From Chlorobiota bacterium (GTDB lineage Bacteria > Bacteroidota > Bacteroidia > Bacteroidales > JAADGE01), in contig JAADDR010000096.1 in assembly GCA_013153865.1 (NCBI GenBank), positions 3,729-67,728 on the forward strand: a stretch of DNA of 64,000 bases, in the 5' to 3' direction. Under the pieces are notes generated by a model that was given only the letters and a program-made list of their open reading frames with translations, made no database searches and was not told the DNA's origin. Below, in pieces: positions 1-64,000 of this stretch (position 1 is the stretch's first letter; every line of letters starts with the position of its first letter). The translations under genes and the position numbers were made by a program.

Positions 1-1115
1 TGCTCGTAGAAGAATGGGGAGGAAAATACCAATCAGTTGACATATCGGCAAAAAAAGGACAAAACGTAGATGTATTACTCGACGAAATACTGCTTGCCGC
101 AGAAATACTCGAACTGAAAGCCAACCCTAACCGCCCCGCTAAAGGAACAGTAATAGAAGCCGAACTCGACAAAGGAAGAGGATACCTCTCTACGGTACTG
201 GTTGCAACCGGAACACTAAAAGTAGGAAACATAGTCCTCGCAGGTGCTCATTCCGGAAAAGTAAAAGCAATGTTCGACGAAAGAAACAACAGAGTTAAAG
301 AAGCAGGACCTTCAACACCGGTACAAATACTCGGACTCGACGGAGCACCGCATGCGGGAGAAAGCTTCTATGTCATGAAAAATGAAAAAGAAGCTCGAGA
401 AATAGCCGACAAAAACAAACGTCTGCAAAGAGAACAAACTCTCAGAACACACAAACACATTACACTCGACGAAATAGGACGACGACTGCAACTCGGAAAC
501 TTCAAACAAATAAACGTAATAATAAAAGGCGACGTTATCGGCTCGGTCGAAGCCGTAGCAGACTCGCTTATCAAACTCAGCACCGACGAAATACAAGTAA
601 ACGTTATACACAAAGGCGTAGGACAAATTTCCGAAGCAGACATAATGCTTGCCGCCGCATCCGACGCAATCGTTATCGGATTCCAAGTAAGACCGTCATT
701 GCCGGCAAAAAAACTCGCCGAAAAAGAAGAAATAGACATAAGACTATACTCTATAATATACCAAGCTATCGAAGAACTCAAATCCGCAATGGAAGGAATG
801 CTTTCACCGGAAATAAAAGAAGAAATCACGGCAACGGTAGAAATCAAAGAAGTATTCAAAATATCCAAAGTAGGTAAAGTTGCCGGATGCTTTGTCCTCG
901 ACGGCAAAATAAGCAGAGACGACAAAGTCAGATTAATACGCGACGGAATCGTAAAATACGACGGAGAACTCGGATCTTTAAAAAGATACAAAGACGACGT
1001 AAAAGAAGTTCCGGCAGGAATGGAATGCGGACTTAACATCGAAAACTTCAACGACATTAAAGTCGGAGACATAATTGAAGCATACAGAGAAACCGAAACA
1101 GTAAGAAAACTTTAA
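1..1115 (+). CDS. infB: Translation initiation factor IF-2, C-terminal part (5' end outside window; codon phase starts at nt 3)
   Basis: Frame 3 is open from the window edge. The translation [23 protein letters not shown]...[12 protein letters not shown]...[39 protein letters not shown]...[13 protein letters not shown] is typical of IF-2 domains after the G domain. Confidence 0.95.
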
Positions 1116-1136
1116 TAAAATATTTTTTGATACATT

Positions 1137-1168
1137 AAATGCTCTGTATCTTTGCAGAGCATTTTTTT
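1137..1168 (+). terminator. Rho-independent terminator after infB
   Basis: Perfect 10-bp stem aaatgctctg (1137-1146) / cagagcattt (1155-1164), 8-nt loop, followed by a T7 run. Confidence 0.7.
1147..1154 (+). promoter_or_regulatory. Bacteroidota-type -7 promoter box (TAnnTTTG) for hisS, lying in the terminator loop
   Basis: tatctttg lies 38 nt upstream of the hisS ATG. The same motif recurs upstream of many genes in this window. Confidence 0.4.
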
Positions 1169-1191
1169 CACATAAAAAAAATTAAAAAAAC

Positions 1192-2556
1192 ATGGCAGAA
1201 TCACCTTCAATACCTAAAGGTACCAGAGACTTCTCACCGGAAATATCATCAAAACGAAACTACATATTCGACACCGTAAAATCAGTATTTAAAAAATTTG
1301 CTTACAAACAAATAGAAACTCCGGCAATGGAAAACCTTTCCACACTTACCGGAAAATACGGAGAAGAAGGTGACAAACTGCTGTTCAAAATACTCAACTC
1401 GGGAGACTTCCTTAAAAAAATAAGCAACGAAGAACTCGCCTTACGAAACATAAAATCACTAACAACAAAAATATCCGAAAAAGGACTGCGGTACGACCTT
1501 ACCGTACCACTCGCACGATACGTCGTTCAGCACCGAAACGAAATAACCTTTCCCTTCAAACGATTCCAAATACAACCCGTTTGGCGTGCCGACAAACCGC
1601 AAAAAGGAAGATACAGAGAATTTTACCAATGCGATGCGGACATTATCGGAAGCAACTCAATACTGAACGAACTCGAAATAGTACAAATGATTGACGAAGT
1701 ATTTACAAAACTCAATCTAAAAGTTACAATAAAAATAAACAACCGTAAACTGCTCGCCGGAATTGCAGAACGAATAGGATACCCCGAAAAACTCACGCAA
1801 ATGACCGTTGCAATAGATAAACTCGACAAAATCGGACACGAAAAAGTTTACGAAGAACTGCAAAAATCCGGATTCTCCGAAAACTCGCTCAAACTGCTGG
1901 AACCGATTTTAAACATCTCAGGAAACTTCGACGACCAAATGCAATGCATAGAAAAATTCCTCGGAGAAACAGAATCAGGCACCGCGGGAACTGACGAAAT
2001 ACAACAACTCTTTAATTACCTGAACATCTTTAAATTCAACAACAAAATAGAACTCGACATAAAACTCGCCAGAGGACTTAACTACTACACAGGAGCAATA
2101 TTCGAAGTCGTATCCGACGAAATAAAAATAGGAAGCATATGCGGAGGAGGAAGATACGACGACCTAACCGGCATTTTCGGACTGAAAAATGTCTCGGGCG
2201 TGGGAATATCATTCGGTGCCGACAGAATTTACGACGTCCTCGAAACACTAAACAAATTTCCCGAAACAATTACCGAAACAGTTAAAATTATGTTCGTTAA
2301 TTTCGGAAAAAAAGAAGAAAAATACTGCCTCCCGCTACTGAAAAAACTAAGAAACAAAGAAATACCCGCCGAAATATTTCCCGACAACGCAAAAATGAAA
2401 AAACAAATGAAATACGCCGACGCAAATAACATCCCGTTCGTTGCAATGGCCGGAGAAAACGAAATATCGCAAAACAAATTTACGATTAAAAACATGAACA
2501 CCGGAGAACAACAACTCGTTACGGAAGAAGAACTTATCAATATCATCTCAAAATAA
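1192..2556 (+). CDS. hisS: Histidine--tRNA ligase
   Basis: 454 aa. Class II HisRS motifs: [68 protein letters not shown]. Confidence 0.95.
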
Positions 2557-2583
2557 AAAAAGAACAGGCAAAAAACCTGTTCT
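2554..2583. terminator. Hairpin between convergent hisS and tRNA-Cys (T-run only on the minus-strand side)
   Basis: Stem agaacagg (2561-2568) / cctgttct (2576-2583). The A7 run at 2554-2560 becomes a U-run for the minus-strand tRNA transcript. Confidence 0.55.
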
Positions 2584-2593
2584 TACACCGCAG

Positions 2594-2665
2594 AGGTCGC
2601 GAGCGGATTCGAACCGCTGTACACGGTTTTGCAGACCGTTGCCTAAGCCACTCGGCCACGCGACC
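2594..2665 (-). tRNA. tRNA-Cys (GCA)
   Basis: The reverse complement folds as a cloverleaf: acceptor GGTCGCG/CGCGACC, anticodon arm ACGGT-CTGCAAA-ACCGT (anticodon GCA), T arm AGCGG-TTCGAAT-CCGCT, discriminator U. CCA is not encoded. Confidence 0.9.
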
Positions 2666-2717
2666 CTAACTTAAGAATGCGCAAAGATATCGTTTTTCCG
2701 GATTATAAAAAAATTTT

Positions 2718-3146
2718 TCATTTTTTTTTCCATATCAATTTCTTCCCGAAACCCAAACGATTATCAGTCATCTTTATAAAATCGGGCTCCAAAACCCAAA
2801 GCCGTATATTCATTAATCTTGCAAAAGGATACCTTTCCAAATACAATCGCTCGATTTCCTTTTTAATATCCCCTTCCGGAACATACATCCTGCCCGTAAA
2901 CTGAATACCCCTTATCTTACCCGAAACAGAAGTCTCCAAAACAACCGTTCCCGCAACCCGGTCATTAATCTTTACATCCCCGACATGCTTGGTACCCTCA
3001 TCCGACGAAAAAACAAAAACATTAAACCTATCCGAATACACATAAAAACAACTCGCACAATACGGAACATTATCCCTCGAAGTCGCCAAAGTAAGAACAT
3101 GATGCTCATTTATAAAATCCTTTATCCTTTCGGGAATATTTTTCAT
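2718..3146 (-). CDS. Pyridoxamine 5'-phosphate oxidase-like FMN-binding protein (YhbP/UPF0306-like)
   Basis: 142 aa. INEHHVLTLATSRDNVPYCASCFYVY...GIQFTG resembles the split-barrel PNPOx-like family. Recognised from memory only. Confidence 0.55.
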   Translation of the reverse strand: MKNIPERIKDFINEHHVLTLATSRDNVPYCASCFYVYSDRFNVFVFSSDEGTKHVGDVKINDRVAGTVVLETSVSGKIRGIQFTGRMYVPEGDIKKEIERLYLERYPFARLMNIRLWVLEPDFIKMTDNRLGFGKKLIWKKK

Positions 3147-3261
3147 ATAATTATAAAAATACTAATTTGCGTTAATAATAATTAATTTCTTATTTTCGTA
3201 ATATTAATACATCTCTGTCTGAAAATGCAACTATACGAATATTTTTTTATCTGTTAAAATT

Positions 3262-4023
3262 ATGAAGAAAAATATATTTATAACCGGCATCATAATTATT
3301 TCCGTAATATTTATTTCCGGAAATAAAACACTCATTAACAAAAACGAATTTAAATATAAAATAAACGACTCAGCGGAAATAACAATAAAAGAAAACTTCT
3401 CCGAAAAAACACAAATCCCATGCTATTACTCAAATATGATTATTCCCGCATGCAATACGGGCGAATGCAAACTTATACACATAACAATATATTGGGATGC
3501 TTTCGGAAACTATCTGAAATATGCCGTACCCTCAAAAACACCCCTTACAAAATACAATCACAAAAAATTTAAAAAAAGCGAATACGTTAAACTTCACAAA
3601 ATTCTCAACGACCCGAAATCAAAATACAAAAACTTCACAATCGATAAACTGACCGAAAAACAAGCACAAAACAAATACAAAACCGACGGAAACACCGGAG
3701 CAACATTAAAACTGTTTTACGATGCGGAAAGAATAAAAGGTGCGGTAAAAACAACCCACACGCTGTGGCATGTCGTTAACGGAAACATAAACGAAATACT
3801 CAAAAACAAAACAAAAAAACAACACCCCGAATTACTCGCAAAAACAAACATATTTGACACAAAACCCGACAAACAAACCCTGAAAAAACTTGAAAATAAA
3901 ATATCCGAAAACAATCCGGACAGCTCAATTCTTATATGCAACTACTTCTTAAAAAACAATATCAAATCCGGCAAAGCAAACAAATTTTTAAAACAATTTA
4001 ACTTCATACAAAAACAAAAATAA
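3262..4023 (+). CDS. Hypothetical membrane-anchored or secreted protein
   Basis: 253 aa with an N-terminal hydrophobic segment (IFITGIIIISVIFISG). Its stop overlaps the start of the next gene (TAATG). No family recognised. Confidence 0.6.
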   Translation: MKKNIFITGIIIISVIFISGNKTLINKNEFKYKINDSAEITIKENFSEKTQIPCYYSNMIIPACNTGECKLIHITIYWDAFGNYLKYAVPSKTPLTKYNHKKFKKSEYVKLHKILNDPKSKYKNFTIDKLTEKQAQNKYKTDGNTGATLKLFYDAERIKGAVKTTHTLWHVVNGNINEILKNKTKKQHPELLAKTNIFDTKPDKQTLKKLENKISENNPDSSILICNYFLKNNIKSGKANKFLKQFNFIQKQK

Positions 4024-5975
4024 TGAAAACACTGAATATCATAATTGCCGTCTTACTAACCCTGAACATAACGGCACAAAACAAAACACAACCCTCATAC
4101 CTCTGCTCCGAAAGCAAAAAAAACTTATTCAAAAAAATCTCCGCATTAAACCAAACAAAATACAAAACGGAAACCGACTTCGCTTACGACGTAAAACACT
4201 ACAAACTGAACCTGCTTTTCGAAGACATAAACAACAAATACATACAAGGAGAAATAACATGCACTTTCGAAACTAAAATCGATAACTTTAATCAAATAGC
4301 ATTTGATTTATCGGACTATCTAACCGTAGATTCGGTTATTTTCCGGCAAAACAAACTCACAAATTACACCCTTGCGGACAACGAACTTATAATTAACCTG
4401 GAAACCGACATCCCCGTAAACACAATCGATTCTGTTTCAATTTTCTATCAAGGAATACCTAACGCTCAAAATTCCGACTCTTTCAAACAAACAACACACA
4501 ACGGCGTACCCGTAATATGGTCATTATCCGAACCTTACGGAGCAAGAGACTGGTGGCCCTGCAAACAAAGCTTATACGACAAAGCCGACTCAGTCGATAT
4601 ATACATTACAAACCCCGAAGAATACAAAGCTGCAAGTAACGGACTGCTTATTTCCGAAACAACTTCAAACGGTATGAAAACGGCTCACTGGAAACACAGG
4701 CATCCTATCGACACATACCTGATTGCCGTAGCGGTAACAAACTACGCCGTATATTCCGATTACGTAACACTCTCTAACGGAGAAACATTAGAAGTATTAA
4801 ACTACGTTTACCCCGAAAATCTCACATACGCACAAGAAAACACACCTAACGTCCTGGACGTATTACAACTCTACGGAGAACTTTTTATTCCTTATCCGTA
4901 TGTCGACGAAAAATACGGACATGCACAATTCAGTTGGGGAGGAGGAATGGAACACCAAACAATGACATTTTTGGTCGCATTCTCGCATATGCTTATGGCT
5001 CACGAAGCGGCACATCAATGGTTCGGAGATTATGTTACATGCAAAAGCTGGCACGATATATGGCTTAACGAAGGTTTCGCTACATACCTCGACGGTATGA
5101 CCCACGAACACAACCTCAACGACGACAACATAAGTTTTAACGAATGGAAACTGGATAATATAAACGACATAGTAACACTGCCGAACGGATCGGTATATGT
5201 TACCGACACAACATATGCGGAAAACATTTTCAATTACAGACTATCATACCAAAAAGGGGCAATGGTTCTGCACATGCTGAGAAAAAAAATCGGCGACGAC
5301 GCTTTCTTCGGAGGCATTAAAAATTATCTCAACGACCCGAACATAGCAAACGGATGCGCAACAACCGCCGATTTGCAATATCACCTCGAACAAACATGCG
5401 GATGCTCTTTGCAAGAATTTCTAAACGACTGGTATTACGGAGAAGGATACCCCTCCTATCAAATTTACTATTCGCAAAACGAAGACAAAAACGTAACTCT
5501 TACAATAAACCAATCCCAATCACATCCGTCGGTTGACTTCTTCGAAATGACCGTACCGGTTAAATTCGAAGGAATCGAAAAAGACACCGTAATTTGGTTT
5601 AATAACACTTACAACGGGCAACAATTCAACTTCAACATCGATTTTCAAATAACATCGGCGATATTCGACCCCGAACACGATATTATCTCATCTCAATCAA
5701 CAATATCCGAAATAGATACATTCAACAAATCAAACAAAATAACACTAAGTCCAAACCCCGCAACAAACAAAATTACAATAACGTTTAAAGAAAAAATAAT
5801 TCCCGATAAAGTAATAATATTCAACAGCAACGGCAAACAAATAACAGAATTTAACCCCGGAAAATACGCCTCGTATAAATTCGAATACAACATAAGCAAA
5901 CTCCCTCCGGGCATTTATTACATAACATTTTATGCGGACAGCGACGAACTTACCGAAAAATTCATTAAAATTTGA
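4023..5975 (+). CDS. M1-family zinc aminopeptidase with T9SS C-terminal sorting domain
   Basis: 650 aa. Signal peptide, GGGMEH (GAMEN-like), HEAAHQWFGD...WLNEGFATY (HExxH-18-E). The C-terminal about 80 aa (ITLSPNPATNKITITF...GIYYITFYADSDELTEKFIKI) resembles a Por secretion tail. Confidence 0.85.
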   Translation: MKTLNIIIAVLLTLNITAQNKTQPSYLCSESKKNLFKKISALNQTKYKTETDFAYDVKHYKLNLLFEDINNKYIQGEITCTFETKIDNFNQIAFDLSDYLTVDSVIFRQNKLTNYTLADNELIINLETDIPVNTIDSVSIFYQGIPNAQNSDSFKQTTHNGVPVIWSLSEPYGARDWWPCKQSLYDKADSVDIYITNPEEYKAASNGLLISETTSNGMKTAHWKHRHPIDTYLIAVAVTNYAVYSDYVTLSNGETLEVLNYVYPENLTYAQENTPNVLDVLQLYGELFIPYPYVDEKYGHAQFSWGGGMEHQTMTFLVAFSHMLMAHEAAHQWFGDYVTCKSWHDIWLNEGFATYLDGMTHEHNLNDDNISFNEWKLDNINDIVTLPNGSVYVTDTTYAENIFNYRLSYQKGAMVLHMLRKKIGDDAFFGGIKNYLNDPNIANGCATTADLQYHLEQTCGCSLQEFLNDWYYGEGYPSYQIYYSQNEDKNVTLTINQSQSHPSVDFFEMTVPVKFEGIEKDTVIWFNNTYNGQQFNFNIDFQITSAIFDPEHDIISSQSTISEIDTFNKSNKITLSPNPATNKITITFKEKIIPDKVIIFNSNGKQITEFNPGKYASYKFEYNISKLPPGIYYITFYADSDELTEKFIKI

Positions 5976-5996
5976 TTTTTACCCGGTATTAAATTA

Positions 5997-6004
5997 TATC
6001 TTTG
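5997..6004 (+). promoter_or_regulatory. TAnnTTTG -7 box upstream of ribE
   Basis: tatctttg lies 26 nt upstream of the ATG at 6030. Confidence 0.4.
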
Positions 6005-6029
6005 CGCTCAAATTTGAAAATAAAATAAA

Positions 6030-6626
6030 ATGTTCTCGGGAATAATAGAAGAAACAGGAATTGTTAAAAACATTAAAAAAGACGGAGGAAACGTGCACTT
6101 TACGCTTACATGCGGTTTCGTGAACGAACTGAAACCCGACCAAAGTCTTTCGCACAACGGAGTTTGTCTTACCGTTACCGAAGTTAAAAACAACACGTAC
6201 ACTGTTACCGCCGTACAAGAAACACTCCTTAAATCAAACCTCGGATTACTGAAAATCGGAGACAAAGTAAACCTGGAACGAAGCATGAAACCCGACAGTC
6301 TGCTCGACGGGCACATAGTTCAGGGACATGTCGACCAAACAGCGGTATGCACAAACATAGAAGAAGCCGACGGAAGCAAATACTATACTTTCGAATACGA
6401 ACCCGTAAACGATAATATTACGGTCGAAAAAGGATCAATATCGGTAAACGGCGTAAGTCTTACCGTCGTTAACTCAAAAGAAAACTCTTTTCAGGTGGCA
6501 ATTATTCCGTTTACATACGAACTTACAAACTTTCACGAAATAAAAAAAGGAAGCATCGTTAACCTTGAGTTTGACATTATAGGAAAATATATAACCAAAA
6601 TAGTCAAACAATATATGAATAAATAA
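6030..6626 (+). CDS. ribE: Riboflavin synthase (alpha chain)
   Basis: 198 aa. MFSGIIEETG...SLSHNGVCLTV...GSISVNGVSLTV is the duplicated lumazine-binding repeat. Confidence 0.92.
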   Translation: MFSGIIEETGIVKNIKKDGGNVHFTLTCGFVNELKPDQSLSHNGVCLTVTEVKNNTYTVTAVQETLLKSNLGLLKIGDKVNLERSMKPDSLLDGHIVQGHVDQTAVCTNIEEADGSKYYTFEYEPVNDNITVEKGSISVNGVSLTVVNSKENSFQVAIIPFTYELTNFHEIKKGSIVNLEFDIIGKYITKIVKQYMNK

Positions 6627-6658
6627 ACGGTATTAATCAACATTTTAAAACCCGCACA

Positions 6659-6790
6659 CCGTAGAGTAGAGACGCCTTGCGGGCGTCTTTTTTTTTGCAG
6701 GGCGTCTCTGTTTTGCGCACCTCTCTCTTTCATTCCGAGACAGCCGCAACATGTCTGTTTTGACAAGACAGCCGCAAGCTGTCTCTACGG
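6659..6790. repeat. Cluster of GAGAC...GTCTC palindromic stem-loops (REP-like intergenic element) bounded by ccgtagag / ctctacgg
   Basis: Copies: agacgcc-ttgcg-ggcgtct (6670-6688), a half copy cagggcgtctctg (6698-6710), gagacagccgcaacatgtctg (6737-6757) and agacagc-cgcaa-gctgtct (6766-6784). Outer inverted repeat: 6659-6666 versus 6783-6790. Confidence 0.6.
6670..6696 (+). terminator. Rho-independent terminator after ribE (first palindrome of the repeat cluster)
   Basis: 7-bp GC-rich stem agacgcc/ggcgtct, 5-nt loop, then a T9 run. Confidence 0.65.
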
Positions 6791-7975
6791 TTATTTTTTT
6801 ATCGCGGCAATACCGGGCAATTCTTTACCCTCCAAAAATTCCAGCATCGCACCGCCTCCGGTAGATACGTAACTCACTTTATCTTCCAATTTGTATTTTT
6901 TAACGGCGGCAACCGAATCTCCGCCTCCCACAAGGGTATAAGCCCCTTGCGAAGTTGCTTCGGCAAGCGCTTCGGCAATTTTAAGAGTGCCGCGCGAAAA
7001 TTTTTCCATTTCAAAAACTCCGGCAGGACCGTTCCACAAAACAGTTTTCGATTTCTTTATAATCTCCGAAAATAAAATTATTGTTTTGCTTCCTATATCA
7101 AGCCCCGTCCACCCGTCTTTTATTTCGTCAACAGCGGTTTCTTCGGTATTCGCATCTTCCGAAAATTTATCGGCATTAAGACTGTCAACCGGCAACACCA
7201 AATTAACGCCCTTTGCTTTTGCCTTATTCATAAGGTCTTTTGCCATGTCAAGATAATCGTCTTCAACCAAAGAATTACCGATTTTACCTCCGCGCGCTTT
7301 TATAAAAGTATAAGTCATGCCTCCGGCAATTATCAAATTATCGACCTTATCGAGCATTTTTTCAATAACCGTTATTTTAGACGATACTTTTGCTCCGCCG
7401 AGAATTGCCGTAAACGGTTTTTCGTAATCGTTCAATACTTTTTGCAAACTTTTAAGCTCGTTTTCCATCAAATATCCGAACATTTTATCGTCGGGGAAAA
7501 AATCCGCAATAACGGCAGTCGAGGCGTGTGCTCTGTGAGCCGTTCCGAAAGCGTCGTTTACATAAACATCGGCAAGTTCTGACAACTGCTTTGCAAAATC
7601 TCTGTCGCCTTTCTTTTCTTCCGGATAATAACGTAAATTTTCGAGCAAAAGCACATCGCCGTTTTTCATTCCGGCAACTTTCTCTTTAACTTTTTCGCCT
7701 ATGCAGTCGTCAACAAACATAACATCTTTTCCTAAAAGTTTAGAAAGTTCCGGGACAACATGCTTTAACGAAAATTTTTCTTCTTTGCCTTTCGGTCTTC
7801 CGAGATGCGACATTAAAATAACGGCACCTTGCGAAGCAATTTTTTTAATCGTAGGCAATGCCGCAACAATACGCGTATTATCCGTAACTTCAAAAGCATC
7901 GTTTAAAGGCACGTTAAAATCAACCCTTACAATTGCTTTCTTATCTTTAAAATTGTATGTTTCAATATTTTGCAT
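6791..7975 (-). CDS. pgk: Phosphoglycerate kinase
   Basis: 394 aa. [54 protein letters not shown]. Confidence 0.96.
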
Positions 7976-7992
7976 AATATAATAATTTTGTT

Positions 7993-8628
7993 TTATCCTA
8001 TTTTTTCCATTAATCCGGGAAAATGATTCGAAATCGATTCGGCTAAATTAGACATAAACAATTTAATTGCAATGGAAAGCAAAATAATTCCGAATATCTT
8101 CCTCAATATTGTAATACCGGTTTGTCCCAAAAAGTTTTCGATATATTTAGTTGATTTCAATACCGCAAAAACAACAAGCATATTTAAAAACAGAGCAATC
8201 ATTATATTCAGATAAGAATATTCCGAACGCAACGACAATAAAGTTGTTATGCTTCCGGCACCGGCAATAATCGGAAATGCGAGCGGTACAATTGATGCGC
8301 TGTCGGTTTCCGTGTTACCTTTAAAAAGTTCTATTCCCAAAACCATTTCCAAAGCCAGAAAAAATATAATAAACGAACCGGCAATTGCAAAAGATTCTAT
8401 ATCAACCCCGAAAACTTTAAGCAATGCTTCTCCCACAAATAAGAACAAAGTCAATATCAAAAAAGATATTAAAGTAGTCTTTACGGCTTCGATTTTATTA
8501 CCTTTTGATTTTATGTCTATAATCAAAGGTATAGACCCGAAAATATCGATTACGGCAAACAATACCATAAAAACCGATAATACATCAACAATGTTGAATT
8601 CCATAATGTTAATTTTATTTGTCATCAA
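7993..8628 (-). CDS. MarC-family integral membrane protein (UPF0056)
   Basis: 211 aa with about 6 predicted TM helices. [14 protein letters not shown] and [14 protein letters not shown] are typical of MarC. The true start may be the internal Met at 8604. Confidence 0.75.
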
Positions 8629-8866
8629 AGATACGTTTTTTTAAAAAGCGTGCAAAAGTGAAAAAGTTTTTTAATACTGCAAGTTTTTATGCAATATATT
8701 TTTGTTATTTTTTTGTTAAATAACTTTTTTAATGTTCCGGCAAAGATGACATTTATCACTTTCTGCTTTTAAACATCTTCGACCTATACGCAATAATCTC
8801 ATAATCAGCACATTATAAACAACAAAATTATTTACTCAAAAGATATGCGAGATAAATTATTTTACA

Positions 8867-8874
8867 TAATTTTG
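8867..8874 (+). promoter_or_regulatory. TAnnTTTG -7 box upstream of gdhA
   Basis: taattttg lies 30 nt upstream of the ATG at 8904. Confidence 0.4.
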
Positions 8875-8903
8875 CCGCATAATCATTATTTAAATAAACC
8901 GTA

Positions 8904-10244
8904 ATGACAGATAAAATAAATAAATTTATGGAGAGCGTAATTGCTCAAAATCCGGGAGAAAAAGAATTTCACCAAGCCGTAAGAGAAGTTGCGGAAGTGA
9001 TTATCCCTTTTATCGAAGAAAATCCCAAATATGCGGAAGCAAAAATCCTCGAACGCATGGTAGAACCGGAGCGGGTAATTATGTTCAGAGTTCCGTGGCA
9101 GGACGACAAAGGCGAATTTCGTATCAACAAAGGATACAGAATAGAATTTAACAGCGCCATAGGTCCTTACAAAGGCGGACTGCGATTTCACCCCAGCGTT
9201 AATCTAAGTATTTTAAAATTTTTGGGTTTCGAACAAATCCTGAAAAACAGTCTTACCACATTGCCCATGGGCGGAGGTAAAGGCGGCAGCGATTTTAATC
9301 CGAAAGGAAAATCCGATAACGAAATAATGCGTTTCTGTCAAAGTTTTATGACCGAGCTGTTTCGTCATATAGGTCCGAATACCGATGTTCCGGCAGGCGA
9401 TATAGGAGTAGGCGGCAGAGAAATAGGTTATCTTTTCGGACAATACAAGCGCCTGCGAAACGAATTTACCGGAGTATTAACCGGCAAAGGCAGAGAATGG
9501 GGCGGCAGTCTGATGCGTCCGGAAGCAACCGGTTTCGGAAACGTTTATTTTTCTCAAAATATGCTCGCAACAAAAGGCGAAAGTTTTGAAGGAAAAACGG
9601 TGGCAATATCCGGCTTCGGAAACGTGGCATGGGGTGCCGCGACAAAAGCAACGCAACTCGGCGCAAAAGTAGTAACGATATCGGGTCCCGACGGATATGT
9701 TTATGATCCCGACGGTATTTCCGGCGAAAAAATAGATTATATGCTCGAACTTCGTGCAACCAATAATGATGTTGTGCGTCCGTATGCGGAAGAGTTCGGA
9801 GTAGATTTTTTTCCGGGCAAAAAACCGTGGGAGCAAAAAGTTGACATTGCATTGCCTTGCGCAACACAAAACGAATTGAACGGAGAAGATGCACAAAAAC
9901 TTGTTGATAACGGAGTAATTTGCGTAGGAGAAGGTGCAAATATGCCTTGCACGCCCGAAGCGATAGAGATTTTTCATAAAGCAAAGATTTTATTCTCGCC
10001 GGGTAAAGCGTCTAATGCCGGAGGAGTAGCGGTATCGGGTTTGGAAATGAGCCAAAATTCGATGAGATATAATTGGACATCGGAAGAAGTTGACGAAAAA
10101 TTACACCGCATAATGAAAGACATCCACGATGCCTGCGTAAAATACGGAGCTTGTGAAGACGGATATGTAGATTACGTTAAAGGTGCAAACATTGCGGGCT
10201 TCGTAAAAGTTGCCGATGCAATGCTCGCACAAGGATTGGTTTAA
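8904..10244 (+). CDS. gdhA: NADP-specific glutamate dehydrogenase
   Basis: 446 aa. GPYKGGLRFHPSV, LPMGGGKGGSDFNPKG, GDIGVGGREIGY, GFGNVAWGAA. Confidence 0.95.
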   Translation: MTDKINKFMESVIAQNPGEKEFHQAVREVAEVIIPFIEENPKYAEAKILERMVEPERVIMFRVPWQDDKGEFRINKGYRIEFNSAIGPYKGGLRFHPSVNLSILKFLGFEQILKNSLTTLPMGGGKGGSDFNPKGKSDNEIMRFCQSFMTELFRHIGPNTDVPAGDIGVGGREIGYLFGQYKRLRNEFTGVLTGKGREWGGSLMRPEATGFGNVYFSQNMLATKGESFEGKTVAISGFGNVAWGAATKATQLGAKVVTISGPDGYVYDPDGISGEKIDYMLELRATNNDVVRPYAEEFGVDFFPGKKPWEQKVDIALPCATQNELNGEDAQKLVDNGVICVGEGANMPCTPEAIEIFHKAKILFSPGKASNAGGVAVSGLEMSQNSMRYNWTSEEVDEKLHRIMKDIHDACVKYGACEDGYVDYVKGANIAGFVKVADAMLAQGLV

Positions 10245-10267
10245 AGTTTTACGTTTCATATAAGCAG

Positions 10268-10310
10268 AAAAGAGTCGTTCTCGTTAATCGTGAACGGCTC
10301 TTTATTTTTT
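10268..10310. terminator. Bidirectional hairpin terminator between convergent gdhA and nqrF
   Basis: Stem aaagagtcgttc / gaacggctcttt (one G-U pair), 11-nt loop. An A-run precedes it and tttatttttt follows. Confidence 0.6.
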
Positions 10311-10335
10311 GTTCGGATTTAATATTCGAAAAGGG

Positions 10336-11607
10336 TTAAGACCCGAAATCGTCAAACATAATATTTTCTTCCGGAACACCGAGGTCGAAAAGCATTTTCT
10401 CTACGGCTGCATTCATCATCGGAGGTCCGCAAAGGTAGTATTCTATTTCTTCGGGTTCTTCGTGATTTTTAAGATACATATCGTAAATAACCTGATGGAT
10501 GAATCCCGTAGGACCTGTCCAGTTATCGCTTTCGAGAGGTTCCGACAATGCCAAATGCCATTCGAAATTAGGATTTTCGGCAGCAATTTCGTCAAAATCT
10601 TCTTTGTAAAAAACTTCTCTTAACGAACGTGCCCCGTACCAAAAAGTAGCTTTGCGTTTGGTTTTTTTGGTTTTAAATTGGTCGAAAATATGCGAACGCA
10701 TAGGTGCCATTCCTGCTCCTCCGCCTATAAACATCATTTCGTTGTCGGTATCTTTTATGAAAAACTCGCCGTAAGGACCGGATATTGTTACTTTGTCTCC
10801 CGGCTTACGAGAAAATATATAAGACGAACAAACTCCCGGATTAACATCGGCAAAGGCACCTTTTGCTTTATCCCAAGGCGGAGTTGCGATACGAACATTC
10901 AGCATTATTATGTTTCCTTCGGCGGGATGGTTTGCCATGGAATATGCTCTGAATGTTTCTTCGTTGTTTTTCATTACCAAATCCCACATTTTGTATTTAT
11001 CCCAATCTTCGCGATATTCTTCTTCTATGTCAAAATCTTTAAATCTGACCGTAATCTTGGGTACGTCAATTTGGATATATCCTCCCGAACGGAAATTAAG
11101 AGTCTCGCCTTCGGGAAGTTTTACTATAAATTCTTTTATAAACGTAGCAACATTTCTGTTCGATACAACCTCACATTCCCATTTTTTGATACCCATTATT
11201 TCTTGCGGTATCTTAATTTTCATGTCTTCTTTAACTTTAACCTGACATGCCAAGCGTTTATGCTCTTTTATTTCTTTACGCGTAAAAAACGGTTTTTCGG
11301 TAGGCAGAATTTCGCCTCCGCCTTCTATAACTTCGCACTCGCACATACCGCAAGTACCGCTTCCGCCGCATGCCGAGGGTAATAAAATTTTATTGTTTTG
11401 CAATGTTGCCAAAAGCGAGCTTCCGGGTGATGTTTTAATTTGATGTTCTTCGTCATCGTTGATATTAATGGTTACTTCGCCCGAGGGTAATAATTTTGCT
11501 TTAGCAACTAAAAGTATTATAACCAAAAGCAATATAATTGCCAAAAAAGCAATAACACTTATCGCTATTATTTCGGAAATTGAAGGTTGAATTTCTAAAA
11601 TGAACAT
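10336..11607 (-). CDS. nqrF: Na+-translocating NADH:quinone oxidoreductase subunit F
   Basis: 423 aa. N-terminal TM helix, 2Fe-2S motif [12 protein letters not shown]...C, FAD/NADH domain ([16 protein letters not shown]). Confidence 0.95.
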
Positions 11608-11642
11608 ATTTGAAAAATCTTTTTTATTAAAATTTATTTCTT

Positions 11643-12263
11643 TTATAATTTAATTCCCATAAAGGTCATAAAAGCAATCCCCATTAACCCGGTTGCTATA
11701 AATGTAATTCCTATTCCTTTTAAGGGTGCCGGAACGTCGGAATATCTGATTTTTTCGCGTATTGCCGCAATACCGACAATCGCCAAAAACCAACCTATGC
11801 CCGAACCGAGCCCGAATACGGTTGCTTCGCCTATAGAGGTATATTCTCTTTCTTGCATAAATAAAGCTCCTCCGAGTATTGCACAGTTTACGGCTATAAG
11901 CGGCAGAAATATTCCGAGAGACGAATAAAGTGCCGGGGCAAATTTTTCGACAATCATTTCCACAAGCTGAACCATTGAGGCAATAACCGCAATAAACATT
12001 ATGAAACTTAAAAATTCAAGGTTTATATTTGCTGCTTCTTCGCCGAGAATCCAACTTAGGGCTCCTTGTTTAAGGACATAATTTTCCAGAAGCCAGTTTA
12101 CGGGAACTGTAATTCCGAGTACAAATATTACCGCAATGCCTAATCCGGTTGCCGTTTTTACGGTTTTGGAAACCGCAAGATACGAACACATACCCAAGAA
12201 ATAGGCAAAAATCATATTATCGACAAAAATTGATTTTACGAAAATGTTTATATATTCTTGCAT
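11643..12263 (-). CDS. nqrE: Na+-NQR subunit E
   Basis: 206 aa polytopic membrane protein of the NqrE/RnfA family ([20 protein letters not shown]), in nqr gene order. Confidence 0.92.
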
Positions 12264-12292
12264 CTTTTTATTTTTTTAAAATCCGGTAATTA

Positions 12293-12910
12293 TTAATTTT
12301 CTATTAATTCTCTCGTGCGTGATCTTTGTACCCAAATTATAACGCCTACTATTATCAATGCCATGGGAGGCAAGATTATAAGTCCGTTATCGGAATAACC
12401 GAAGTCATAAAATCCTTGAGGTATAATTTTAAATCCGGCAAGCGACCCCGAACCGAAAAATTCTCTGATTGCGGAAACTATTATCAAAATAAGGGCATAT
12501 CCGGCACCGTTGCCCAAGCCGTCAAGGAATGCGGGAAACGGTTTATTCCCCAGAGCAAAAGCTTCAAGACGCCCCATAAGAATACAGTTGGTAATGATTA
12601 ATCCTACAAAAACCGAAAGTTGTTTGCTTATATCATATACATATGCTTTAAGTATTTGATCGACAATAATAACCAATGCGGCTATAACAACTAACTGAAC
12701 AATAATTCGTATTCTGGAAGGTATGGTGTTACGCAGCAAAGATATGATAACGTTTGCAAAAGTTAATACCGTAATTACGGATATTGACATTACTACTGCC
12801 GGCATAAGTTTTACGGTAACCGCAAGTGCCGAGCAAATACCGAGAATTTGTACCGTAATAGGATTATTAAGATTTAAAGGGTCTGTAAGTAATTTTATAT
12901 TTTTTCCCAT
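12293..12910 (-). CDS. nqrD: Na+-NQR subunit D
   Basis: 205 aa of the NqrD/RnfE family ([27 protein letters not shown]). Confidence 0.92.
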
Positions 12911-12949
12911 TTTATCATTAATTTTTTTTAATTCTACTTCGTTTAATTG

Positions 12950-13675
12950 TTATTTTTTATTTTTCTCCAAAAATGCTTTATATGCAAACAGCCAATCATC
13001 TTTTACCATTGCTTCCAATCCTTTGCTTGTTATGGTACCTCCCGAAATCGCATCTACTCCGTGTTTTGTGTCTCCGGCTTTTAAGGCGGAACCTTTACCT
13101 CCTTTATAAACCGTTATAGAAACAAATTTATCGCCGTCAAAAAGTGTCTTCCCTTTAAATTGTTTTTGAAATTTTTCCGTGGCAATTTCCGCTCCCAATC
13201 CGGGAGTTTCTCCTTTATGGTCAAAAACAGCGCCGTAAATGGTATTGTAATCATCGTTTAATGCAAAATATCCCCATATCGGACCCCACAACCCTTTTCC
13301 TCTTAAAGGTATAATGATTTTTGTTTCGCCTTTATCGTTTTTTGCTTCGTAAACGGGTAAAACTCTTTTATCCGGCTCGGCTTTAAATTGAAGTTTTAAG
13401 TTTACGTCAAAAGCATTTACGCCCTCTAATTTTTCTCCTTTCGAATTTACCGCATAAGCATCGGTAACATATTTGTTGTATAATTGTTCGGCATTATCCG
13501 GGGTAGTATTTACACCTATGGATTTTAATATATTTTGCATCTTTTCCACTCTTACGTTTTTATCTTGCAGGGGTTTTAATTTTACCGCGGTAAATGCTAA
13601 TGCCGCCGCTACCGCAATAACCAATACCGATGCATATATAAAGGTGTATAAATTACTGTTTGTATCTAATTTCAT
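12950..13675 (-). CDS. nqrC: Na+-NQR subunit C (FMN-binding)
   Basis: 241 aa. N-terminal TM helix, GLWGPIWGY, and the flavinylation-type motif DAISGGTITS. Confidence 0.9.
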   Translation of the reverse strand: MKLDTNSNLYTFIYASVLVIAVAAALAFTAVKLKPLQDKNVRVEKMQNILKSIGVNTTPDNAEQLYNKYVTDAYAVNSKGEKLEGVNAFDVNLKLQFKAEPDKRVLPVYEAKNDKGETKIIIPLRGKGLWGPIWGYFALNDDYNTIYGAVFDHKGETPGLGAEIATEKFQKQFKGKTLFDGDKFVSITVYKGGKGSALKAGDTKHGVDAISGGTITSKGLEAMVKDDWLFAYKAFLEKNKK

Positions 13676-13708
13676 TTGATTAATATTTTAATTTTATCAA
13701 AACCTTTT

Positions 13709-14926
13709 TTAAGCTGCGTTTACTTTTATTCGTTTCATGCGTTTTTTTACATTCGCTCTTATTATATAATGATCTATAAGCGGAGCAAATGCGTTCATCA
13801 GCAATATAGCCAGCATTGTTCCTTCGGGGTATCCCGGATTAAATACTCTGATAATTATAATCAATACGCCTATTAAAAAGCCGTATATCCATTTTCCTTT
13901 TTCGGTTTGAGCAGAAGTAACCGGGTCGGTTGCCATAAATACTATACCGAAAGCTAATCCGCCGGATACCAAATGATAATAAAACGGTAATTCAAAATAC
14001 GGATTTAATCCGTCGGGCAAAGCATTAAGCAAAAGCCCGAGTGCCGAAGCTCCGAGAAATCCGGAAAGCATAATTTTCCAACTTGCAACACCGGTATATA
14101 ATAAAATTGCCGCGCCTATTAAAATCATTAATGTCGATGTTTCTCCTATCGACCCCGGTATCCAGCCCATAAACATATCATAAGCGGAAATTACGTTATC
14201 ATGCAAACCGTCTATTATTCTGAAACCTCCGTCGGCAAGTTGTTCCTTGGTAGTACCTGCAAATTGCGACAAAGGTGTTGCTCCGGAAAATCCGTCGACA
14301 ACATTTTGCCCTTTTTCAAGTCCGGCAATCCAAACTTTATCTCCGGACATCTTTTTTGCATATCCGAAAAACAAAAATGCTCTGGCAAGTAATGCCGGAT
14401 TAAATACGTTCATTCCCGTTCCTCCGAAAACTTCTTTCCCGAAAATAACGGCAAGAACAGTTGCAACGGCAACCATCCAAAGAGGAATATCTACAGGTAA
14501 TATTAAAGGAATAAGCAATCCCGACACCAAAAAACCTTCTTCTATTTCCTTTTTCTTAAGATAAACAAAAACAAACTCCGTTCCCAATCCCGCAATGTAT
14601 GAAACTAATACTAAAGGCATTACTTTAACAAAACCGTATGAAAAATTCTGCCAAAAACCGGCATCTTGTCCTACGGACAAAAAATGTTGATATCCGACAT
14701 TCCACATACCGAACAGCAAAGACGGAATAAGTGCAATTACCACAACGCTCATTAAGCGTTTTGTATCCATGGCATCTCTTATATGAGCACCTCTTACGGG
14801 AGCCGTTTTTGCCGGTACAAAAAGAAATGTTTCGAAACTTTCAAAAACAGATCCCCATTTTTCGTATTTTCCGCCTTTTTCAAAATTCGGTTTTATTTTT
14901 TCAAAATATTTTTCTAAACCTTTCAT
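13709..14926 (-). CDS. nqrB: Na+-NQR subunit B
   Basis: 405 aa polytopic membrane protein of the NqrB/RnfD family, with the FMN attachment-type motif GFSGATPLS. Confidence 0.92.
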   Translation of the reverse strand: MKGLEKYFEKIKPNFEKGGKYEKWGSVFESFETFLFVPAKTAPVRGAHIRDAMDTKRLMSVVVIALIPSLLFGMWNVGYQHFLSVGQDAGFWQNFSYGFVKVMPLVLVSYIAGLGTEFVFVYLKKKEIEEGFLVSGLLIPLILPVDIPLWMVAVATVLAVIFGKEVFGGTGMNVFNPALLARAFLFFGYAKKMSGDKVWIAGLEKGQNVVDGFSGATPLSQFAGTTKEQLADGGFRIIDGLHDNVISAYDMFMGWIPGSIGETSTLMILIGAAILLYTGVASWKIMLSGFLGASALGLLLNALPDGLNPYFELPFYYHLVSGGLAFGIVFMATDPVTSAQTEKGKWIYGFLIGVLIIIIRVFNPGYPEGTMLAILLMNAFAPLIDHYIIRANVKKRMKRIKVNAA

Positions 14927-14961
14927 ATTTACTGTTGTAATTAATACTCTAAATTTTAAAA

Positions 14962-16317
14962 TTATCCGAGTTCTTTTATCGCAAATTCAAATCCCTCTCT
15001 TACAATTCTTTGAATTTCTATTTTTGATGTATTTATAACTTCGCACAATGCAAAATCTTCTTCGGCTACTTCATAAATGCCGAGTTCTTCCATCAAATCC
15101 AAATCTTTTATTATAATTGCTTTTAAAAGTTGCATGGGATAAATATCCATGGGAAAAACTTTTTCCATCTCTCCGGTAACTATAAACGGTCTTTCTCCTC
15201 CGTGAATATTAGTATCCAAAACAAATTCTTTATCGGGATTAAGCCAACTGAAAAAAGTTCTGGAAATACTGAATTTACCGAATCCGGGTTTTGCCCAACC
15301 GAAAAATTCCGGTTTATCCCCTTCCGGTATTACGGTTACGGTTGTATCATAAAACCCTATATATTCTTTTTCCGAGATTTTTACGCCGCTCAATACATTG
15401 CCGGAAATAATACGTTTCTTTTTACCGTTATCTTTTAATCGATCTTTCAAAACTTCCGATACTTTGGTGCCGAGTAAAGTTCTGAAATACTTAGGATGTT
15501 TTACTTCCGAACCGGATAATGCAATAACTCTTAGAGGATTAAACGTACCGGTTTCAAACAAACGACCTATTATTATAACATCTGCTGCATTTAAAGTCCA
15601 AACAACATCACCTTTATTTACCGGTTTTATTTTATTTATCTGAATACCTGCATTACCCGCAGGATGAGGACCCGAAAATTCATACTTTTTAACATTTGCC
15701 GTATTAATAAAAGGATTTGAAGAATCACCCGCTTTAATACCGAGATAAACATCTCCGTCGGTAAGTTTCAACAAGGCGTTAACTCCGGTTTGAAATGCCG
15801 AAAAATCATCTTTTACAATAAAATTAAAATCGGCAGTCAAGGGTGCCGAGTCAAAAGTAGTAATAAAAATATCTCTCGGAACAACTTCTGGTTTTGCAGT
15901 AATATTAAACGGACGCTGACGAATAAAAGGCCAACAACCGCTTTTCAATATATTCTCCTTAATTGTCTCCCTGTCCAAATTTTCAGGTTTGTCTTTCACA
16001 AAAGTTTCAAATTCATTATTCCCGTCAGGCTCAATAACAAACTCTAAAATACGCCTCCTTTCTCCTCTGTGTATTGCCGATACTTTACCGCTTACGGGAG
16101 AAGTAAAAACAACTTCCGGATTATATTTATCGTAAAAAAGAGGCGTTCCCGCCTTTACTTTTGTATCAACTTTAGATACTACCTTAGGCGTAATACCCGG
16201 AAAATCAGTCGGTTTTATTCCGTAAGAAGACGCAAGGGGTAAATCTTCCGATTCTTTTTCCGGTGCTCCGGCTAATTTAATATCTAAACCGCGCTTAATT
16301 TTAATAATATTTGACAT
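14962..16317 (-). CDS. nqrA: Na+-NQR subunit A
   Basis: 451 aa soluble protein. IKRGLDIKLAGAP at the N-terminus and GPHPAGNAGIQI. It is the first gene of nqrABCDEF. Confidence 0.92.
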   Translation of the reverse strand: MSNIIKIKRGLDIKLAGAPEKESEDLPLASSYGIKPTDFPGITPKVVSKVDTKVKAGTPLFYDKYNPEVVFTSPVSGKVSAIHRGERRRILEFVIEPDGNNEFETFVKDKPENLDRETIKENILKSGCWPFIRQRPFNITAKPEVVPRDIFITTFDSAPLTADFNFIVKDDFSAFQTGVNALLKLTDGDVYLGIKAGDSSNPFINTANVKKYEFSGPHPAGNAGIQINKIKPVNKGDVVWTLNAADVIIIGRLFETGTFNPLRVIALSGSEVKHPKYFRTLLGTKVSEVLKDRLKDNGKKKRIISGNVLSGVKISEKEYIGFYDTTVTVIPEGDKPEFFGWAKPGFGKFSISRTFFSWLNPDKEFVLDTNIHGGERPFIVTGEMEKVFPMDIYPMQLLKAIIIKDLDLMEELGIYEVAEEDFALCEVINTSKIEIQRIVREGFEFAIKELG

Positions 16318-16346
16318 AGTTTACAATAATATTGTGAAATACATCA

Positions 16347-16354
16347 CAAAATTA
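16347..16354 (-). promoter_or_regulatory. TAnnTTTG -7 box (reverse strand) upstream of nqrA
   Basis: Plus-strand caaaatta is taattttg on the minus strand, 30 nt upstream of the nqrA ATG (16317). Confidence 0.4.
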
Positions 16355-16496
16355 TAAATTATTCAAATTATAAAAAATTATACTGCTCGTAATTAAAGGA
16401 TATAAAAGTGTTATAAAACATTTTAATTATTAATCCTCCTTATTCGTAGAAACTTAAAAAGGTAAAAAAATAAAAAGTTTTTTACCTTTGCCGTAA

Positions 16497-16970
16497 ATGA
16501 AAATTACTGTTTATACTGACGGAGCATCAAGAGGAAATCCCGGACCGGGGGGATACGGTGTAGTTCTGCTTGCCGGAAAATACAGGAAAGAACTCTCGGA
16601 AGGTTTTCGTCTTACAACAAATAATCGTATGGAACTTCTGGCAGTTATTGCCGGACTGGAAGCTCTTAAGAACGAAGGAAGCGATGTTACCGTTTACTCA
16701 GATTCTTCATACGTTGTAGATGCCGTAGAAAAAAAATGGGTTTTTTCTTGGGAAAAAAAATCATTTAAAAACAAAAAAAATCCGGACTTATGGAAACGGT
16801 TTCTGAAAATATACAGAAAACATAAAGTAAAACTGGTTTGGATTAAAGGACATGCAAATATTCCGGAAAACGAACGTTGTGATTTTCTCGCCGTAGAAGC
16901 TTCAAAAAAAGAAAATCTTAAAATAGACGAAGGCTACGAAAATATGCAAAAATCTAACGAATTATTTTAA
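16497..16970 (+). CDS. rnhA: Ribonuclease HI
   Basis: 157 aa. VYTDGASRGNPGPGGYG, TNNRMEL, SDSSYV, WIKGHA..PENERCD. Confidence 0.93.
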   Translation: MKITVYTDGASRGNPGPGGYGVVLLAGKYRKELSEGFRLTTNNRMELLAVIAGLEALKNEGSDVTVYSDSSYVVDAVEKKWVFSWEKKSFKNKKNPDLWKRFLKIYRKHKVKLVWIKGHANIPENERCDFLAVEASKKENLKIDEGYENMQKSNELF

Positions 16971-17033
16971 AACCGCGTTTTAAACAACCCTCAAGTTTTA
17001 CATCTTTTCATCCGGTCTTTCGGATATTTTTTT

Positions 17034-17041
17034 TAACTTTG
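17034..17041 (+). promoter_or_regulatory. TAnnTTTG -7 box upstream of prs
   Basis: taactttg is followed by cggctc and lies 43 nt upstream of the ATG at 17084. Confidence 0.4.
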
Positions 17042-17083
17042 CGGCTCAACATCCGAACATAGCATTTTATACATTTAATCGTC

Positions 17084-18013
17084 ATGCATTCAGATATTAA
17101 AATATTTTCGGGACAAGCAACAAAATATCTTGCTCGAAAAATAACGGAAAACTACGGGATAGAACTCGGAAAATCGGTTATTACAAAATTCAGTGACGGA
17201 GAATATCAACCCGGATACGAAGAAACAGTAAGAGGAAACTTTGTTTTCATTATCCAATCAACTTTTCAACCTACCGACAATCTTTTCGAACTTTTACTTA
17301 TGATTGATGCCGCAAGACGGGCATCAGCTTATAAAGTAGTAGCGGTAATACCTTATTTCGGATTTGCACGCCAAGACAGAAAAGACAGACCGAGAGTTGC
17401 AATAGGAGCAAAACTGATTGCCGACATTTTAACGGCGGCAGGTGTCGACCGCATTATAACAATGGATCTACATGCAGACCAAATTCAAGGTTTTTTTAAC
17501 GTTCCGGTAGATCATTTATTTGCTTCGGCAGTTTTTATTCCTTACATAAAAAGCTTGAAACTTGATAATATAGCTATTGCATCTCCGGATACCGGAGGAA
17601 CAAAACGAGCAAATGCATACGCTAAATTTCTGGGTGCCCCTATGGTTATAGGATATAAATCCAGAGAAAAAGCAAATATCGTAAATGACATACGAATAAT
17701 AGGCGATGTAAAAGGTAAAAACGTAATATTGGTTGACGATATTATTGATACAGCCGGAACCATCGTAAAAGCGGCGGATGTTTTACTGGAAAACGGAGCA
17801 TTAAGCGTAAGAGCAGTTATAACTCACCCCGTTTTGTCGGGAAATGCTTACGAAAAAATTCAAAATTCAAATCTGGAACAACTTATAGTTTCCGATACCA
17901 TACCGCTGAAACAAGAATCAAACAAGATAACCGTTTTATCGGTAGCCCCTCTCTTTGCAAAAGTAATAGATAAAGTATATCACTATCAATCAATAAGTTC
18001 AAGCTTTCTTTAA
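17084..18013 (+). CDS. prs: Ribose-phosphate pyrophosphokinase
   Basis: 309 aa. FSDGE, PYFGFARQDRK, DLHADQIQGFF, VLVDDIIDTAGT. Confidence 0.95.
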   Translation: MHSDIKIFSGQATKYLARKITENYGIELGKSVITKFSDGEYQPGYEETVRGNFVFIIQSTFQPTDNLFELLLMIDAARRASAYKVVAVIPYFGFARQDRKDRPRVAIGAKLIADILTAAGVDRIITMDLHADQIQGFFNVPVDHLFASAVFIPYIKSLKLDNIAIASPDTGGTKRANAYAKFLGAPMVIGYKSREKANIVNDIRIIGDVKGKNVILVDDIIDTAGTIVKAADVLLENGALSVRAVITHPVLSGNAYEKIQNSNLEQLIVSDTIPLKQESNKITVLSVAPLFAKVIDKVYHYQSISSSFL

Positions 18014-18053
18014 AAAGACGTATAATTATTTTTTCTTTCTTTCATTTTTTATA

Positions 18054-18061
18054 TAATTTTG
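18054..18061 (+). promoter_or_regulatory. TAnnTTTG -7 box upstream of rplY (implies a 5' UTR of about 100 nt)
   Basis: taattttg is followed by cggctc, the same extension as the prs promoter. Confidence 0.35.
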
Positions 18062-18168
18062 CGGCTCGCAAAAAAAGCATCTTTTATAAATCGTGCAATG
18101 GGGATTAAGAGCTTTCTTCACAACGAAGTTTTTACTTAAATCTGAGTAGCACAAAAATCGCTTAAATT

Positions 18169-18804
18169 ATGAAATCAATTGAAATTAAAGCAAAAGAAAG
18201 AAAAGAAATCGGAAAAAAAGCAACAAAAAAATTAAGAAAAGAAGAAAATGTTCCTTGCGTTTTATACGGTCAAGATAAAGGAAACATTCATTTCTATGCA
18301 CATAAAAACGAATTCCGAAAACTTATTTTTACTCCGAACTCATACATAGTAAATCTCGATATTGACGGCAAAAAATGCAATGCCATAATGCAATCTGTTG
18401 ATTTTCACCCGGTAACAGACGAGATACAACATATAGATTTTTACAGAATAGACACATCAAGAGCATTTAAAATTCCCGTGCCTGTCAGAACTTCCGGTTT
18501 GGCAAAAGGTGTTAAAGACGGAGGTGTATTACAAGTAAACCGAAGAAAACTGCTGGTAAAAGCAACTGCGGAAAATATGCCCGATTATGTTGATATAGAC
18601 GTAACAAACTTGGGAATAGGAGAAGCCGTAAGAATAAACGACTTAAACGAACAACACGAAAACCTTCAATTTTTAGACCCCCAATCGGTAGTAGTAACCG
18701 TAAACGTTACAAGACTTGCTAAATCAACAGGTGCATTAGCCGCAGAGGAAGAAGGTGAAGAAGGCGAAGACACAGCAGCGGAAGAAACAACAAGCGAAGA
18801 ATAA
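18169..18804 (+). CDS. rplY: 50S ribosomal protein L25 / general stress protein Ctc (long form)
   Basis: 211 aa. RKEENVPCVLYG, DFHPVTDEIQHIDF, acidic C-terminal tail. The prs-ctc-pth gene order is conserved. Confidence 0.9.
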   Translation: MKSIEIKAKERKEIGKKATKKLRKEENVPCVLYGQDKGNIHFYAHKNEFRKLIFTPNSYIVNLDIDGKKCNAIMQSVDFHPVTDEIQHIDFYRIDTSRAFKIPVPVRTSGLAKGVKDGGVLQVNRRKLLVKATAENMPDYVDIDVTNLGIGEAVRINDLNEQHENLQFLDPQSVVVTVNVTRLAKSTGALAAEEEGEEGEDTAAEETTSEE

Positions 18805-18865
18805 TAACTGAAGTCTGATGTTGTTTTTTAAACGAAAAACACGACAAGACAACGAACAAAATAAG

Positions 18866-19468
18866 ATGAAATATCTTATCGTCGGTTTGGGAAATCCCGG
18901 AGAAAAATATGCCGACACAAGACATAACACAGGATTTAAAGTATCGGATGCTTTCGCAAAAGCGTCCGATGCTGTTTTTGAGCATAAACGATATGCCGAT
19001 GTTGCCAAAATAAAATTCAAAGGACGTATTTTTGTTCTCGTAAAACCGATGACATTTATGAACCTCAGCGGAAAAGCTGTCAATTATTGGATGAAAAAAG
19101 AAAAAATACCTCCCGAAAATATTTTGGTTATCGTTGACGATTTGGCTTTGCCTTTCGGAACTATAAGACTGAAAAAAAACGGAGGCGACGGAGGTCATAA
19201 CGGACTTAAAGACATTATTGCAGTTCTCGGACATCAAAATTTCAACAGACTACGTTTCGGTATCGGAAATAATTTCCCTAAAGGATACCAAGCGGATTAT
19301 GTTTTGTCGGAATGGACACCGGACGAAAAAAAACTGCTTCCCGAAAGAATTAAAAAAATGATTGAAGCAATTAAAATCTTCGGAACAAGAGGAATTACCG
19401 AAGCAATGAATTTCTTTAACAATAAATACGATTTCGAATCGGAACTGAAAAAACAAAATCAAAAATGA
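18866..19468 (+). CDS. pth: Peptidyl-tRNA hydrolase
   Basis: MKYLIVGLGNPGEKYADTRHNTGF, DDLALPFGTIRLKKNGGDGGHNGL. I chose the start at the internal Met (18866) rather than the ORF-track Met at 18818. Confidence 0.9.
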   Translation: MKYLIVGLGNPGEKYADTRHNTGFKVSDAFAKASDAVFEHKRYADVAKIKFKGRIFVLVKPMTFMNLSGKAVNYWMKKEKIPPENILVIVDDLALPFGTIRLKKNGGDGGHNGLKDIIAVLGHQNFNRLRFGIGNNFPKGYQADYVLSEWTPDEKKLLPERIKKMIEAIKIFGTRGITEAMNFFNNKYDFESELKKQNQK

Positions 19469-19842
19469 ATCATCCGACTGAACGTATCGACAAATTCCTT
19501 TGGGCGGTTCGCTTATACAAAACACGCGGCAAAGCCGCAGAAGCATGCAAAAAAAAACAAGTCTTAATCGGAGAAATTCCGCTTAAATCATCAAAATACA
19601 TAAAAAAAGGTGACGAATTTAAAATAAAACACCCTCCGGTATTCAGAATATACCGGATAAAAGAAATATTACACAACCGCGTAGGAGCAAAACTCGTATC
19701 TGATTATATAGAAGAAATAACCCCCGAAGAATATCTGAACATAATAGACATGATAAATAAAAACACCGCACTGCAAAGACCGCGCGGAACAGGCAGACCT
19801 ACAAAAAAAGAACGAAGAGACTTAAAAAACTTCTTCAAATAA
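19465..19842 (+). CDS. hslR: S4-domain RNA-binding heat-shock protein 15-like
   Basis: 125 aa. RIDKFLWAVRLYKTRGKAAEAC is an S4 motif. ATGA start/stop overlap with pth. Confidence 0.75.
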   Translation: MNHPTERIDKFLWAVRLYKTRGKAAEACKKKQVLIGEIPLKSSKYIKKGDEFKIKHPPVFRIYRIKEILHNRVGAKLVSDYIEEITPEEYLNIIDMINKNTALQRPRGTGRPTKKERRDLKNFFK

Positions 19843-19904
19843 AACATAAAAATCACGCATAAAGACAATAAAACTTTTTTAATACGCTGAATACAACATC
19901 TTCC

Positions 19905-19927
19905 CCCCTCTAAAAAGGGGCTTTTTT
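19905..19927 (+). terminator. Weak putative terminator after hslR
   Basis: 4-bp GC stem cccc/gggg with an 8-nt loop, followed by cTTTTTT. Confidence 0.35.
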
Positions 19928-19943
19928 ATTATAAAAATAAATT

Positions 19944-19951
19944 TATCTTTG
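19944..19951 (+). promoter_or_regulatory. TAnnTTTG -7 box upstream of ileS
   Basis: tatctttg lies 33 nt upstream of the ATG at 19984. Confidence 0.4.
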
Positions 19952-19983
19952 CAAATTGTTTTAAATTAGCAATAAAAATTATT

Positions 19984-22900
19984 ATGAATAAGAAATTTCC
20001 GGAATATAAAGGTTTAGATTTATCTCAGGTTAACAAAGACATACTTAAAAAATGGAAAAAAAATAACACCTTTGAAAAAAGCATAACATCAAGAGAAGGA
20101 AATCCCGAATTCGTCTTCTACGAAGGACCGCCTTCCGCAAACGGCATGCCCGGAATTCACCATGTAATATCCAGAACCCTCAAAGACACATTTTGCAGAT
20201 ACAAAACCCTGCAAGGATTTCAAGTAAAACGAAAAGCCGGATGGGATACCCACGGATTACCCGTAGAACTTGCAGTAGAAAAAAAACTAGGAATAACCAA
20301 AGACGACATAGGCACAAAAATATCGGTAGAAGAATACAACAACATATGCCGTAAAGAAGTTATGAGATTTACGGAACAATGGGAAGACATTACCGAAAAA
20401 ATGGGATATTGGGTTGACATGAACGACCCTTACATTACTTACGACAACAAATATATCGAAAGCATTTGGTGGCTGTTAAAACAACTGTACAAAAAAGGAT
20501 TATTATATAAAGGATACACCATACAACCTTACTCTCCGGCTGCCGGAACAGGATTAAGTTCACACGAACTGAACCTTCCCGGATGTTACAAAAACGTTAA
20601 AGACAATACAGGTACGGTACAATTTAAAATAATAAGAAATGAAAAATCCGAATTCCTTTTCGAAAATACCGATACCGACATATTCTTTCTCGCATGGACT
20701 ACAACACCGTGGACATTACTGTCTAACACGGCTTTAGCCGCAGGTCCGAAAATAACATATCTCAAAGTAAGAACTTTTAACCCTTACACAGGCATTCCGG
20801 TTACGATAATAATTGCAAAAGACCGTTTTAACAGCCTGTTCCCCGAAAAAAACAAAGATTTAAAATTAGAAGACTACAAAAAAGGCGATAAAAACATACC
20901 CTACAAAATACTCGGAGAATACAAAGGAACCGAACTTGCGGGAATATCATACGAACAACTTCTCCCCTACAAACAACCCGAATACGGAGACGCTTTTAAA
21001 GTAATAACAGGCGATTTCGTTACAACGGAAGACGGAACGGGAATAGTACACATAGCTCCGAGTTTCGGTGCCGACGACTACTTCGTGGCAAAACAAAACG
21101 GAATAGGACACCTGACTTTAGTCAACAAAAAAGGAAGATTCGTAGAAGGACTCGGAGAATTCAGCGGAAGACCCGTAAAAAACTCCTACGACCCCGACAT
21201 TCCGGAAGACGCTCCGAATGTAGATGTTGATATTCTCGTAAAACTTAAACAAGAAAACAAACTTTTTAAAAGCGAAAAATACGAACACTCGTATCCGCAT
21301 TGCTGGCGAACCGACAAACCTATCTTATACTATCCTTTAGACTCTTGGTTCATAAAATCAACTGCCGCAAAAGACAGAATGATAGAACTGAACAAAACAA
21401 TAAACTGGCAACCGCCCGCTACGGGCGAAGGACGTTTCGGACAATGGCTCGAAAACCTCATCGACTGGAACCTGTCGCGATCAAGATACTGGGGAACTCC
21501 CCTGCCGATATGGAGAACAGAAGACGCTTCCGAAGAAATATGCATCGGCTCGCTCGAAGAACTTAAAAACGAAGCTCAAAAAGCCGTAGATGCCGGATTT
21601 ATGAAAGAAAACCCGTTAAAAGACTTCATACCCGGAGATTTTACAAAAGAAAATTACGACAAATTCGATATGCATCGCCCCTATGTCGATGAAATCATTT
21701 TAGTTTCACCCTCAGGAAAAAAAATGTATCGCGAACCCGACCTCATCGATGTATGGTTCGATTCGGGATCAATGCCGTATGCTCAATTACACTACCCTTT
21801 CGAGAACAAAGAACGTTTTAAAAAAGCATTCCCCGCCGACTTTATTGCCGAAGGTGTCGACCAAACAAGAGGATGGTTCTTTACGCTTCACGCAATATCC
21901 TCAATGCTCTTCGACTCCGTGGCATACAAAAACATCATAGCAACCGGACTGCTGCTCGACAAAAACGGAGTAAAAATGTCTAAACGCCTCGGCAACGTTG
22001 TTGACCCGTTTAAAACAATAGAAACATACGGAAGCGACCCCGTAAGATGGTATATGCTTACAAACTCCCGCCCGTGGGACAACCTTAAATTCGACCTAAA
22101 CGGCGTGGACGAAGTAAAAAGAAAATTCTTCGGAACACTCTACAACACATATTCTTTTTTCGCATTATACGCAAACCTCGACGGATTTACATACGAAGAA
22201 AACGAAATACCTCTCGAAAAAAGATCCGAAACAGACCGTTGGATTATTTCTCTTCTAAACACTCTCGTAAAAGACGTGCAAACATCTTTAGACAACTACG
22301 AACCCACAACGGCGGGAAGAAAAATACAAACATTCGTAATAGACAACTTAAGCAACTGGTATGTAAGACTTAACAGAAAACGATTCTGGGGACAAGAATA
22401 CAACGACGACAAAATATCGGCATACCAAACACTTTACACATGCCTGAAAACCGTCGCACAACTTATGTCTCCCGCAGCACCTTTTTATTCGGAACAACTA
22501 TTCTCCGACCTTAACTCCGTTACCGGCAAATCCGAAGAATCCGTGCATCTTTCGACATTCCCCGAATACAACAAATCCGCAGTAGATAAAAAACTCGAAG
22601 AAAGAATGGAACTTGCACAACAAATTTCCTCAATAACATTAAGTTTAAGAAGAAAAAGCAAAATAAAAGTGCGTCAACCTCTTCGAAAAATAATGATTCC
22701 GGTATTAAACGACGATTTTAAAAATCAAATAGAAGCCGTAAAAGATATAATATTAACGGAAATAAACGTTAAAGATATCGAATACCTTAAAGACACCGGC
22801 GGTATTATCGTAAAAAAACTGAAACCGGATTTCAGGATAATGGGTAAAAAATACGGAAAACTTGTAAAACCGATCTCAAATATTCTTGCAAAATTTACAC

Positions 22901-23343
22901 AAGAACAAATCTCGGAATTCGAAAAAAACAAATCCGTAAAACTTAACATCGAAGACAACGAAGTTGAAATAAACATAAACGAAGTTCAAATAATAACAGA
23001 AGACATTCCCGGATTGCTCGCCGCAAACAAAGGACAATTAACCGTGGCATTAGATACCGAAATAACAAAAGAACTTAAAGAAGAAGGTATAGCAAGAGAA
23101 CTCGTAAACAAAATACAAAACATAAGAAAAGAATCCGGGCTCGAAGTTACCGACAAAATAAAAATCGAAATATCGGCAAATAAAGAAACCGAAGAAGCCG
23201 TACAAAAACACAAAGAATATATAAAATCGCAAGTACTTGCCGATTTAATAGAATTTACCGAAATTTCCGACAACGACAAATACGAAAAAATAGAAACAGA
23301 CGACAAAAATACGGCTAAAGTAATTATATCGAAAATTAAATAA
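19984..23343 (+). CDS. ileS: Isoleucine--tRNA ligase (long, type-2-like form)
   Basis: 1119 aa. PPSANGMPGIHH (HIGH), KMSKRLGN (KMSKS), an editing-domain region and WTTTPWTL. Confidence 0.96.
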   Translation: MNKKFPEYKGLDLSQVNKDILKKWKKNNTFEKSITSREGNPEFVFYEGPPSANGMPGIHHVISRTLKDTFCRYKTLQGFQVKRKAGWDTHGLPVELAVEKKLGITKDDIGTKISVEEYNNICRKEVMRFTEQWEDITEKMGYWVDMNDPYITYDNKYIESIWWLLKQLYKKGLLYKGYTIQPYSPAAGTGLSSHELNLPGCYKNVKDNTGTVQFKIIRNEKSEFLFENTDTDIFFLAWTTTPWTLLSNTALAAGPKITYLKVRTFNPYTGIPVTIIIAKDRFNSLFPEKNKDLKLEDYKKGDKNIPYKILGEYKGTELAGISYEQLLPYKQPEYGDAFKVITGDFVTTEDGTGIVHIAPSFGADDYFVAKQNGIGHLTLVNKKGRFVEGLGEFSGRPVKNSYDPDIPEDAPNVDVDILVKLKQENKLFKSEKYEHSYPHCWRTDKPILYYPLDSWFIKSTAAKDRMIELNKTINWQPPATGEGRFGQWLENLIDWNLSRSRYWGTPLPIWRTEDASEEICIGSLEELKNEAQKAVDAGFMKENPLKDFIPGDFTKENYDKFDMHRPYVDEIILVSPSGKKMYREPDLIDVWFDSGSMPYAQLHYPFENKERFKKAFPADFIAEGVDQTRGWFFTLHAISSMLFDSVAYKNIIATGLLLDKNGVKMSKRLGNVVDPFKTIETYGSDPVRWYMLTNSRPWDNLKFDLNGVDEVKRKFFGTLYNTYSFFALYANLDGFTYEENEIPLEKRSETDRWIISLLNTLVKDVQTSLDNYEPTTAGRKIQTFVIDNLSNWYVRLNRKRFWGQEYNDDKISAYQTLYTCLKTVAQLMSPAAPFYSEQLFSDLNSVTGKSEESVHLSTFPEYNKSAVDKKLEERMELAQQISSITLSLRRKSKIKVRQPLRKIMIPVLNDDFKNQIEAVKDIILTEINVKDIEYLKDTGGIIVKKLKPDFRIMGKKYGKLVKPISNILAKFTQEQISEFEKNKSVKLNIEDNEVEININEVQIITEDIPGLLAANKGQLTVALDTEITKELKEEGIARELVNKIQNIRKESGLEVTDKIKIEISANKETEEAVQKHKEYIKSQVLADLIEFTEISDNDKYEKIETDDKNTAKVIISKIK

Positions 23344-23363
23344 AAACCCAAATACTAAGAACC

Positions 23364-23756
23364 ATGTCAGAAAAAAACAAACAAGAACGAACACGTTACT
23401 CGGACGAAGAACTCGAAGAATTTAAACAAATAATCCTTGAAAAACTCGAAAGAGCAAGAAAAGATTATCAACTTTTAAGCAGCACTTTGTCTCACGAAGA
23501 CTCAAACGACATCCAAGACACATCACCTACTTTCAAAGTTCTTGAAGAAGGAGCAAATACCCTCTCGCGAGAACACACCGGAAGACTAGCACAACGACAA
23601 CTTAAATTCATATCACATCTCGAAGCGGCACTCGTGCGCATCGAAAACAAAACATACGGAATATGTCGCGAAACCGGAAAACTAATATCAAAAGAACGCC
23701 TGAAAGCCGTACCTCACGCAACATTAAGCATCGAAGCAAAGAAAAAACAATCTTAA
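23364..23756 (+). CDS. DksA/TraR-family regulator-like protein
   Basis: 130 aa. Coiled-coil N-terminus, then ALVRIENKTYGICRETGKLISKERLKAVPHATLSIEAK, which is DksA C-terminal-like with an incomplete Cys4. Located between ileS and lspA. Confidence 0.7.
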   Translation: MSEKNKQERTRYSDEELEEFKQIILEKLERARKDYQLLSSTLSHEDSNDIQDTSPTFKVLEEGANTLSREHTGRLAQRQLKFISHLEAALVRIENKTYGICRETGKLISKERLKAVPHATLSIEAKKKQS

Positions 23757-23769
23757 ATAATAAAACCGG

Positions 23770-24375
23770 ATGTCTTTATTCAAAAAATCGCTGCTTCTGA
23801 TTATTCTATTGCTCATTATAGACCAAGTCGTTAAGATTTGGATAAAAACACATATGACAATAGGACAAGAATTTAACGTATTCGGAGACTGGGCAAAAAT
23901 TCACTTCCTCGAAAACCCCGGAATGGCATTCGGACTTAAATGGGGCGGCGATACCGGAAAACTTATGCTCAGTACGTTCAGACTTGCGGCAATTGCAATC
24001 CTGACATGGTATCTTTACACAATAGCAGAAAAAAAATACCCGAAAATAATAGTATTCGGCGTTGCTCTCATTCTTGCGGGAGCAATAGGAAACATACTCG
24101 ACAGCGCCTTTTACGGATTAATATTCTCGGAATCAACATACGGAACCGTAGCAAAATTATTTCCCGAAAACGGCGGATATGCGGGATTTTTGCACGGCTC
24201 GGTAGTCGATATGCTTTATTTCCCGATGATTAACGGAACTTTTCCTTCATGGATACCGTTTTACGGAGGAAAATCATTCACGTTTTTCAGCCCGGTATTT
24301 AACATAGCCGACTCCTGCGTTACAATAGGCGTTGCATTAATAATAATATTCAGAAAAAAATTTGCAAAAACATAA
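23770..24375 (+). CDS. lspA: Lipoprotein signal peptidase II
   Basis: 201 aa with 4 TM helices. NPGMAFG, GAIGNILDS, VVDMLYF, FNIADS. Confidence 0.92.
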   Translation: MSLFKKSLLLIILLLIIDQVVKIWIKTHMTIGQEFNVFGDWAKIHFLENPGMAFGLKWGGDTGKLMLSTFRLAAIAILTWYLYTIAEKKYPKIIVFGVALILAGAIGNILDSAFYGLIFSESTYGTVAKLFPENGGYAGFLHGSVVDMLYFPMINGTFPSWIPFYGGKSFTFFSPVFNIADSCVTIGVALIIIFRKKFAKT

Positions 24376-24504
24376 AACAAACACGCCGAAACCGCAAAAA
24401 CCGAAAACATCTTTAATAAAATAGGATAATACGGGTTTTTATCTTGTTTTTATTTTAATATTTTTATACTTTTAGAAATTGTTTCTTAAACATCTGAGCA
24501 AAGT

Positions 24505-26559
24505 ATGAAAAAACTGACACTGAATAACATCCTTTTTACGGGTCTCGGAATAATTATTCTATTCGTAATAATTTTCGGAACCCGGGAAATAATATACATA
24601 AACGGATACGTATCCGCGGATAAAACCCTGCAAAGCATTATCAGACAAGAAAAAACAGTCGGAAAATTAAACGACGTATTCCTTTCCGAACAAATATTAA
24701 TAAAAAACGTAATAAATTCCGAAAACAAAAACGAAATATCCGAACTGCAAAAAAAACACATGCTCAATGCCGCGGCATTCTCTAAATACAAAACCCTTCT
24801 GAAAACAGATATTGCGGAAACAGAAAATTATTCGCAAAACGAAAAACTGCAAAAAACTGCTGCGGAAACAGAAAATATTTACAAAAAAGAAATTGCACCG
24901 CTTATTACGGCTCTTATAAAAACAAAAGAAAACATTATCGATGCAAAAAACATTTCGGGAGCCGATACCGAACACACAAACGCTCTTATGAGCAATATGT
25001 CCGAAACCGAAAATCAAATAAAAGAAACCTCGCGCTTAATATACGAAAACCTTAACCTTATAAAACAAATAACAGAAGAAAATCGCAAAACCGCACAAAC
25101 CGAAAAAGAAAAATTTATACGCTCGGCGGAAATAAACATATTTATATTTTTTATCCTGATAATAATACTTGCGGCAATAATATATACAATATCCGCAAAA
25201 TACGTCTTTACCCCCCTCGAATCCGTATATGCATACATAAAACGACTTACGGCGGGAGATTTGCCCGAAGACTTACACCTCAAAAGCGGAAAAGACATTA
25301 CCAAAATAACATCCGTCCTAAACAAAACAACGGCAGTTCTTAAAAATGCCGTAAATTTTGCAAAAGAACTCGCAAAAGGAAACTTTCAAACAAACTTTGA
25401 ACCGGCAAGCGATAAAGACGCACTCGGGAACACTCTGCTTACACTGAGAGACAACATACGCAAAGCACAAGAAGAAGACGAAAAAAGAAAAAAAGAAGAA
25501 GCCCGTCGCCAAAAAACCAACGAAGGACTTACAATGTTTGCCGAAATACTCCGCAAACACTCCGACAACCTTCAAAACCTTGCAGATACGGTAATATCTT
25601 CACTCGTAAACTTCCTAAACGCAAACCAGGGAGCATTATTCTTTCTCAATGACGAAGACCCCGAAAACATCTATTACGAACTTATCGGAGCATACGCATA
25701 CAACCGTAAAAAATATTTAACAAAACACATAAAACCCGGAGAAGGCTTAGTAGGTGCCGTAGCATTAGAAAAATATACCGTTTACATGACCGAAGTACCG
25801 GAAGACTATATCGAAATAGAATCGGGAACAGGCAAAGCAAACCCCCGTTCGGTGCTTATAGTCCCTCTGAAAATAGAAGAAAACGTTCTCGGAATAATCG
25901 AATTAGCTTCTTTTCAAAAATTTAAAAAAGAAGAAATCGAAATGGTGGAAAAAATTGCCGAAAGTATAGCATCATCACTCTCTAACGCAAAAATAAACAT
26001 GCAAACCGCCAAACTCCTCGAAAAATCAAGAATCCAGGAGATGCAAATGGAAATGCAGGAAAAAGAACTGAGGCAAAATATCGAAGAACTCAAAAAACTC
26101 TCAAAAGACATTAATCTGGTTGACAACCTTAAAGCCGAAAACAACCTGCTGAAAGTAAGACTTAAAAGACTCGCCAAATTTAAAGAAGAAGCCGATAATC
26201 TTAAAGCAGAAAACGAAATGCTTAAAGTAAGACTTAAAAGACAATCTTCCGAAAAAGACAAAACGGACTTATCAAAAGCAGAAGTCGAAATGCTTAAAGT
26301 AAGATTAAAAAGAACGGCAAAACAAAAAGAAGAAATCGAAATGCTTAAAGCCGAAAACAAAATGCTGAAATTAAGGCTTAAAAAAGAAACAGAACACAAC
26401 GAAGAAATCGACAGATTAACGGCAGAAAACAATATGCTGAAAGTAAGATTTAAACGAGAAGCAAAACTGAAAGATACAATAGATACACTTACCGCCGAAA
26501 ACGAAATGCTTAAACTAAGACTGAAAAAAGACAAGGCGGACAAACAAGATAAAAACTAA
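24505..26559 (+). CDS. Membrane sensor protein: periplasmic helical domain, TM, HAMP, GAF, repeated coiled coil. No recognisable output domain.
   Basis: 684 aa. Two TM segments flank a helical ectodomain of about 180 aa. HAMP-like region (LTAGDLPEDL). GAF-like core (NANQGALFFLN...GEGLVGAVALEK...SVLIVPLK..NVLGIIELASF). The C-terminus is six 24-aa repeats. Confidence 0.75.
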   Translation: MKKLTLNNILFTGLGIIILFVIIFGTREIIYINGYVSADKTLQSIIRQEKTVGKLNDVFLSEQILIKNVINSENKNEISELQKKHMLNAAAFSKYKTLLKTDIAETENYSQNEKLQKTAAETENIYKKEIAPLITALIKTKENIIDAKNISGADTEHTNALMSNMSETENQIKETSRLIYENLNLIKQITEENRKTAQTEKEKFIRSAEINIFIFFILIIILAAIIYTISAKYVFTPLESVYAYIKRLTAGDLPEDLHLKSGKDITKITSVLNKTTAVLKNAVNFAKELAKGNFQTNFEPASDKDALGNTLLTLRDNIRKAQEEDEKRKKEEARRQKTNEGLTMFAEILRKHSDNLQNLADTVISSLVNFLNANQGALFFLNDEDPENIYYELIGAYAYNRKKYLTKHIKPGEGLVGAVALEKYTVYMTEVPEDYIEIESGTGKANPRSVLIVPLKIEENVLGIIELASFQKFKKEEIEMVEKIAESIASSLSNAKINMQTAKLLEKSRIQEMQMEMQEKELRQNIEELKKLSKDINLVDNLKAENNLLKVRLKRLAKFKEEADNLKAENEMLKVRLKRQSSEKDKTDLSKAEVEMLKVRLKRTAKQKEEIEMLKAENKMLKLRLKKETEHNEEIDRLTAENNMLKVRFKREAKLKDTIDTLTAENEMLKLRLKKDKADKQDKN
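26128..26559 (+). repeat. Six in-frame tandem 72-nt (24-aa) repeats encoding (L)xAENxMLKVRLKR...
   Basis: The Ala-Glu codon pair of each unit is at 26134, 26206, 26278, 26350, 26422 and 26494, an exact 72-nt spacing. The units are diverged at the nucleotide level. Confidence 0.85.
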
Positions 26560-26570
26560 AAACAATAAAA

Positions 26571-27167
26571 ATGGCTCAATTTATTGCATTTGAAGAAGGT
26601 ATTACCGTAAACGGACAAACAATCTTATCGGTTGTTGACGCTTTGGACAAGGCAAAAGCGAAAGATATAGCTCTTGAAGTTTTAGCCGAAAACAATCTCG
26701 AAAATATCGAAGCTCAAAAATGGTATAAACAAGAAGACTGGCTCAATACCTTTAAAACAATTTCCGAAGAAATGGGAGAAACAATTCTTTATTTCATAGG
26801 AAAATCAATTATCGACAATGCCGAATTTCCTCCGGAAATAGACAATATAGAAAAAGGTCTGAAATCAATAGACACAGCATACCATATGAACCATGCAAAA
26901 AACGGAACCCCGATGTTTAACCCCGAAACAGGCGAAATGACCGAAGGCATAGGACATTACACGGTTACCGAAATAAGCAAAAACAAAATTAAAATGGTAT
27001 GCGAAAATCCGTATCCCTGCGATTTCGACAGAGGCATAATTACAGCAATGGCTCGAAAATTCGAGCAACTTGCCGAAGTAAAACTCGATACTTCCGTAAA
27101 AAACAGAAAAGACGGAGCCGACAGCTCGTCATACATTATTTCGTGGGCATACAGCTTCTCCGACTGA
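26571..27167 (+). CDS. Hypothetical soluble protein, probably co-transcribed with the HAMP-GAF sensor (possible H-NOX/V4R-like ligand-binding fold)
   Basis: 198 aa, starting 11 nt after the sensor stop. The fold suggestion rests only on a from-memory resemblance of its C-terminal half to H-NOX proteins. Confidence 0.6.
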   Translation: MAQFIAFEEGITVNGQTILSVVDALDKAKAKDIALEVLAENNLENIEAQKWYKQEDWLNTFKTISEEMGETILYFIGKSIIDNAEFPPEIDNIEKGLKSIDTAYHMNHAKNGTPMFNPETGEMTEGIGHYTVTEISKNKIKMVCENPYPCDFDRGIITAMARKFEQLAEVKLDTSVKNRKDGADSSSYIISWAYSFSD

Positions 27168-27174
27168 TAATAAA

Positions 27175-27214
27175 AAAGACCTTCGGAAAAATATTGCAAA
27201 ATCCGAAGGTCTTT
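27175..27214. terminator. Bidirectional terminator between convergent genes
   Basis: Perfect 13-bp stem aaagaccttcgga / tccgaaggtcttt with a 14-nt loop, flanked by an A-run and T-rich sequence. Confidence 0.7.
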
Positions 27215-27220
27215 AAAATA

Positions 27221-28141
27221 TCATAACTTAGAATTAATCCACTTAAGCACATCCTCATAAACCTCATCCCGGTTTATTTCGTTAAGACATTCGTGACGAG
27301 CATCCGGATAAAGTTTTACGGTAATATCGGAAATGCCGGCATCTTTATACATATCATAAACTTCCTTAACGCCTTTTGCATTCTTACTTACGGGGTCTTT
27401 ATCTCCGGCAAACAAATACATCGGCAAATCTTTTCTTACCTTAGATGCCGTATCTTTTTTATTTACATATTCTAACCCTTTCAGCATGTCATTATAAAAC
27501 CCTGCGGAAAATACGGCACCGCAAAAAGGATCGTTAACATATTCGTCAACTTTCTTATCATCCCGGCAAAGCCAGTCAAAATCAGTTCTGTTAGGTTTAA
27601 ACGCTTTATTAAAATCTCCGAAAGACATTGCATTCATCAACGGGCTCGGACTGTCCTTCTTCTTAAAAAGCATAATCAATTCGGTAAGCAAAATTCCCGC
27701 CTTACCGAGCAAACCGGCACTTCCGGCGGTACCCGAAAGCAATACTCCGTTTACTTCGTCATTATAATCGGCAATATAAGTTCTTACCACAAAAGTCCCC
27801 ATACTGTGCCCCAGCAAAAATACGGGCAACCCGGGCGAATCGGACTTTACCCGTTCAATCATCTTTTTTAAATCGGCGGTAACTTTATTCCAACCTTCTT
27901 TTTCGGCAAAAAAACCGAGTTTTTCAATACTCCCGGCAGTCTTTCCGTGACCCCTTTGGTCGTAAGCATAAACATTAAACCCGTTTTTACTCAAAAAATC
28001 CGCAAATTCGTCATAACGCTGAGCATGTTCAGCCATACCGTGAACAATAATAACAGATGCTTTTGCATCTTCGGCGGCATGTTTATAATAAACAATCTTT
28101 ACGCCGTCATCCGCAGTAAATTCGTGTTCCGTTTTTCCCAT
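27221..28141 (-). CDS. Alpha/beta hydrolase, lysophospholipase / monoacylglycerol-lipase-like
   Basis: 306 aa. VHGMAEH, nucleophile elbow GHSMG, C-terminal D...H (GDKDPV, ARHE). Confidence 0.75.
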   Translation of the reverse strand: MGKTEHEFTADDGVKIVYYKHAAEDAKASVIIVHGMAEHAQRYDEFADFLSKNGFNVYAYDQRGHGKTAGSIEKLGFFAEKEGWNKVTADLKKMIERVKSDSPGLPVFLLGHSMGTFVVRTYIADYNDEVNGVLLSGTAGSAGLLGKAGILLTELIMLFKKKDSPSPLMNAMSFGDFNKAFKPNRTDFDWLCRDDKKVDEYVNDPFCGAVFSAGFYNDMLKGLEYVNKKDTASKVRKDLPMYLFAGDKDPVSKNAKGVKEVYDMYKDAGISDITVKLYPDARHECLNEINRDEVYEDVLKWINSKL

Positions 28142-28152
28142 ATTCTGATATT

Positions 28153-28869
28153 TTAAAGATTTCTGACATCAAGAATTACTTCGGAAAAATTATCGTCAAT
28201 TATTTTTAATAATAATTTTGCCGTTTTTTCCGGATTCGTCAGCTGTCCGTTTTTCTTCAAATTTACGAATTTTTTCAATTCCGAAAAATCTTTTTCCGAA
28301 CTTTCTCTTATCTGTCTTTGCATTTCGGTTTCTACAACACCCGGTGCAACGGAATAAATACGAATACGATTTTCTTCATTAAAAAAAGACTGTTCCTTAT
28401 CAATATTTCTGCTGAACATATCCAACGCCGCCTTTGATGCGCAATAAACACTCCATGCATCCGTGGTATGTCTGCCGGCTCCGGAACTTACGTTAAGAAT
28501 TACTCTTTTATTCGTATAATATTGATATTTTTTAATAAAATTATTGATTAAAATACTCGGCGAAACTATATTAACATTATAATCATTGATTATATCTTCC
28601 GTTTTTTGCTGCCCCGTGCGTTTAATATTCGAAATAACGCCGGCATTATTAATCAAAACAATCTCTTCGGCATCGGGCAAATCCGGAAAATTAAATTCTC
28701 CGGCATCTCCCGGTTTCGACAAATCAACATAAACATGCTCGTAACGAGAATGAGAAATATTACAATTCCTCGACATGCCCGAAACTCGAACATCAGGCTT
28801 CGTTAAAATATTTTCGGCAACTGCTTTTCCTATGCCTCTGCTTGTTCCGGTTATAAAATATTTTTTCAT
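28153..28869 (-). CDS. Short-chain dehydrogenase/reductase (SDR)
   Basis: 238 aa. TGTSRGIGKA, NNAG, S...YCASKAA catalytic motif. Confidence 0.8.
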   Translation of the reverse strand: MKKYFITGTSRGIGKAVAENILTKPDVRVSGMSRNCNISHSRYEHVYVDLSKPGDAGEFNFPDLPDAEEIVLINNAGVISNIKRTGQQKTEDIINDYNVNIVSPSILINNFIKKYQYYTNKRVILNVSSGAGRHTTDAWSVYCASKAALDMFSRNIDKEQSFFNEENRIRIYSVAPGVVETEMQRQIRESSEKDFSELKKFVNLKKNGQLTNPEKTAKLLLKIIDDNFSEVILDVRNL

Positions 28870-28881
28870 TGAGGATTTTAA

Positions 28882-29976
28882 TTAAGATTTTTTTGAAACA
28901 TTTTTTGACTTCCCGAATTTATCTCTTATCCATCTCGGACCTATAATAACTCCGGCGGTTAAATACGGATAATAGGTAAGTAATCGCCATACAAAAGCAG
29001 TTATAACCGCTATTCCGGCAGCAGGAGGCATAAAATCTTTTAAATATTCCGAAAAAATATATTCCGAAAAACCGCTGCCTCCGGGTGTAGGACTTACCAG
29101 CATCATTACCCACATAACCAACTGTCTGGCAAATAATAAAAAATGATTACTCTTCATGGCAAAAAATGCGACAAATATTGCATTTACCACCCAATATCTC
29201 GAAGTCCAAGATATAAAAGTCGCCAATCCCGCCTTAAACCAAAAACCGAAACTCTTTTTCTTAAGCTCTTCAGAATTTTTTATAATATCCAAACCCGCTC
29301 TTCTGGCTTCTTTCCTCCAGCGTCTCAAAGGTTTTATCCCGAATATCCGTAAAACAACTTTTTTAATGATATGAGGATTTACAAACAATCCGTAACTTAT
29401 AAATAAAATATATACAAACTTTATAAGATAACCTGTTACGGCAAAATAAAAAAATTCGTTTGCAAAATTTAAACCCGAAGAATCACCTATACTGAATAAA
29501 GTATCGGCTCCGGCTATAAAAACCGCCAGAGGAAACATTATCAAAAAATACATTTCGTCCAAAAAAGATGTTGCCATAACAATTGCCGTACTTTTACCCA
29601 CACTTATACCTTCTTTATGAACAAACACCACGGCAACACTCGTACCGCCTATAGCCGAAGGAGATACGGCAGAAGCAAATTCCCACAACATAATTACCCT
29701 GAATGCTTGTCGCCATGTTACTTTATTCTCGGCTAAGATTCTAAACCGCCACATATACCCTATATCCCGAAGTGCCATAAGCAATACGGCAACAAACAAA
29801 AATAAAACGGTAATATACGAAAAACGTATTACCGAAAACGATAAATCAGAATCTTTTACCTGAAAATACAATAAACCCGCAACTCCCGAAATACCGATAA
29901 GAGCAGGTATAATAACTTTCTTGGGACTTATTTGTTTCTCAAGATTTTCTTTTTCTTTTAAATCTGCTTTAACCAT
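28882..29976 (-). CDS. Polytopic membrane protein, lysyl-phosphatidylglycerol-synthase TM-region-like (UPF0104 flippase-like)
   Basis: 364 aa with about 8 TM helices. The conserved-looking C-terminal PTPGGSGFSEY motif is typical of this family as I recall it. Confidence 0.5.
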   Translation of the reverse strand: MVKADLKEKENLEKQISPKKVIIPALIGISGVAGLLYFQVKDSDLSFSVIRFSYITVLFLFVAVLLMALRDIGYMWRFRILAENKVTWRQAFRVIMLWEFASAVSPSAIGGTSVAVVFVHKEGISVGKSTAIVMATSFLDEMYFLIMFPLAVFIAGADTLFSIGDSSGLNFANEFFYFAVTGYLIKFVYILFISYGLFVNPHIIKKVVLRIFGIKPLRRWRKEARRAGLDIIKNSEELKKKSFGFWFKAGLATFISWTSRYWVVNAIFVAFFAMKSNHFLLFARQLVMWVMMLVSPTPGGSGFSEYIFSEYLKDFMPPAAGIAVITAFVWRLLTYYPYLTAGVIIGPRWIRDKFGKSKNVSKKS

Positions 29977-30055
29977 TGTTCTGCAATATTAAAAAAAATA
30001 GCAGACTTTAAAGAAAATAAAAATCAAAACGATACTGTTTTTTTAATCAGACAAA

Positions 30056-31180
30056 TCATTTAAAAAGTTGCACAAAACAAGCTCCGTCTTTTCCGAAACC
30101 CGTTTGCCGATAAAATCCGACAATATTTTTACAATATTTTTCGTTGCCTGCCCATTTTTTAATCACTCCAGAAATATTCGACGAAGATATTAATGCAATA
30201 TTTACGGCTCTTACCGGACAACCTTCCGATTTTACCCGTTCAAACAACAAACTATCATCTTCTTCGGCATGCGAAAAAAAATCTTCTTTGCGGATATACG
30301 AAGCATATTCTTGCGCCGTTTTGCACAAACAATTACTCAAAATAAGCGGAGGTCGGGAATCCGTAAGTATCCCTCCGCAAACTGTTCCGGATGTACGCAA
30401 ATTATTTACCTCAAACAACATTTTAATCTGATAATAACGCTCGGCAAACTGTTTTGCTTCAGTTTTAAAGTTTTCTGACATATTAAATTTTTGCGGATAT
30501 AACACAAGTATCATGCTTGCCGCTTGCAAATCGCAAGCTGTATCCGCATAAAGTAATTTTAAATCCGATAAAAATTCATTTTCAGCATCAGCTTTAAAAT
30601 AATCTTCTATATTTTTAAAAACGTAATACAAATCGGAATACAAAACATCTTTAGTCAATGTTTTATCATGTTCTAAAACAACACCTGAATTAAACCTGTA
30701 TAATTTCGCATATTTATACAAATACAACTTATTATCGGGATAAATACGACGAAGTTTCAAAAATAACTTTTCCGCATGTTTAATATCTCCCGAAGCATAT
30801 AACGAATCCGCTTTGCGAACGGAAAAACGCACAATTTTATCTATTCGGTACCTGTTCTCCGAATGAAAATAATCCGAAGGATGTTTCGATTTATAAGATT
30901 CCAAATATCTTATACCTTTAAGAATTTCAGATACCGGATTCGAATAAACAGACAATAATTCAGGTTCCGAACTTAATTCAACCAAAGACAAACTTTTGTA
31001 TAAATAAGAATTTTGTTTGTCTTTACCTGCTTTTATATTTCTGTTTGCAACAGTTATGCATCTCATATAACTCTCTGACTCATACAATTTCTGAACCTTA
31101 CTTTGCGATACGGCCGCAAAAGAAACGAAAAATAAAAACACGAAAACAAAGCCGCTTAAAAGAAATTTCAGTATTTTCAT
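30056..31180 (-). CDS. Secreted protein with helical-repeat N-terminal region and possible C-terminal CAP/SCP (YkwD-like) domain
   Basis: 374 aa with a signal peptide. C-terminal segment AQEYASYIRKEDFFSHAEEDD...NIALISS...IKKWAGNEKYCKNIVGFYRQTGFG is CAP-like. Weak call. Confidence 0.45.
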   Translation of the reverse strand: MKILKFLLSGFVFVFLFFVSFAAVSQSKVQKLYESESYMRCITVANRNIKAGKDKQNSYLYKSLSLVELSSEPELLSVYSNPVSEILKGIRYLESYKSKHPSDYFHSENRYRIDKIVRFSVRKADSLYASGDIKHAEKLFLKLRRIYPDNKLYLYKYAKLYRFNSGVVLEHDKTLTKDVLYSDLYYVFKNIEDYFKADAENEFLSDLKLLYADTACDLQAASMILVLYPQKFNMSENFKTEAKQFAERYYQIKMLFEVNNLRTSGTVCGGILTDSRPPLILSNCLCKTAQEYASYIRKEDFFSHAEEDDSLLFERVKSEGCPVRAVNIALISSSNISGVIKKWAGNEKYCKNIVGFYRQTGFGKDGACFVQLFK

Positions 31181-31437
31181 GATTTAGTGTGTTTACTTTT
31201 TATTATTTCCTTAAAATTAAACACTTTTCTCCCTTTAATTGTAATATCTTTTATAAAACCGCCGATTTATTTGATTGATTGTGCAATATACAGTTTAAAC
31301 TAATTCGCAATCCGAAACACATAACATATCTGCCTGAATACAACACTGTTTACAAAAAATAATACTTTTTCGAAAAAAATATTTGCACACTAAAAAAAAT
31401 AACACTTATTTTGCGAGTGAACACTAACTAACAATTT

Positions 31438-32016
31438 ATGCTGTCCGAAAGGCAAGAACAAATAATTGAAGAATCCATAAAATTAATAGCAGATAAAGGA
31501 ATTCAAGGGTTTACGATAAAAAATTTATCAAAAGCAATAGGATTCTCCGAACCTGCCATATACAGACATTTCAACAGTAAAACCGATATAATTTCCGCAA
31601 TCTTGGAAAAATTCTTAATAATTGCGGCTTTTTTATCAAAAGAAACATCCGAATCAAACTCATCGGCTTTCGAAAAAATAGCTTTTATAATTAAACAAAT
31701 GATTAACATGTTCACGGAAACACCTTCATTGGTTCCCGTCATTTTTTCGGAAGAAATATTCAAAAACGAAACTGCACTTAAAGAAAAAATAATAACAATA
31801 CTTAATAAAGATAAAGAAACTATCGAAAGAATAATTTCGGAAGGACAAAAAAACGGAGAATTTCGAACCGACATAGACGAAAAAACTTTAACCCTTACCG
31901 TTATGGGTTCATTAAGGTTGTTGGTCAAAAAATGGGACTTGGAAAATCGAAAGTTTAATTTAAAAAAAGAAAGCGACTTATTAATTTCGGCTTTAAATAA
32001 AATATTAACGGTATAA
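31438..32016 (+). CDS. TetR/AcrR-family transcriptional regulator
   Basis: 192 aa. N-terminal HTH (GFTIKNLSKAIGFSEPAIYRHFNSK). Confidence 0.85.
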   Translation: MLSERQEQIIEESIKLIADKGIQGFTIKNLSKAIGFSEPAIYRHFNSKTDIISAILEKFLIIAAFLSKETSESNSSAFEKIAFIIKQMINMFTETPSLVPVIFSEEIFKNETALKEKIITILNKDKETIERIISEGQKNGEFRTDIDEKTLTLTVMGSLRLLVKKWDLENRKFNLKKESDLLISALNKILTV

Positions 32017-32028
32017 ATACGAAACACC

Positions 32029-32925
32029 ATGGTACAACTAAATAAACATCAACATCTTATTATATCTCTGTCGATTATATTTATATTCTCCGGACACAAA
32101 ATGTCGGCAGATACCATTCCTTCAATAAATTTAACAACCATTGCACAAGTAAATCAAGGAAACAGCTATATAACATTTCCTACTGATATAGGTAATATCG
32201 AATCTCTTTGGTTTGAAGCAAACCTGATACCGAATTTTCATATACGCACAAATAAAGATGCAAGATTAATGGGAGTTCTTACACCGCAAATGATTATAAG
32301 AATGTATCAAGAATATTCATATCCGGTAAGAACCCCGAGTTATATGCCGCAAATAACAATGTATTACAAACTCGACAAATACAATAAAAACAGCACTCTG
32401 TTTGCAAGATTGGCACACCACTCAAACGGACAAGACGGAGACTTTTACAACGAAGACGGAACAATAAATTTATTATCGGGTGATTTCTCTACAAATTGGT
32501 TCGAACTGGGGCTTATACGCACATTTTTTAACGACAGGTTCAATGCAACACAATTTTTCAGAACATCTTTAAGAAAAGATTTCTTCGAAAGTTCAAACCA
32601 AGAAAACGGAATATACAGTAAATTCAGATGGAAAAGCAGTTTCTCCATTTTTAAAATAAGAGAAAACGGAGAGCACGGAAAGAAAAAAGCGGGATTCTCT
32701 TTAAAAATGGATGCCGAAATAATGTTCGGCGACATATATACGTGGAGCAATAATGATTTTGACCGGTTAAATATCGGACTTACGGCTTTCTATACCCCGA
32801 AATTTTTTGAAGACATAGGATTTTTCATAAACTTATATCACGGACAAGACTACTACAACATATATTTTAATCATCAATTAAACGTAATCCGTTTCGGTAT
32901 TATGACCGAAGTATTAAGATTTTAA
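32029..32925 (+). CDS. Outer-membrane phospholipase A1 (OMPLA/PldA)-like beta-barrel protein
   Basis: 298 aa. LAHHSNGQDG matches the OMPLA catalytic HxSNG motif. An upstream YPVRTPSYMPQI segment and a downstream FSTNWFE segment parallel the OMPLA PFRxTNYxPE and SRSWNR regions. Confidence 0.55.
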   Translation: MVQLNKHQHLIISLSIIFIFSGHKMSADTIPSINLTTIAQVNQGNSYITFPTDIGNIESLWFEANLIPNFHIRTNKDARLMGVLTPQMIIRMYQEYSYPVRTPSYMPQITMYYKLDKYNKNSTLFARLAHHSNGQDGDFYNEDGTINLLSGDFSTNWFELGLIRTFFNDRFNATQFFRTSLRKDFFESSNQENGIYSKFRWKSSFSIFKIRENGEHGKKKAGFSLKMDAEIMFGDIYTWSNNDFDRLNIGLTAFYTPKFFEDIGFFINLYHGQDYYNIYFNHQLNVIRFGIMTEVLRF

Positions 32926-32936
32926 ATAAAGAGAAC

Positions 32937-33356
32937 ATGAAAAACATAACAATTAGTCTGCTAACAATAATATTCTCCGTTTCAATCGGTTACTCACAAA
33001 AAGCCGATGACATAACAGGAAAATATCATCTGCCGAACAAACTGGATATAGAAATATTCAAATACAAAACAACATATGCCGGCAGAATAATAGCCCTCAA
33101 CGGCTTCGAAAACGGACAAACAAAAGATATTAAAAACCCCGACGGTAAAAAAAGAAACGACCCCTTAACAGGAAAAGTAATAATAACCGGACTGAAATTT
33201 AACCCCGAAACCAAAACATGGGAAAACGGTAAAATGTACGGAGCAGAAAAAGGAATGTTTTTCAACCTGAGAATAAAAAAACTAAAAAAAGATAAAATAA
33301 CAGTAGAAGCCTCTAAATATTTCTTTAAGAAAACTATAGACTGGGAAAGAATATAA
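32937..33356 (+). CDS. DUF2147-like secreted protein
   Basis: 139 aa with a signal peptide. YAGRIIAL...DIKNPDGKKRNDPLTGKVIITGLKF...WENGKMYGAEKG resembles DUF2147. Confidence 0.55.
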   Translation: MKNITISLLTIIFSVSIGYSQKADDITGKYHLPNKLDIEIFKYKTTYAGRIIALNGFENGQTKDIKNPDGKKRNDPLTGKVIITGLKFNPETKTWENGKMYGAEKGMFFNLRIKKLKKDKITVEASKYFFKKTIDWERI

Positions 33357-33421
33357 AAATTGACACATTTTAAATTATTTACTTTAAAATATGAAAAATT
33401 TTTTGTATCGCATGTAATTTT

Positions 33422-33429
33422 TAACTTTG
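33422..33429 (+). promoter_or_regulatory. TAnnTTTG -7 box (with an upstream TTTG at 33402-33405) for the inositol/sphingolipid operon
   Basis: taactttg lies 33 nt upstream of the ATG at 33462. Confidence 0.45.
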
Positions 33430-33461
33430 TCGGTCAAAATTCGGGCAAAACAAAAAGAAAA

Positions 33462-34154
33462 ATGTCAGACAATAACCTTTGGAATAATATAAAAACAAGC
33501 GCCTATAAAGCACTGCAGCCTATTATAAACCTGCTTGTTAAAACAGGCATAACTCCCAACGGCATTACCGTTACAGGATTTATTATAACTATATTTGCAG
33601 CCGTTATTTTAATTGTGGGAGCAGAAACCGGAAAAAGAGGAGACATAAAATACATTACATGGTTCGGAATTGTTATACTCATTGCCGGACTTTTCGATAT
33701 GCTCGACGGACAATTAGCCAGAAAAACAGGCAAAATGACAAAATTCGGAGCTTTATTCGACTCCGTAATAGACCGGTACAGCGAAATGATAATGTTCTTC
33801 GGAATTGCATACTACTTAGTATCATACCATTATTTCCTTAGCGGTGTATTAGCATTTATAGCAATGATAGGATCAATTATGGTAAGCTACGTAAGAGCAC
33901 GAGCAGAAGGTCTGGGAGTAGATTGTAAAATAGGCCTGATGCAACGCCCCGAACGAATACTTACAATAGGCATCTCCGCATTATTATACGGCATTATATC
34001 ACGATTTACGGGAACATTTAAAATAGAAACTGACGTTTTCCCGTACACATTATTCGAAAACATATCAATATTTACAATACCGATTTTTATTCTGGCCGTG
34101 TTAACAAACTATACGGCTTTCCAACGTTTAAACCATTGCAGAAAAAAAATGTAA
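33462..34154 (+). CDS. CDP-alcohol phosphatidyltransferase, probable phosphatidylinositol-phosphate synthase
   Basis: DMLDGQLARKTGKMTKFGALFDSVIDRYSE matches D(x)2DG(x)2AR(x)8G(x)3D(x)3D. Directly upstream of an inositol-3-phosphate synthase gene. Start chosen at the internal Met downstream of the promoter box. Confidence 0.8.
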   Translation: MSDNNLWNNIKTSAYKALQPIINLLVKTGITPNGITVTGFIITIFAAVILIVGAETGKRGDIKYITWFGIVILIAGLFDMLDGQLARKTGKMTKFGALFDSVIDRYSEMIMFFGIAYYLVSYHYFLSGVLAFIAMIGSIMVSYVRARAEGLGVDCKIGLMQRPERILTIGISALLYGIISRFTGTFKIETDVFPYTLFENISIFTIPIFILAVLTNYTAFQRLNHCRKKM

Positions 34155-34182
34155 CTTAATTTTAAATTAAATTATCAAATAA

Positions 34183-35499
34183 ATGAACTCTAAACAAAAT
34201 ATTCAAAATCCGGAAGGAAAGTTAGGAATACTTATACCCGGTATCGGCGCAGTATCAACTACCTTTATGGCAGGCGTATTTGCCGCAAGAAAAGGAATAG
34301 CACAACCCATAGGTTCCGTTTCCCAAATGGGTAAAATAAGAATAGGAAAAAGAACGGAAGACAATAACCCCTACGTAAAAGACTTTGTGCCTTTAGCATC
34401 ATTAGACGACATGGTTTTCGGCGGATGGGACATATTCTCCGAAAACGCATACGAAGCAGCATCTAAAGCCGGAGTATTGGAAAAAGACTTGCTCAACCAA
34501 GTTAAAGACGAACTCTCGCAAATAAAACCCATGCCGGCAGTATTTAACAGAAACTTCGTTAAAAACCTCGACGGCGACCATGTCAAAAAAGAGCCGACAA
34601 AAATGGACGAAGCAAAAGCTCTTATCGAAGACATAAAAAGATTTAAAAACGAAAACAACTGCGACAGAGCAGTAATGATATGGTGTGCATCTACAGAAGT
34701 ATATACGGAAGAAACAGACATACATCAATCAGTAGAAGCATTCGAAAAAGCTCTCGAAGAAAACCACCCCTCGATAGCCCCGAGTATGATATACGCATAT
34801 GCGGCTATTAAATCGGGAATTGCTTTTGCAAACGGAGCTCCGAACCTGACAATAGACACTCCCGCATTAATAGAACTTGCCAACAGACTTAACGTTCCCA
34901 TTGCAGGAAAAGACTTTAAAACAGGACAAACTCTAATGAAAACAATTCTCGGTCCCGGATTAAAAACAAGACTTCTCGGAATCGACGGATGGTTCTCTAC
35001 AAACATACTCGGAAACAGAGACGGAAAAGTTCTGGACGATGCAGATTCATTTAAAACAAAAGAAGTATCAAAATTAAGCGTACTCGACAGTATATTAGAA
35101 CCCGAACTGTACCCGGAACTATATAAAAACATGTATCACAAAGTAAGAATAAACTATTATCCGCCTAAAGGCGACGACAAAGAAAGTTGGGACAATTTGG
35201 ATATATTCGGATGGCTCGGATACAAAATGCAAATTAAAGTAAACTTCCTTTGCAAAGACTCGATTCTTGCAGCTCCGGTAGTTCTTGACCTCGCCGTATT
35301 TATGGACTTGGCCCAACGTTCCGGAATGAAAGGAATACAAGAATGGCTCTCATTCTACTTTAAATCTCCGCAAACAAAAAAAGGTCTTAAACCGATACAC
35401 GATATTTTCTTACAAAAAATAAAATTTGAAAATACCTTAAGATATTTAATGGGAGAAACACTCATTAATCACTTAGGTTTAGATTATTACGAAGAATAA
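34183..35499 (+). CDS. ino1: myo-Inositol-1-phosphate (inositol-3-phosphate) synthase
   Basis: 438 aa. N-terminal GILIPGIGAVSTT Rossmann start, GWDIF, ANGAPN, and GKDFKTGQT...NILGNRDG, typical of bacterial/archaeal MIPS. Confidence 0.85.
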   Translation: MNSKQNIQNPEGKLGILIPGIGAVSTTFMAGVFAARKGIAQPIGSVSQMGKIRIGKRTEDNNPYVKDFVPLASLDDMVFGGWDIFSENAYEAASKAGVLEKDLLNQVKDELSQIKPMPAVFNRNFVKNLDGDHVKKEPTKMDEAKALIEDIKRFKNENNCDRAVMIWCASTEVYTEETDIHQSVEAFEKALEENHPSIAPSMIYAYAAIKSGIAFANGAPNLTIDTPALIELANRLNVPIAGKDFKTGQTLMKTILGPGLKTRLLGIDGWFSTNILGNRDGKVLDDADSFKTKEVSKLSVLDSILEPELYPELYKNMYHKVRINYYPPKGDDKESWDNLDIFGWLGYKMQIKVNFLCKDSILAAPVVLDLAVFMDLAQRSGMKGIQEWLSFYFKSPQTKKGLKPIHDIFLQKIKFENTLRYLMGETLINHLGLDYYEE

Positions 35500-35500
35500 A

Positions 35501-35977
35501 ATGAAAATTTCCGAAATAACGGCATCGGGATTAGGGACCGGGTATTCTCCGGTTGCACCCGGAACGGCTGGCTCCGTTTTGGGTATAATTCTGCTTTGGA
35601 TATTTAATCTTGGTTTACAAAAATTAAATTTTGAGCAACCGGAAATCCTTGTCCTTAATTCCGCTGTTATTTTTATCATAATATTTTCGGGAGTATGGTC
35701 AATTAAAAAAGTCCACGAAACATGGGAACACGATGCCGGAAAAATAGTAATAGACGAAATAGCGGGCGTCTGGATTGCAGCTTTTTCAGCCCCCCTCAAT
35801 CTATATTACTATATGGCGGCATTAACTCTGTTTCGCTTTTTTGATATAACAAAACCTCTGTATATCAAAAAATTCGACAATATGAAAAACAACTGGAGCG
35901 TTATGCTTGACGATATACTGGCGGGAATATACAGTTTAATTATTTTACGGATGCTCATTTATTTTGACATTTTTTAA
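35501..35977 (+). CDS. PgpA-family phosphatase (candidate phosphatidylinositol-phosphate phosphatase)
   Basis: 158 aa. GLGTGYSPVAPGTAGSV, VIDEIAGVWIA, FRFFDITKP, MLDDILAG. Starts 1 nt after the ino1 stop. Confidence 0.8.
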   Translation: MKISEITASGLGTGYSPVAPGTAGSVLGIILLWIFNLGLQKLNFEQPEILVLNSAVIFIIIFSGVWSIKKVHETWEHDAGKIVIDEIAGVWIAAFSAPLNLYYYMAALTLFRFFDITKPLYIKKFDNMKNNWSVMLDDILAGIYSLIILRMLIYFDIF

Positions 35978-36374
35978 AATGAACCGAAAAAAACAGCACC
36001 CGGTTAAAATTTTTTTAAAATACAATGTTGTGGCAGGCATTGCCACGGCGGTAGACTTTACCGTTCTTATATTTTTGACTGAAGTTGTCCATATATGGTA
36101 CCTGCTCTCGGCTACTGCAGGAGCAATCAGCGGAGGAATAACGGCATTTACGCTCGAAAGAAACTGGACTTTTATGAAAAAAGACGGAAAATTATCAGCT
36201 CAAGCAATAAAATACGCGGCAGTCTGGATTACAAGCATATTTTTAAATATAGCAGGATTATACTTACTGGTGGAATATACAAAACTACAATACATTATCT
36301 CAAAAATAATAGTAGCCGTAACAGTAGGCATAGGATTTAATTTTTTAACACACAAATATTATATTTTTAAATAG
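35964..36374 (+). CDS. GtrA-family small membrane protein
   Basis: 136 aa with 4 TM helices. VVAGIATAVDFTVLIFL...ISGGITAFTLERNWTF. Overlaps the PgpA gene by 14 nt. Confidence 0.75.
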   Translation: MTFFKMNRKKQHPVKIFLKYNVVAGIATAVDFTVLIFLTEVVHIWYLLSATAGAISGGITAFTLERNWTFMKKDGKLSAQAIKYAAVWITSIFLNIAGLYLLVEYTKLQYIISKIIVAVTVGIGFNFLTHKYYIFK

Positions 36375-36376
36375 AA

Positions 36377-38926
36377 ATGAAAAAACATCAAACAATATAC
36401 CTGTCGGCAATTATTATATCTCTGTTTTTCATTTCGATAACAAACTCTTACTCTCAAAAAACAACAAGAATAAGAGGAAAAGTGATAAATGCCGAAACCA
36501 AAGAACCGATACCGTTTGCAAATATCGTTTTCGTAGGAAAAAATATCGGAACAACCACTGACTACAAAGGAGAATACAGCCTGCAAACACAATGGGCTTC
36601 AAACAAAGTTCAAGCAGCTTACATCGGATTCAAAAGCAGCATCAAAAAAATTACAGTAGGAAAAAACCAAACAGTTAACTTCCAACTGCAACCCGAAAAC
36701 ATAAGCATCGGAGAAGTAGTAGTAAAATCAAAACGAAAAAGATACAGAAACAAAAATAATCCGGCAGTAGAACTAATAAAAAAAGTAATAAAAAACAAAG
36801 ACAATAACAGAAAAGAAAGTCTTGATTTCTACGAATACGAAAAATACGAAAAAATAGAATTCGACCTTAACAACATTACCGAAAAATTCAGAAAAAAAAG
36901 AGTATTCAAACAATACCAATTCATATTTAATTATGTTGACACATCCGAAATAAACGGAAAACCTTACCTGCCCGTATTTCTCAGAGAAACATTATCAAAA
37001 GTATATTACAGAAAATCACCAAAAGCATACAAAGAATATGTAACAGGTACAAAATCGGTAGGATCAAAAGAATACATAGACAGCGAAGGAACAGATATGA
37101 TGGTCGACTACTTATATCAAGACATAGACCTCTACAACAACGAAATAACACTCCTTACAAACCAATTCATAAGCCCTATATCATCAATAGCTCCGGTTGT
37201 TTACAAATTCAGAATAATAGACACAATTACCGTAAACAATCGCTCATGCATAAACCTTGCTTTCCAACCCAGAAACAAACTTGACTTCGCATTTATAGGC
37301 AACCTGTATATTACAAACGACGATAAATATTCGGTAATAAAAGCCGAAATGGGCATTACCGACGATATAAATCTGAACTTTGTTACGGACTTACACATTA
37401 ACCAAGAATTCGAATTTATAAACAACCAATGCTGGATGCTCACAAAAGACGAACTTATTATCGACTTTAACATCGCAAAAAAAGGAGCCGGAATGTTCGG
37501 AAAACGCTCGGTAATATACGATAATTACGTCTTTAACAAAAAACGCGACGAAAGCATATACTCCGGAATAGAAAAAACGGTAAAAGAAGAAAACTACGAC
37601 AAACGCGACGACGAATTCTGGAAACAAAACCGGCTCGAAAAATTAAGCAAACAAGAAGCCGACATATACACAATGGTGGACAGTGTTCAACACATGCCCG
37701 CATTCAAAAGAACAATGGACATCCTGACATTACTCGTGGCAGGATACTGGAATTTCGGAAAATTCAACCTCGGACCTGTAAACACATTCTACAGTTTCAA
37801 CGACGTAGAAGGATTCAGACTCAGAATAGGAGGAAGAACAAGCGAAAAATTCAGTAAACGCCTCAGACTCGAAGGATACGGACTATACGGATTTAAAGAC
37901 AAAAAATACAAATACTCCGGAAGCATAATATGGGCACTGAACAACAAACCCATAAAATCATCAACACGACACACAATATCGGCAATGTACCAAGTCGAAA
38001 CAAACTTTCCCGGCATGGAAATGCAATTCATCAACGAAGACAACTTCCTGCTGTCATTCAAAAGAGGCGTTGCAGACAAAATCCTATACTACGAAATGCT
38101 GAAAATCGAACATTACAGAGACTGGAAAAACGGATTCTCCACCACATTCAACCTCAAACACGTTACGCAAGAACCCGGAGGAACCCTCCGCTTCGACTAC
38201 GACGACAGATCATTAAGCTCCATAACAACAAGCGAAATTACCGCAGTAGTAAGATTTGCCCCAAACGAAAAATACATACAGGGATACAATTACAGAATAC
38301 CGATGTTCGGAAAATATCCCATAATACAAGTATCCTACACACAAGGACTTGAAGCACTGAGAAACGCAGACTTTACATACGGTAAACTCTCACTCAACCT
38401 CTTCAAACGAATACACCTTGCACCGCTCGGATTCACAAACTTCGAACTCGAAGCCGGAAAAATATTCGGATCCGAAATTCCCTTCCCGCTGATGTTCATC
38501 CACAGAGCAAATCAAACATATTCGTACCAGTTACATTCTTACAATATGATGAACTTTCTCGAATTTGTCAGCGACGAATACGTTTCCGTATTTGCAGAAC
38601 ACCACTTTTACGGATTTTTCTTCAACAAAATACCGCTGCTCAAAAGACTCAAATGGAGAGAAGTAATATCGGCAAAAGGAATATACGGAGGAGTTACCGA
38701 CAAAAACAACCCCGAAGTTACACCCGGATTAATGAAATTCCCGACTGACGAATACGGAAACACAACAACATACACATTAACACAAAAACCTTACATAGAA
38801 ATAAGCGCAGGTATCGAAAACATTTTCAAATTTTTCAGGGTTGACATCGTAAAAAGAGTTACATACCTGAACAACCCCAATGTTTCGGAATACGGTATCA
38901 GAGCCAGATTTAAATTTGACTTTTAA
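36377..38926 (+). CDS. Large putative outer-membrane protein: carboxypeptidase-regulatory-like N-domain plus uncharacterised C-terminal region (DUF5686-like)
   Basis: 849 aa. Signal peptide. IRGKVINAETKEPIPFANIVFVGKNIGTTTDYKGEYSL (CarboxypepD_reg-like). C-terminal ...YGIRARFKFDF has alternating hydrophobic residues and a terminal Phe (OMP beta-signal). Confidence 0.65.
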   Translation: MKKHQTIYLSAIIISLFFISITNSYSQKTTRIRGKVINAETKEPIPFANIVFVGKNIGTTTDYKGEYSLQTQWASNKVQAAYIGFKSSIKKITVGKNQTVNFQLQPENISIGEVVVKSKRKRYRNKNNPAVELIKKVIKNKDNNRKESLDFYEYEKYEKIEFDLNNITEKFRKKRVFKQYQFIFNYVDTSEINGKPYLPVFLRETLSKVYYRKSPKAYKEYVTGTKSVGSKEYIDSEGTDMMVDYLYQDIDLYNNEITLLTNQFISPISSIAPVVYKFRIIDTITVNNRSCINLAFQPRNKLDFAFIGNLYITNDDKYSVIKAEMGITDDINLNFVTDLHINQEFEFINNQCWMLTKDELIIDFNIAKKGAGMFGKRSVIYDNYVFNKKRDESIYSGIEKTVKEENYDKRDDEFWKQNRLEKLSKQEADIYTMVDSVQHMPAFKRTMDILTLLVAGYWNFGKFNLGPVNTFYSFNDVEGFRLRIGGRTSEKFSKRLRLEGYGLYGFKDKKYKYSGSIIWALNNKPIKSSTRHTISAMYQVETNFPGMEMQFINEDNFLLSFKRGVADKILYYEMLKIEHYRDWKNGFSTTFNLKHVTQEPGGTLRFDYDDRSLSSITTSEITAVVRFAPNEKYIQGYNYRIPMFGKYPIIQVSYTQGLEALRNADFTYGKLSLNLFKRIHLAPLGFTNFELEAGKIFGSEIPFPLMFIHRANQTYSYQLHSYNMMNFLEFVSDEYVSVFAEHHFYGFFFNKIPLLKRLKWREVISAKGIYGGVTDKNNPEVTPGLMKFPTDEYGNTTTYTLTQKPYIEISAGIENIFKFFRVDIVKRVTYLNNPNVSEYGIRARFKFDF

Positions 38927-38942
38927 AAAACAAAACAAAAAA

Positions 38943-40139
38943 ATGAGACATTTACAAAAAAGATTTGCAGAATACAATTTACCTCAAATAGCCATGAAAG
39001 AAGGCATATACGCCTTTTACCACGAAATAGAAACAGGACAGGATACTGTCGTAAAAATAAACGGAAAAGAAATACTCATGTTCGGATCCAACAGCTACCT
39101 CGGACTCACAAACCACCCCGAACTCATAAAAGCCGGACAAGAAACATTAAAACAATACGGAACCGGAGCATCAGGATCAAGACTGATGAACGGAAACCTC
39201 GACCTGCACGTAAAACTCGAAGAAAAACTCGCCGAATTTGTCTGCAAACCCGCAGCAACAATATTCAGTACCGGATTTCAAACAAACCTCGGAGTAATCT
39301 CAAGCGTGGCAGGAAGAAACGACTACATAATTGCTGACGAAAAAAACCACGCATCAATAATAGAAGGTACCAGACTCTCTTTCGGAACAACATATAAATA
39401 CAAACACAACGACATGAATTCTTTGGAAAAAGCACTCCGAAGAACTCAAAAAGGAAACAAAGATAAAATAGTTCTTATCGTTACCGACGGAATATTCAGT
39501 ATGGAAGGCGACATAGCAAAACTAGACGAAATAAGCAAACTCGCCGAAAAATACAACGCTTCGGTAATGGTTGACGATGCCCACGCACTCGGCGTAATAG
39601 GCAAAAACGGCGCAGGAACCGCCTCGCACTTCGGACTTACCGAAAAAACAGACCTTATAATGGGTACTTTCAGCAAATCTTTAGCATCTTTAGGCGGATT
39701 TATTGCCGGAGACAAAGATACCATAAACTATATAAAACACAATGCCAGATCACTGCTGTTCAGTGCAGGAATACCGCCCGCATCAGCGGCAACCGTGCTT
39801 AAAGCACTCGAAATTATTAAAGCCGAACCGGAAAGAATAGACAAACTGTGGGAAAACACAAACTACGCAAAAAAACGCCTCCTCGAAGAAAACTTCGACA
39901 TAGGCAACAGCACAACCCCAATAATTCCAATCTTTACCGGAGAAGACAATAAAACATTCATATACGCATCAATGCTTCTGGAAAAAGGAGTTTACGTAAA
40001 CCCGGTTGTACACCCGGCTGTCGAAAAAAACAAAGGAATACTCAGATTCTCGCTAATGGCAACACACACAAAAGAACAAATCGACAAAGCAATGGAAAAA
40101 TTAATCGAATGCAGAACAATTATCGAAAATTTTAAATAA
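38943..40139 (+). CDS. spt: Alpha-oxoamine synthase family PLP enzyme, probable serine palmitoyltransferase
   Basis: 398 aa. FGSNSYLGL, GSRLMNG, VDDAHALG, and the PLP-lysine context GTFSKSLASLGG. Start set at Met 38943; the ORF-track start at 38880 overlaps the upstream gene. Confidence 0.75.
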   Translation: MRHLQKRFAEYNLPQIAMKEGIYAFYHEIETGQDTVVKINGKEILMFGSNSYLGLTNHPELIKAGQETLKQYGTGASGSRLMNGNLDLHVKLEEKLAEFVCKPAATIFSTGFQTNLGVISSVAGRNDYIIADEKNHASIIEGTRLSFGTTYKYKHNDMNSLEKALRRTQKGNKDKIVLIVTDGIFSMEGDIAKLDEISKLAEKYNASVMVDDAHALGVIGKNGAGTASHFGLTEKTDLIMGTFSKSLASLGGFIAGDKDTINYIKHNARSLLFSAGIPPASAATVLKALEIIKAEPERIDKLWENTNYAKKRLLEENFDIGNSTTPIIPIFTGEDNKTFIYASMLLEKGVYVNPVVHPAVEKNKGILRFSLMATHTKEQIDKAMEKLIECRTIIENFK

Positions 40140-40184
40140 TATTGTATCCGACATTAAATATAAAACAACTAAAATTATCCTGAA

Positions 40185-41315
40185 ATGGAAAACATCCGAA
40201 TTAAAGAAGTAAAATCAAAATCCGATTTAAATAAATTTATTGCCTTTCCGGATAAATTATATAAAGGCAACAAATACAGAGTACCCCAATTACATTCCTT
40301 CGAACGCTCAACACTTATGAAAGAAAAAAATCCCGCTTTCGACTTTTGCGAAGCAAAATACTGGCTCGCATACAAAGACAACAAAATAGCGGGAAGAATA
40401 GCAGCAATACTTAACCCGAAATCAAACGAAATATGGAACGAAAAAAATATGCGTTTCGGATGGATTGACTTTATCGATGACTTCGAAGTATCTTCCGCAC
40501 TTATTAAAACCGTTGAAAATTGGGCGGCAGAAAAAGGAATGACCGCAGTTCACGGACCGCTCGGATTTACCGATATGGACCTCGAAGGAATGCTCGTGGA
40601 AGGATTTAACGAAACAGGTACACAAGCAACACTCTACAACTACCCGTATTACCCCCAACATCTCGAAAAACTCGGATACAAAAAAGACGTTGACTGGATA
40701 CAATTCGAAGTTAAAACACCGAAAGAAGTTCCCGAAAAAGTAAAAAAAATATCCGACCTGGTTCTGAAAAAATACAACCTCAGAATATTAGACGCTAAAA
40801 AACCAAAAGACATACTTCCGTATGCAAAAAGTATGTTTAACACACTGAACGAAGGATTTAAAGACCTGTACGGATACGTACCCCTAACCGAAAAACAAAT
40901 CGATTATTACATTAAAGCTTACTTCTCGATGATTAATACAAAATTCGTAAGTTTTATTATCGACGAAAAAGACGAAGTCGCAGCATTCGGAATTACGGTT
41001 TTATCGCTATCCGAAGCTCTGCAAAAAGCTAAAGGAAAACTTTTCCCCTTCGGATTTATACACATACTGAAAGCTCTTAACAAAAACACTAAAGTAGATA
41101 TGCTCTTACACGGCGTAAAACCCGAATATCAAAAAAAGGGAGTAATCGCAGTGGTATATAAAGAACTTATGGAAGCATACATAAACAACGGAGTAAAAAC
41201 AGCAATTACAAGCCATATCCTGGAAAACAACAAAGACTCATACCAAATGTTCAGCCCCTACGAAACAAGGCAACACTTAAGAAGACGCATTTATACAAGA
41301 CATTTAGAAGACTAA
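40185..41315 (+). CDS. GNAT-superfamily acyl-CoA N-acyltransferase (candidate bacterial ceramide synthase)
   Basis: 376 aa. C-terminal GNAT motif-A-like VKPEYQKKGVIAVVYKELMEAY. Located between the spt-like and SDR genes. Confidence 0.55.
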   Translation: MENIRIKEVKSKSDLNKFIAFPDKLYKGNKYRVPQLHSFERSTLMKEKNPAFDFCEAKYWLAYKDNKIAGRIAAILNPKSNEIWNEKNMRFGWIDFIDDFEVSSALIKTVENWAAEKGMTAVHGPLGFTDMDLEGMLVEGFNETGTQATLYNYPYYPQHLEKLGYKKDVDWIQFEVKTPKEVPEKVKKISDLVLKKYNLRILDAKKPKDILPYAKSMFNTLNEGFKDLYGYVPLTEKQIDYYIKAYFSMINTKFVSFIIDEKDEVAAFGITVLSLSEALQKAKGKLFPFGFIHILKALNKNTKVDMLLHGVKPEYQKKGVIAVVYKELMEAYINNGVKTAITSHILENNKDSYQMFSPYETRQHLRRRIYTRHLED

Positions 41316-41316
41316 A

Positions 41317-42309
41317 GTGAAAAAAATTTTAATTACCGGAGCAAGCGGATTCATAGGAGGATTTCTTGTAAAAGAAGCACTCGACAGAAAATACGAAACA
41401 TATGCGGGAATAAGAAAATCCGGCAGCAGAAAAAATTTATCCGACGACAAAATTAAACTTTTCATATATAAACTGTACGACAAAGAAGACTTAAAACAAA
41501 AAATAAACAAATTCGGAAAATTCGATTACGTAATACACAATGCCGGATTAACAAAATCCTGCGATAAAAAAGCATTCGAAGAAGTCAATTTCAATTACAC
41601 AAAAAACCTTATCGAAGCTCTTATCGAAACAAACAACATACCCGAAAAATTTATATACATAAGCAGCTTGGATGCCTTCGGTCCGGGAAACGAAAAAACA
41701 ATGCAACCGATAAAAATAACCGATACCCCAAAACCTCAAACACTCTACGGAAAAAGCAAACTCAAAGCCGAACAATACATAATCTCTTTACCCGAACTTA
41801 AAAGCATCATAATAAGACCTACCGGAGTTTACGGACCCGGAGAAAAAGATTACCTTCTCGCTTACAAAAGTATTAAAAACGGTCTGGAAACATATATAGG
41901 AACAACCGAACAAGCAATATCTTTTATTTACGTTAAAGATTTGGCAAGACTTATCTTTGACGCTCTCGAATCAAACATATACGGAAAAGCATATTTCGTT
42001 TCCGACTTTAAAAATTACACAACAAAAATATTTAACGAAACTGTAAAAAAATATCTTAACAAAAAAACCGTTAAAATTATATTCCCGAAAAGCATAATAA
42101 AAATTATATCTTTCATAACAGAAAACATATCATGCTTATTCGGAAAACCCGCCACCTTAAACACCGAAAAATTTAAAATAATAAGTGCTCGCAACTGGCT
42201 GTGCGACAGCACCGACACGGCAAAAGATTTCGGTTTTAAACCGGAATACGACCTCGAAAAAGGCATTAAAGAAACCTTAGATCGGTGTAAAAAAGAAAAA
42301 TTATTGTAA
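41317..42309 (+). CDS. NAD-dependent epimerase/dehydratase-family reductase (candidate ceramide/3-keto reductase)
   Basis: 330 aa with a GTG start 1 nt after the upstream stop. ILITGASGFIGG Rossmann motif and catalytic YGKSK. Confidence 0.7.
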   Translation: MKKILITGASGFIGGFLVKEALDRKYETYAGIRKSGSRKNLSDDKIKLFIYKLYDKEDLKQKINKFGKFDYVIHNAGLTKSCDKKAFEEVNFNYTKNLIEALIETNNIPEKFIYISSLDAFGPGNEKTMQPIKITDTPKPQTLYGKSKLKAEQYIISLPELKSIIIRPTGVYGPGEKDYLLAYKSIKNGLETYIGTTEQAISFIYVKDLARLIFDALESNIYGKAYFVSDFKNYTTKIFNETVKKYLNKKTVKIIFPKSIIKIISFITENISCLFGKPATLNTEKFKIISARNWLCDSTDTAKDFGFKPEYDLEKGIKETLDRCKKEKLL

Positions 42310-42330
42310 ACATTCTGAAACTAAATCTAA

Positions 42331-42864
42331 ATGCAAAAAATTTTAATCCTATTGACGGCGCTAAGCGCTTATACCCCGGCTTTTTCCCAACCGGCAGACT
42401 ATCCGGTTCCGCCGCAAACACAAAACAGATTATTTTACATACAACGTAATCTCAATAAAAACACAATTATTTATGACGTAAATTTTGATAAAAACGGAAA
42501 TATACGTAAAGACGACCCCGTGGACGTATATTGGATAAGATACGAAGAAAAAGGACAACGCATGGAATTAAGGGCTATAGAAAGAAGATTCGCTTTCGGC
42601 GAAAAATGCATACCCCTTAAATCAAACCCCGAATATTACCGGCTCAAAATTGCAGCAACAGACAAAAAAGAACTCTTACTTAAACAAACAGCTCCTTTTA
42701 AAGCCGTAGTTTACATGAAAATAAACGGAAAATACTCAAAACTTGTTCATCTTTACATCTTTGCCGACACTTCTAAATTTTGGCCCGACGTAAAATACAT
42801 AGAAATTTTCGGTAAAGACATAAAAACAGGTAAACCGACTTACGAAAAAATGATTGACCCGTAA
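42331..42864 (+). CDS. Small secreted protein of unknown function (DUF4833-like)
   Basis: 177 aa. Signal peptide MQKILILLTALSAYTPAFSQ. No catalytic motif recognised. Confidence 0.6.
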   Translation: MQKILILLTALSAYTPAFSQPADYPVPPQTQNRLFYIQRNLNKNTIIYDVNFDKNGNIRKDDPVDVYWIRYEEKGQRMELRAIERRFAFGEKCIPLKSNPEYYRLKIAATDKKELLLKQTAPFKAVVYMKINGKYSKLVHLYIFADTSKFWPDVKYIEIFGKDIKTGKPTYEKMIDP

Positions 42865-42880
42865 AATAAAATTACAACCG

Positions 42881-43798
42881 ATGTCTTTTAAAAGATTTAC
42901 GAAAAAAAATATAATCACTAATATCATTCTGGCAATTACATATGTTTTATGGAACATTTTTGTCGGAGGATTAAGAAGCGAACACGTATTCCTGATTGTT
43001 TTGTGGTTCGTAATGTTTTACGCAACGGAAAAAACGCGCAAATTCATTCTCGGATTTTCAATATTCATAATATATTGGATTATCTACGACTCAATGCGCA
43101 TATTACCGAATTATAAAGTATCGCAAGCACATATAAGACAACCCTACGAATACGAAAAATCACTGTTCGGTATAGCAGACGGCAACACATTACTTACGCC
43201 TAACGAATATTTTGCCCTATACCACAAACCCTTTTTAGACTTACTCTCCGGACTCTTTTATATAAACTGGGTACCTGTTCCTTTAGCATTCGGAGTATAT
43301 CTGTATTTCAAAGATAAGTATATTTTTACCAAATTCTCATTGGTATTTTTGCTTGTAAACATATTCGGGTTTATAATATATTACATATATCCCGCAGCTC
43401 CGCCCTGGTATGTGCAACTTTACGGTTTCGACCTGCATATCGGTGTTCCCGGAAACAGAGCCGGACTTGCACGCTTCGATAACCTTATAGGCATTCCGGT
43501 ATTCAAAAACATATATAACAAAAACGCAAACGTATTAGCGGCAATGCCTTCGCTGCATGCAACTTATCCGCTTATAGTACTGTTCTACGGAATTAAAAAA
43601 GGTCTGAAAAAAATAAATATAATATTTGCAATATTCATGTTAGGAATATGGTTCTCCGCAGTATATTCTTCTCATCATTATATCATAGACCTTATTGCGG
43701 GAGTCGTCCTTGCTCTTATCGTTATACTCCTTTTCGAAAAAATCTCCGAAAAACCTTTCTTTAACAAGAAAATACAATCTTTTATAAAACAAATTTAA
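42881..43798 (+). CDS. PAP2-superfamily membrane protein, AUR1-like inositol-phosphoceramide synthase candidate
   Basis: AMPSLHATYP and SSHHYIIDLIAG match the PAP2 C2/C3 motifs in the form seen in AUR1-type IPC synthases. About 6 TM helices. Start chosen at Met 42881, after the upstream stop. Confidence 0.7.
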   Translation: MSFKRFTKKNIITNIILAITYVLWNIFVGGLRSEHVFLIVLWFVMFYATEKTRKFILGFSIFIIYWIIYDSMRILPNYKVSQAHIRQPYEYEKSLFGIADGNTLLTPNEYFALYHKPFLDLLSGLFYINWVPVPLAFGVYLYFKDKYIFTKFSLVFLLVNIFGFIIYYIYPAAPPWYVQLYGFDLHIGVPGNRAGLARFDNLIGIPVFKNIYNKNANVLAAMPSLHATYPLIVLFYGIKKGLKKINIIFAIFMLGIWFSAVYSSHHYIIDLIAGVVLALIVILLFEKISEKPFFNKKIQSFIKQI

Positions 43799-43826
43799 CA
43801 AACCGTATTAATTAAAATTAAACAAT

Positions 43827-44408
43827 ATGAAATATCCGAAATTTTTTGACGACATTGAACACATAGTTCTTAAAGACGAATTAAGCGAATTTCTCGGAAG
43901 TACCGAAGGCGGAATAATAGACATCTCATACCTCGAAATAGTAAAAATGGCGGGGCACAGTTGCGGAGTAGTCAGCGGTGCATACCTCGCAGCCCTTTAC
44001 GGACTTAAAAAACTCTACAAATCCGAACTGCCGCAAAGAGGTAAAATAAAAGTAGAACTTAAAGGAACTCTCGAAGATAATACCGGTGTTACGGCACTCG
44101 TACTTTCCAACATTACCGGAGCCACAACCGATATGGGCTTTTTAGGAGTGCAAGGAAAATTTAACCGCAGAAATCTTTTGTTTTTCGGAGCAGATATTAA
44201 CGCCGACATAAAATTTACGCGCATCGATACGGGCGAAAGCACAGAAGTTAATTACACGCCCCAAAAAGTAGTAGTTCCCAAAAAAGTGCTAATGACAGCC
44301 ATAGGTCCGGACGCAACCGAAGAAGACAAAAAAACATTCCCCGAACGTTGGCAAAAAATGGTCCAAACAATATTTGAGAATGCCGATAAAGTAATAGAAG
44401 TAAAATAA
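43827..44408 (+). CDS. Hypothetical protein, FmdE-N-domain-like
   Basis: 193 aa. KMAGHSCGVVSGAYLAALYG loosely resembles the FmdE HGHxCPGxxxG motif. Last gene before the operon terminator. Confidence 0.45.
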   Translation: MKYPKFFDDIEHIVLKDELSEFLGSTEGGIIDISYLEIVKMAGHSCGVVSGAYLAALYGLKKLYKSELPQRGKIKVELKGTLEDNTGVTALVLSNITGATTDMGFLGVQGKFNRRNLLFFGADINADIKFTRIDTGESTEVNYTPQKVVVPKKVLMTAIGPDATEEDKKTFPERWQKMVQTIFENADKVIEVK

Positions 44409-44468
44409 CTATTCATTTTGCAAACAAAATATTATCCGTTTGCAACAACCCGCAAACATTAAAAAAAT

Positions 44469-44512
44469 TACCCCGTCTTTAACAAAATTCTATAATTTCG
44501 GGGTATTTTTTT
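44469..44512 (+). terminator. Putative terminator of the 11-gene operon
   Basis: Stem taccccg / cggggta with a long 23-nt loop, followed by a T7 run. Confidence 0.5.
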
Positions 44513-44597
44513 AACTCAATTAAGAAGGAAAAGGCAACAACACAGCCGGAAGCGAGTATTTCAAATAACTTTCGGGAGTGCCTATTATATAATTTCT

Positions 44598-47500
44598 TCA
44601 AACAATCTCGTCTTTTAAAGCATTTGCCAATATATCAACCGGATGCAGCGCATCTTTGTCCGTTTCGTTATTTATACGGCATCGGCAACTTGTTCCGGGT
44701 GCCGCAATCAACACATCTTTTTTACTCGCCCGAATCGCCGGAAGCAAAGTTAATTCTCCTATTTTCATCGAAAGCTCGTAATGCTCTTTTTCGTAACCGA
44801 AACTTCCTGCCATACCGCAACAACCCGACGGAATTTCTTCAACGGTATAGTTTTCCGGAAAAGAAAGAATGAATTTTGTCGCATCAGTAGAGGCAACAGC
44901 TTTTTGCCGGCAATGCCCGTGAAGTTTTACATGCTTTTCATCCTTTGTAAAAGAAGTCTTTTTTATATTTCCCGACCTCATCTCCGATGCCAAAAACTCG
45001 TCAATCATCAAACAATTATCGGATAATTTCAATACTGTTTCTTTTTCTTTCTTATCCTTAAAAAAATCCGGATATTCATCTCTGAAAGTCAATATTGTTG
45101 AAGGTTCAATTCCCAGAAGCGGTGTTTCGTCGGAAATAAGGTCTTTCAAAACGGCAATGTTTTTTTGAGCGATTCTTTTTGCTTTTCGCAGTAACCCTTT
45201 CGAAATATAAGTTCTTCCGCTTTCCGAAATATCGGGTATTACAACTTCGTAACCCAAAGTATTTAAAAGTTTTATTGCTTTAATTCCGATATCCGCATCA
45301 TTATAATCGGTAAATTCGTCGGCAAAAAAATAAACCTTCCTTTTGTAATTTGTTTTTTGAAGTTTTCGAAATTGCTTTTTCAATGTTTTTTTCGACAACA
45401 AAGGAATTTTCGTTTCGACGGAAAATCCGATAATTTTCATTACCGGAACATAAAACAACTTACTGCTTAAAAAGAAATTGCTTATTGCCGGAGCAACCGA
45501 AAGCAGCCGGTTTATTTTTGTTATATTCGCTATTAAGCGGGTTCTGAAAGGAATACCGTTTTTATCGTAATAATGTTGTAAAAATTCGGCTTTTAATTTT
45601 GCGACATCCACACCCGAAGGACACTCGCTTTTACATGCTTTGCACGACAGACACAAATCCAAGATATTATACAAATCTTTATTTTCAAAAGGTTCGGATT
45701 CGTTTGTAATAACTTCCCGCAGCATATTTGCTCTTGCCCGCGTACTGTTTCTTTCGTCTCTGCTTGCCCTGTAAGAAGGGCACATTGTGCCGCCTGCGGC
45801 AACCGTTCTTATGCAATCTCCCGAACCGTTGCATTTTTCGGCGGAACGCAAATAACCTCCTTCCTCCGAAAAATCAAAAATTGTTTCAATTTCTTTTGTT
45901 TCCCTGCCCGGAGTATATCTCAAAAATTCGTTCATGGGCGGAGTATCGATAATTTTACCCGGATTAAAAATATTTTCGGGGTCAAAAACAAATTTTATTT
46001 CCTTAAAAACATTATAAATCTTTTCCCCGTACATCAGCGGAATAAATTCGCCCCGCAGTCTGCCGTCGCCGTGTTCTCCGCTCAACGAACCTCCGAATTT
46101 TTTTACGAGTTTTGCCGTTTCGTAAGCAACGGTTTTAAAAAGCTCCGCATCTTTTTTGTTCTTTAAATTTAAAACAGGTCGTAAATGCAGTTCGCCGGTT
46201 GCAATATGTGCGTGATAAACACAATCGAGCTTATATTTTTTAAGAATTTGGCGAAATTCGGAGATATATGCCGGTAATTTGTCAACCCTTACTGCCGTAT
46301 CCTCAACCAAACTTACCGGACGTGCATCACCCGGCATATTCGAAAGAACTCCCAAACCCGCACGCCGCAAATCCCAAACTTTTTTAATATCATCATCCCA
46401 AACAACCGAAAAATGATAACCGTATCCGGCATCTCTCATCTCATTTTCCATATCCTCGGCAATTCGCAAGATCTCCTCTTTTGTTTCTCTCGCAAACTCA
46501 ATCATCAAAATCGCTTCCGGTTCTCCTTCAATAAAAAAACGGTTTTTTTCAAGACCTTTTGTTTTTTTTGTTAAATCAAGAATACTTTTATCCGTTAATT
46601 CAACAGCTCCGGGACTGTATTTTAAAGCAATAAGATTAGCGTAAAAAGCATCTTCGAGTTTATCGAAATGAGGAATTACAAGAGCTTTTTCTTTCGGCGG
46701 CAGATTTACCGTTTTTAATGTTATTTCCGTTATAAATGCCAAAGTTCCTTCGGAACCCGCAAGAAGTTTGCAAAAATTAAACTTATTTTCGCTTTCGGTA
46801 AATACATCGCAGTCAAGAAGCAAATCAAGAGCATATCCGGTATTTCGTCTCGGAATTTCCTTGTCGGGATATTGTTTTTCTGTTTCTTTTTGTATTTCTT
46901 TATCGGAAAGTATTTCGTATATTTTTCGGTAAATTTTTCCTTCGAGAGTTTTAAGTTTCAATTTTTCATAAAATTCCTTCCTGTCAAGTTCTCCGAAAAC
47001 AACTTCCGAACCGTCGGATAAAATTGCTTTTATCGAATGAATATAATCTCTTGTACTACCGTAAATTACCGAATGCAATCCGCAGGCATTGTTTCCGGTC
47101 ATTCCGCCTATGGTGCATCTGTTTGCCGATGATGTTTCCGGTCCGAAAAATAAACCGTAAGATTTTAAATAATTATTAAGATCAGTTAAAATAACCCCGG
47201 GCTGCACCGTTACAAGTTTATTTTCTGCATCAAGTTGCAAAATTTTGTTTATATATCTCGATACATCAACAATAATTCCTTTTCCGGTTACTTGCCCGGC
47301 GAGCGAAGTCCCCGCTCCTCTCGGGATAATGCTCATGAAATCTTTTACACCCGGCGTATTGCCCGAACTGACTCTGCGATTATTGACAAAAGCAATTATC
47401 TTCTTTATATCTTCCGTATCTTTCGGAAAAGCAACGGCAAAAGGTTCTTCCTTGTAAGCAGATGCATCGGTGGAATATATCGTGCGGTGTGTTTTATCCG

Positions 47501-47603
47501 AAAATATCTCGCCTTTAAGATTATTCGGGATACTGCTTTGAGCCGCACCCCGAATTTTATTTGTCTTTTCATTCTTAAATAATCTCGACATATTTTTTCG
47601 CAA
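44598..47603 (-). CDS. FAD-binding oxidase fused to 4Fe-4S and CCG domains (YdiJ-like D-2-hydroxyacid dehydrogenase)
   Basis: 1001 aa. RGAGTSLAGQ (FAD_binding_4), CLSCKACKSECPSGVD ferredoxin motif, C-terminal CCGMAGSFG cysteine-rich domain. Confidence 0.85.
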   Translation of the reverse strand: MRKNMSRLFKNEKTNKIRGAAQSSIPNNLKGEIFSDKTHRTIYSTDASAYKEEPFAVAFPKDTEDIKKIIAFVNNRRVSSGNTPGVKDFMSIIPRGAGTSLAGQVTGKGIIVDVSRYINKILQLDAENKLVTVQPGVILTDLNNYLKSYGLFFGPETSSANRCTIGGMTGNNACGLHSVIYGSTRDYIHSIKAILSDGSEVVFGELDRKEFYEKLKLKTLEGKIYRKIYEILSDKEIQKETEKQYPDKEIPRRNTGYALDLLLDCDVFTESENKFNFCKLLAGSEGTLAFITEITLKTVNLPPKEKALVIPHFDKLEDAFYANLIALKYSPGAVELTDKSILDLTKKTKGLEKNRFFIEGEPEAILMIEFARETKEEILRIAEDMENEMRDAGYGYHFSVVWDDDIKKVWDLRRAGLGVLSNMPGDARPVSLVEDTAVRVDKLPAYISEFRQILKKYKLDCVYHAHIATGELHLRPVLNLKNKKDAELFKTVAYETAKLVKKFGGSLSGEHGDGRLRGEFIPLMYGEKIYNVFKEIKFVFDPENIFNPGKIIDTPPMNEFLRYTPGRETKEIETIFDFSEEGGYLRSAEKCNGSGDCIRTVAAGGTMCPSYRASRDERNSTRARANMLREVITNESEPFENKDLYNILDLCLSCKACKSECPSGVDVAKLKAEFLQHYYDKNGIPFRTRLIANITKINRLLSVAPAISNFFLSSKLFYVPVMKIIGFSVETKIPLLSKKTLKKQFRKLQKTNYKRKVYFFADEFTDYNDADIGIKAIKLLNTLGYEVVIPDISESGRTYISKGLLRKAKRIAQKNIAVLKDLISDETPLLGIEPSTILTFRDEYPDFFKDKKEKETVLKLSDNCLMIDEFLASEMRSGNIKKTSFTKDEKHVKLHGHCRQKAVASTDATKFILSFPENYTVEEIPSGCCGMAGSFGYEKEHYELSMKIGELTLLPAIRASKKDVLIAAPGTSCRCRINNETDKDALHPVDILANALKDEIV

Positions 47604-47843
47604 CTTCTTTATTAACTTATTATGTTCCCTAACCCGATTATTTGTTAATAATTGAGGTTAAAGTTGTAACCGTAGCCGCAAGCGAGTATTTTCGACGACG
47701 AGTAAAAGAAAAAGAAACAGAATATCGGACTAAAAAATATGTCATTTCGGTATTATTACTCCACCTATTTTAAAAACTAAGATGTCAACCCAAAAGTCTG
47801 TTTTATTATGCCGAATTTGTTTCGCCTGCAAAACAAATAAGCA

Positions 47844-47999
47844 TCAACCTGTCAACGAGTTTCCGGTTTTAACCGTATTATCCGTTTGTCCCCAAGTAGG
47901 ACAAGGAACAACTCCTTTTTTTTTGGTATAACAACTTCCGAAAAGCAATAATGACGCAAAAAATAAACCCGTAATAATTATTCGTTTTTTTATTTTCAT
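47844..47999 (-). CDS. Small putative lipoprotein (51 aa), below the ORF-track cutoff
   Basis: Hand translation: MKIKKRIIITGLFFASLLLFGSCYTKKKGVVPCPTWGQTDNTVKTGNSLTG. It has a lipobox-like LLFGSC. Confidence 0.4.
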   Translation of the reverse strand: MKIKKRIIITGLFFASLLLFGSCYTKKKGVVPCPTWGQTDNTVKTGNSLTG

Positions 48000-48144
48000 A
48001 ATATTGTTTGTTTGTAAATTTATTTACCGAATCCTTGATATTTTAAAGCTTTCGATATTTAATAACATCAAAATTAACTATATTTTTTTAATAAAAACGA
48101 AAAAGACTTTTATTAATTATTTTTGTTCAAATCAACTTTATATA

Positions 48145-48152
48145 TATATTTG
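48145..48152 (+). promoter_or_regulatory. TAnnTTTG -7 box upstream of sufB
   Basis: tatatttg lies 42 nt upstream of the ATG at 48194. Confidence 0.4.
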
Positions 48153-48193
48153 CACTCTATTTAGAATTAATCTAAATAATAATAACGATTATT

Positions 48194-49639
48194 ATGAGTA
48201 AAGACGATAAAATATTAAAAGACCTCGAAAGTAAAGAATACGAAGCCGGATTTGTTACCGATATCGAAACGGAAGTATTCCCGAAAGGACTTAACGAAGA
48301 CATAATAAAAGCTCTTTCGAGAAAAAAAGAAGAACCGGAATTTATGCTCGATTTCAGACTTAAAGCATTCAGATACTGGAAAGAGCAAGAAGAACCCGAC
48401 TGGGCTTTACTGAAATACGAAAAACCGGAATTCCAAAACATAAGCTATTATGCGGCTCCGAAAAATAAACCCAAATACAACAGTCTCGACGAAGTAGATC
48501 CGGAAATTATAGATACCTTCAACAAACTCGGAGTTCCTCTCGAAGAACAAAAAGTTCTTGCCGGAGTTGCCGTTGACGTTGTAATGGACAGTGTATCGGT
48601 TCATACAACTTTCCAAAAAACACTGGAAGACTTAGGGATTATTTTTTGCTCTATAAGCGAAGCAATAAGAGAGCATCCCGAACTTATTAAAAAATATCTG
48701 GCAAGTGTTGTTCCTTACAGAGATAATTTTTACGCCGCTCTAAATTCGGCGGTTTTTACCGACGGCTCTTTTGCATATATACCGAAAGGTGTAAGATGCC
48801 CGGTTGAATTATCCACGTATTTTCGTATAAACCAAGCAAATACCGGACAATTCGAAAGAACTCTGGTAATAGCCGATGAAGGTTCTTACGTAAGCTATCT
48901 CGAAGGATGTACGGCTCCGCAAAGAGACGAAAATCAACTTCATGCCGCGGTAGTGGAACTCATAGCTCTGAAAGATGCCGAAATAAAATATTCCACCGTT
49001 CAAAACTGGTATCCCGGAGACAAAAACGGAAAAGGAGGAATTTATAATTTCGTTACAAAAAGAGGTATTTGCAAAGGCGATAATTCAAAAATATCTTGGA
49101 CACAAGTGGAAACAGGATCTGCCGTAACATGGAAATATCCGAGCACAATACTTAAAGGCAATAACTCCGTAAGCGAATTTTATTCAGTTGCCGTTACAAA
49201 TAATTACCAGCAGGCAGATACCGGAACAAAAATGATTCACGTAGGAAAAAACACTAAAAGCACAATAATATCCAAAGGAATTTCACTCGGCAAAAGCAAT
49301 AACACGTATCGAGGTTTGGTCGATATTAAAAAATCGGCAACCGGCGCACGAAATTATTCGCAATGCGACTCTTTACTGATAGGAGATAAATGCGGTGCTC
49401 ATACTTTTCCGTATATAGATGTTGATAATTCTTCGGCAATTGTCGAACACGAAGCAACAACATCAAAAATTGCCGAAGACCAAATTTTCTACTGCAACCA
49501 AAGAGGATTGGATACCGAAAGTGCGGTAAGTCTTATAGTAAACGGATTTGCAAAAGAAGTACTCAGTAAACTCCCTATGGAATTTGCGGCGGAAGCAAAA
49601 AAACTTTTATCTTTAACTCTGGAAGGAAGTGTAGGTTAA
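48194..49639 (+). CDS. sufB: Fe-S cluster assembly protein SufB
   Basis: 481 aa. [49 protein letters not shown]. Confidence 0.95.
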
Positions 49640-49642
49640 AAT

Positions 49643-50347
49643 ATGAATAAAACAACAGGAATAATAATATTTTTCGTTCTTATATCGTCAGTATTGAATG
49701 CTCAAGACAAAGAACCTTTTGTACCCGAACATTTATTCGGATTTACGGCAGGTATAAACATGACTTCGATATTTCATGAAGAAAACTTAACATATACGGA
49801 TAAAAACGGAAACCTTATAGTTAAAGATAAACTTATTCAAAGATATTCCGGAGGCATTTCATACAAATATATAAGCAGTAAAAACGTAGGAATATTACTG
49901 GAACTTACATATAACCAAAAAGGAGGATACAACGAATTTATGTTTGACCTTAACGGAAATGTTACCGACTCGACTCTTTTTAACCACGAACTCGATTATC
50001 TTGAATTTTCATTCCTCACGGATATAAGAATGGGAAAAAAACACGGAAAAATAAACCTTTATGTCGGTCCTCACATTTCATACCTTCTAAAAGATAAAAT
50101 TATCTTTATGGAAAACACTTACGGACACGAATATGCAGATAAGGCAGACTATAACATTGCAGGCGGAATAAACGGAGGTATAGGATATTCCTACAACTTT
50201 AACAAAGGAGAATTAGAACTAAGATTTATATTCAATCAAGATTTTACGAATATATTTAAAGAAAAAACCGTAAATAATTTTTCGTTCAACGAAAATCAAA
50301 CTCTCTCGTTTACGGTGTCATACTATTATAAAACAATAAAAAAATAA
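49643..50347 (+). CDS. Outer-membrane beta-barrel (porin-family / PorT-like) protein inserted between sufB and sufC
   Basis: 234 aa. Signal peptide, alternating beta-strand pattern, aromatic-rich C-terminal strand LSFTVSYYYK. Confidence 0.6.
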   Translation: MNKTTGIIIFFVLISSVLNAQDKEPFVPEHLFGFTAGINMTSIFHEENLTYTDKNGNLIVKDKLIQRYSGGISYKYISSKNVGILLELTYNQKGGYNEFMFDLNGNVTDSTLFNHELDYLEFSFLTDIRMGKKHGKINLYVGPHISYLLKDKIIFMENTYGHEYADKADYNIAGGINGGIGYSYNFNKGELELRFIFNQDFTNIFKEKTVNNFSFNENQTLSFTVSYYYKTIKK

Positions 50348-50356
50348 ACAAAGATA

Positions 50357-51115
50357 ATGTTAAGCATACAAAATTTAAAAGCGGAAATAGAAGGAAAAGA
50401 AATTCTTAAAGGAATAAATCTCGAAGTAAAACCGGGTGAAGTCCATGCAATTATGGGACCTAACGGTTCAGGGAAAAGTACTTTGGCTTCGGTTTTGGCA
50501 GGAAGAGATATTTTTAAAGTTACCGGAGGTAAAGTAATATTTAAAGGAAAAAACCTCCTCGAACTGAGCCCCGAAGAACGCTCTCGCGAAGGAATATTTT
50601 TAGCATTCCAGTATCCTGTCGAAATACCCGGAGTAAGCATAACCAATTTCATGCGTGCGGCATTAGACCAACACCGCATACACAGAGGTCTCGAACCCAT
50701 GAACGCATCAGAGTTCTTAAGATATATGAAAGAAAAAAAGGCACTCGTAGAACTTGACGCAAAACTCGAAGGACGCTCGGTAAACGTAGGATTTTCGGGA
50801 GGCGAAAAAAAGAAAAACGAAGTTTTTCAAATGGCAATGCTCGAACCCGATTTGGCAATACTCGACGAAACAGATTCCGGACTCGACATAGATGCATTAA
50901 AAGTCGTGGCAAACGGTGTGAACAAACTCAAAACAAAAGACAATGCAACTATCGTAATAACTCATTACCAACGACTTCTCGACTATATAGTGCCGGACAT
51001 AATCCATGTTCTGTATAACGGCAGAATAGTAAAAACAGGAGGTAAAGAATTGGCTTTGGAACTCGAAAAACACGGATACGACGAAATAAAAAAACAAGCC
51101 GACAAAATGTTTTAA
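50357..51115 (+). CDS. sufC: Fe-S cluster assembly ATPase SufC
   Basis: 252 aa. GPNGSGKST (Walker A), FSGGEKKKNE (signature), AILDETDSGLD (Walker B). Confidence 0.95.
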   Translation: MLSIQNLKAEIEGKEILKGINLEVKPGEVHAIMGPNGSGKSTLASVLAGRDIFKVTGGKVIFKGKNLLELSPEERSREGIFLAFQYPVEIPGVSITNFMRAALDQHRIHRGLEPMNASEFLRYMKEKKALVELDAKLEGRSVNVGFSGGEKKKNEVFQMAMLEPDLAILDETDSGLDIDALKVVANGVNKLKTKDNATIVITHYQRLLDYIVPDIIHVLYNGRIVKTGGKELALELEKHGYDEIKKQADKMF

Positions 51116-51124
51116 TACAAAAAA

Positions 51125-52462
51125 ATGAAAGACACAAAAAACGAAAATATTATATTCGCCGATTTATATAAAAACGAAACCGATTTTCTTATTAAGGAAA
51201 CCGAAAAGAAAAAATACGTCGAAGAATTTCTAAAAAGCAAAATACCGGACGGAAAAAAAGAAAACTGGAGAAAATTCAACTCAAAACCGATATTCCGGCA
51301 CAAATACAAACTCGGAAAAAAAGCGGAGCTCGATTTTAACACGATAAAATCAATGTCTTTTTTTAATCCCGACGCAAACAGAATTGTCCTCATAAACGGA
51401 TTCTTCAACGAAAAACTTTCATTTCGCAAAAATGAAGAAATTATACTGACATCAACAAAAAAAGCAAAAATCGAATATCCGGAAATCTTTTACTCTCATT
51501 TCCGAAAAATAAAAAACAACGACAAAACTTTTTTTGATGCTCTTAACGAATCATTCTCGCAAGACGGAGCATTTATTTTTGTGCCGGACAATATTTCCGT
51601 CAAAGAACCGATTCACATACTGCATTTTATAATAAGCAGCAACGGAAACATATTTTCCCAAACCGAAAATATAATAATTGCGGGAAAAAATTCGTCTTTA
51701 AAAATAATACACTCATATCACTCCCTTTCCCGCGATTTTTCTTTCAACAACGGAAGAACCGACATTTTTGCCGGCAAAAACTCCGCAACGGAATACTATA
51801 TCTTTGAAGGCGAAGGCGATACAGCTGCACATATAAATAACATTAACACAGAACAAGAGAAAAACAGTTACCTCAAATCAAATATCGTAACATTCTGCGG
51901 CTCGACGGTAAGAAACAATTTCAAAATAAAACTTAACGAAGAACACGCAAAAACAGAAATCGAAGGAATATACATGCCCGATAAAGAACAATATATCGAC
52001 AACTTTGTTGAAATCTCACACCTCAAATCCAACTGCGAAAGCAAACAACTTTTCAAAGGCGTTATCGATAACAGAGCAATATCGGTATTTACCGGAAAAG
52101 TTTACGTGGCACCCGGAGCTCAAAAAACAAACTCCGAACAATCAAACAAAAACCTGCTTCTGACAGATTATGCAAAAGCATACAGCCGTCCGCAACTCGA
52201 AATTTACGCCGACGACGTTGCTTGCTCGCACGGTTCCACAACCGGACAACTCGACGACGAAGCATTATTTTACATGAGAACAAGAGGAATACCCGAAAAA
52301 CAAGCCAAAACAATGCTTACATCGGCATTTCTTAAAGACATAATCGAGAACATTTCGACAGAATCATACAAAGATTACGTAAATTTCCTGATAAACGGAA
52401 GATTAAAAGGACAAAATCCGGAAACATTATGCTCGGTAAAATTATGTCCGAGTTGCACATAA
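51125..52462 (+). CDS. sufD: Fe-S cluster assembly protein SufD
   Basis: 445 aa of the SufB/D family. The C-terminal region has QLEIYADDVACSHGSTTGQLDDEALFYMRTRGI. Confidence 0.88.
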   Translation: MKDTKNENIIFADLYKNETDFLIKETEKKKYVEEFLKSKIPDGKKENWRKFNSKPIFRHKYKLGKKAELDFNTIKSMSFFNPDANRIVLINGFFNEKLSFRKNEEIILTSTKKAKIEYPEIFYSHFRKIKNNDKTFFDALNESFSQDGAFIFVPDNISVKEPIHILHFIISSNGNIFSQTENIIIAGKNSSLKIIHSYHSLSRDFSFNNGRTDIFAGKNSATEYYIFEGEGDTAAHINNINTEQEKNSYLKSNIVTFCGSTVRNNFKIKLNEEHAKTEIEGIYMPDKEQYIDNFVEISHLKSNCESKQLFKGVIDNRAISVFTGKVYVAPGAQKTNSEQSNKNLLLTDYAKAYSRPQLEIYADDVACSHGSTTGQLDDEALFYMRTRGIPEKQAKTMLTSAFLKDIIENISTESYKDYVNFLINGRLKGQNPETLCSVKLCPSCT

Positions 52463-52472
52463 ACAAAATAAA

Positions 52473-53690
52473 ATGTTTGATATTGAAAAAATAAGACGAC
52501 AATTTCCGATACTTACGCAAAAAGTAAACGGCAAACCGCTTGTCTATCTCGATAACGGAGCCACAACACAAAAACCGCGGCAAGTTATCGACATTGTAAA
52601 CAAGATGTATTCCGAATACAACTCAAACATACACAGAGGAGTACATTATTTAAGTGCAAAATCAACCGAACTTTACGAAAACGCAAGAGAAACCGTCCGT
52701 AAATTCATTAATGCCGAAACTCCGGAAGAAATTATTTTCACAAAAGGAACAACAGACGCAATAAATCTTGCGGCTTTCTCTTTCGGAGAAAAATACATAA
52801 AAGAAAACGACGAAATAATAGTCGGACTTACCGAACATCACTCGAACATCGTGCCTTGGCAAATGCTGTGCAAACGAAAAAAAGCAAAACTGAAAGTAAT
52901 CCCCGCAGACGAAAACGGAGAACTTAAATTCGAAGAATTTAAAAAACTTCTCGGCAAAAAAACAAAACTTGTCGCCTTTGCACATGTCGCAAACTCAACC
53001 GGAATTATTAATCCTGTCGAAAAAATTATTGAAGAAACACGCAAAACAGAAGCAAAAATCCTTATCGACGGCGCCCAAGCAATACAACACAAAAAAATTG
53101 ACGTCAAAACACTCGACTGCGATTTCTACGCATTCTCCGGACATAAAATATATGCAGAAACAGGCATTGGCGTTTTATACGGAAAAAAAGAACTTCTCGA
53201 AACAATGCCCCCGTATCAGGGAGGAGGCGATATGATAAAATCCGTAAGCTTCGAAAAAACCGAATATGCCGATTTACCCCTTAAATTCGAAGCCGGAACA
53301 TCAAACTACGTCGCTGCCGTAAGTCTGGCCGAAGCCCTTAACTTCGTTAATTCAACCGGTATCGAAAACATCGAAAAACACGAATCCGAACTGCTCGCTT
53401 ACGCCGAAGAAAAACTCTCTTCGATAAACGGACTGAAAATTTTCGGCAAATCCCGAAACAAAACTTCCGCTGTTTCGTTTAACATAAAAAATACACATTT
53501 TTACGACATCGGCATGATTTTGGATAAACTCGGTACAGCCGTCAGAACCGGAACACATTGTGCCGAACCGACAATGAAACATTTCGGAATTACCGGAACC
53601 GTAAGAGCAAGTTTTGCCGTTTACAATACATTCGACGAAATTGACAAACTTTACGAAGGAATTATAAAAGCACAAAAAATGCTTTCTTAA
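52473..53690 (+). CDS. sufS: Cysteine desulfurase SufS (group II)
   Basis: 405 aa. NIHRGVH, FSGHKIY (PLP Lys), RTGTHCAEP (catalytic Cys). Confidence 0.93.
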   Translation: MFDIEKIRRQFPILTQKVNGKPLVYLDNGATTQKPRQVIDIVNKMYSEYNSNIHRGVHYLSAKSTELYENARETVRKFINAETPEEIIFTKGTTDAINLAAFSFGEKYIKENDEIIVGLTEHHSNIVPWQMLCKRKKAKLKVIPADENGELKFEEFKKLLGKKTKLVAFAHVANSTGIINPVEKIIEETRKTEAKILIDGAQAIQHKKIDVKTLDCDFYAFSGHKIYAETGIGVLYGKKELLETMPPYQGGGDMIKSVSFEKTEYADLPLKFEAGTSNYVAAVSLAEALNFVNSTGIENIEKHESELLAYAEEKLSSINGLKIFGKSRNKTSAVSFNIKNTHFYDIGMILDKLGTAVRTGTHCAEPTMKHFGITGTVRASFAVYNTFDEIDKLYEGIIKAQKMLS

Positions 53691-53700
53691 AAAAAACATT

Positions 53701-54126
53701 ATGACAACAGAAGAAATACAAAACGAAATTATTGAAGAATTTTCCGTATTCGACGATTGGATGGATAAATACGAATATCTCATAGAAATCGGAAATACCT
53801 TGCAACCGTATAACGAAAAAAACAAAACACCCTCAAACCTGATACAAGGATGCCAATCGAGAGTATGGCTCGATGCCGAATACAAAGACGGCAAAATTTA
53901 TTTTACCGCCGACAGCGACGCAATAATAACAAAAGGAATAATAGCTTTGCTGATAAAAGTATTATCCGGCAAAACCCCCGACGAAATACTTAAAACCGAC
54001 CTGTTTTTTATCGATAAAATCGGACTTAAAGAAAACCTGTCGCCGACAAGAGCAAACGGATTAATATCAATGATAAAAAACATGAAAGCATACGCAACCG
54101 CATTTAAAGCAAAATACGAACAATAA
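53701..54126 (+). CDS. sufE: Sulfur acceptor SufE
   Basis: 141 aa. IQGCQSRVWL active-site Cys context. Confidence 0.88.
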   Translation: MTTEEIQNEIIEEFSVFDDWMDKYEYLIEIGNTLQPYNEKNKTPSNLIQGCQSRVWLDAEYKDGKIYFTADSDAIITKGIIALLIKVLSGKTPDEILKTDLFFIDKIGLKENLSPTRANGLISMIKNMKAYATAFKAKYEQ

Positions 54127-54184
54127 AAACCTAAACCGAAATACCGAATTTTAATTTTTTTTACAAACTCTAAAATTTTTTATT

Positions 54185-54727
54185 ATGAAAAAAATCGCAG
54201 CTTATTTTATGATTTTGTCGGCACTTACATTATTTGCATGCGCCGACGGTAAACTTTTTTCGTTTTACGTAAACGACAGTACAACGGTTACCGTAAACGG
54301 AAGCATTGCTCCCGTTGACGTTCCCGTTGATATAGCCACGCCGGATATTACAACAAGCTCCGAAAGCGAATTCGAAGACAACGGAACATCCGTTAATCTG
54401 GTAAAAGAAATAGTATTAAAAGAACTGGTACTTACCATAACTTCTCCCGACGGTGAAGATTTTTCATTTCTGAAAAACATACATATTTACATAAGTACCG
54501 ACGAAGACGACAGCGACGACGAAACGGAAATTGCATGGCTCGACGATATCAGCAGCGATGCAACATCCATAAGTCTTAACGTTGCCGGCGACGACGTTCC
54601 TTTAGACAAATACGTAAAACAAGACTCTTACAGCATTCGAACGGAAGTAACCACAAGAGAAACTCTGAACCACGACGTCGATATACAAATAGACATGAAA
54701 TTCAGAGTTACAGCAGACCCGCTGTAA
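54185..54727 (+). CDS. Hypothetical acidic lipoprotein
   Basis: 180 aa. Lipobox LTLFAC. Asp/Glu-rich (TDEDDSDDETE). No family recognised. Confidence 0.6.
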   Translation: MKKIAAYFMILSALTLFACADGKLFSFYVNDSTTVTVNGSIAPVDVPVDIATPDITTSSESEFEDNGTSVNLVKEIVLKELVLTITSPDGEDFSFLKNIHIYISTDEDDSDDETEIAWLDDISSDATSISLNVAGDDVPLDKYVKQDSYSIRTEVTTRETLNHDVDIQIDMKFRVTADPL

Positions 54728-54807
54728 AACTCAAAAAACAAGAACAAATGCCGGCAATAATACCGTCAAAAAGTATTTGCCGGCTTCTTAATCATAACAA
54801 AAAAATA

Positions 54808-55125
54808 ATGGAAGAAGACATACTGCAACTGGAAAAAGAAATTTACGAAACGCTTAAAACCGTTTACGACCCCGAAATACCCGTAAACATATATGATTTG
54901 GGGCTTATTTACGATATCGACATCGACGACTACAACAACGTAGAAATAACAATGACACTTACGGCTCCGAATTGCCCGGTTGCCGATAACATCGTAATAG
55001 AAGTAAAAGAAAAAGTATCGGCAATAAAAGGCACCGAAAAAGTTATCGTAAACCTGACATTCGACCCGCCGTGGGACAAATCGATGATGAGCGAACAAGC
55101 TATGCTCGAACTCGGATTTCTGTAA
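54808..55125 (+). CDS. DUF59 / SufT-like Fe-S assembly protein
   Basis: LKTVYDPEIPVNIYDLGLIYDI...TLTAPNCP is typical of DUF59. Start chosen at Met 54808 rather than 54748. Confidence 0.8.
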   Translation: MEEDILQLEKEIYETLKTVYDPEIPVNIYDLGLIYDIDIDDYNNVEITMTLTAPNCPVADNIVIEVKEKVSAIKGTEKVIVNLTFDPPWDKSMMSEQAMLELGFL

Positions 55126-55140
55126 AAGAACTCTGATTCT

Positions 55141-56067
55141 GTGAACTCCCGAAAACACAAATACACGCAAATAATAAAAACCGAAGCGAAAAATCTCGGT
55201 TTTTTTGCTTGCGGCATTTCAAAAGCACGTTTCCTCGAAGAAGAAGCCGAAAATCTTGAAAATTGGCTGAAAAAAGGATACAATGCCGAAATGCAATACA
55301 TGGAAAACCATTTCGAAAAAAGACTTAACCCGAAACTTTTGGTTCCCGGAGCAAAATCGGTTATTTCGCTGCTCTATCCGTATTATCCGCAAACTCTCCA
55401 AAAACACAAAGACGCTCCGGTTTTATCAAAATACGCATACGGCGAAGACTACCACTTTGTCCTTAAAGACAAAATGAAAAAACTGATGACCGCAATAAAC
55501 GAAAAAATAGGAGAAGTAAACGGAAGAGCTTTTACCGACAGTGCCCCGGTTTTAGACAAAAAATGGGCGGAACTTTCCGGAACCGCTTGGAGAGGAAAAC
55601 ACTCAGGAATGCTTACAAAACAAGGTTCTTTCTTCTTTATCGGAGAAATTATAATCGACCTCGAACTACAATACGACATACCCGCAAACAACTATTGCGG
55701 AACATGTACGCGCTGTATAGACGCATGTCCCACGCAAGCAATTACGGAACCTTACAAAATAGACGCCCGAAAATGCATATCTTACCTTACCGTAGAATTT
55801 AAAGGCTCGTTGCCCGAAGAACTGAAAACCAAATTTAAAAACAGAGTATTCGGTTGCGATATATGCCAGGATGTTTGTCCGCACAACAGAAATCCGGTTA
55901 TTCACAACGAACAACGATTTATCCCCGATCCGGAACTGCTCGAAATGACAAAATCCGAATGGCACGAAATAACCGAAGACATTTTTAAAAAACTCTTTAA
56001 AAAATCAGCCGTAAAAAGAACAAAATTTAAAGGTCTAAAACGCAATTTAGATTTTATAAAACAATAA
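55141..56067 (+). CDS. queG: Epoxyqueuosine reductase
   Basis: 308 aa, apparent GTG start. [16 protein letters not shown] and [13 protein letters not shown] ferredoxin motifs; CISYLTVE. Confidence 0.9.
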
Positions 56068-56109
56068 ACTTATTATATTTTTGTTTTTTATTTTTACCAA
56101 AATCCGAAT

Positions 56110-56805
56110 ATGAAACGAAAAATTCTGATTACGGGAGCAAGCAAAGGAATAGGAAATGCGGAAGCGCAAAAACTATCTTCCGGCAACGAACTTTTTTTGC
56201 ATGCATCAAAAAAATCATCTTTTAAAAACAAAATAAAAAACGCACATTATTTCGGATATGATCTCTCTAAAATCGAAAACATAAACCCTTTCGTAAACGA
56301 AATAAAAAAAACAACAAATACGCTTGATGTTCTTATCAATAATGTCGGTATTATGATACTCGAAAGATTTGCCGACTTTAAAGACGAAGACATAAACACG
56401 CTTATAACTCTTAACCTGCACTCACATCTTTTGCTTACAAAAAAACTTATACCCTTACTTTTAAAAAGCAAAAACCCGCATATCATTTTTATGTCGTCGA
56501 TGTCGGCAAAAAATCAAATAGAAGGCGAATCCGTATATGCGGCAACAAAAGCAGGCATAATGCAATTTGCTCACGTTCTGCGAAACGAACTTGCCGGAGA
56601 AATACGCGTTTCAACCATACATTCGTGGGGAGTAAATACTTGGGGCGACCCGGAAGGATCTCCGATACTTGTCCCTGAAAACATTGCCGAAGTCGTTGAA
56701 TTTATTCTCGACACAAAACGCCCGTTTGTAATAGAATCTATAGACTTAAGCCACGAACTGCAATGGAAAGGAACAAAAGCACCCTGGTCTCCGGAAAACA
56801 ATTAA
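56110..56805 (+). CDS. Short-chain dehydrogenase/reductase (SDR)
   Basis: 231 aa. ITGASKGIG, NNVG, S...YAATKAG. Confidence 0.8.
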   Translation: MKRKILITGASKGIGNAEAQKLSSGNELFLHASKKSSFKNKIKNAHYFGYDLSKIENINPFVNEIKKTTNTLDVLINNVGIMILERFADFKDEDINTLITLNLHSHLLLTKKLIPLLLKSKNPHIIFMSSMSAKNQIEGESVYAATKAGIMQFAHVLRNELAGEIRVSTIHSWGVNTWGDPEGSPILVPENIAEVVEFILDTKRPFVIESIDLSHELQWKGTKAPWSPENN

Positions 56806-56824
56806 AAATCTTAAAAAAAACAAA

Positions 56825-57853
56825 ATGCAAAAAATAAAAATACTGATATTTTCGGCATTTATTATTTTATCAATAACCTTAACATCGTGCAAAAACGATA
56901 ATAACTTCGATATTGACGTATCAGACATAAAAATAAAAATAAACGTAAAACACTTCGAAAAAGACTTATTTAAATTTAAACTCGACAGCGCCGACTTTTA
57001 TATTAACCTTTACAAAAAAAAATACGGTGAATTTTTTAAACTTTTTAACTATCAAATTACGGAAATCGGTCCTTGCGACAACAAAAACTATCCGGAAAAT
57101 CTGGACATGTTCGTAAGATACTGGAAAACCGAAAACATACCGCATATCTTGGATTCTGCCTTTGCCGACTTCGATACGGAACAAATTCCGCAAATAGAAA
57201 ATGCATTTAAACACTACAAATATTATTTCCCGGAAGATACAATTCCGGATATCTATACTTTTTTTTCATCTTTCGGATACTCCGTAGTTACACTCGACGG
57301 AATAGTCGGCTTAGGTCTCGACAAATATCTCGGAAAAAAATTTTATTATCTTTACGACAGAGTCGGTTGGAGCAAATATCAAAAACGACGAATGATAAAA
57401 CCGATGATTACGACAGATATTATGCGTGCCGTTGCCGTTGCCGATTACCCTTACAACGACGAAAACGGCGATAATATGCTGAAAAAGATTATTTACGAAG
57501 GCAAAATACAATATTTTCTGAACTGCATGTTGCCCGATGTTCCGGATACGCTTAAATGGAGATATACGGCAAGACAACTTGCATGGGCGGAAAAATACGA
57601 AAATAAAATATGGAGTTACATAGCGGCTCAAAAACTTTTGTATTCGGTTGACCGGACGGAAATACGCAAATTTACCGGCGACGGTCCTTACACATCGGCT
57701 TTTACGGATGTATCGGCACCGAGAGCAGGAAGTTTTATCGGATACAAAATAGTAGAAAAATACATGAAAAACAACCCGGATGTATCGCTGAAAGATTTAA
57801 TGGAAGAACAAGACGAAAGAAAAATACTTGCCGGAGCCAAATACAATCCCTAA
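56825..57853 (+). CDS. gldB: Gliding-motility lipoprotein GldB-like
   Basis: 342 aa. Lipobox LTSC, then a ...KHFEKDLF...YKKKYGEFFKLF pattern resembling the Flavobacterium GldB N-terminus. Recognised from memory. Confidence 0.6.
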   Translation: MQKIKILIFSAFIILSITLTSCKNDNNFDIDVSDIKIKINVKHFEKDLFKFKLDSADFYINLYKKKYGEFFKLFNYQITEIGPCDNKNYPENLDMFVRYWKTENIPHILDSAFADFDTEQIPQIENAFKHYKYYFPEDTIPDIYTFFSSFGYSVVTLDGIVGLGLDKYLGKKFYYLYDRVGWSKYQKRRMIKPMITTDIMRAVAVADYPYNDENGDNMLKKIIYEGKIQYFLNCMLPDVPDTLKWRYTARQLAWAEKYENKIWSYIAAQKLLYSVDRTEIRKFTGDGPYTSAFTDVSAPRAGSFIGYKIVEKYMKNNPDVSLKDLMEEQDERKILAGAKYNP

Positions 57854-57867
57854 AACCCGACAATCCA

Positions 57868-59001
57868 ATGAGCGAATTTGCACATCAGCTTTTTGCCGAT
57901 TACGAAATATACAAAGAGCAGCGGCTCTTAAATCGAAGATTTAAGCATAAAGATATTCTGCCCTTATCCGAAAACCGGAAATCGAATATATTGACGATAT
58001 ACGATACCGCTTATTCGTTCGAAAACAGAAAAATACACACCCTTAAAGCCGGCAACGGCAAAAAACACGTTCTTTTATGGTCGCAAATGCACGGCGACGA
58101 ATCAACGGCAACGGCAGCTTTATTCGATATTTTTAATTTTCTCGAAAATCCGGGAAACCTTAAAACCCGGTGCGAAACAATACTTAAAAACTGCACGCTT
58201 TTTTTTATACCGATGCTTAATCCCGACGGTGCCGAACGTTTTCAAAGACGTAACGCACAAGGAACAGACATTAACAGAGATGCTTTGCGGCTTTCAAGCC
58301 CCGAAGGGAGATTTTTAGCACGGCAAAGAGATAAAATAAATCCGGAGTTCGGGTTTAATCTTCACGACCAAGAATCGCGATACGCCGCCGGAAACACCAA
58401 ATACCCGGCAACGATGTCTTTCTTGGCACCGGCTTTCGACAAAGCAAAAACATTAAACGAAAGTCGTAAAAAATCCATGAAACTCATTGCCGAAATAAAC
58501 GAAAGTCTGCAAAACTTTATCCCTAACCAAATCGGAAGATACTCCGATGATTTTATGCCCGCCGCTTTCGGCGACAACATACAAAAAAAAGGAACAAGCA
58601 CAATATTAACAGAATCGGGGTGGTTTGCCGGCGATAACGAAAAACAATTTGTTCGCAAACTTAATTTTACGGCAATACTTCATGCTTTGTATTCGATAAG
58701 CGTAAATAATTTCGAAAAATATTCCGTTTCGGATTACGAAAAAATACCCTTCAATAAAAAGAACAAATTTTTCGATTATATTTTGCGTAATGTTCTTATA
58801 CGAAAAAACAAGTTCTCGTATATTGTCGATATAGGAATATTAAGAAAATCTTTGCCCGAAAAAGATGTTTTTGAAGTTGCCGATATCGGTGATTTATCGG
58901 AATATTACGCTTACAAAGAAAAAAATCTCGAAAACAAAGAAACAGAGATAAAAGAAGTAACCGGAGATAACGCGGAAGAATTGATAAAAAGATTTTTCTG
59001 A
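57868..59001 (+). CDS. M14-family zinc carboxypeptidase-like protein
   Basis: 377 aa. WSQMHGDEST (HxxE zinc motif), PMLNPDG, NRD. Confidence 0.7.
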   Translation: MSEFAHQLFADYEIYKEQRLLNRRFKHKDILPLSENRKSNILTIYDTAYSFENRKIHTLKAGNGKKHVLLWSQMHGDESTATAALFDIFNFLENPGNLKTRCETILKNCTLFFIPMLNPDGAERFQRRNAQGTDINRDALRLSSPEGRFLARQRDKINPEFGFNLHDQESRYAAGNTKYPATMSFLAPAFDKAKTLNESRKKSMKLIAEINESLQNFIPNQIGRYSDDFMPAAFGDNIQKKGTSTILTESGWFAGDNEKQFVRKLNFTAILHALYSISVNNFEKYSVSDYEKIPFNKKNKFFDYILRNVLIRKNKFSYIVDIGILRKSLPEKDVFEVADIGDLSEYYAYKEKNLENKETEIKEVTGDNAEELIKRFF

Positions 59002-59007
59002 CCGGTT

Positions 59008-60120
59008 TTAATTCTCGTCTTCGTTTTTATCGTCGGCATCTTCCGCTTCGTTCATAACAATTAATTCTTTATTGTATTTTTTTCCGTAAAGATCCCATAC
59101 GGCAATAAAAAGAGCCGTAATAAGCGGTCCGGCAAGAAATCCTATAACCCCCATCCACAGCAAACCTCCCAAACTTGCAATAAGAGCCATTGCCGTATGC
59201 ATACCGCTTTTATGAGCATCTAAGCGCGGACGTATCAAATTTTGATTAATTAAAACCGCCCCTACTCCGAATATCAGTAATATTGTTCCGGTGGTATAAT
59301 CTCCGATTAAATAATAAATTACAACCGCCGGCACCATAATGCTGTTAGTTCCTACGATAGGAATAACCGATAATGCCGCCATAATAATACCCCAAAAAAC
59401 CGGCGAAGGCACGCCCGTAAGGGCAAATAATATACCGCCGTAAGTTCCTTCCAAAGCCCCGAGCAAAAAAGAATTAAAAACAATTCCGTCGGTAACTTTT
59501 TCGACGTTTTTCATAAGTGCCCTTTCGTCCGAGTCTTTCATCGGAATTAAATATTGCAAACGTTTAAGCAGCTCATCGCCGTCGGCAAACATAAAATATA
59601 AAAAGAAAAGCAAAAAGAATGTATGCACAAGCATATATGTAAGTCCCGAAAAAGTGTTTTGCAAGATAGTAACAGTCCATTCGGTAGCCGTTCCCACAAA
59701 GTCGTCAAGTTTTTTTTCAACGTCTTCCATCTCCATTCGGTCAACATATTTATTTAAAACCGGAATATCAGAGAATCTGTTTTTTATTTTTTCTTCCGAA
59801 AGTTCTTTTTTTATATCCGGCCACTGATTTTTAATTTTAGAATAATTTTCGCCTGCTTCGTTAACTATTACCGCCCCCACAAACATAACCGGAATAACAA
59901 TTACCACCACAACCGTAAGAGTTGTTACGGCAGCCGCTTTGCGAGTATTACCTTTAAATTTACGCCGGAAAAACCGGAAAGGTTTTTTAAATAATATAAC
60001 CAATATTAAAGCCAGAAAAGCATCTCCGATAAAAGGTTGCAAAATACGGAAGAATGCAACGCTTAAAGAAATCAGAATTATAAAAAAGAAAATATCCTGT
60101 AAGTTTCTTTTATCTTTCAT
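59008..60120 (-). CDS. AI-2E family transporter (PerM/UPF0118)
   Basis: 370 aa with about 8 TM helices. Acidic C-terminal tail. Confidence 0.75.
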   Translation of the reverse strand: MKDKRNLQDIFFFIILISLSVAFFRILQPFIGDAFLALILVILFKKPFRFFRRKFKGNTRKAAAVTTLTVVVVIVIPVMFVGAVIVNEAGENYSKIKNQWPDIKKELSEEKIKNRFSDIPVLNKYVDRMEMEDVEKKLDDFVGTATEWTVTILQNTFSGLTYMLVHTFFLLFFLYFMFADGDELLKRLQYLIPMKDSDERALMKNVEKVTDGIVFNSFLLGALEGTYGGILFALTGVPSPVFWGIIMAALSVIPIVGTNSIMVPAVVIYYLIGDYTTGTILLIFGVGAVLINQNLIRPRLDAHKSGMHTAMALIASLGGLLWMGVIGFLAGPLITALFIAVWDLYGKKYNKELIVMNEAEDADDKNEDEN

Positions 60121-60126
60121 AGAGTT

Positions 60127-61032
60127 TTATTTTTTAAATTTTTCGGTACGGATATTTTTAACTTCGCTAATATCTATCGTCCAATCGTAAGCAGGTTCGG
60201 AATTTTCGGAATATCTCATAAAAACGTTTCCGTATGATCTGAGTTTTATCGTTACTTTTTCCGCAATGCCGTTTTTTCTGTTTATCAGATAGTTACCGTA
60301 TAATTTTCCTGTCATGTCGTAAGAAACAAAAACGCCGTTCATCTGTATTCTGCGATTCTTATCGCTTGAAATAAGAGCTTTTTCGCTTATGAAGAAATGC
60401 TCTGTATCTGCAGAATCGAGCGTAAAGGTTTTGTCGTAAATTTTAAAGAATTCAAATTCTCCGGTATCCGAAACTTTCCACGATTCGCCTTCGACAACGG
60501 CATTTTCCGGAAATACGACCTGTACCGGCAAACCGTGTATTATTTTTTTATCGACCGAACGTTTAAAAATCTGCTTTGCCGATTCTTTATCGGCAAACAA
60601 AGAATCCGGATTATACAATTCTTTTAATCCTCCTTTTCGGTTAAGTTTAAATTTAAGAGGTGTTTGCAAAAATACGGAATAAACTTCCGATACGGAATTC
60701 ATGTCGCTGTCGGAACTGAAATATCTTTTTTGCCCGAAGCGGTCTTTTATTTCTTCGTTTATTTTTTTAAATCTGACCGAAACGGTAAAAGACGAATCGC
60801 CGTTTAAACCGATACCGAATGTATATACGATATGTTTTTCGGAGCTTACGGTTTGCTCGTCATCTCCTACTTTTTGGGTACTTTGCGAATAAACATCAAA
60901 ATTTACGAGGCAACTGTCGGACGGTTCAAGCCGATATTCCGGCTTATACGAGTTTTGCGAGAATCCCGAAAAGGTTATCAATATAAAAAAACAAACTGCA
61001 CAAGGTTTCATCCTGAGGGATTTTATTTTCAA
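60127..61032 (-). CDS. Hypothetical secreted protein
   Basis: 301 aa with a signal peptide (CAVCFFILITFSGFSQ). Starts 2 nt after the hflX stop. No family recognised. Confidence 0.6.
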   Translation of the reverse strand: MKIKSLRMKPCAVCFFILITFSGFSQNSYKPEYRLEPSDSCLVNFDVYSQSTQKVGDDEQTVSSEKHIVYTFGIGLNGDSSFTVSVRFKKINEEIKDRFGQKRYFSSDSDMNSVSEVYSVFLQTPLKFKLNRKGGLKELYNPDSLFADKESAKQIFKRSVDKKIIHGLPVQVVFPENAVVEGESWKVSDTGEFEFFKIYDKTFTLDSADTEHFFISEKALISSDKNRRIQMNGVFVSYDMTGKLYGNYLINRKNGIAEKVTIKLRSYGNVFMRYSENSEPAYDWTIDISEVKNIRTEKFKK

Positions 61033-61034
61033 AG

Positions 61035-62225
61035 TTAATATAAAAAATCGTTATAGGGGTATCTTACTTTATGAATTTTAATAACTTCGTCGTATAAAAG
61101 TTTTTTAAGTTTTTCGATGTTTATTTTTTTCTTTGCCGAAATAAATATCGAATCTTTTTCTTTTGCAAACCACATTTTTTTAAAATCGTCGAGAGAAAGA
61201 TTTTCTCTTTTCAGCGGTGTTAAATCGTCTTCGTCTTTTTTAATGTATGAAAAAGCATCTGTTTTATTAAAAACGTTAATCATTTTTTTATCTCCGGCGC
61301 CTATTTCCGACAATGTTTGGTTTACGGTTTTTATTTGTTCCTCAAAATTTGAATGGGAAATATCTATTATATGCAAAAGTAAATCGGCTTCTCTTACTTC
61401 GTCGAGAGTAGATTTAAACGACTCTACGAGATGATGCGGAAGTTTGCGAATAAAACCCACCGTATCGGCAAGTAAAAACGGCAGATTTTCTATTACTGTT
61501 TTTCTTACGGTTGTGTCGAGTGTCGCAAAAAGTTTGTTTTCGGCAAATATGTCCGATTTTGTAAGCACGTTCATAAGGGTAGATTTTCCGACGTTTGTGT
61601 ATCCCACCAAAGCAACACGCACCAGTTTTCCTCTGTTTTTTCGCTGAACGGCTTTTTGTTTGTCTATTTTTTCGAGTTTTTTCTTCAGCAGAGCTATTTT
61701 GTCTTTAACTATTCGCCTGTCTGTTTCTATTTCTTTTTCTCCGGGTCCTCTCATTCCTATACCGCCTCTTTGTCGTTCGAGGTGAGTCCACATTCCGCGT
61801 AAGCGAGGCATAAGATACTCGTATTGAGCAAGTTCTACTTGCACTTTTGCGTGTGCCGTTTGGGCGCGCGCCGCAAAAATATCCAGAATAAGGTTTGTTC
61901 TGTCGAGAATCTTACATTTCAGTTCGCGTTCAATATTCCGAAGTTGCGAGGGAGTAAGTTCGTCGTCAAAAATTACCGTGTCTATATTGTTTTGTGCAAC
62001 ATATTGTTTAATCTCTGAAAATTTTCCGGTTCCGACAAAAGTTTTTGCGTGAGGTGCGTTTCTTTTTTGTTTAAAATGTTTTTTTACTGCTGCTCCCGCC
62101 GTTTTTGCCAGAAATTCCAGTTCGTCGAGATATTCTTTTACTTGTTCTTCTGTTTGATTTTGGGTTATCAAACCTACGACAACGGCATTTTCTTGTGTTT
62201 TTTTATTTGTTTTTTTTTCTATCAT
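61035..62225 (-). CDS. hflX: GTPase HflX
   Basis: 396 aa. HflX N-domain, then GYTNVGKSTLMN (G1), DTVGF (G3), NKTD (G4). Confidence 0.93.
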   Translation of the reverse strand: MIEKKTNKKTQENAVVVGLITQNQTEEQVKEYLDELEFLAKTAGAAVKKHFKQKRNAPHAKTFVGTGKFSEIKQYVAQNNIDTVIFDDELTPSQLRNIERELKCKILDRTNLILDIFAARAQTAHAKVQVELAQYEYLMPRLRGMWTHLERQRGGIGMRGPGEKEIETDRRIVKDKIALLKKKLEKIDKQKAVQRKNRGKLVRVALVGYTNVGKSTLMNVLTKSDIFAENKLFATLDTTVRKTVIENLPFLLADTVGFIRKLPHHLVESFKSTLDEVREADLLLHIIDISHSNFEEQIKTVNQTLSEIGAGDKKMINVFNKTDAFSYIKKDEDDLTPLKRENLSLDDFKKMWFAKEKDSIFISAKKKINIEKLKKLLYDEVIKIHKVRYPYNDFLY

Positions 62226-62296
62226 TAAAAATAATTATAAAAAAAACAGCCGAATTAACGGCTGTAAATTATTATTTTTTAAGAAAATATTTTTCC

Positions 62297-62971
62297 TCAA
62301 TTAAGTTTAAAAGTTACCGGAATAGAATACCAAACACTTACTTTTTTACCGTTTTGCTCTCCGGGTTTAAACCTCGGTAATGATTTAATTACTTTTATGG
62401 CTTCTTGGTCAAGCAAGGGGTCAACTCCTTTTTGCAGTTCCACTTTTCCTATTGCACCGGTTTTAGTAACTTCGAATCTTAAAAATACAGTTCCTTCTAT
62501 ACCGTTTTCTCTTGCTACTGCCGGATATACTACATGTGTTGCGATATATCGTTTAAGAGCCAATACGCCTCCCGGAAATTCGGGCATGTTTTTAACGTAA
62601 ATAAATATTTGGTCTTCTTCTTCCTCTTGCGTGTTTTCCAAATTAATTTCTTCGTTTTCGTCAAATTCGAGGTCAAACTCCGTATCGTCGTTAATATCTT
62701 CGTTATTATCGATAATATTAATAACTTCGACTGTTTGTTGTTGTTGTTGTTCCTGCTTAGGCGGAGGCGGCGGTTCTTTAAGGTCTTGACGCGTAATTTC
62801 AACCATGTCTTCTTCTTCTACGCCTTGATCTAAATTTATAGTGTTTTTTGCGGAAGAAGTTGACCAGTTAAATGCCCAAACTAATGCAAGAATACTGATA
62901 ACTAAACCGATGGATAAAAACATCGTTTTATACTTCTCTAAATTGGCTTCGGGGTTCTTTTTAATTTCCAT
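62297..62971 (-). CDS. tonB: TonB-family energy transducer
   Basis: 224 aa. N-terminal TM anchor, Pro/Gln/Glu-rich linker (EPPPPPKQEQQQQQ), C-terminal TonB domain (MPEFPGG...YPAVARENGIEGTVFLRFEV...G). Confidence 0.85.
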   Translation of the reverse strand: MEIKKNPEANLEKYKTMFLSIGLVISILALVWAFNWSTSSAKNTINLDQGVEEEDMVEITRQDLKEPPPPPKQEQQQQQTVEVINIIDNNEDINDDTEFDLEFDENEEINLENTQEEEEDQIFIYVKNMPEFPGGVLALKRYIATHVVYPAVARENGIEGTVFLRFEVTKTGAIGKVELQKGVDPLLDQEAIKVIKSLPRFKPGEQNGKKVSVWYSIPVTFKLN

Positions 62972-63215
62972 TTTTATTTTTTTTGATAAATGCTCGACAA
63001 TCTTTTAACGATTTACATTTGAGCGCATAAAGTTAATGTTTTTTTATTTTTTCGCAAACTAAATTTTACCTCTGTTTAATATTTTAAAATATATTAAAAT
63101 TTAGAGCAATGCGAACACAAACAACTAATACATTGATAATAAACAAGTTGCACATGAGCTCATTATTCCGGTAACAGAGCGTTATATGTTTAAGTGTAAA
63201 AGTTTCGGTTTGTTT

Positions 63216-63617
63216 TTAATTGCAATTATTTTCAATCCAAAAAATAATTTGCTTTTTCATGTTTTCAAGCTTTATCAAGTAATAAAAAGACCAAATTATT
63301 ATCCATGCCGACATTCCGGTTAACAAAAATACAAACGGAAACTTTACATTCTCCGAATAAGAGCTTAAAACAATCATAAGTATAACCGCAAAAAACAATC
63401 CGATTGTTTGATAAAGCACAGCGGTTTTGTAATTTGTATCGAAAAATCCGGTAATAAAATTCCAACCTCTCAGTTTATCTTTGAATGTTACTTTTCCTTC
63501 CCGGGCAAAATCAACAATCAGATATTGCGAAAAACCTAAGTTAATATCCAACGAATGTTCTTTTTCGGAATAAGCGTAATTGTATCTTTCAAGTTTTGAT
63601 TTTACGGTTTCTTTCAT
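63216..63617 (-). CDS. Hypothetical small membrane protein
   Basis: 133 aa with 2-3 TM helices in the C-terminal half. Confidence 0.55.
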   Translation of the reverse strand: MKETVKSKLERYNYAYSEKEHSLDINLGFSQYLIVDFAREGKVTFKDKLRGWNFITGFFDTNYKTAVLYQTIGLFFAVILMIVLSSYSENVKFPFVFLLTGMSAWIIIWSFYYLIKLENMKKQIIFWIENNCN

Positions 63618-63622
63618 TTAAT

Positions 63623-63787
63623 TTAATTTTCGGATTGCCGATAATTATAAATATCGTCTGTATCTTTTTCGTATAACTTGTTTCTCTTAATTGTTCCGGA
63701 TATAAGTTTTCCGTATATATTATCAATATAATACGAAATTATTTTATTTATATTTTTTTTCGAAATTCTCGAACTGTTTTTTTGCAT
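63623..63787 (-). CDS. Possible 54-aa ORF upstream of the membrane protein
   Basis: Hand translation: MQKNSSRISKKNINKIISYYIDNIYGKLISGTIKRNKLYEKDTDDIYNYRQSEN. The stop lies 5 nt before the next ATG. No family recognised. Confidence 0.3.
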   Translation of the reverse strand: MQKNSSRISKKNINKIISYYIDNIYGKLISGTIKRNKLYEKDTDDIYNYRQSEN

Positions 63788-63882
63788 GCTTAACTCTTTA
63801 TTTATAAAACCCGGATGATATAATTTTTATTGTATATTCGTAATATTTTTTCGGTTTTTTTATGTATTTTGAAAGAATTGTG

Positions 63883-63890
63883 TATTTTTG
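63883..63890 (+). promoter_or_regulatory. TAnnTTTG -7 box upstream of tRNA-Ala
   Basis: tatttttg lies 13 nt upstream of the first tRNA nucleotide. Confidence 0.45.
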
Positions 63891-63902
63891 CGGCATAATA
63901 AA

Positions 63903-63976
63903 GGGGCATTAACTCAGTTGGCTAGAGTGTCACACTGGCAGTGTGGAAGTCATCGGTTCAAGTCCGATATGCTCCA
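63903..63976 (+). tRNA. tRNA-Ala (GGC)
   Basis: Cloverleaf: acceptor GGGGCAT/ATGCTCC with the G3:U70 alanine identity pair, anticodon arm TCACA-CTGGCAG-TGTGG (anticodon GGC), T arm ATCGG-TTCAAGT-CCGAT, discriminator A. No encoded CCA. Confidence 0.9.
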
Positions 63977-64000
63977 CTTTAGAAAAGCCGCATTAAAAAT

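Follow-up and report, generated by a model that had tools for sequence, protein, structure and literature searches.

Why is the gene for a large, predicted outer-membrane protein embedded between the inositol and the ceramide genes of a sphingolipid cluster? The question is raised by a DUF5686-family gene in the window, as we call the whole 64,000-nucleotide stretch of Chlorobiota bacterium DNA analysed here. The ORF at 36377..38926 (+) encodes 849 residues, from an ATG to a TAA stop at 38924-38926, and its product is identical to database protein P0001. The ORF coordinates confirm the junctions described in the first-pass annotation: 2 nt separate the TAG stop of the GtrA gene (36372-36374) from the ATG at 36377, and 16 nt separate the DUF5686 stop from the spt ATG at 38943. 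The longest spt ORF would start at 38880 and overlap the end of the DUF5686 gene; since SPT homology starts at residue 23 of that ORF, the start at 38943 is favoured. The Pfam DUF5686 profile (PF18939) matches residues 134-770 and is covered from position 2 to 655 of 669 (E 7.6e-62, 210.1 bits vs a cut-off of 39.2), and it was also matched by 48/48 diverse relatives tested. The gene is no chance feature, because thousands of full-length homologues exist, and the family extends phylum-wide with 11,105 clusters at E<=1e-3. No catalytic family was matched by the 849-aa protein in Pfam, which gives CarbopepD_reg_2 and DUF5686. The genes around it are as follows.

28882..29976, minus strand: LPG_synthase_TM (flippase-like) membrane protein, BT_1521-type (Pfam PF03706, 7e-25)
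31438-32016, plus strand: TetR regulator (Pfam), at the head of the array (31438..33356)
32029-32925, plus strand: unknown 298-aa protein, head of the array
32937-33356, plus strand: DUF2147 (Pfam), head of the array
33360..36374, plus strand: upstream inositol module (Pfam, NCBIfam)
33360-34154, plus strand: PIP synthase (NF052561 PIPSynBT1523, 1.8e-93, 312 bits, cut-off 350)
34183-35499, plus strand: MIPS (2e-105)
35501-35977, plus strand: PgpA-type phosphatase (PgpA, 3e-41)
35964-36374, plus strand: GtrA-like membrane protein (GtrA, 9e-21)
36377..38926, plus strand: DUF5686-family gene (ORF call and Pfam DUF5686, 210 bits, cut-off 39.2)
38943..42309, plus strand: downstream ceramide module (Pfam, NCBIfam)
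38943-40139, plus strand: SPT (NF047600 SerpalmtaseCFB, 615 bits, cut-off 640)
40185-41315, plus strand: GNAT-like protein of 376 aa, putative bCerS type (Acetyltransf_1, domain level only)
41317-42309, plus strand: epimerase-family SDR, putative CerR type (Epimerase, domain level only)
42331-42864, plus strand: DUF4833 secreted protein (PF16117 at 4.7e-39)
42854-43798, plus strand: PAP2-type PI-DHC synthase (PAP2_3; NF052609 1.6e-100, 336 bits, cut-off 480)

The inositol module is tightly packed, with intergenic gaps of -14 to 28 nt. MIPS, a BT_1523-type PIP synthase, a PgpA-type PIP phosphatase and a BT_1522-type PI-DHC synthase all lie on the same strand, which places the cluster in the BT-like class. 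By profile, the family assignment of the PIP synthase and the PI-DHC synthase is clear, at scores under the BT-derived equivalog cut-offs. A Spt/bCerS/CerR ceramide pathway has been described (PMC11087976, PMC10865984), and we infer that the GNAT-like and SDR genes are the bCerS and CerR orthologues. The same-strand array is therefore predicted to encode the whole phospho-inositol dihydroceramide pathway. Upstream of the cluster, and divergent from it, is the LPG_synthase_TM gene, whose family also occurs within clusters of the alternative type described below (L045, L010 and others). A TetR gene precedes the cluster in 17 related loci.

Structural and sequence analyses of the 849-aa protein delineated the following regions.

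36377..36454, plus strand: signal peptide (residues 1-26), predicted cleavage SYS/Q, read from sequence
36470..36688, plus strand: NTE domain (residues 32-104), a CarboxypepD_reg-type beta-sandwich (Pfam PF13715, SusC/RagA profile, PDB profiles)
36707..36724, plus strand: Ton-box-like motif IGEVVV (residues 111-116; alignment to 9gbc_A and RagA)
36746..37741, plus strand: middle domain (residues ~124-455), presumed periplasmic (DSSP and pLDDT of the full-length model)
37748..38923, plus strand: C-terminal barrel of ~16 strands, Omp85-like (residues ~458-849; Foldseek, DSSP)
38474..38581, plus strand: highly conserved loop (residues ~700-735, HRANQTYSYQ...NMMNFLEF; conservation, DSSP)
38894..38923, plus strand: C-terminal beta-signal-like motif GIRARFKFDF (position-wise conservation in 79 + 140 sequences)

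The signal peptide reads MKKHQT-IYLSAIIISLFFISI-TNSYS/Q. Its features recur across the family: the first 45 residues hold a hydrophobic run of at least 10 in 168/219 relatives, and an [AS]Q motif is found in 194/219 and both in 150/219, which bears out the signal peptide first read from this one sequence. A lipobox-like motif occurs in just 4/219 members, and the protein is predicted to be an outer-membrane protein other than a lipoprotein. The beta-sandwich that follows had been noted as carboxypeptidase-regulatory-like, and CarbopepD_reg_2 (PF13715) indeed covers residues 32-116 (E 2e-19, profile positions 1-88 of 88). Its closer identity and the adjoining motif had been missed. The SusC/RagA profile TIGR04056 matches at positions 3-102 of 981 only (53.8 bits vs a cut-off of 368), and the PDB profiles matched are the SusC homologues 8aa4_A (9e-18) and 9gbc_A and RagA (6sli_B); pLDDT of this region is about 90 in the AF2 model. 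On these profile matches, the domain is homologous to the periplasmic N-terminal extension (NTE) of SusC/RagA transporters, the function of which is unknown in SusC (PMC7782687).

The motif IGEVVV aligns with LNEVVV of the TonB-linked receptor 9gbc_A and with LEQVVV of RagA, and sits inside a linker (residues 110-123) that is disordered in the model (pLDDT<50). Among 288 family members, the corresponding columns hold L in 218, E in 212, V in 222, V or T in 142 and 53, and I or V in 141 and 139, with variable flanks, to give the consensus L-x-E-V-V-[IV]. In Bt1763 the proven Ton box, VDEVVV, likewise comes after the NTE (PMC7782687). No conserved tonB or exbBD genes were found near DUF5686 loci, and a Ton-box-like motif alone is no proof of TonB dependence.

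The ~320-residue middle domain contains a helix and a conserved NPA motif; DSSP also assigns it ten long strands in antiparallel arrangement and C-terminal helices. E204, D282, P267, P298 and G308 are invariant across sequences of 31-61% identity, and Y276, N332, N334 and R419 nearly so. No Pfam or PDB sequence relative of this domain was detected, and it is the likeliest site for a lipid-binding groove. A beta-alpha-alpha-beta-beta pattern at 401-466 (DSSP) is of low confidence, with pLDDT <50 at 441-458.

For the C-terminal region, the best 50 Foldseek PDB matches of the single, medium-confidence AF2 full-length model (pLDDT 73.8, pTM 0.51) all belong to the Omp85 superfamily (Sam50, TamA, BamA and Toc75), with E down to 2e-8, probability 1.00 and target-normalised TM up to 0.62 for barrel-only BamA chains. 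The strand count of ~16 was taken from DSSP of the same model. In 48 members, no match to the Omp85, POTRA, ShlB or Bac_surface_Ag profiles appeared even at E<=1, and no PDB sequence relatives were found outside the N-terminal domain. The conserved loop lies between predicted strands 11 and 12 and is invariant or near-invariant at R710-Q713, N723-E729 and D733; its N[LM]MN[FYW][LMF]EF pattern served as the seed for family retrieval in both sequence collections. In the model this loop may be the equivalent of L6, and the (V/I)RG(Y/F) motif of L6 is absent from it, there being no RG[YF]. The C-terminus conforms to G-[IVL]-R-x-x-hydrophobic-x-hydrophobic-x-F, and the terminal residue is Phe in 76/79 subfamily members and 123/140 family representatives, in agreement with the outer-membrane beta-signal proposed before. 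A Tannerella forsythia family member has been detected in OMV proteomics, where the table lists it as outer membrane. Collectively, the Omp85-only matches and the OMV proteomics support the barrel put forward in the first-pass annotation, the nature of which is more specific than stated there: the protein is predicted to be an outer-membrane beta-barrel of Omp85-like fold.

To what pathway is this barrel genetically tied? In the subfamily to which the window gene belongs, sphingolipid or inositol-lipid genes lie on the same strand in 56/80 genomic loci, and in 34 of the 49 well-flanked loci, defined by at least 8 kb on each side of the DUF5686 gene; the one exception to the common strand is the GNAT-like gene, opposite in two loci. 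The gaps between the DUF5686 gene and its neighbours are a few nucleotides. PIP synthase adjoins it in 35 loci and GtrA in 27, and the SPT/GNAT-like/SDR triad is kept in 30/80. The DUF5686 gene is kept in at least seven gene orders that truly differ, and the linked loci cover three different head-group chemistries: the BT-like pathway, a PfkB-kinase variant and an 'alternative' pathway of NTP-transferase, CDP-alcohol transferase and HAD that is non-homologous to the BT-like one. Ceramide-only clusters, with the order SPT-CerS?-CerR?-DUF5686-DUF4833 and no inositol genes, also exist, and the linkage is therefore at least as strong to the sphingolipid core as to inositol. The linkage seen in the window is thus no local accident: it recurs in many Bacteroidota orders, survives rearrangement, and has been kept by this subfamily throughout Bacteroidota even where the enzymes of head-group synthesis have been replaced.

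The commonest co-neighbour is DUF4833, present in 47/80 loci and directly adjacent in 8. It sits immediately upstream of the DUF5686 gene in alternative-type clusters, and 14 loci encode a fusion of it with PIP synthase, with a hydrophobic segment between the two, which places DUF4833 at the periplasmic face.

A different picture emerged from a second subfamily, from Flavobacteriales, in which 0/80 loci contain sphingolipid or inositol-lipid genes and none contains DUF4833 (n=80). Here the neighbours are lptB, tatC and kdsD, with lptB immediately downstream of the DUF5686 gene in 53/65 loci. The whole family is hence not tied to these lipids. In the subfamily of the window, too, 15/49 well-flanked loci (about 30%) lack lipid-gene neighbours, and unlinked loci are scattered among linked ones on the tree. 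The protein thus also occurs outside the clusters of sphingolipid producers. It may simply be that the subfamilies are orthologues of each other, kept in different orders, which would weaken the idea of a sphingolipid-specialised version. The unlinked relatives adjoin other envelope-lipid genes, namely lptB/kdsD, GDPD and a NeuB/CMP-sugar/FA-hydroxylase operon. The lptB/kdsD linkage hints that this large DUF, with >11,000 sequence clusters, serves envelope glycolipid biogenesis phylum-wide.

From the domain order and the gene neighbourhoods, we tentatively propose, as a possibility somewhat short of even, that the DUF5686 protein is an outer-membrane and possibly TonB-energised component of envelope-lipid trafficking, here dedicated to phospho-inositol sphingolipids. 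It would act after synthesis, at the outer-membrane end of the route, where finished sphingolipid received from the periplasmic side would be inserted, flipped or exposed in the outer membrane. Its partners would probably be the other accessory genes that are independent of the head-group pathway, with the GtrA-like and LPG_synthase_TM-like inner-membrane proteins as candidate flippases and DUF4833 on the periplasmic side, and energy may come from TonB-ExbBD through the Ton box. Deletion of the GtrA gene BT_1524 left total lipids unchanged, in keeping with accessory genes that act after synthesis. According to PMC11087976, bacteria have no known sphingolipid flippase or transporter. How sphingolipids pass from inner to outer membrane and into OMVs is a recognised gap, for which DUF5686, DUF4833, GtrA and LPG_synthase_TM form a genetically tractable candidate set. 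Sphingolipids and inositol lipids of Bacteroides are important in host immune and metabolic signalling and gut fitness (PMC9246714). The Flavobacteriales relatives beside lptB/kdsD suggest that the general business of the family could be envelope glycolipid export; if so, the window's subfamily would be the version dedicated to sphingolipids.

A bolder version, which we consider unlikely though worth stating, is that DUF5686 proteins are Omp85-like lipid translocases of the outer membrane, energised by TonB, and make up a class not recognised before. In the Bacteroidota that produce sphingolipids, a dedicated export route across the envelope would run from GtrA/LPG_synthase_TM flippases in the inner membrane through DUF4833 at its periplasmic face to DUF5686 in the outer membrane, and would bring phospho-inositol sphingolipids and their relatives to the cell surface and vesicles. 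The Flavobacteriales orthologues by lptB would serve a different envelope glycolipid in a related way. A BamA/TamA-like barrel with a SusC-type TonB-docking module would, if true, be a new coupling of inner-membrane energy to an Omp85-type machine; no precedent for this combination was found in the searchable literature.

Four other readings of the same evidence have to be weighed. The protein could be a translocase or insertase of proteins that exports or anchors a partner, DUF4833 being the obvious candidate, or that assembles an outer-membrane protein needed when the lipids are made. This would suit the Omp85-like barrel, given that all studied Omp85 proteins act on polypeptides, as well as the signal peptide of DUF4833, the frequency of that neighbour and the proximity of tatC, a protein-export gene, in the second subfamily. 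However, the 14 fusions join DUF4833 to an integral inner-membrane enzyme, so that it is no secreted passenger there, the conserved neighbours include no substrate gene of TpsA-like or autotransporter-like type, no POTRA is detectable by sequence, and the second subfamily has no DUF4833. We regard this reading as unlikely. A general envelope housekeeping protein with no particular part in the sphingolipid pathway, whose place in the cluster reflects co-regulation of envelope genes or inherited synteny, would explain the size of the phylum-wide family, the unlinked loci of both subfamilies and the interspersion of unlinked with linked loci on the tree. Yet inherited synteny alone does not predict a linkage that outlasts at least seven gene orders and a swap to non-homologous head-group enzymes, the gene keeps the common strand at gaps of a few nucleotides, and even the unlinked relatives adjoin other envelope-lipid genes, all of which makes this account distinctly unlikely.

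The NTE and Ton-box module in common with SusC/RagA importers raises the thought of a TonB-dependent importer or retrograde lipid transporter, working inward like classical Ton-box proteins, for uptake of an exogenous inositol-containing or sphingoid precursor or removal of mislocalised lipid from the outer membrane to keep asymmetry, and T. forsythia is reported to incorporate exogenous myo-inositol into inositol sphingolipids (PMC4587543). Against this, the protein has no plug domain or 22-strand TBDT barrel, no gene for a SusD-like lipoprotein or periplasmic binding protein is conserved adjacently, MIPS and SPT in the clusters provide for synthesis de novo, and B. thetaiotaomicron cannot rescue inositol deficiency from the medium (Heaver et al., PMC9246714). 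Transport may run either way with a Ton box, as the TonB-dependent exporter Oar demonstrates, and import strikes us as very improbable. The slimmest chance goes to an outer-membrane enzyme whose catalytic middle domain modifies the sphingolipid, for instance with an acyl, phospho or glycosyl group, and whose barrel is an anchor as in PlpD, PagP and PagL. PlpD, an Omp85-type barrel fused to a lipase, is a precedent (PMC11116518), the gene falls loosely under 'putative enzymes' in Heaver et al. (PMC9246714), and the invariant acidic or polar residues E204 and D282 lie in the middle domain. But no catalytic family or motif appeared in 48 members even at E<=1, no Ser, His or Cys is invariant, and the company of chemically different head groups argues against a head-group-specific enzyme. 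A component of envelope-lipid trafficking thus remains our preferred, tentative reading.

Compared with known systems, the predicted protein resembles Omp85 machines in its C-terminal barrel of ~16 strands and ~390 residues, in a long conserved loop that, like L6, lies between strands 11 and 12, and in its periplasmic N-terminal domains. It differs in that the N-terminus consists of an NTE, a Ton box and a ~320-residue beta-rich domain in which no POTRA repeat is recognised by profile, apart from the low-confidence pattern at 401-466 given by DSSP, in the absence of HMM similarity to Omp85, POTRA and ShlB and of the VRG[YF] motif, and in the genetic coupling to lipid synthesis genes. TamL of Bacteroidota is a lipoprotein, whereas the DUF5686 protein has no lipobox. 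Every characterised Omp85 protein acts on polypeptides, not lipids, according to PMC11116518. TamA-TamB is discussed as a possible phospholipid conduit in work cited by PMC12045153. With SusC/RagA transporters the protein shares a signal peptide, NTE (PF13715) and homologous Ton-box segment in the same order, but the region past the Ton box is unrelated to TBDTs: neither the protein nor 48 members match Plug (PF07715) or the 22-stranded TonB_dep_Rec barrel (PF00593), no TBDT is among the best 50 Foldseek matches, and no SusD-like partner gene lies beside the DUF5686 gene. Oar of Myxococcus is an NTE-bearing TonB-dependent barrel that serves export (PMC6434023).

Like the Lpt system, DUF5686 proteins pair a predicted outer-membrane barrel with genetic linkage to the making of an envelope glycolipid, and genes of the second subfamily lie directly upstream of lptB and near kdsD. 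In the E. coli order kdsD-kdsC-lptC-lptA-lptB, lptC and lptA hold the position ahead of lptB. LptD itself has 26 strands and a beta-jellyroll, compared with ~16 strands here; it is not among the best 50 Foldseek matches, and no OstA/LptD profile match was obtained. Two-partner secretion (TpsB/FhaC) was considered and rejected, as no large exoprotein gene is present and the genes conserved around DUF5686 encode lipid enzymes and small proteins that are secreted or lie in the membrane.

The closest precedent is genomic. Heaver et al. 2022 noted a BT_1527 homologue beside the inositol-lipid clusters of Bacteroides and Prevotella, adjoining MIPS in both BT-like and alternative clusters, and gave no function, fold or knockout for it (PMC9246714). 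The first-pass annotation had taken its proposed role to be an undescribed function for this family; the neighbourhood itself had already been mentioned in passing, with no function assigned. BT_1527 homologues carry the same annotation class as the window gene, carboxypeptidase-regulatory-like domain protein, and on this annotation BT_1527 would be a DUF5686 member. The BT_1521 homologue was likewise common to both cluster types (Heaver et al., PMC9246714), and both contexts of the DUF5686 gene were reproduced independently here, the BT-like one in the window and the alternative one in L009/L010.

The DUF5686 gene lies within a same-strand (+) array whose intergenic gaps range from -14 to +45 nt. 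The genes of the array, together with a divergent upstream gene, are listed below.

28882-29976, -, LPG_synthase_TM, MprF-flippase-like protein, divergent and upstream of the array
31438-32016, +, TetR regulator with YsiA-like (acyl-CoA-responsive type) C-terminal domain, array head
32029-32925, +, 298-aa protein with hydrophobic N-terminus, no Pfam/NCBIfam match
32937, +, DUF2147 protein
33360, +, BT_1523-type PIP synthase
34183, +, MIPS
35501, +, PgpA-type phosphatase
35964, +, GtrA-like protein
36377, +, DUF5686 protein
38943, +, SPT
40185, +, GNAT-like 376-aa protein
41317, +, epimerase-family SDR
42331-42864, +, DUF4833 protein, stand-alone
42854, +, BT_1522-type PAP2 PI-DHC synthase
43827-44408, +, 193-aa protein, no Pfam/NCBIfam match

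This array is a complete phospho-inositol dihydroceramide route as defined in B. thetaiotaomicron (PMC9246714), and it joins to that route a Spt/bCerS/CerR-type ceramide triad (PMC11087976, PMC10865984), in which we infer the orthology of the GNAT-like and SDR genes solely from domain family and synteny conservation. No convincing intergenic terminator was identified on the + strand of the array and the sigma-70 promoter scan stayed at chance level (40 found versus 41.1 expected), so co-transcription of the array is likely. The Rfam scan of the window found no riboswitch or regulatory RNA near the cluster, its only matches being two tRNA genes (2594-2665, -; 63903-63976, +). In 17 related loci, too, the cluster has a TetR-family gene upstream. 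The best 80 loci of the window's subfamily contain the 298-aa ORF in just two cases, the closest relatives L001 and L029, and the 193-aa ORF in no case. A 1001-aa FAD-linked oxidase with 4Fe-4S dicluster domains (44598-47603, -) converges on the cluster end. The LPG_synthase_TM protein is a candidate inner-membrane flippase. Its family also lies within clusters of the "alternative" type, the second, non-homologous route to inositol lipid, and the BT_1521 homologue (LPG_synthase_TM) was described as common to both cluster types (PMC9246714).

The first-pass annotation had placed a large ORF 2 nt after GtrA and 16 nt before spt, and these figures were all reproduced: 849 codons at 36377-38926 (+) end at their own TAA (38924-38926), the GtrA TAG lies at 36372-36374, and the 16-nt gap holds with the spt ATG at 38943. 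A start at 38880 (window 38880-38945) would give the longest possible spt ORF and an overlap of 47 nt with the 3' end of DUF5686; the ATG at 38943 is preferred because SPT similarity begins only at residue 23 of that longest ORF. Pfam assigns CarbopepD_reg_2 to residues 32-116 (E 2e-19) and DUF5686 to residues 134-770 (210 bits versus a cut-off of 39.2), and the window protein truly belongs to the DUF5686 family. The features read from the sequence at first pass were borne out as well: the Pfam search of the protein gives no catalytic family, in keeping with the reported absence of a catalytic motif; the signal peptide is of the standard type and ends in SYS directly before Q, a lipobox-like motif being nearly absent among relatives (4/219); and the putative C-terminal outer-membrane signal follows the motif G-[IVL]-R-x-x-hydrophobic-x-hydrophobic-x-F, with Phe as the final residue in 76/79 close and 123/140 distant relatives.

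The linkage of this gene to lipid genes was scored as pathway genes within 10 kb of DUF5686 in the 80 best loci of at least 586 matches in species-representative genomes, a non-random sample of 42-86% identity that spans Bacteroidales, Cytophagales, Sphingobacteriales, Chitinophagales, Saprospirales, and Flavobacteriales and includes many MAG contigs of uncertain taxonomy. At least one pathway gene was found in 56 of these best 80 loci; where at least 8 kb was available on both flanks (n=49), 34 loci hold at least one and 32 at least three. The pathway genes share the strand of DUF5686, the sole exception being the GNAT-like gene in two loci. PIP synthase directly adjoins DUF5686 in 35 and GtrA in 27 of the best 80 loci. 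At least seven real gene orders occur and DUF5686 is kept in all of them, as in the window's own array, in SPT-CerS?-CerR?-MIPS-PgpA-GtrA-[DUF5686]-PIPS-DUF4833-FAhydroxylase-PAP2, in [DUF5686]-PIPS-PAP2-MIPS-PgpA-GtrA, and in the ceramide-only SPT-CerS?-CerR?-[DUF5686]-DUF4833. DUF5686 also accompanies the alternative pathway of Heaver et al. (NTP-transferase, CDP-alcohol transferase, HAD, MIPS, then DUF4833-DUF5686; L009 and L010), as well as a Dyadobacter/Runella variant with a PfkB kinase in place of MIPS and the ceramide triad immediately upstream. Since DUF5686 follows the pathway whatever the head-group enzymes, it is itself unlikely to be one of them; it more likely deals with a product or a problem that all variants of the pathway share. 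The same head-group-independent pattern is seen for GtrA, DUF4833, and the LPG_synthase_TM protein. We regard a real functional tie of this DUF5686 subfamily to the lipid pathway as probable.

Several of these clusters differ in content. At L045:12584-20841, and likewise at L046, L050, L051, L071, and L040 (Dyadobacter/Runella/Pedobacter), SPT-GNAT-SDR-DUF5686 precedes a remainder composed of NTP-transferase, a 289-aa protein, CDP-alcohol transferase, LPG_synthase_TM, HAD, PfkB, DUF4833, FA hydroxylase, and methyltransferases. MIPS is absent from these six clusters, and their gene set suggests that the sphingolipid made there carries another head group, of the phospho-polyol or phospho-sugar kind. 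A fatty-acid-hydroxylase-family gene stands between DUF4833 and PAP2 PI-DHC synthase in 23/80 loci (e.g. L063:13917-14543), including many Sphingobacteriales and Chitinophagales clusters; the window's cluster is without it.

The 24 unlinked loci were considered as a possible ancient paralogue, which was rejected as they form small lineage-specific clades amid linked ones, and re-scoring them with alternative-pathway genes rescued none. At L011:12719-21806 (also L017, L019, L022, and L026; Arcicella/Spirosoma-type Cytophagales), DUF5686 lacks sphingolipid genes as neighbours and is followed by a conserved operon of Epimerase_2-like, CMP-sugar cytidylyltransferase, split transketolase, class-III aminotransferase, SDR, HAD, NeuB, and fatty-acid hydroxylase genes. 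At L081:12616-13677 (= L059, a Muribaculaceae MAG), a GDPD gene follows DUF5686 by 72 nt on the same strand, with no biosynthetic cluster. Unlinked loci of the window's subfamily tend to lie beside lipid-related genes.

DUF4833 is fused to PIP synthase in one ORF of 424-444 aa, as its C-terminal part, in 14 loci from several families (L056:12535-13830, L030, L035, L041, L042, L057, L061, L063, L066, L070, L075, L076, L077, and L078), which ties DUF4833 physically to the inositol-lipid synthase. Between the two parts lies an extra hydrophobic segment, the counterpart of the signal peptide in stand-alone DUF4833. CDP-alcohol phosphotransferases have a cytoplasmic C-terminus, so that, with the extra segment added, the fusion is predicted to place DUF4833 beside the enzyme, on the periplasmic side of the inner membrane. 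For DUF4833, neither a PDB relative nor a literature match was found.

When 150 family representatives were clustered with the 79 locus proteins, a second group without any sampled locus emerged, for which the best 80 of at least 462 metagenomic matches (not random; 35-41% identical to the window protein) were analyzed. Inositol, sphingolipid, and alternative-pathway genes were found in 0/80 of these loci, which serve as an internal negative control for the linkage. Their common neighbourhood is KdsD-TatC-AhpD-like-DUF5686-LptB (e.g. L116:7669-13162; L162:5729-11233), an arrangement also present in a 5.9-Mb genome; of the 65 loci with sufficient sequence, 53 have lptB, an LPS-export ATPase gene, as the next gene downstream in the same orientation, frequently within a few bases, and tatC lies upstream in 40/69. 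PssA, PorV2, and PorU2 also occur near DUF5686 in this second subfamily. Because its named members are Flavobacteriales, the two groups may be orthologues in different orders and not paralogues. It would be wrong to call DUF5686 in general an "inositol sphingolipid" family, but each of its two conserved contexts involves envelope lipids bound for the outer membrane.

The N-terminal domain resembles the periplasmic N-terminal extension (NTE) of SusC/RagA transporters. In the PDB profile search, which gave matches for this domain only, the family profile picks out the N-terminal regions of RagA and of SusC homologues of solved structure (best E 9e-18), and the NCBIfam SusC/RagA model aligns to the window protein over its first 102 positions; the protein carries a bona fide SusC-type NTE. 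In SusC proteins the NTE is periplasmic and directly followed by the Ton box, which in Bt1763 reads VDEVVV and whose deletion abolishes function (PMC7782687). In the window protein, the corresponding segment is IGEVVV (residues 111-116); it follows the last NTE strand by seven residues, falls in a linker of pLDDT<50 in the AlphaFold2 model, and aligns with LNEVVV of a TonB-linked receptor (9gbc_A) and LEQVVV of RagA. Across 288 family members of both subfamilies, the motif columns are L(218)-x-E(212)-V(222)-V/T(142/53)-I/V(141/139) between variable flanks. Neither a plug domain nor a 22-stranded barrel was found after the Ton-box-like segment (Pfam, Foldseek, 48 members), and the loci of both subfamilies show no conserved tonB/exbBD neighbours.

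The AlphaFold2 model of the window protein (52 homologues; mean pLDDT 73.8, pTM 0.51; a single medium-confidence model) comprises a confident N-terminal beta-sandwich (residues 30-104), a middle region (~124-455) of ten long antiparallel strands and several helices, and a strand-rich C-terminal region (~458-849). This last region, proposed at first pass to be a membrane barrel, is indeed predicted to hold about 16 strands, and 50/50 listed Foldseek PDB matches are Omp85-superfamily barrels (Sam50, TamA, BamA, and Toc75), with E down to 2e-8, probability 1.00, and a target-normalised TM of at most 0.62 against barrel-only BamA chains. Porins, TonB-dependent transporters, and LptD are all missing from these 50 matches. 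A larger, LptD-like barrel taking in the middle-domain strands was not supported, LptD being absent from the structural matches, and a model of the middle domain alone (AF2, 15-sequence alignment) was discarded at pLDDT 39. The predicted order is thus signal peptide, NTE, Ton-box-like segment, middle domain, and Omp85-like barrel. This architecture and an outer-membrane location are very probable for the window protein; no description of an NTE, Ton-box-like segment, and Omp85-like barrel combined was found in the searchable literature.

We propose that the DUF5686 protein may act once the lipid has been made, at the outer-membrane end of its trafficking and possibly with energy from TonB, and that it would work with the inner-membrane flippase candidates and periplasmic DUF4833; as stated, this mechanism is tentative and falls somewhat short of probable. 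Deletion of the adjacent GtrA gene BT_1524 left total lipids unchanged (PMC9246714), which fits a post-synthetic role, and a trafficking role is consistent with the outer-membrane assignment of a T. forsythia DUF5686 protein in an OMV proteomics table and with the fact that no bacterial sphingolipid transporter is known (PMC11087976). Heaver et al. 2022 devoted one sentence to the neighbourhood of the BT_1527 homologue, grouping the gene among "putative enzymes", and reported no fold, function, or mutant of BT_1527 (PMC9246714). The literature found on BT_1527 consists of that paper and its preprint, and that on DUF5686 of a single proteomics table entry. BT_1527 would belong to the DUF5686 family, going by the annotation wording of Heaver et al., and no Bacteroides-named protein occurs among the 120 matches listed in a search from a Muribaculaceae member.

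The main rival to lipid trafficking is that the protein handles a polypeptide, as every characterised Omp85 protein is reported to do (PMC11116518). A TonB-dependent importer or retrograde transporter would agree with the Ton-box-like segment, and is to be set against the missing plug and 22-stranded barrel. A further rival is an outer-membrane lipid-modifying enzyme, against which stands the Pfam search without a catalytic family. Finally, the protein could be a general envelope protein with incidental linkage, a reading that has the unlinked loci and the second subfamily on its side and the retention of DUF5686 through so many gene orders against it.

Compared with TonB-dependent transporters, the DUF5686 protein shares the Ton box but does not possess their plug and barrel. 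Compared with the Omp85 superfamily, the likeness lies in the modelled barrel and in the position of a loop: the best-conserved stretch of the family, HRANQTYSYQ...NMMNFLEF (residues ~700-735), sits between predicted strands 11 and 12, the same place as loop L6 of Omp85 proteins, but without their VRG[YF] motif. Omp85, POTRA, and ShlB profiles gave zero matches among 48 diverse members even at E<=1. Because the L6 motif and a profile match are both lacking and the barrel is seen only on the model, filing within the Omp85 family is unwarranted, and "Omp85-like" is a structural statement on a predicted model, not one of demonstrated family membership. At most, the window protein may be said to work "like" an Omp85 protein.

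What the first reader, a model, noticed from the sequence alone, without database searches (positions are those of the whole stretch)
38943..42309. Contiguous alpha-oxoamine synthase / GNAT / NAD-epimerase triad matching the bacterial Spt-CerS-CerR ceramide route
**Seen in sequence.** Three adjacent genes encode a PLP alpha-oxoamine synthase (GTFSKSLASLGG lysine context), a 376-aa GNAT with an acyl-CoA motif-A-like segment (YQKKGVIAV), and a Rossmann reductase (GASGFIGG, YGKSK) whose GTG start lies 1 nt after the GNAT stop.

**Established knowledge.** In Caulobacter crescentus, ceramide is made by Spt, a GNAT-type ceramide synthase that acylates 3-ketosphinganine, and an epimerase/dehydratase-family reductase (CerR).

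**Inference.** This triad would be the Bacteroidota counterpart. To my knowledge the acylation and reduction genes of Bacteroidota are less firmly assigned than Spt, so a compact spt-GNAT-reductase block inside an IPC operon would give a direct genetic assignment.

**Alternative.** The same three enzyme classes could make N-acylated capnine-type sulfonolipids (cysteate acyltransferase, reductase, N-acyltransferase), which gliding Bacteroidota produce. A GldB-like gene is present in this window.
Basis: partly seen in the sequence, partly recalled or inferred. Interest (0 to 1): 0.7.

Follow-up and report, generated by a model that had tools for sequence, protein, structure and literature searches.

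The report
Ceramide-synthesis triad inside an inositol-sphingolipid operon
Three adjacent genes in this Bacteroidota genome are the counterparts of the known bacterial ceramide enzymes (Spt, bCerS, CerR), and they sit in one operon with the known inositol-lipid genes, so the operon appears to encode the full route to inositol phosphoceramide; this is a tidy new example of a known pathway rather than a new one.

Summary
Three intact + strand genes lie at 38943-40139 (alpha-oxoamine synthase), 40185-41315 (376-aa GNAT) and 41317-42309 (extended SDR, with a GTG start 1 nt after the GNAT stop).

**What supports the ceramide reading**
- **Synthase:** it is a Bacteroidota-type serine palmitoyltransferase. 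It is 57% identical to crystallised Sphingobacterium SPT (495 bits), against 278 and 254 bits to cysteate acyltransferases.
- **GNAT:** it has a tandem-GNAT fold and aligns end to end (27-31% identity) with the acyltransferases of sphingolipid clusters in Sphingomonas, Streptomyces, Aureispira and E. coli. The E. coli protein is YghO, which the literature lists as the homolog of Caulobacter CC_1154 (bCerS).
- **Reductase:** its best hits outside Bacteroidales are the epimerases next to those same GNATs.
- **Synteny:** the triad is contiguous in 18 of 80 related loci.

In the window the triad is inserted into a B. thetaiotaomicron-type inositol-lipid cluster (PIP synthase, MIPS, PgpA, GtrA, PI-dihydroceramide synthase). 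The sulfonolipid alternative is disfavoured.

**Novelty is modest.** B. fragilis CerS and CerR already have knockout support. What is new is the contiguous arrangement inside the inositol operon.

**Best lead:** GtrA, DUF5686 (an Omp85-like barrel) and DUF4833 travel with the ceramide genes and may be sphingolipid export factors.

The parts
31438..32016 (+). TetR-family regulator with a YsiA-like C-terminal domain. It is the first gene of the + strand run and a possible regulator of the operon (inferred).
   Evidence: Pfam TetR_N and TetR_C_4. A 40%-identical TetR directly precedes Spt in the Prolixibacteraceae locus L007.
32029..33356 (+). Two small genes of unknown role, a 298-aa protein with no family and a DUF2147 protein. 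Both are tightly packed between the TetR gene and the PIP synthase gene.
   Evidence: ORF map. Pfam gives no hit for the first and DUF2147 for the second. Whether they belong to the operon is inferred from the 3-12 nt spacing only.
33360..34154 (+). CDP-alcohol phosphatidyltransferase, a BT_1523-type phosphatidylinositol-phosphate synthase. The true start is probably downstream of the TTG at 33360.
   Evidence: Pfam CDP-OH_P_transf. NCBIfam NF052561 PIPSynBT1523 scores 312 bits (cutoff 350) and aligns from residue 43.
34183..35499 (+). myo-Inositol-1-phosphate synthase (BT_1526-type).
   Evidence: Pfam NAD_binding_5 at 2e-105 and Inos-1-P_synth at 3e-31.
35501..35977 (+). PgpA-family phosphatase (BT_1525-type PIP phosphatase).
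   Evidence: Pfam PgpA at 3e-41. The role of BT_1525 is taken from PMC9246714.
35964..36374 (+). GtrA-family membrane protein, the counterpart of BT_1524. Function unknown.
   Evidence: Pfam GtrA_DPMS_TM at 9e-21. BT_1524 is described as a GtrA-motif protein whose knockout has no lipid phenotype.
36377..38926 (+). DUF5686 outer-membrane protein with an N-terminal CarboxypepD_reg domain and a C-terminal Omp85-like beta-barrel. It is a candidate lipid export or insertion factor (speculative).
   Evidence: Pfam. AF2 model with pLDDT 72.6. Foldseek best hits are TamA, BamA and Sam50 barrels. It is syntenic with the triad in L004, L006-L009 and L016, and sits next to GNAT-Epim in L001.
38943..40139 (+). 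Serine palmitoyltransferase (Spt) of the Bacteroidota type.
   Evidence: NCBIfam NF047600 SerpalmtaseCFB scores 615 bits (cutoff 640); the next model scores 407. It is 57% identical to Sphingobacterium SPT 8guh/3a2b at 495 bits.
40185..41315 (+). Tandem-GNAT N-acyltransferase, the bCerS-type ceramide synthase candidate.
   Evidence: C-terminal Acetyltransf_1. AF2 pLDDT 97 with a tandem-GNAT fold. It is 27-31% identical over its full length to E. coli YghO and to the Streptomyces, Sphingomonas and Aureispira cluster GNATs. YghO and CC_1154 are listed together as the 'aca' gene in PMC9386255.
41317..42309 (+). Extended-SDR NAD(P)-dependent reductase, the CerR-type ceramide reductase candidate.
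   Evidence: Pfam Epimerase at 7e-31, with GxxGxxG and YxxxK motifs. It is 44% identical to the B. finegoldii homolog and 22-31% identical to the epimerases next to cluster GNATs in Aureispira, Streptomyces, E. coli and Sphingomonas.
42331..42864 (+). DUF4833 protein with a hydrophobic N-terminal stretch that looks like a signal sequence. Function unknown, but conserved in the operon.
   Evidence: Pfam DUF4833 at 5e-39. Present in L001, L004 and L007-L009 next to the triad or the GNAT-Epim pair.
42854..43798 (+). PAP2_3-family phosphoinositol dihydroceramide synthase (BT_1522-type).
   Evidence: Pfam PAP2_3 at 6e-23. NCBIfam NF052609 PhinosDhcerSyn scores 336 bits (cutoff 480) at E 2e-100.

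Best explanation
The three genes encode the bacterial dihydroceramide pathway.

1. Spt (38943-40139) condenses serine with a fatty acyl thioester to give 3-ketosphinganine.
2. The tandem-GNAT protein (40185-41315) is a bCerS-type ceramide synthase that N-acylates the long-chain base.
3. The extended-SDR protein (41317-42309) is a CerR-type reductase that reduces the 3-keto group.

The triad is inserted into a B. thetaiotaomicron-type inositol-lipid cluster. In that cluster MIPS makes inositol phosphate, the PIP synthase and PgpA make phosphatidylinositol, and the PAP2_3 enzyme produces phosphoinositol dihydroceramide from the dihydroceramide. One run of tightly packed same-strand genes would therefore supply both substrates and the final enzyme for inositol phosphoceramide.

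**Shown here:** gene structure, family assignments, full-length homology to GNATs and epimerases of sphingolipid clusters in four phyla, and conserved synteny.

**Inferred:**
- catalytic activities;
- substrate preference;
- co-transcription;
- the order acylation then reduction, which is taken from the Caulobacter and B. fragilis knockout phenotypes in the literature;
- use of acyl-CoA rather than a dedicated ACP, suggested because no acpR or aasR gene is in the operon.
For: **Spt**
- NF047600 (CFB-type serine palmitoyltransferase) scores 615 bits; the next alpha-oxoamine synthase model scores 407.
- It is 57% identical to Sphingobacterium SPT.

**GNAT**
- tblastn against 7.3 Gb of plasmid records gives full-length hits to E. 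coli YghO (E 3e-38), Streptomyces (7e-35), Aureispira (5e-29) and Sphingomonas (1e-22).
- Each of these lies in a cluster with an alpha-oxoamine synthase and an epimerase. The Sphingomonas and E. coli clusters also hold an ACP.
- The Sphingomonas synthase is the crystallised SPT (907 bits).
- PMC9386255 lists yghO/ECD_02850 with CC_1154 as 'aca', and ECD_02852 with CC_1164 as 'epi'.

**Reductase**
- In the reciprocal search its best hits outside Bacteroidales are the epimerases beside those GNATs.
- BLASTP gives 91-156 bits to them, against 48 bits to the best solved sugar epimerase.

**Synteny**
- Spt-GNAT-Epim is contiguous in 18 of 80 loci.
- The full inositol-operon form recurs in L004, L008 and L009.
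- The GNAT-Epim-DUF4833-PAP2_3 arrangement persists in Ca. Sulfidibacterium.

**Operon partners**
- They match the BT_1523 and BT_1522 models and the published BT_1522-1526 cluster.

**Published genetics**
- In B. fragilis, loss of cerS accumulates 3-ketosphinganine and loss of cerR accumulates keto-dihydroceramide.
Against: - **No direct reference comparison.** CCNA_01212, CCNA_01222, BF9343_4218 and BF9343_4240 were not available. The link runs through E. coli YghO plus a paper's gene table, and through Bacteroides homologs (49% and 44% identity) that I could not tie to locus tags.
- **Low identity.** Identity to the proteobacterial and actinobacterial proteins is only 22-31%. Extended SDRs are a very large family.
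- **Broad GNAT family.** It occurs at about 50% identity in Chloroflexota, Firmicutes isolates, Spirochaetota, Ignavibacteriota and Cloacimonadota, with no Spt within 10 kb and uninformative neighbours. Not every member need make ceramide.
- **Below curated cutoffs.** The Spt, PIP synthase and PI-DHC synthase scores are all under NCBIfam's equivalog cutoffs (615/640, 312/350, 336/480).
- **A competing route exists.** B. thetaiotaomicron has a classical-SDR 3-ketosphinganine reductase, BT_0972, so a reduction-first route exists in some Bacteroidota.
Confidence: 0.85

Rival explanations
1. Same three enzymes, but in the eukaryote-like order. The SDR first reduces 3-ketosphinganine to sphinganine, and the GNAT then acylates sphinganine.
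For: - Olea-Ozuna and co-workers proposed this order for the homologous Caulobacter genes.
- Sphinganine is the main intermediate in B. thetaiotaomicron and B. ovatus, and BT_0972 shows that 3-ketosphinganine reductase activity exists in Bacteroides.
- Nothing in the sequence fixes the order.
Against: - Caulobacter and B. fragilis cerR knockouts accumulate the acylated keto intermediate, and cerS knockouts accumulate 3-ketosphinganine.
- Gene order and the 1-nt junction (GNAT then reductase) fit acylation first, but only weakly.
Confidence: 0.2
2. The triad makes capnine-type sulfonolipids. In this reading the synthase is a cysteate-C-fatty acyltransferase, the SDR is a dehydrocapnine reductase and the GNAT is the N-acyltransferase.
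For: - The enzyme classes match.
- The organism has gliding and T9SS genes: GldB at 56825-57853 and a Por_Secre_tail protein at 4023-5975.
- Cysteate acyltransferases are detectable relatives of the synthase.
Against: - The synthase scores 495 bits (57% identity) to Sphingobacterium SPT, but only 278 bits to the cysteate-C-fatty acyltransferase 28eh and 254 bits to 7u7h.
- It nearly reaches the CFB Spt equivalog cutoff.
- The operon ends in a phosphoinositol dihydroceramide synthase homolog, which needs a ceramide 1-hydroxyl that capnine lacks (established chemistry).
- No cysteate-synthase-like gene was found in the window.
Confidence: 0.04
3. The GNAT and the epimerase do not act on the sphingoid base. 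They modify another amine or sugar of an inositol-containing lipid or glycan, for example by N-acylating an amino sugar or amino acid lipid and epimerising or reducing a head group.
For: - The GNAT-Epim pair stays in the inositol operon of Ca. Sulfidibacterium even though Spt is not there.
- The GNAT family is widespread in phyla without a linked Spt.
- The closest solved folds include glucosamine N-acetyltransferase and mycothiol synthase, which act on an inositol-linked amino sugar.
- The reductase belongs to the sugar-nucleotide epimerase superfamily.
Against: - GNAT and epimerase homologs are paired with an alpha-oxoamine synthase in Sphingomonas, E. coli, Streptomyces and Aureispira, where no inositol genes are nearby.
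- The triad also occurs without MIPS or PAP2_3 in Chitinophagaceae, Sediminibacterium and Prolixibacteraceae.
- Fold matches have TM of only about 0.6 at 8-15% identity.
Confidence: 0.06

Closest known systems
Caulobacter crescentus ceramide pathway: Spt CCNA_01220/CC_1162, bCerS CCNA_01212/CC_1154, CerR CCNA_01222/CC_1164 (Stankeviciute 2022; Olea-Ozuna 2021)
   Same: The three enzyme families are the same: an alpha-oxoamine synthase, a roughly 380-aa GNAT acyltransferase and an extended-SDR reductase. The window GNAT and reductase align over their full length with the E. coli and Sphingomonas members of these families.
   Different: - Identity is only 22-29%.
- There is no dedicated AcpR or AasR, and no LptF/LptG paralogs, which the proteobacterial loci have.
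- The three genes are directly contiguous here, whereas in Caulobacter they are spread over ccna_01212-01226.
- The Spt belongs to the Bacteroidota/delta-proteobacterial subgroup, not the Rhodobacteria subgroup.
Bacteroides fragilis CerS (BF9343_4218) and CerR (BF9343_4240)
   Same: These are Bacteroidota homologs of the Caulobacter enzymes with knockout phenotypes. Bacteroides species carry homologs of the window GNAT (49% identity) and reductase (44% identity).
   Different: - In Bacteroides the genes are dispersed: GNAT alone in 12 Bacteroides/Bacteroidaceae loci, and CerS and CerR 22 locus tags apart.
- The literature states they are not co-localised with spt in Bacteroidota, whereas here they form one block.
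- I could not match my Bacteroides loci to those locus tags.
Bacteroides thetaiotaomicron inositol lipid cluster BT_1522-BT_1526 (Heaver 2022)
   Same: All five gene types are present: PAP2 PI-DHC synthase, CDP-alcohol PIP synthase, GtrA protein, PgpA phosphatase and MIPS.
   Different: The window operon additionally carries DUF5686, Spt, GNAT, reductase and DUF4833 between the GtrA gene and the PAP2 gene. In B. thetaiotaomicron, Spt (BT_0870) is elsewhere in the genome.
Streptomyces sp. NBC_01001 plasmid cluster (synthase, GNAT, epimerase, condensation-domain protein)
   Same: The order and tight packing of the three genes are the same. The GNAT is 27% identical and the epimerase 27% identical to the window proteins.
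   Different: It is actinobacterial, is followed by a condensation-domain protein and has no inositol genes. It is uncharacterised as far as I could see.
Capnine/sulfonolipid pathway (cysteate synthase, cysteate-C-fatty acyltransferase, dehydrocapnine reductase)
   Same: It uses an alpha-oxoamine synthase followed by keto reduction and N-acylation, and it occurs in gliding Bacteroidota.
   Different: The synthase here is far closer to SPT than to solved cysteate acyltransferases (495 against 278 and 254 bits). No cysteate-synthase-like gene was found in the window.

Membership tests
bCerS-type bacterial ceramide synthase (CC_1154/CCNA_01212, E. coli YghO, BF9343_4218) | Full-length sequence homology to a recognised member | tested here: met
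   The window GNAT aligns with E. coli YghO at 29% identity over residues 4-374 of 376 (BLASTP E 6e-49 in a small database; tblastn E 3e-38 against 7.3 Gb). YghO/ECD_02850 is listed with CC_1154 as 'aca' in PMC9386255.
bCerS-type bacterial ceramide synthase (CC_1154/CCNA_01212, E. coli YghO, BF9343_4218) | Direct comparison with the experimentally studied proteins CCNA_01212 and BF9343_4218 | not tested
Bacteroides homologs at 49% identity exist but could not be tied to locus tags.
bCerS-type bacterial ceramide synthase (CC_1154/CCNA_01212, E. coli YghO, BF9343_4218) | GNAT fold with an acyl-CoA binding motif | tested here: met
   Acetyltransf_1 matches residues 295-356. The AF2 model has pLDDT 97, and its Foldseek best hits are tandem-GNAT proteins. 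G319 of the QKKGV motif is nearly invariant in 114 homologs.
bCerS-type bacterial ceramide synthase (CC_1154/CCNA_01212, E. coli YghO, BF9343_4218) | Genomic association with spt and cerR | tested here: met
   It is adjacent to both in the window and in 18 of 80 related loci. Distant homologs sit in spt clusters in Sphingomonas, E. coli, Streptomyces and Aureispira.
bCerS-type bacterial ceramide synthase (CC_1154/CCNA_01212, E. coli YghO, BF9343_4218) | N-acylation of 3-ketosphinganine or sphinganine | not testable with these tools
   This needs an enzyme assay or genetics.
CerR-type ceramide reductase (CC_1164/CCNA_01222, ECD_02852, BF9343_4240) | Extended-SDR Rossmann fold with GxxGxxG and a catalytic YxxxK | tested here: met
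   GASGFIGG lies at residues 8-15 and YGKSK follows downstream. Pfam Epimerase scores 7e-31 and 3Beta_HSD 2e-22.
CerR-type ceramide reductase (CC_1164/CCNA_01222, ECD_02852, BF9343_4240) | Closer to sphingolipid-cluster epimerases than to other SDRs | tested here: met
   In the reciprocal tblastn against plasmid records, the best hits outside Bacteroidales are the epimerases next to GNAT homologs (Aureispira, Streptomyces, Pseudomonas BYT-5, E. coli, Rahnella, Klebsiella). BLASTP gives 91-156 bits to them, against 48 bits to the best PDB epimerase and 68 bits to the best NCBIfam model. The scores come from different programs, so the contrast is approximate.
CerR-type ceramide reductase (CC_1164/CCNA_01222, ECD_02852, BF9343_4240) | Periplasmic location, as reported for Caulobacter CerR | tested here: inconclusive
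   There is no N-terminal signal sequence, because the Rossmann motif starts at residue 8. The E. coli, Sphingomonas and Streptomyces homologs start the same way, so the sequence does not discriminate.
Serine palmitoyltransferase, Bacteroidota (CFB) type | Scores as Spt rather than BioF, KBL, ALAS or cysteate acyltransferase | tested here: inconclusive
   NF047600 scores 615 bits, 25 bits below its curated equivalog cutoff of 640. This is still far above the next models (407 BioF/Kbl family, 406 KBL, 399 BioF). It is 57% identical to Sphingobacterium SPT at 495 bits, against 278 and 254 bits for cysteate acyltransferases. Amino-acid specificity was not tested.
Bacteroides-type inositol sphingolipid cluster (BT_1522-BT_1526) | Presence of PIP synthase, MIPS, PgpA phosphatase, GtrA protein and PAP2 PI-DHC synthase in one cluster | tested here: met
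   All five are present on the + strand between 33360 and 43798. The PIPSynBT1523 score (312 against cutoff 350) and the PhinosDhcerSyn score (336 against 480) are strong matches but below the equivalog cutoffs.
Capnine/sulfonolipid pathway | Synthase of the cysteate-C-fatty acyltransferase type and a cysteate synthase | tested here: not met
   The synthase is much closer to SPT. No cysteate-synthase-like gene was found among the annotated genes of the window. The rest of the genome was not available.

The most novel reading that the evidence does not exclude
The operon may encode transport as well as synthesis. GtrA, the Omp85-like DUF5686 outer-membrane barrel and the probably secreted DUF4833 protein could form a Bacteroidota-specific system that flips, carries or inserts sphingolipids into the outer membrane.

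This would fill the role that LptF2/LptG2 paralogs play in Caulobacter. It would address the question a 2026 preprint leaves open: how Bacteroidota, which have a single lptFG, move sphingolipids.

The three genes follow Spt-GNAT-Epim even in loci that lack the inositol genes (L006, L007, L016), so they track ceramide rather than inositol.
Probability: 0.25. Interest if true: 0.7.

Novelty: new member of a known kind. Interest (0 to 1): 0.38.

Why it matters
**For the assignment.** The locus gives independent genomic-context support for the Bacteroidota ceramide synthase and reductase. It shows that, contrary to the published generalisation, these genes can be contiguous with spt in Bacteroidota. 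The lineages where this holds are Bacteroidales MAGs, Prolixibacteraceae, Draconibacterium, Chitinophagaceae, Sediminibacterium and Aureispira.

**For experiments.** The locus is a compact run of 10 core genes (up to 14 with the flanking ones), about 10.4 kb, that could be moved as one piece to reconstitute inositol phosphoceramide synthesis.

**For open questions.** It nominates three conserved proteins of unknown function (GtrA, DUF5686, DUF4833) as candidates for sphingolipid trafficking in Bacteroidota, a step for which the papers I read name no genes.

None of this overturns current understanding of the pathway.

Tried and rejected
**Routes to the reference proteins that failed**
- The Stankeviciute 2022 paper is not held under its PMC id or DOI.
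- The supplements of two citing papers hold no sequences.
- The AlphaFold-database fold libraries were not available.
- The link to bCerS therefore had to go through plasmid-collection hits and a gene table in PMC9386255.

**Searches that reached only Bacteroidota**
- The 1.84-billion-representative search with the GNAT found 5085 relatives at E <= 1e-3. The 150 best listed go down to about 33% identity, and the few that carry names are Bacteroidota, so it did not reach Proteobacteria.

**Other dead ends**
A 19-sequence alignment worked.
- Sequence search of the GNAT against solved structures found nothing.
- The sigma-70 promoter and terminator scan was uninformative, with 40 sites found against 40.6 expected.
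- Pfam scans of all 114 GNAT homologs gave only generic GNAT families. Acetyltransf_6 appeared in 14 members at best E 1e-4, which is a hint and not evidence.
- Neighbours of solitary GNATs in Firmicutes, Chloroflexota, Spirochaetota, Ignavibacteriota and Bacteroides are unrelated genes of varied function and give no functional clue.

**Considered and rejected**
- A horizontally acquired island: GC content of the operon (0.34-0.41) matches the flanks.
- The classical SDRs at 28153-28869 and 56110-56805 as 3-ketosphinganine reductases. The first gave only generic SDR matches; the second was scanned against Pfam only and hit adh_short.

Full report
**1. What is in the sequence**

The + strand between about 31.4 and 44.4 kb carries an uninterrupted run of tightly packed genes. 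The three genes of the finding are intact.

| Gene | Coordinates | Length |
|---|---|---|
| Alpha-oxoamine synthase | 38943-40139 | 398 aa |
| GNAT protein | 40185-41315 | 376 aa |
| Extended-SDR protein | 41317-42309 | 330 aa |

- The mechanical ORF for the synthase starts at 38880. That start overlaps the end of the upstream gene, and the family models begin to align at the ATG at 38943.
- All quoted motifs are present.
- The GNAT stop ends at 41315 and the reductase GTG begins at 41317.
- GC content matches the flanks.
- The flanking genes are housekeeping (IF-2, HisRS, PGK, NQR, IleRS, the SUF system). GldB and a T9SS-sorted peptidase are also present. The contig is therefore Bacteroidota-like, even though the identical protein at NCBI is labelled 'Chlorobi bacterium'.

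**2. The operon**

In order, the genes from 33360 to 43798 are:
- a CDP-alcohol phosphatidyltransferase, best matching the BT_1523 PIP synthase model;
- myo-inositol-1-phosphate synthase;
- a PgpA phosphatase;
- a GtrA protein;
- an 849-aa DUF5686 protein;
- the triad;
- a DUF4833 protein;
- a PAP2_3 protein, best matching the phosphoinositol dihydroceramide synthase model.

This is the five-gene B. thetaiotaomicron inositol-lipid cluster BT_1522-1526 (PMC9246714; BT_1524 is the GtrA protein), with five further genes inserted. A TetR regulator and two small unknown genes precede it, and a 193-aa unknown gene follows.

**3. The synthase is a serine palmitoyltransferase**

- It scores 615 bits on NCBIfam's CFB-type Spt model. 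That is 25 bits under the strict equivalog cutoff, but the next alpha-oxoamine synthase model scores only 407.
- Its best solved relative is Sphingobacterium multivorum SPT, at 495 bits and 57% identity over 384 residues.
- Solved cysteate acyltransferases score 278 and 254 bits.
- No cysteate-synthase-like gene was found in the window.
- The operon ends in an enzyme that needs ceramide.

For these reasons I rate the sulfonolipid alternative at about 4%.

**4. The GNAT is a bCerS-type acyltransferase**

*Fold.* Sequence search found no solved relative and no curated NCBI family. A confident AlphaFold model (pLDDT 97) has a tandem-GNAT fold. It is nearest to the clavulanate-pathway tandem GNAT, MAB_4324, glucosamine N-acetyltransferase and mycothiol synthase, at TM about 0.6.

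*Context.* The decisive evidence came from a translated search of the plasmid collection, which also holds some mislabelled chromosomes. Full-length homologs at 25-31% identity sit in sphingolipid-type clusters.

| Organism | Cluster content |
|---|---|
| Sphingomonas parapaucimobilis | reductase, ACP, SPT, LptF/G paralogs, desaturase, N-acetyltransferase |
| E. coli PN43 | LptF/G paralogs, synthase, ACP, epimerase, fatty acyl-AMP ligase, YghO |
| Streptomyces sp. NBC_01001 | synthase, GNAT, epimerase, in the same order as here |
| Aureispira anguillae | GNAT and synthase, with a divergent epimerase |

The Sphingomonas synthase is essentially the crystallised S. paucimobilis SPT (907 bits).

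*Link to Caulobacter.* PMC9386255 lists yghO (ECD_02850) with Caulobacter CC_1154 as the acyl-CoA N-acyltransferase gene. It lists ECD_02852 with CC_1164 as the epimerase gene of the dihydroceramide pathway. CC_1154 and CC_1164 are the genes others call bCerS (CCNA_01212) and CerR (CCNA_01222); I take that correspondence from the papers' descriptions and my own knowledge. Pairwise BLASTP gives 29% identity to YghO, 27% to Streptomyces, 28% to Sphingomonas and 31% to Aureispira. All alignments are essentially full length except Aureispira, which covers 93%.

**5. The reductase is CerR-type**

Extended SDRs are very numerous, so I used a reciprocal context test.
- Searching the same 7.3 Gb with the reductase returns only 33 records at E <= 1e-10.
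- After the Bacteroidales homologs (42-47% identity), the best hits are the epimerases that lie next to the GNAT homologs in Aureispira, Streptomyces, Pseudomonas sp. BYT-5, E. coli, Rahnella and Klebsiella.
- BLASTP scores to these are 91-156 bits. The best solved epimerase scores 48 bits and the best NCBIfam model (HpnA) 68 bits.
- The protein has the Rossmann motif at residue 8 and no signal sequence. The proteobacterial homologs start the same way, so the reported periplasmic location of Caulobacter CerR (PMC11087976) cannot be judged from sequence.

**6. Synteny**

A scan of one genome per species with a 19-sequence GNAT alignment kept the 80 best loci. A tblastn panel of the window's proteins was then run against them.

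| Arrangement | Loci |
|---|---|
| Spt, GNAT and reductase contiguous | 18 loci: Bacteroidales MAGs, Draconibacterium, Prolixibacteraceae, Chitinophagaceae, Sediminibacterium, Flavisolibacter, and one MAG labelled Phycisphaerae |
| Full inositol-operon form | L004, L008, L009 |
| Same operon minus Spt | Ca. Sulfidibacterium hydrothermale |
| GNAT alone | Bacteroides species |

The Bacteroides result agrees with the statement in PMC11334938 that the three genes are not co-localised in sphingolipid-producing Bacteroidota. It also agrees with the B. fragilis CerS and CerR genes lying 22 locus tags apart.

A neighbour-joining tree of the GNATs tracks phyla. It places the window next to Ca. Sulfidibacterium inside a Bacteroidales/Marinilabiliales group.

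**7. Caveats**

- I could not compare directly with CCNA_01212, CCNA_01222, BF9343_4218 or BF9343_4240.
- The GNAT family is large: 5085 representatives at E <= 1e-3.
- Members at about 50% identity occur in Chloroflexota, Firmicutes isolates, Spirochaetota, Ignavibacteriota and Cloacimonadota, without a nearby Spt and with uninformative neighbours. Whether those make ceramide is open.
- The order of acylation and reduction is taken from published knockouts, not from the sequence.
- B. thetaiotaomicron also has a reduction-first enzyme, BT_0972.

**8. Mechanism proposed**

1. Serine plus acyl thioester gives 3-ketosphinganine (Spt).
2. N-acylation gives keto-dihydroceramide (GNAT).
3. Reduction gives dihydroceramide (SDR).
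4. In parallel, glucose-6-phosphate is converted to inositol phosphate (MIPS), then to PIP (CDP-alcohol transferase), then to PI (PgpA).
5. The PAP2_3 enzyme then forms phosphoinositol dihydroceramide from the dihydroceramide.

Gene identities are shown here. The chemistry is inferred from homologs. No acpR or aasR gene is present, so acyl-CoA is the likely donor (inferred).

**9. The side lead**

- **They track ceramide.** GtrA, DUF5686 and DUF4833 follow the triad even in Prolixibacteraceae and Draconibacterium loci that lack MIPS and PAP2_3. DUF5686 follows it in a further Bacteroidales locus, L016.
- **Conservation.** DUF5686 is unusually conserved, at 61-83% identity among its top 120 homologs.
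- **Shared contigs.** 34 of those homologs share a longest-contig length with one of the top 120 GNAT hits, which implies the two genes lie on the same contigs.
- **Fold.** A moderate-confidence model (pLDDT 72.6, pTM 0.45) has a C-terminal barrel most like TamA, BamA and Sam50 (E 2e-8; TM 0.57-0.61 against the isolated barrels).
- **Literature.** No held paper discusses either DUF functionally. A 2026 preprint notes that Bacteroidota have a single lptFG and may use another sphingolipid transport route.

This is speculation, but it is testable.

**10. Verdict**

- The enzymes are new members of known families, and the pathway is known.
- What is new is the contiguous triad fused to the inositol-lipid cluster, and the recurrent unknown-function partners.
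- Interest is moderate to low for the triad itself and higher for the transport lead.

Noticed in passing
window 36377-38926; also L001, L004, L006-L009, L016: DUF5686 has a C-terminal barrel that resembles Omp85-family proteins (TamA, BamA, Sam50) in a moderate-confidence model. It is 61-83% identical among its top homologs. It follows the ceramide genes even where inositol genes are absent.
   Followed up: partly
window 42331-42864 and 35964-36374; L007 12871-13278 and 16022-16582: DUF4833 (with a signal-like N-terminus) and GtrA travel with Spt-GNAT-Epim in Prolixibacteraceae, without MIPS or PAP2_3. Neither has a known function, and the B. thetaiotaomicron GtrA knockout has no lipid phenotype.
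   Followed up: partly
window 31438-32016; L007 7907-8494: A TetR regulator with a YsiA-like C-terminal domain, the type found in fatty-acyl-CoA-responsive repressors, heads the gene run. A 40%-identical TetR directly precedes Spt in L007.
   Followed up: no
L015, L018-L019, L025, L027-L028, L030, L034, L036, L039-L041, L044-L046, L048-L053, L056, L061-L063, L065, L069, L071-L072, L074-L075: GNATs about 50% identical to the window's occur in Chloroflexota, Firmicutes isolates (Thermoclostridium caenicola, Paradesulfitobacterium ferrireducens), Spirochaetota, Ignavibacteriota, Cloacimonadota and others. None has Spt within 10 kb, and the neighbours checked are unrelated. The tree is star-like and tracks phyla.
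   Followed up: partly
L013, L016, L033, L047, L053, L063: Several loci carry two tandem copies of the GNAT (42-52% identical to the window protein). In L016 and L033 the extra copy sits between Spt and the main GNAT. This may reflect different acyl-chain or base specificities.
   Followed up: no
L089 8001-9964 (Bacteroides finegoldii): The Bacteroides homolog of the reductase (44% identity) overlaps the start of a PAP2-family gene that shows no BLASTP similarity to the window's PAP2_3. It may be another ceramide head-group enzyme.
   Followed up: partly
L007 12174-12863: In Prolixibacteraceae a divergent CDP-alcohol phosphatidyltransferase (Pfam E 8e-6) follows the reductase in place of the inositol genes. 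This suggests a different sphingolipid head group.
   Followed up: no
L001 (Ca. Sulfidibacterium hydrothermale CP083760.1, 1410974-1432101): This locus has the same inositol operon with GNAT, reductase, DUF4833 and PAP2_3, but no Spt within the 21-kb locus. Spt must lie elsewhere in that genome or be absent.
   Followed up: no
L084 10045-11292 (Streptomyces sp. NBC_01001 plasmid): The actinobacterial synthase-GNAT-epimerase block is followed by a condensation-domain protein. This hints at a further acylated or peptide-linked product.
   Followed up: no
window 27221-29976, - strand: A lipid-flavoured trio lies just upstream of the operon: an alpha/beta hydrolase (lysophospholipase-like), a classical SDR, and an LPG_synthase_TM flippase-like membrane protein.
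   Followed up: partly
whole window: The identical proteins are deposited as 'Chlorobi bacterium' (GXO50), but the contig has Bacteroidota hallmarks: GldB at 56825-57853, a T9SS sorting domain at 4023-5975, and a GNAT that nests among Bacteroidales. The taxonomic label looks wrong.
   Followed up: partly
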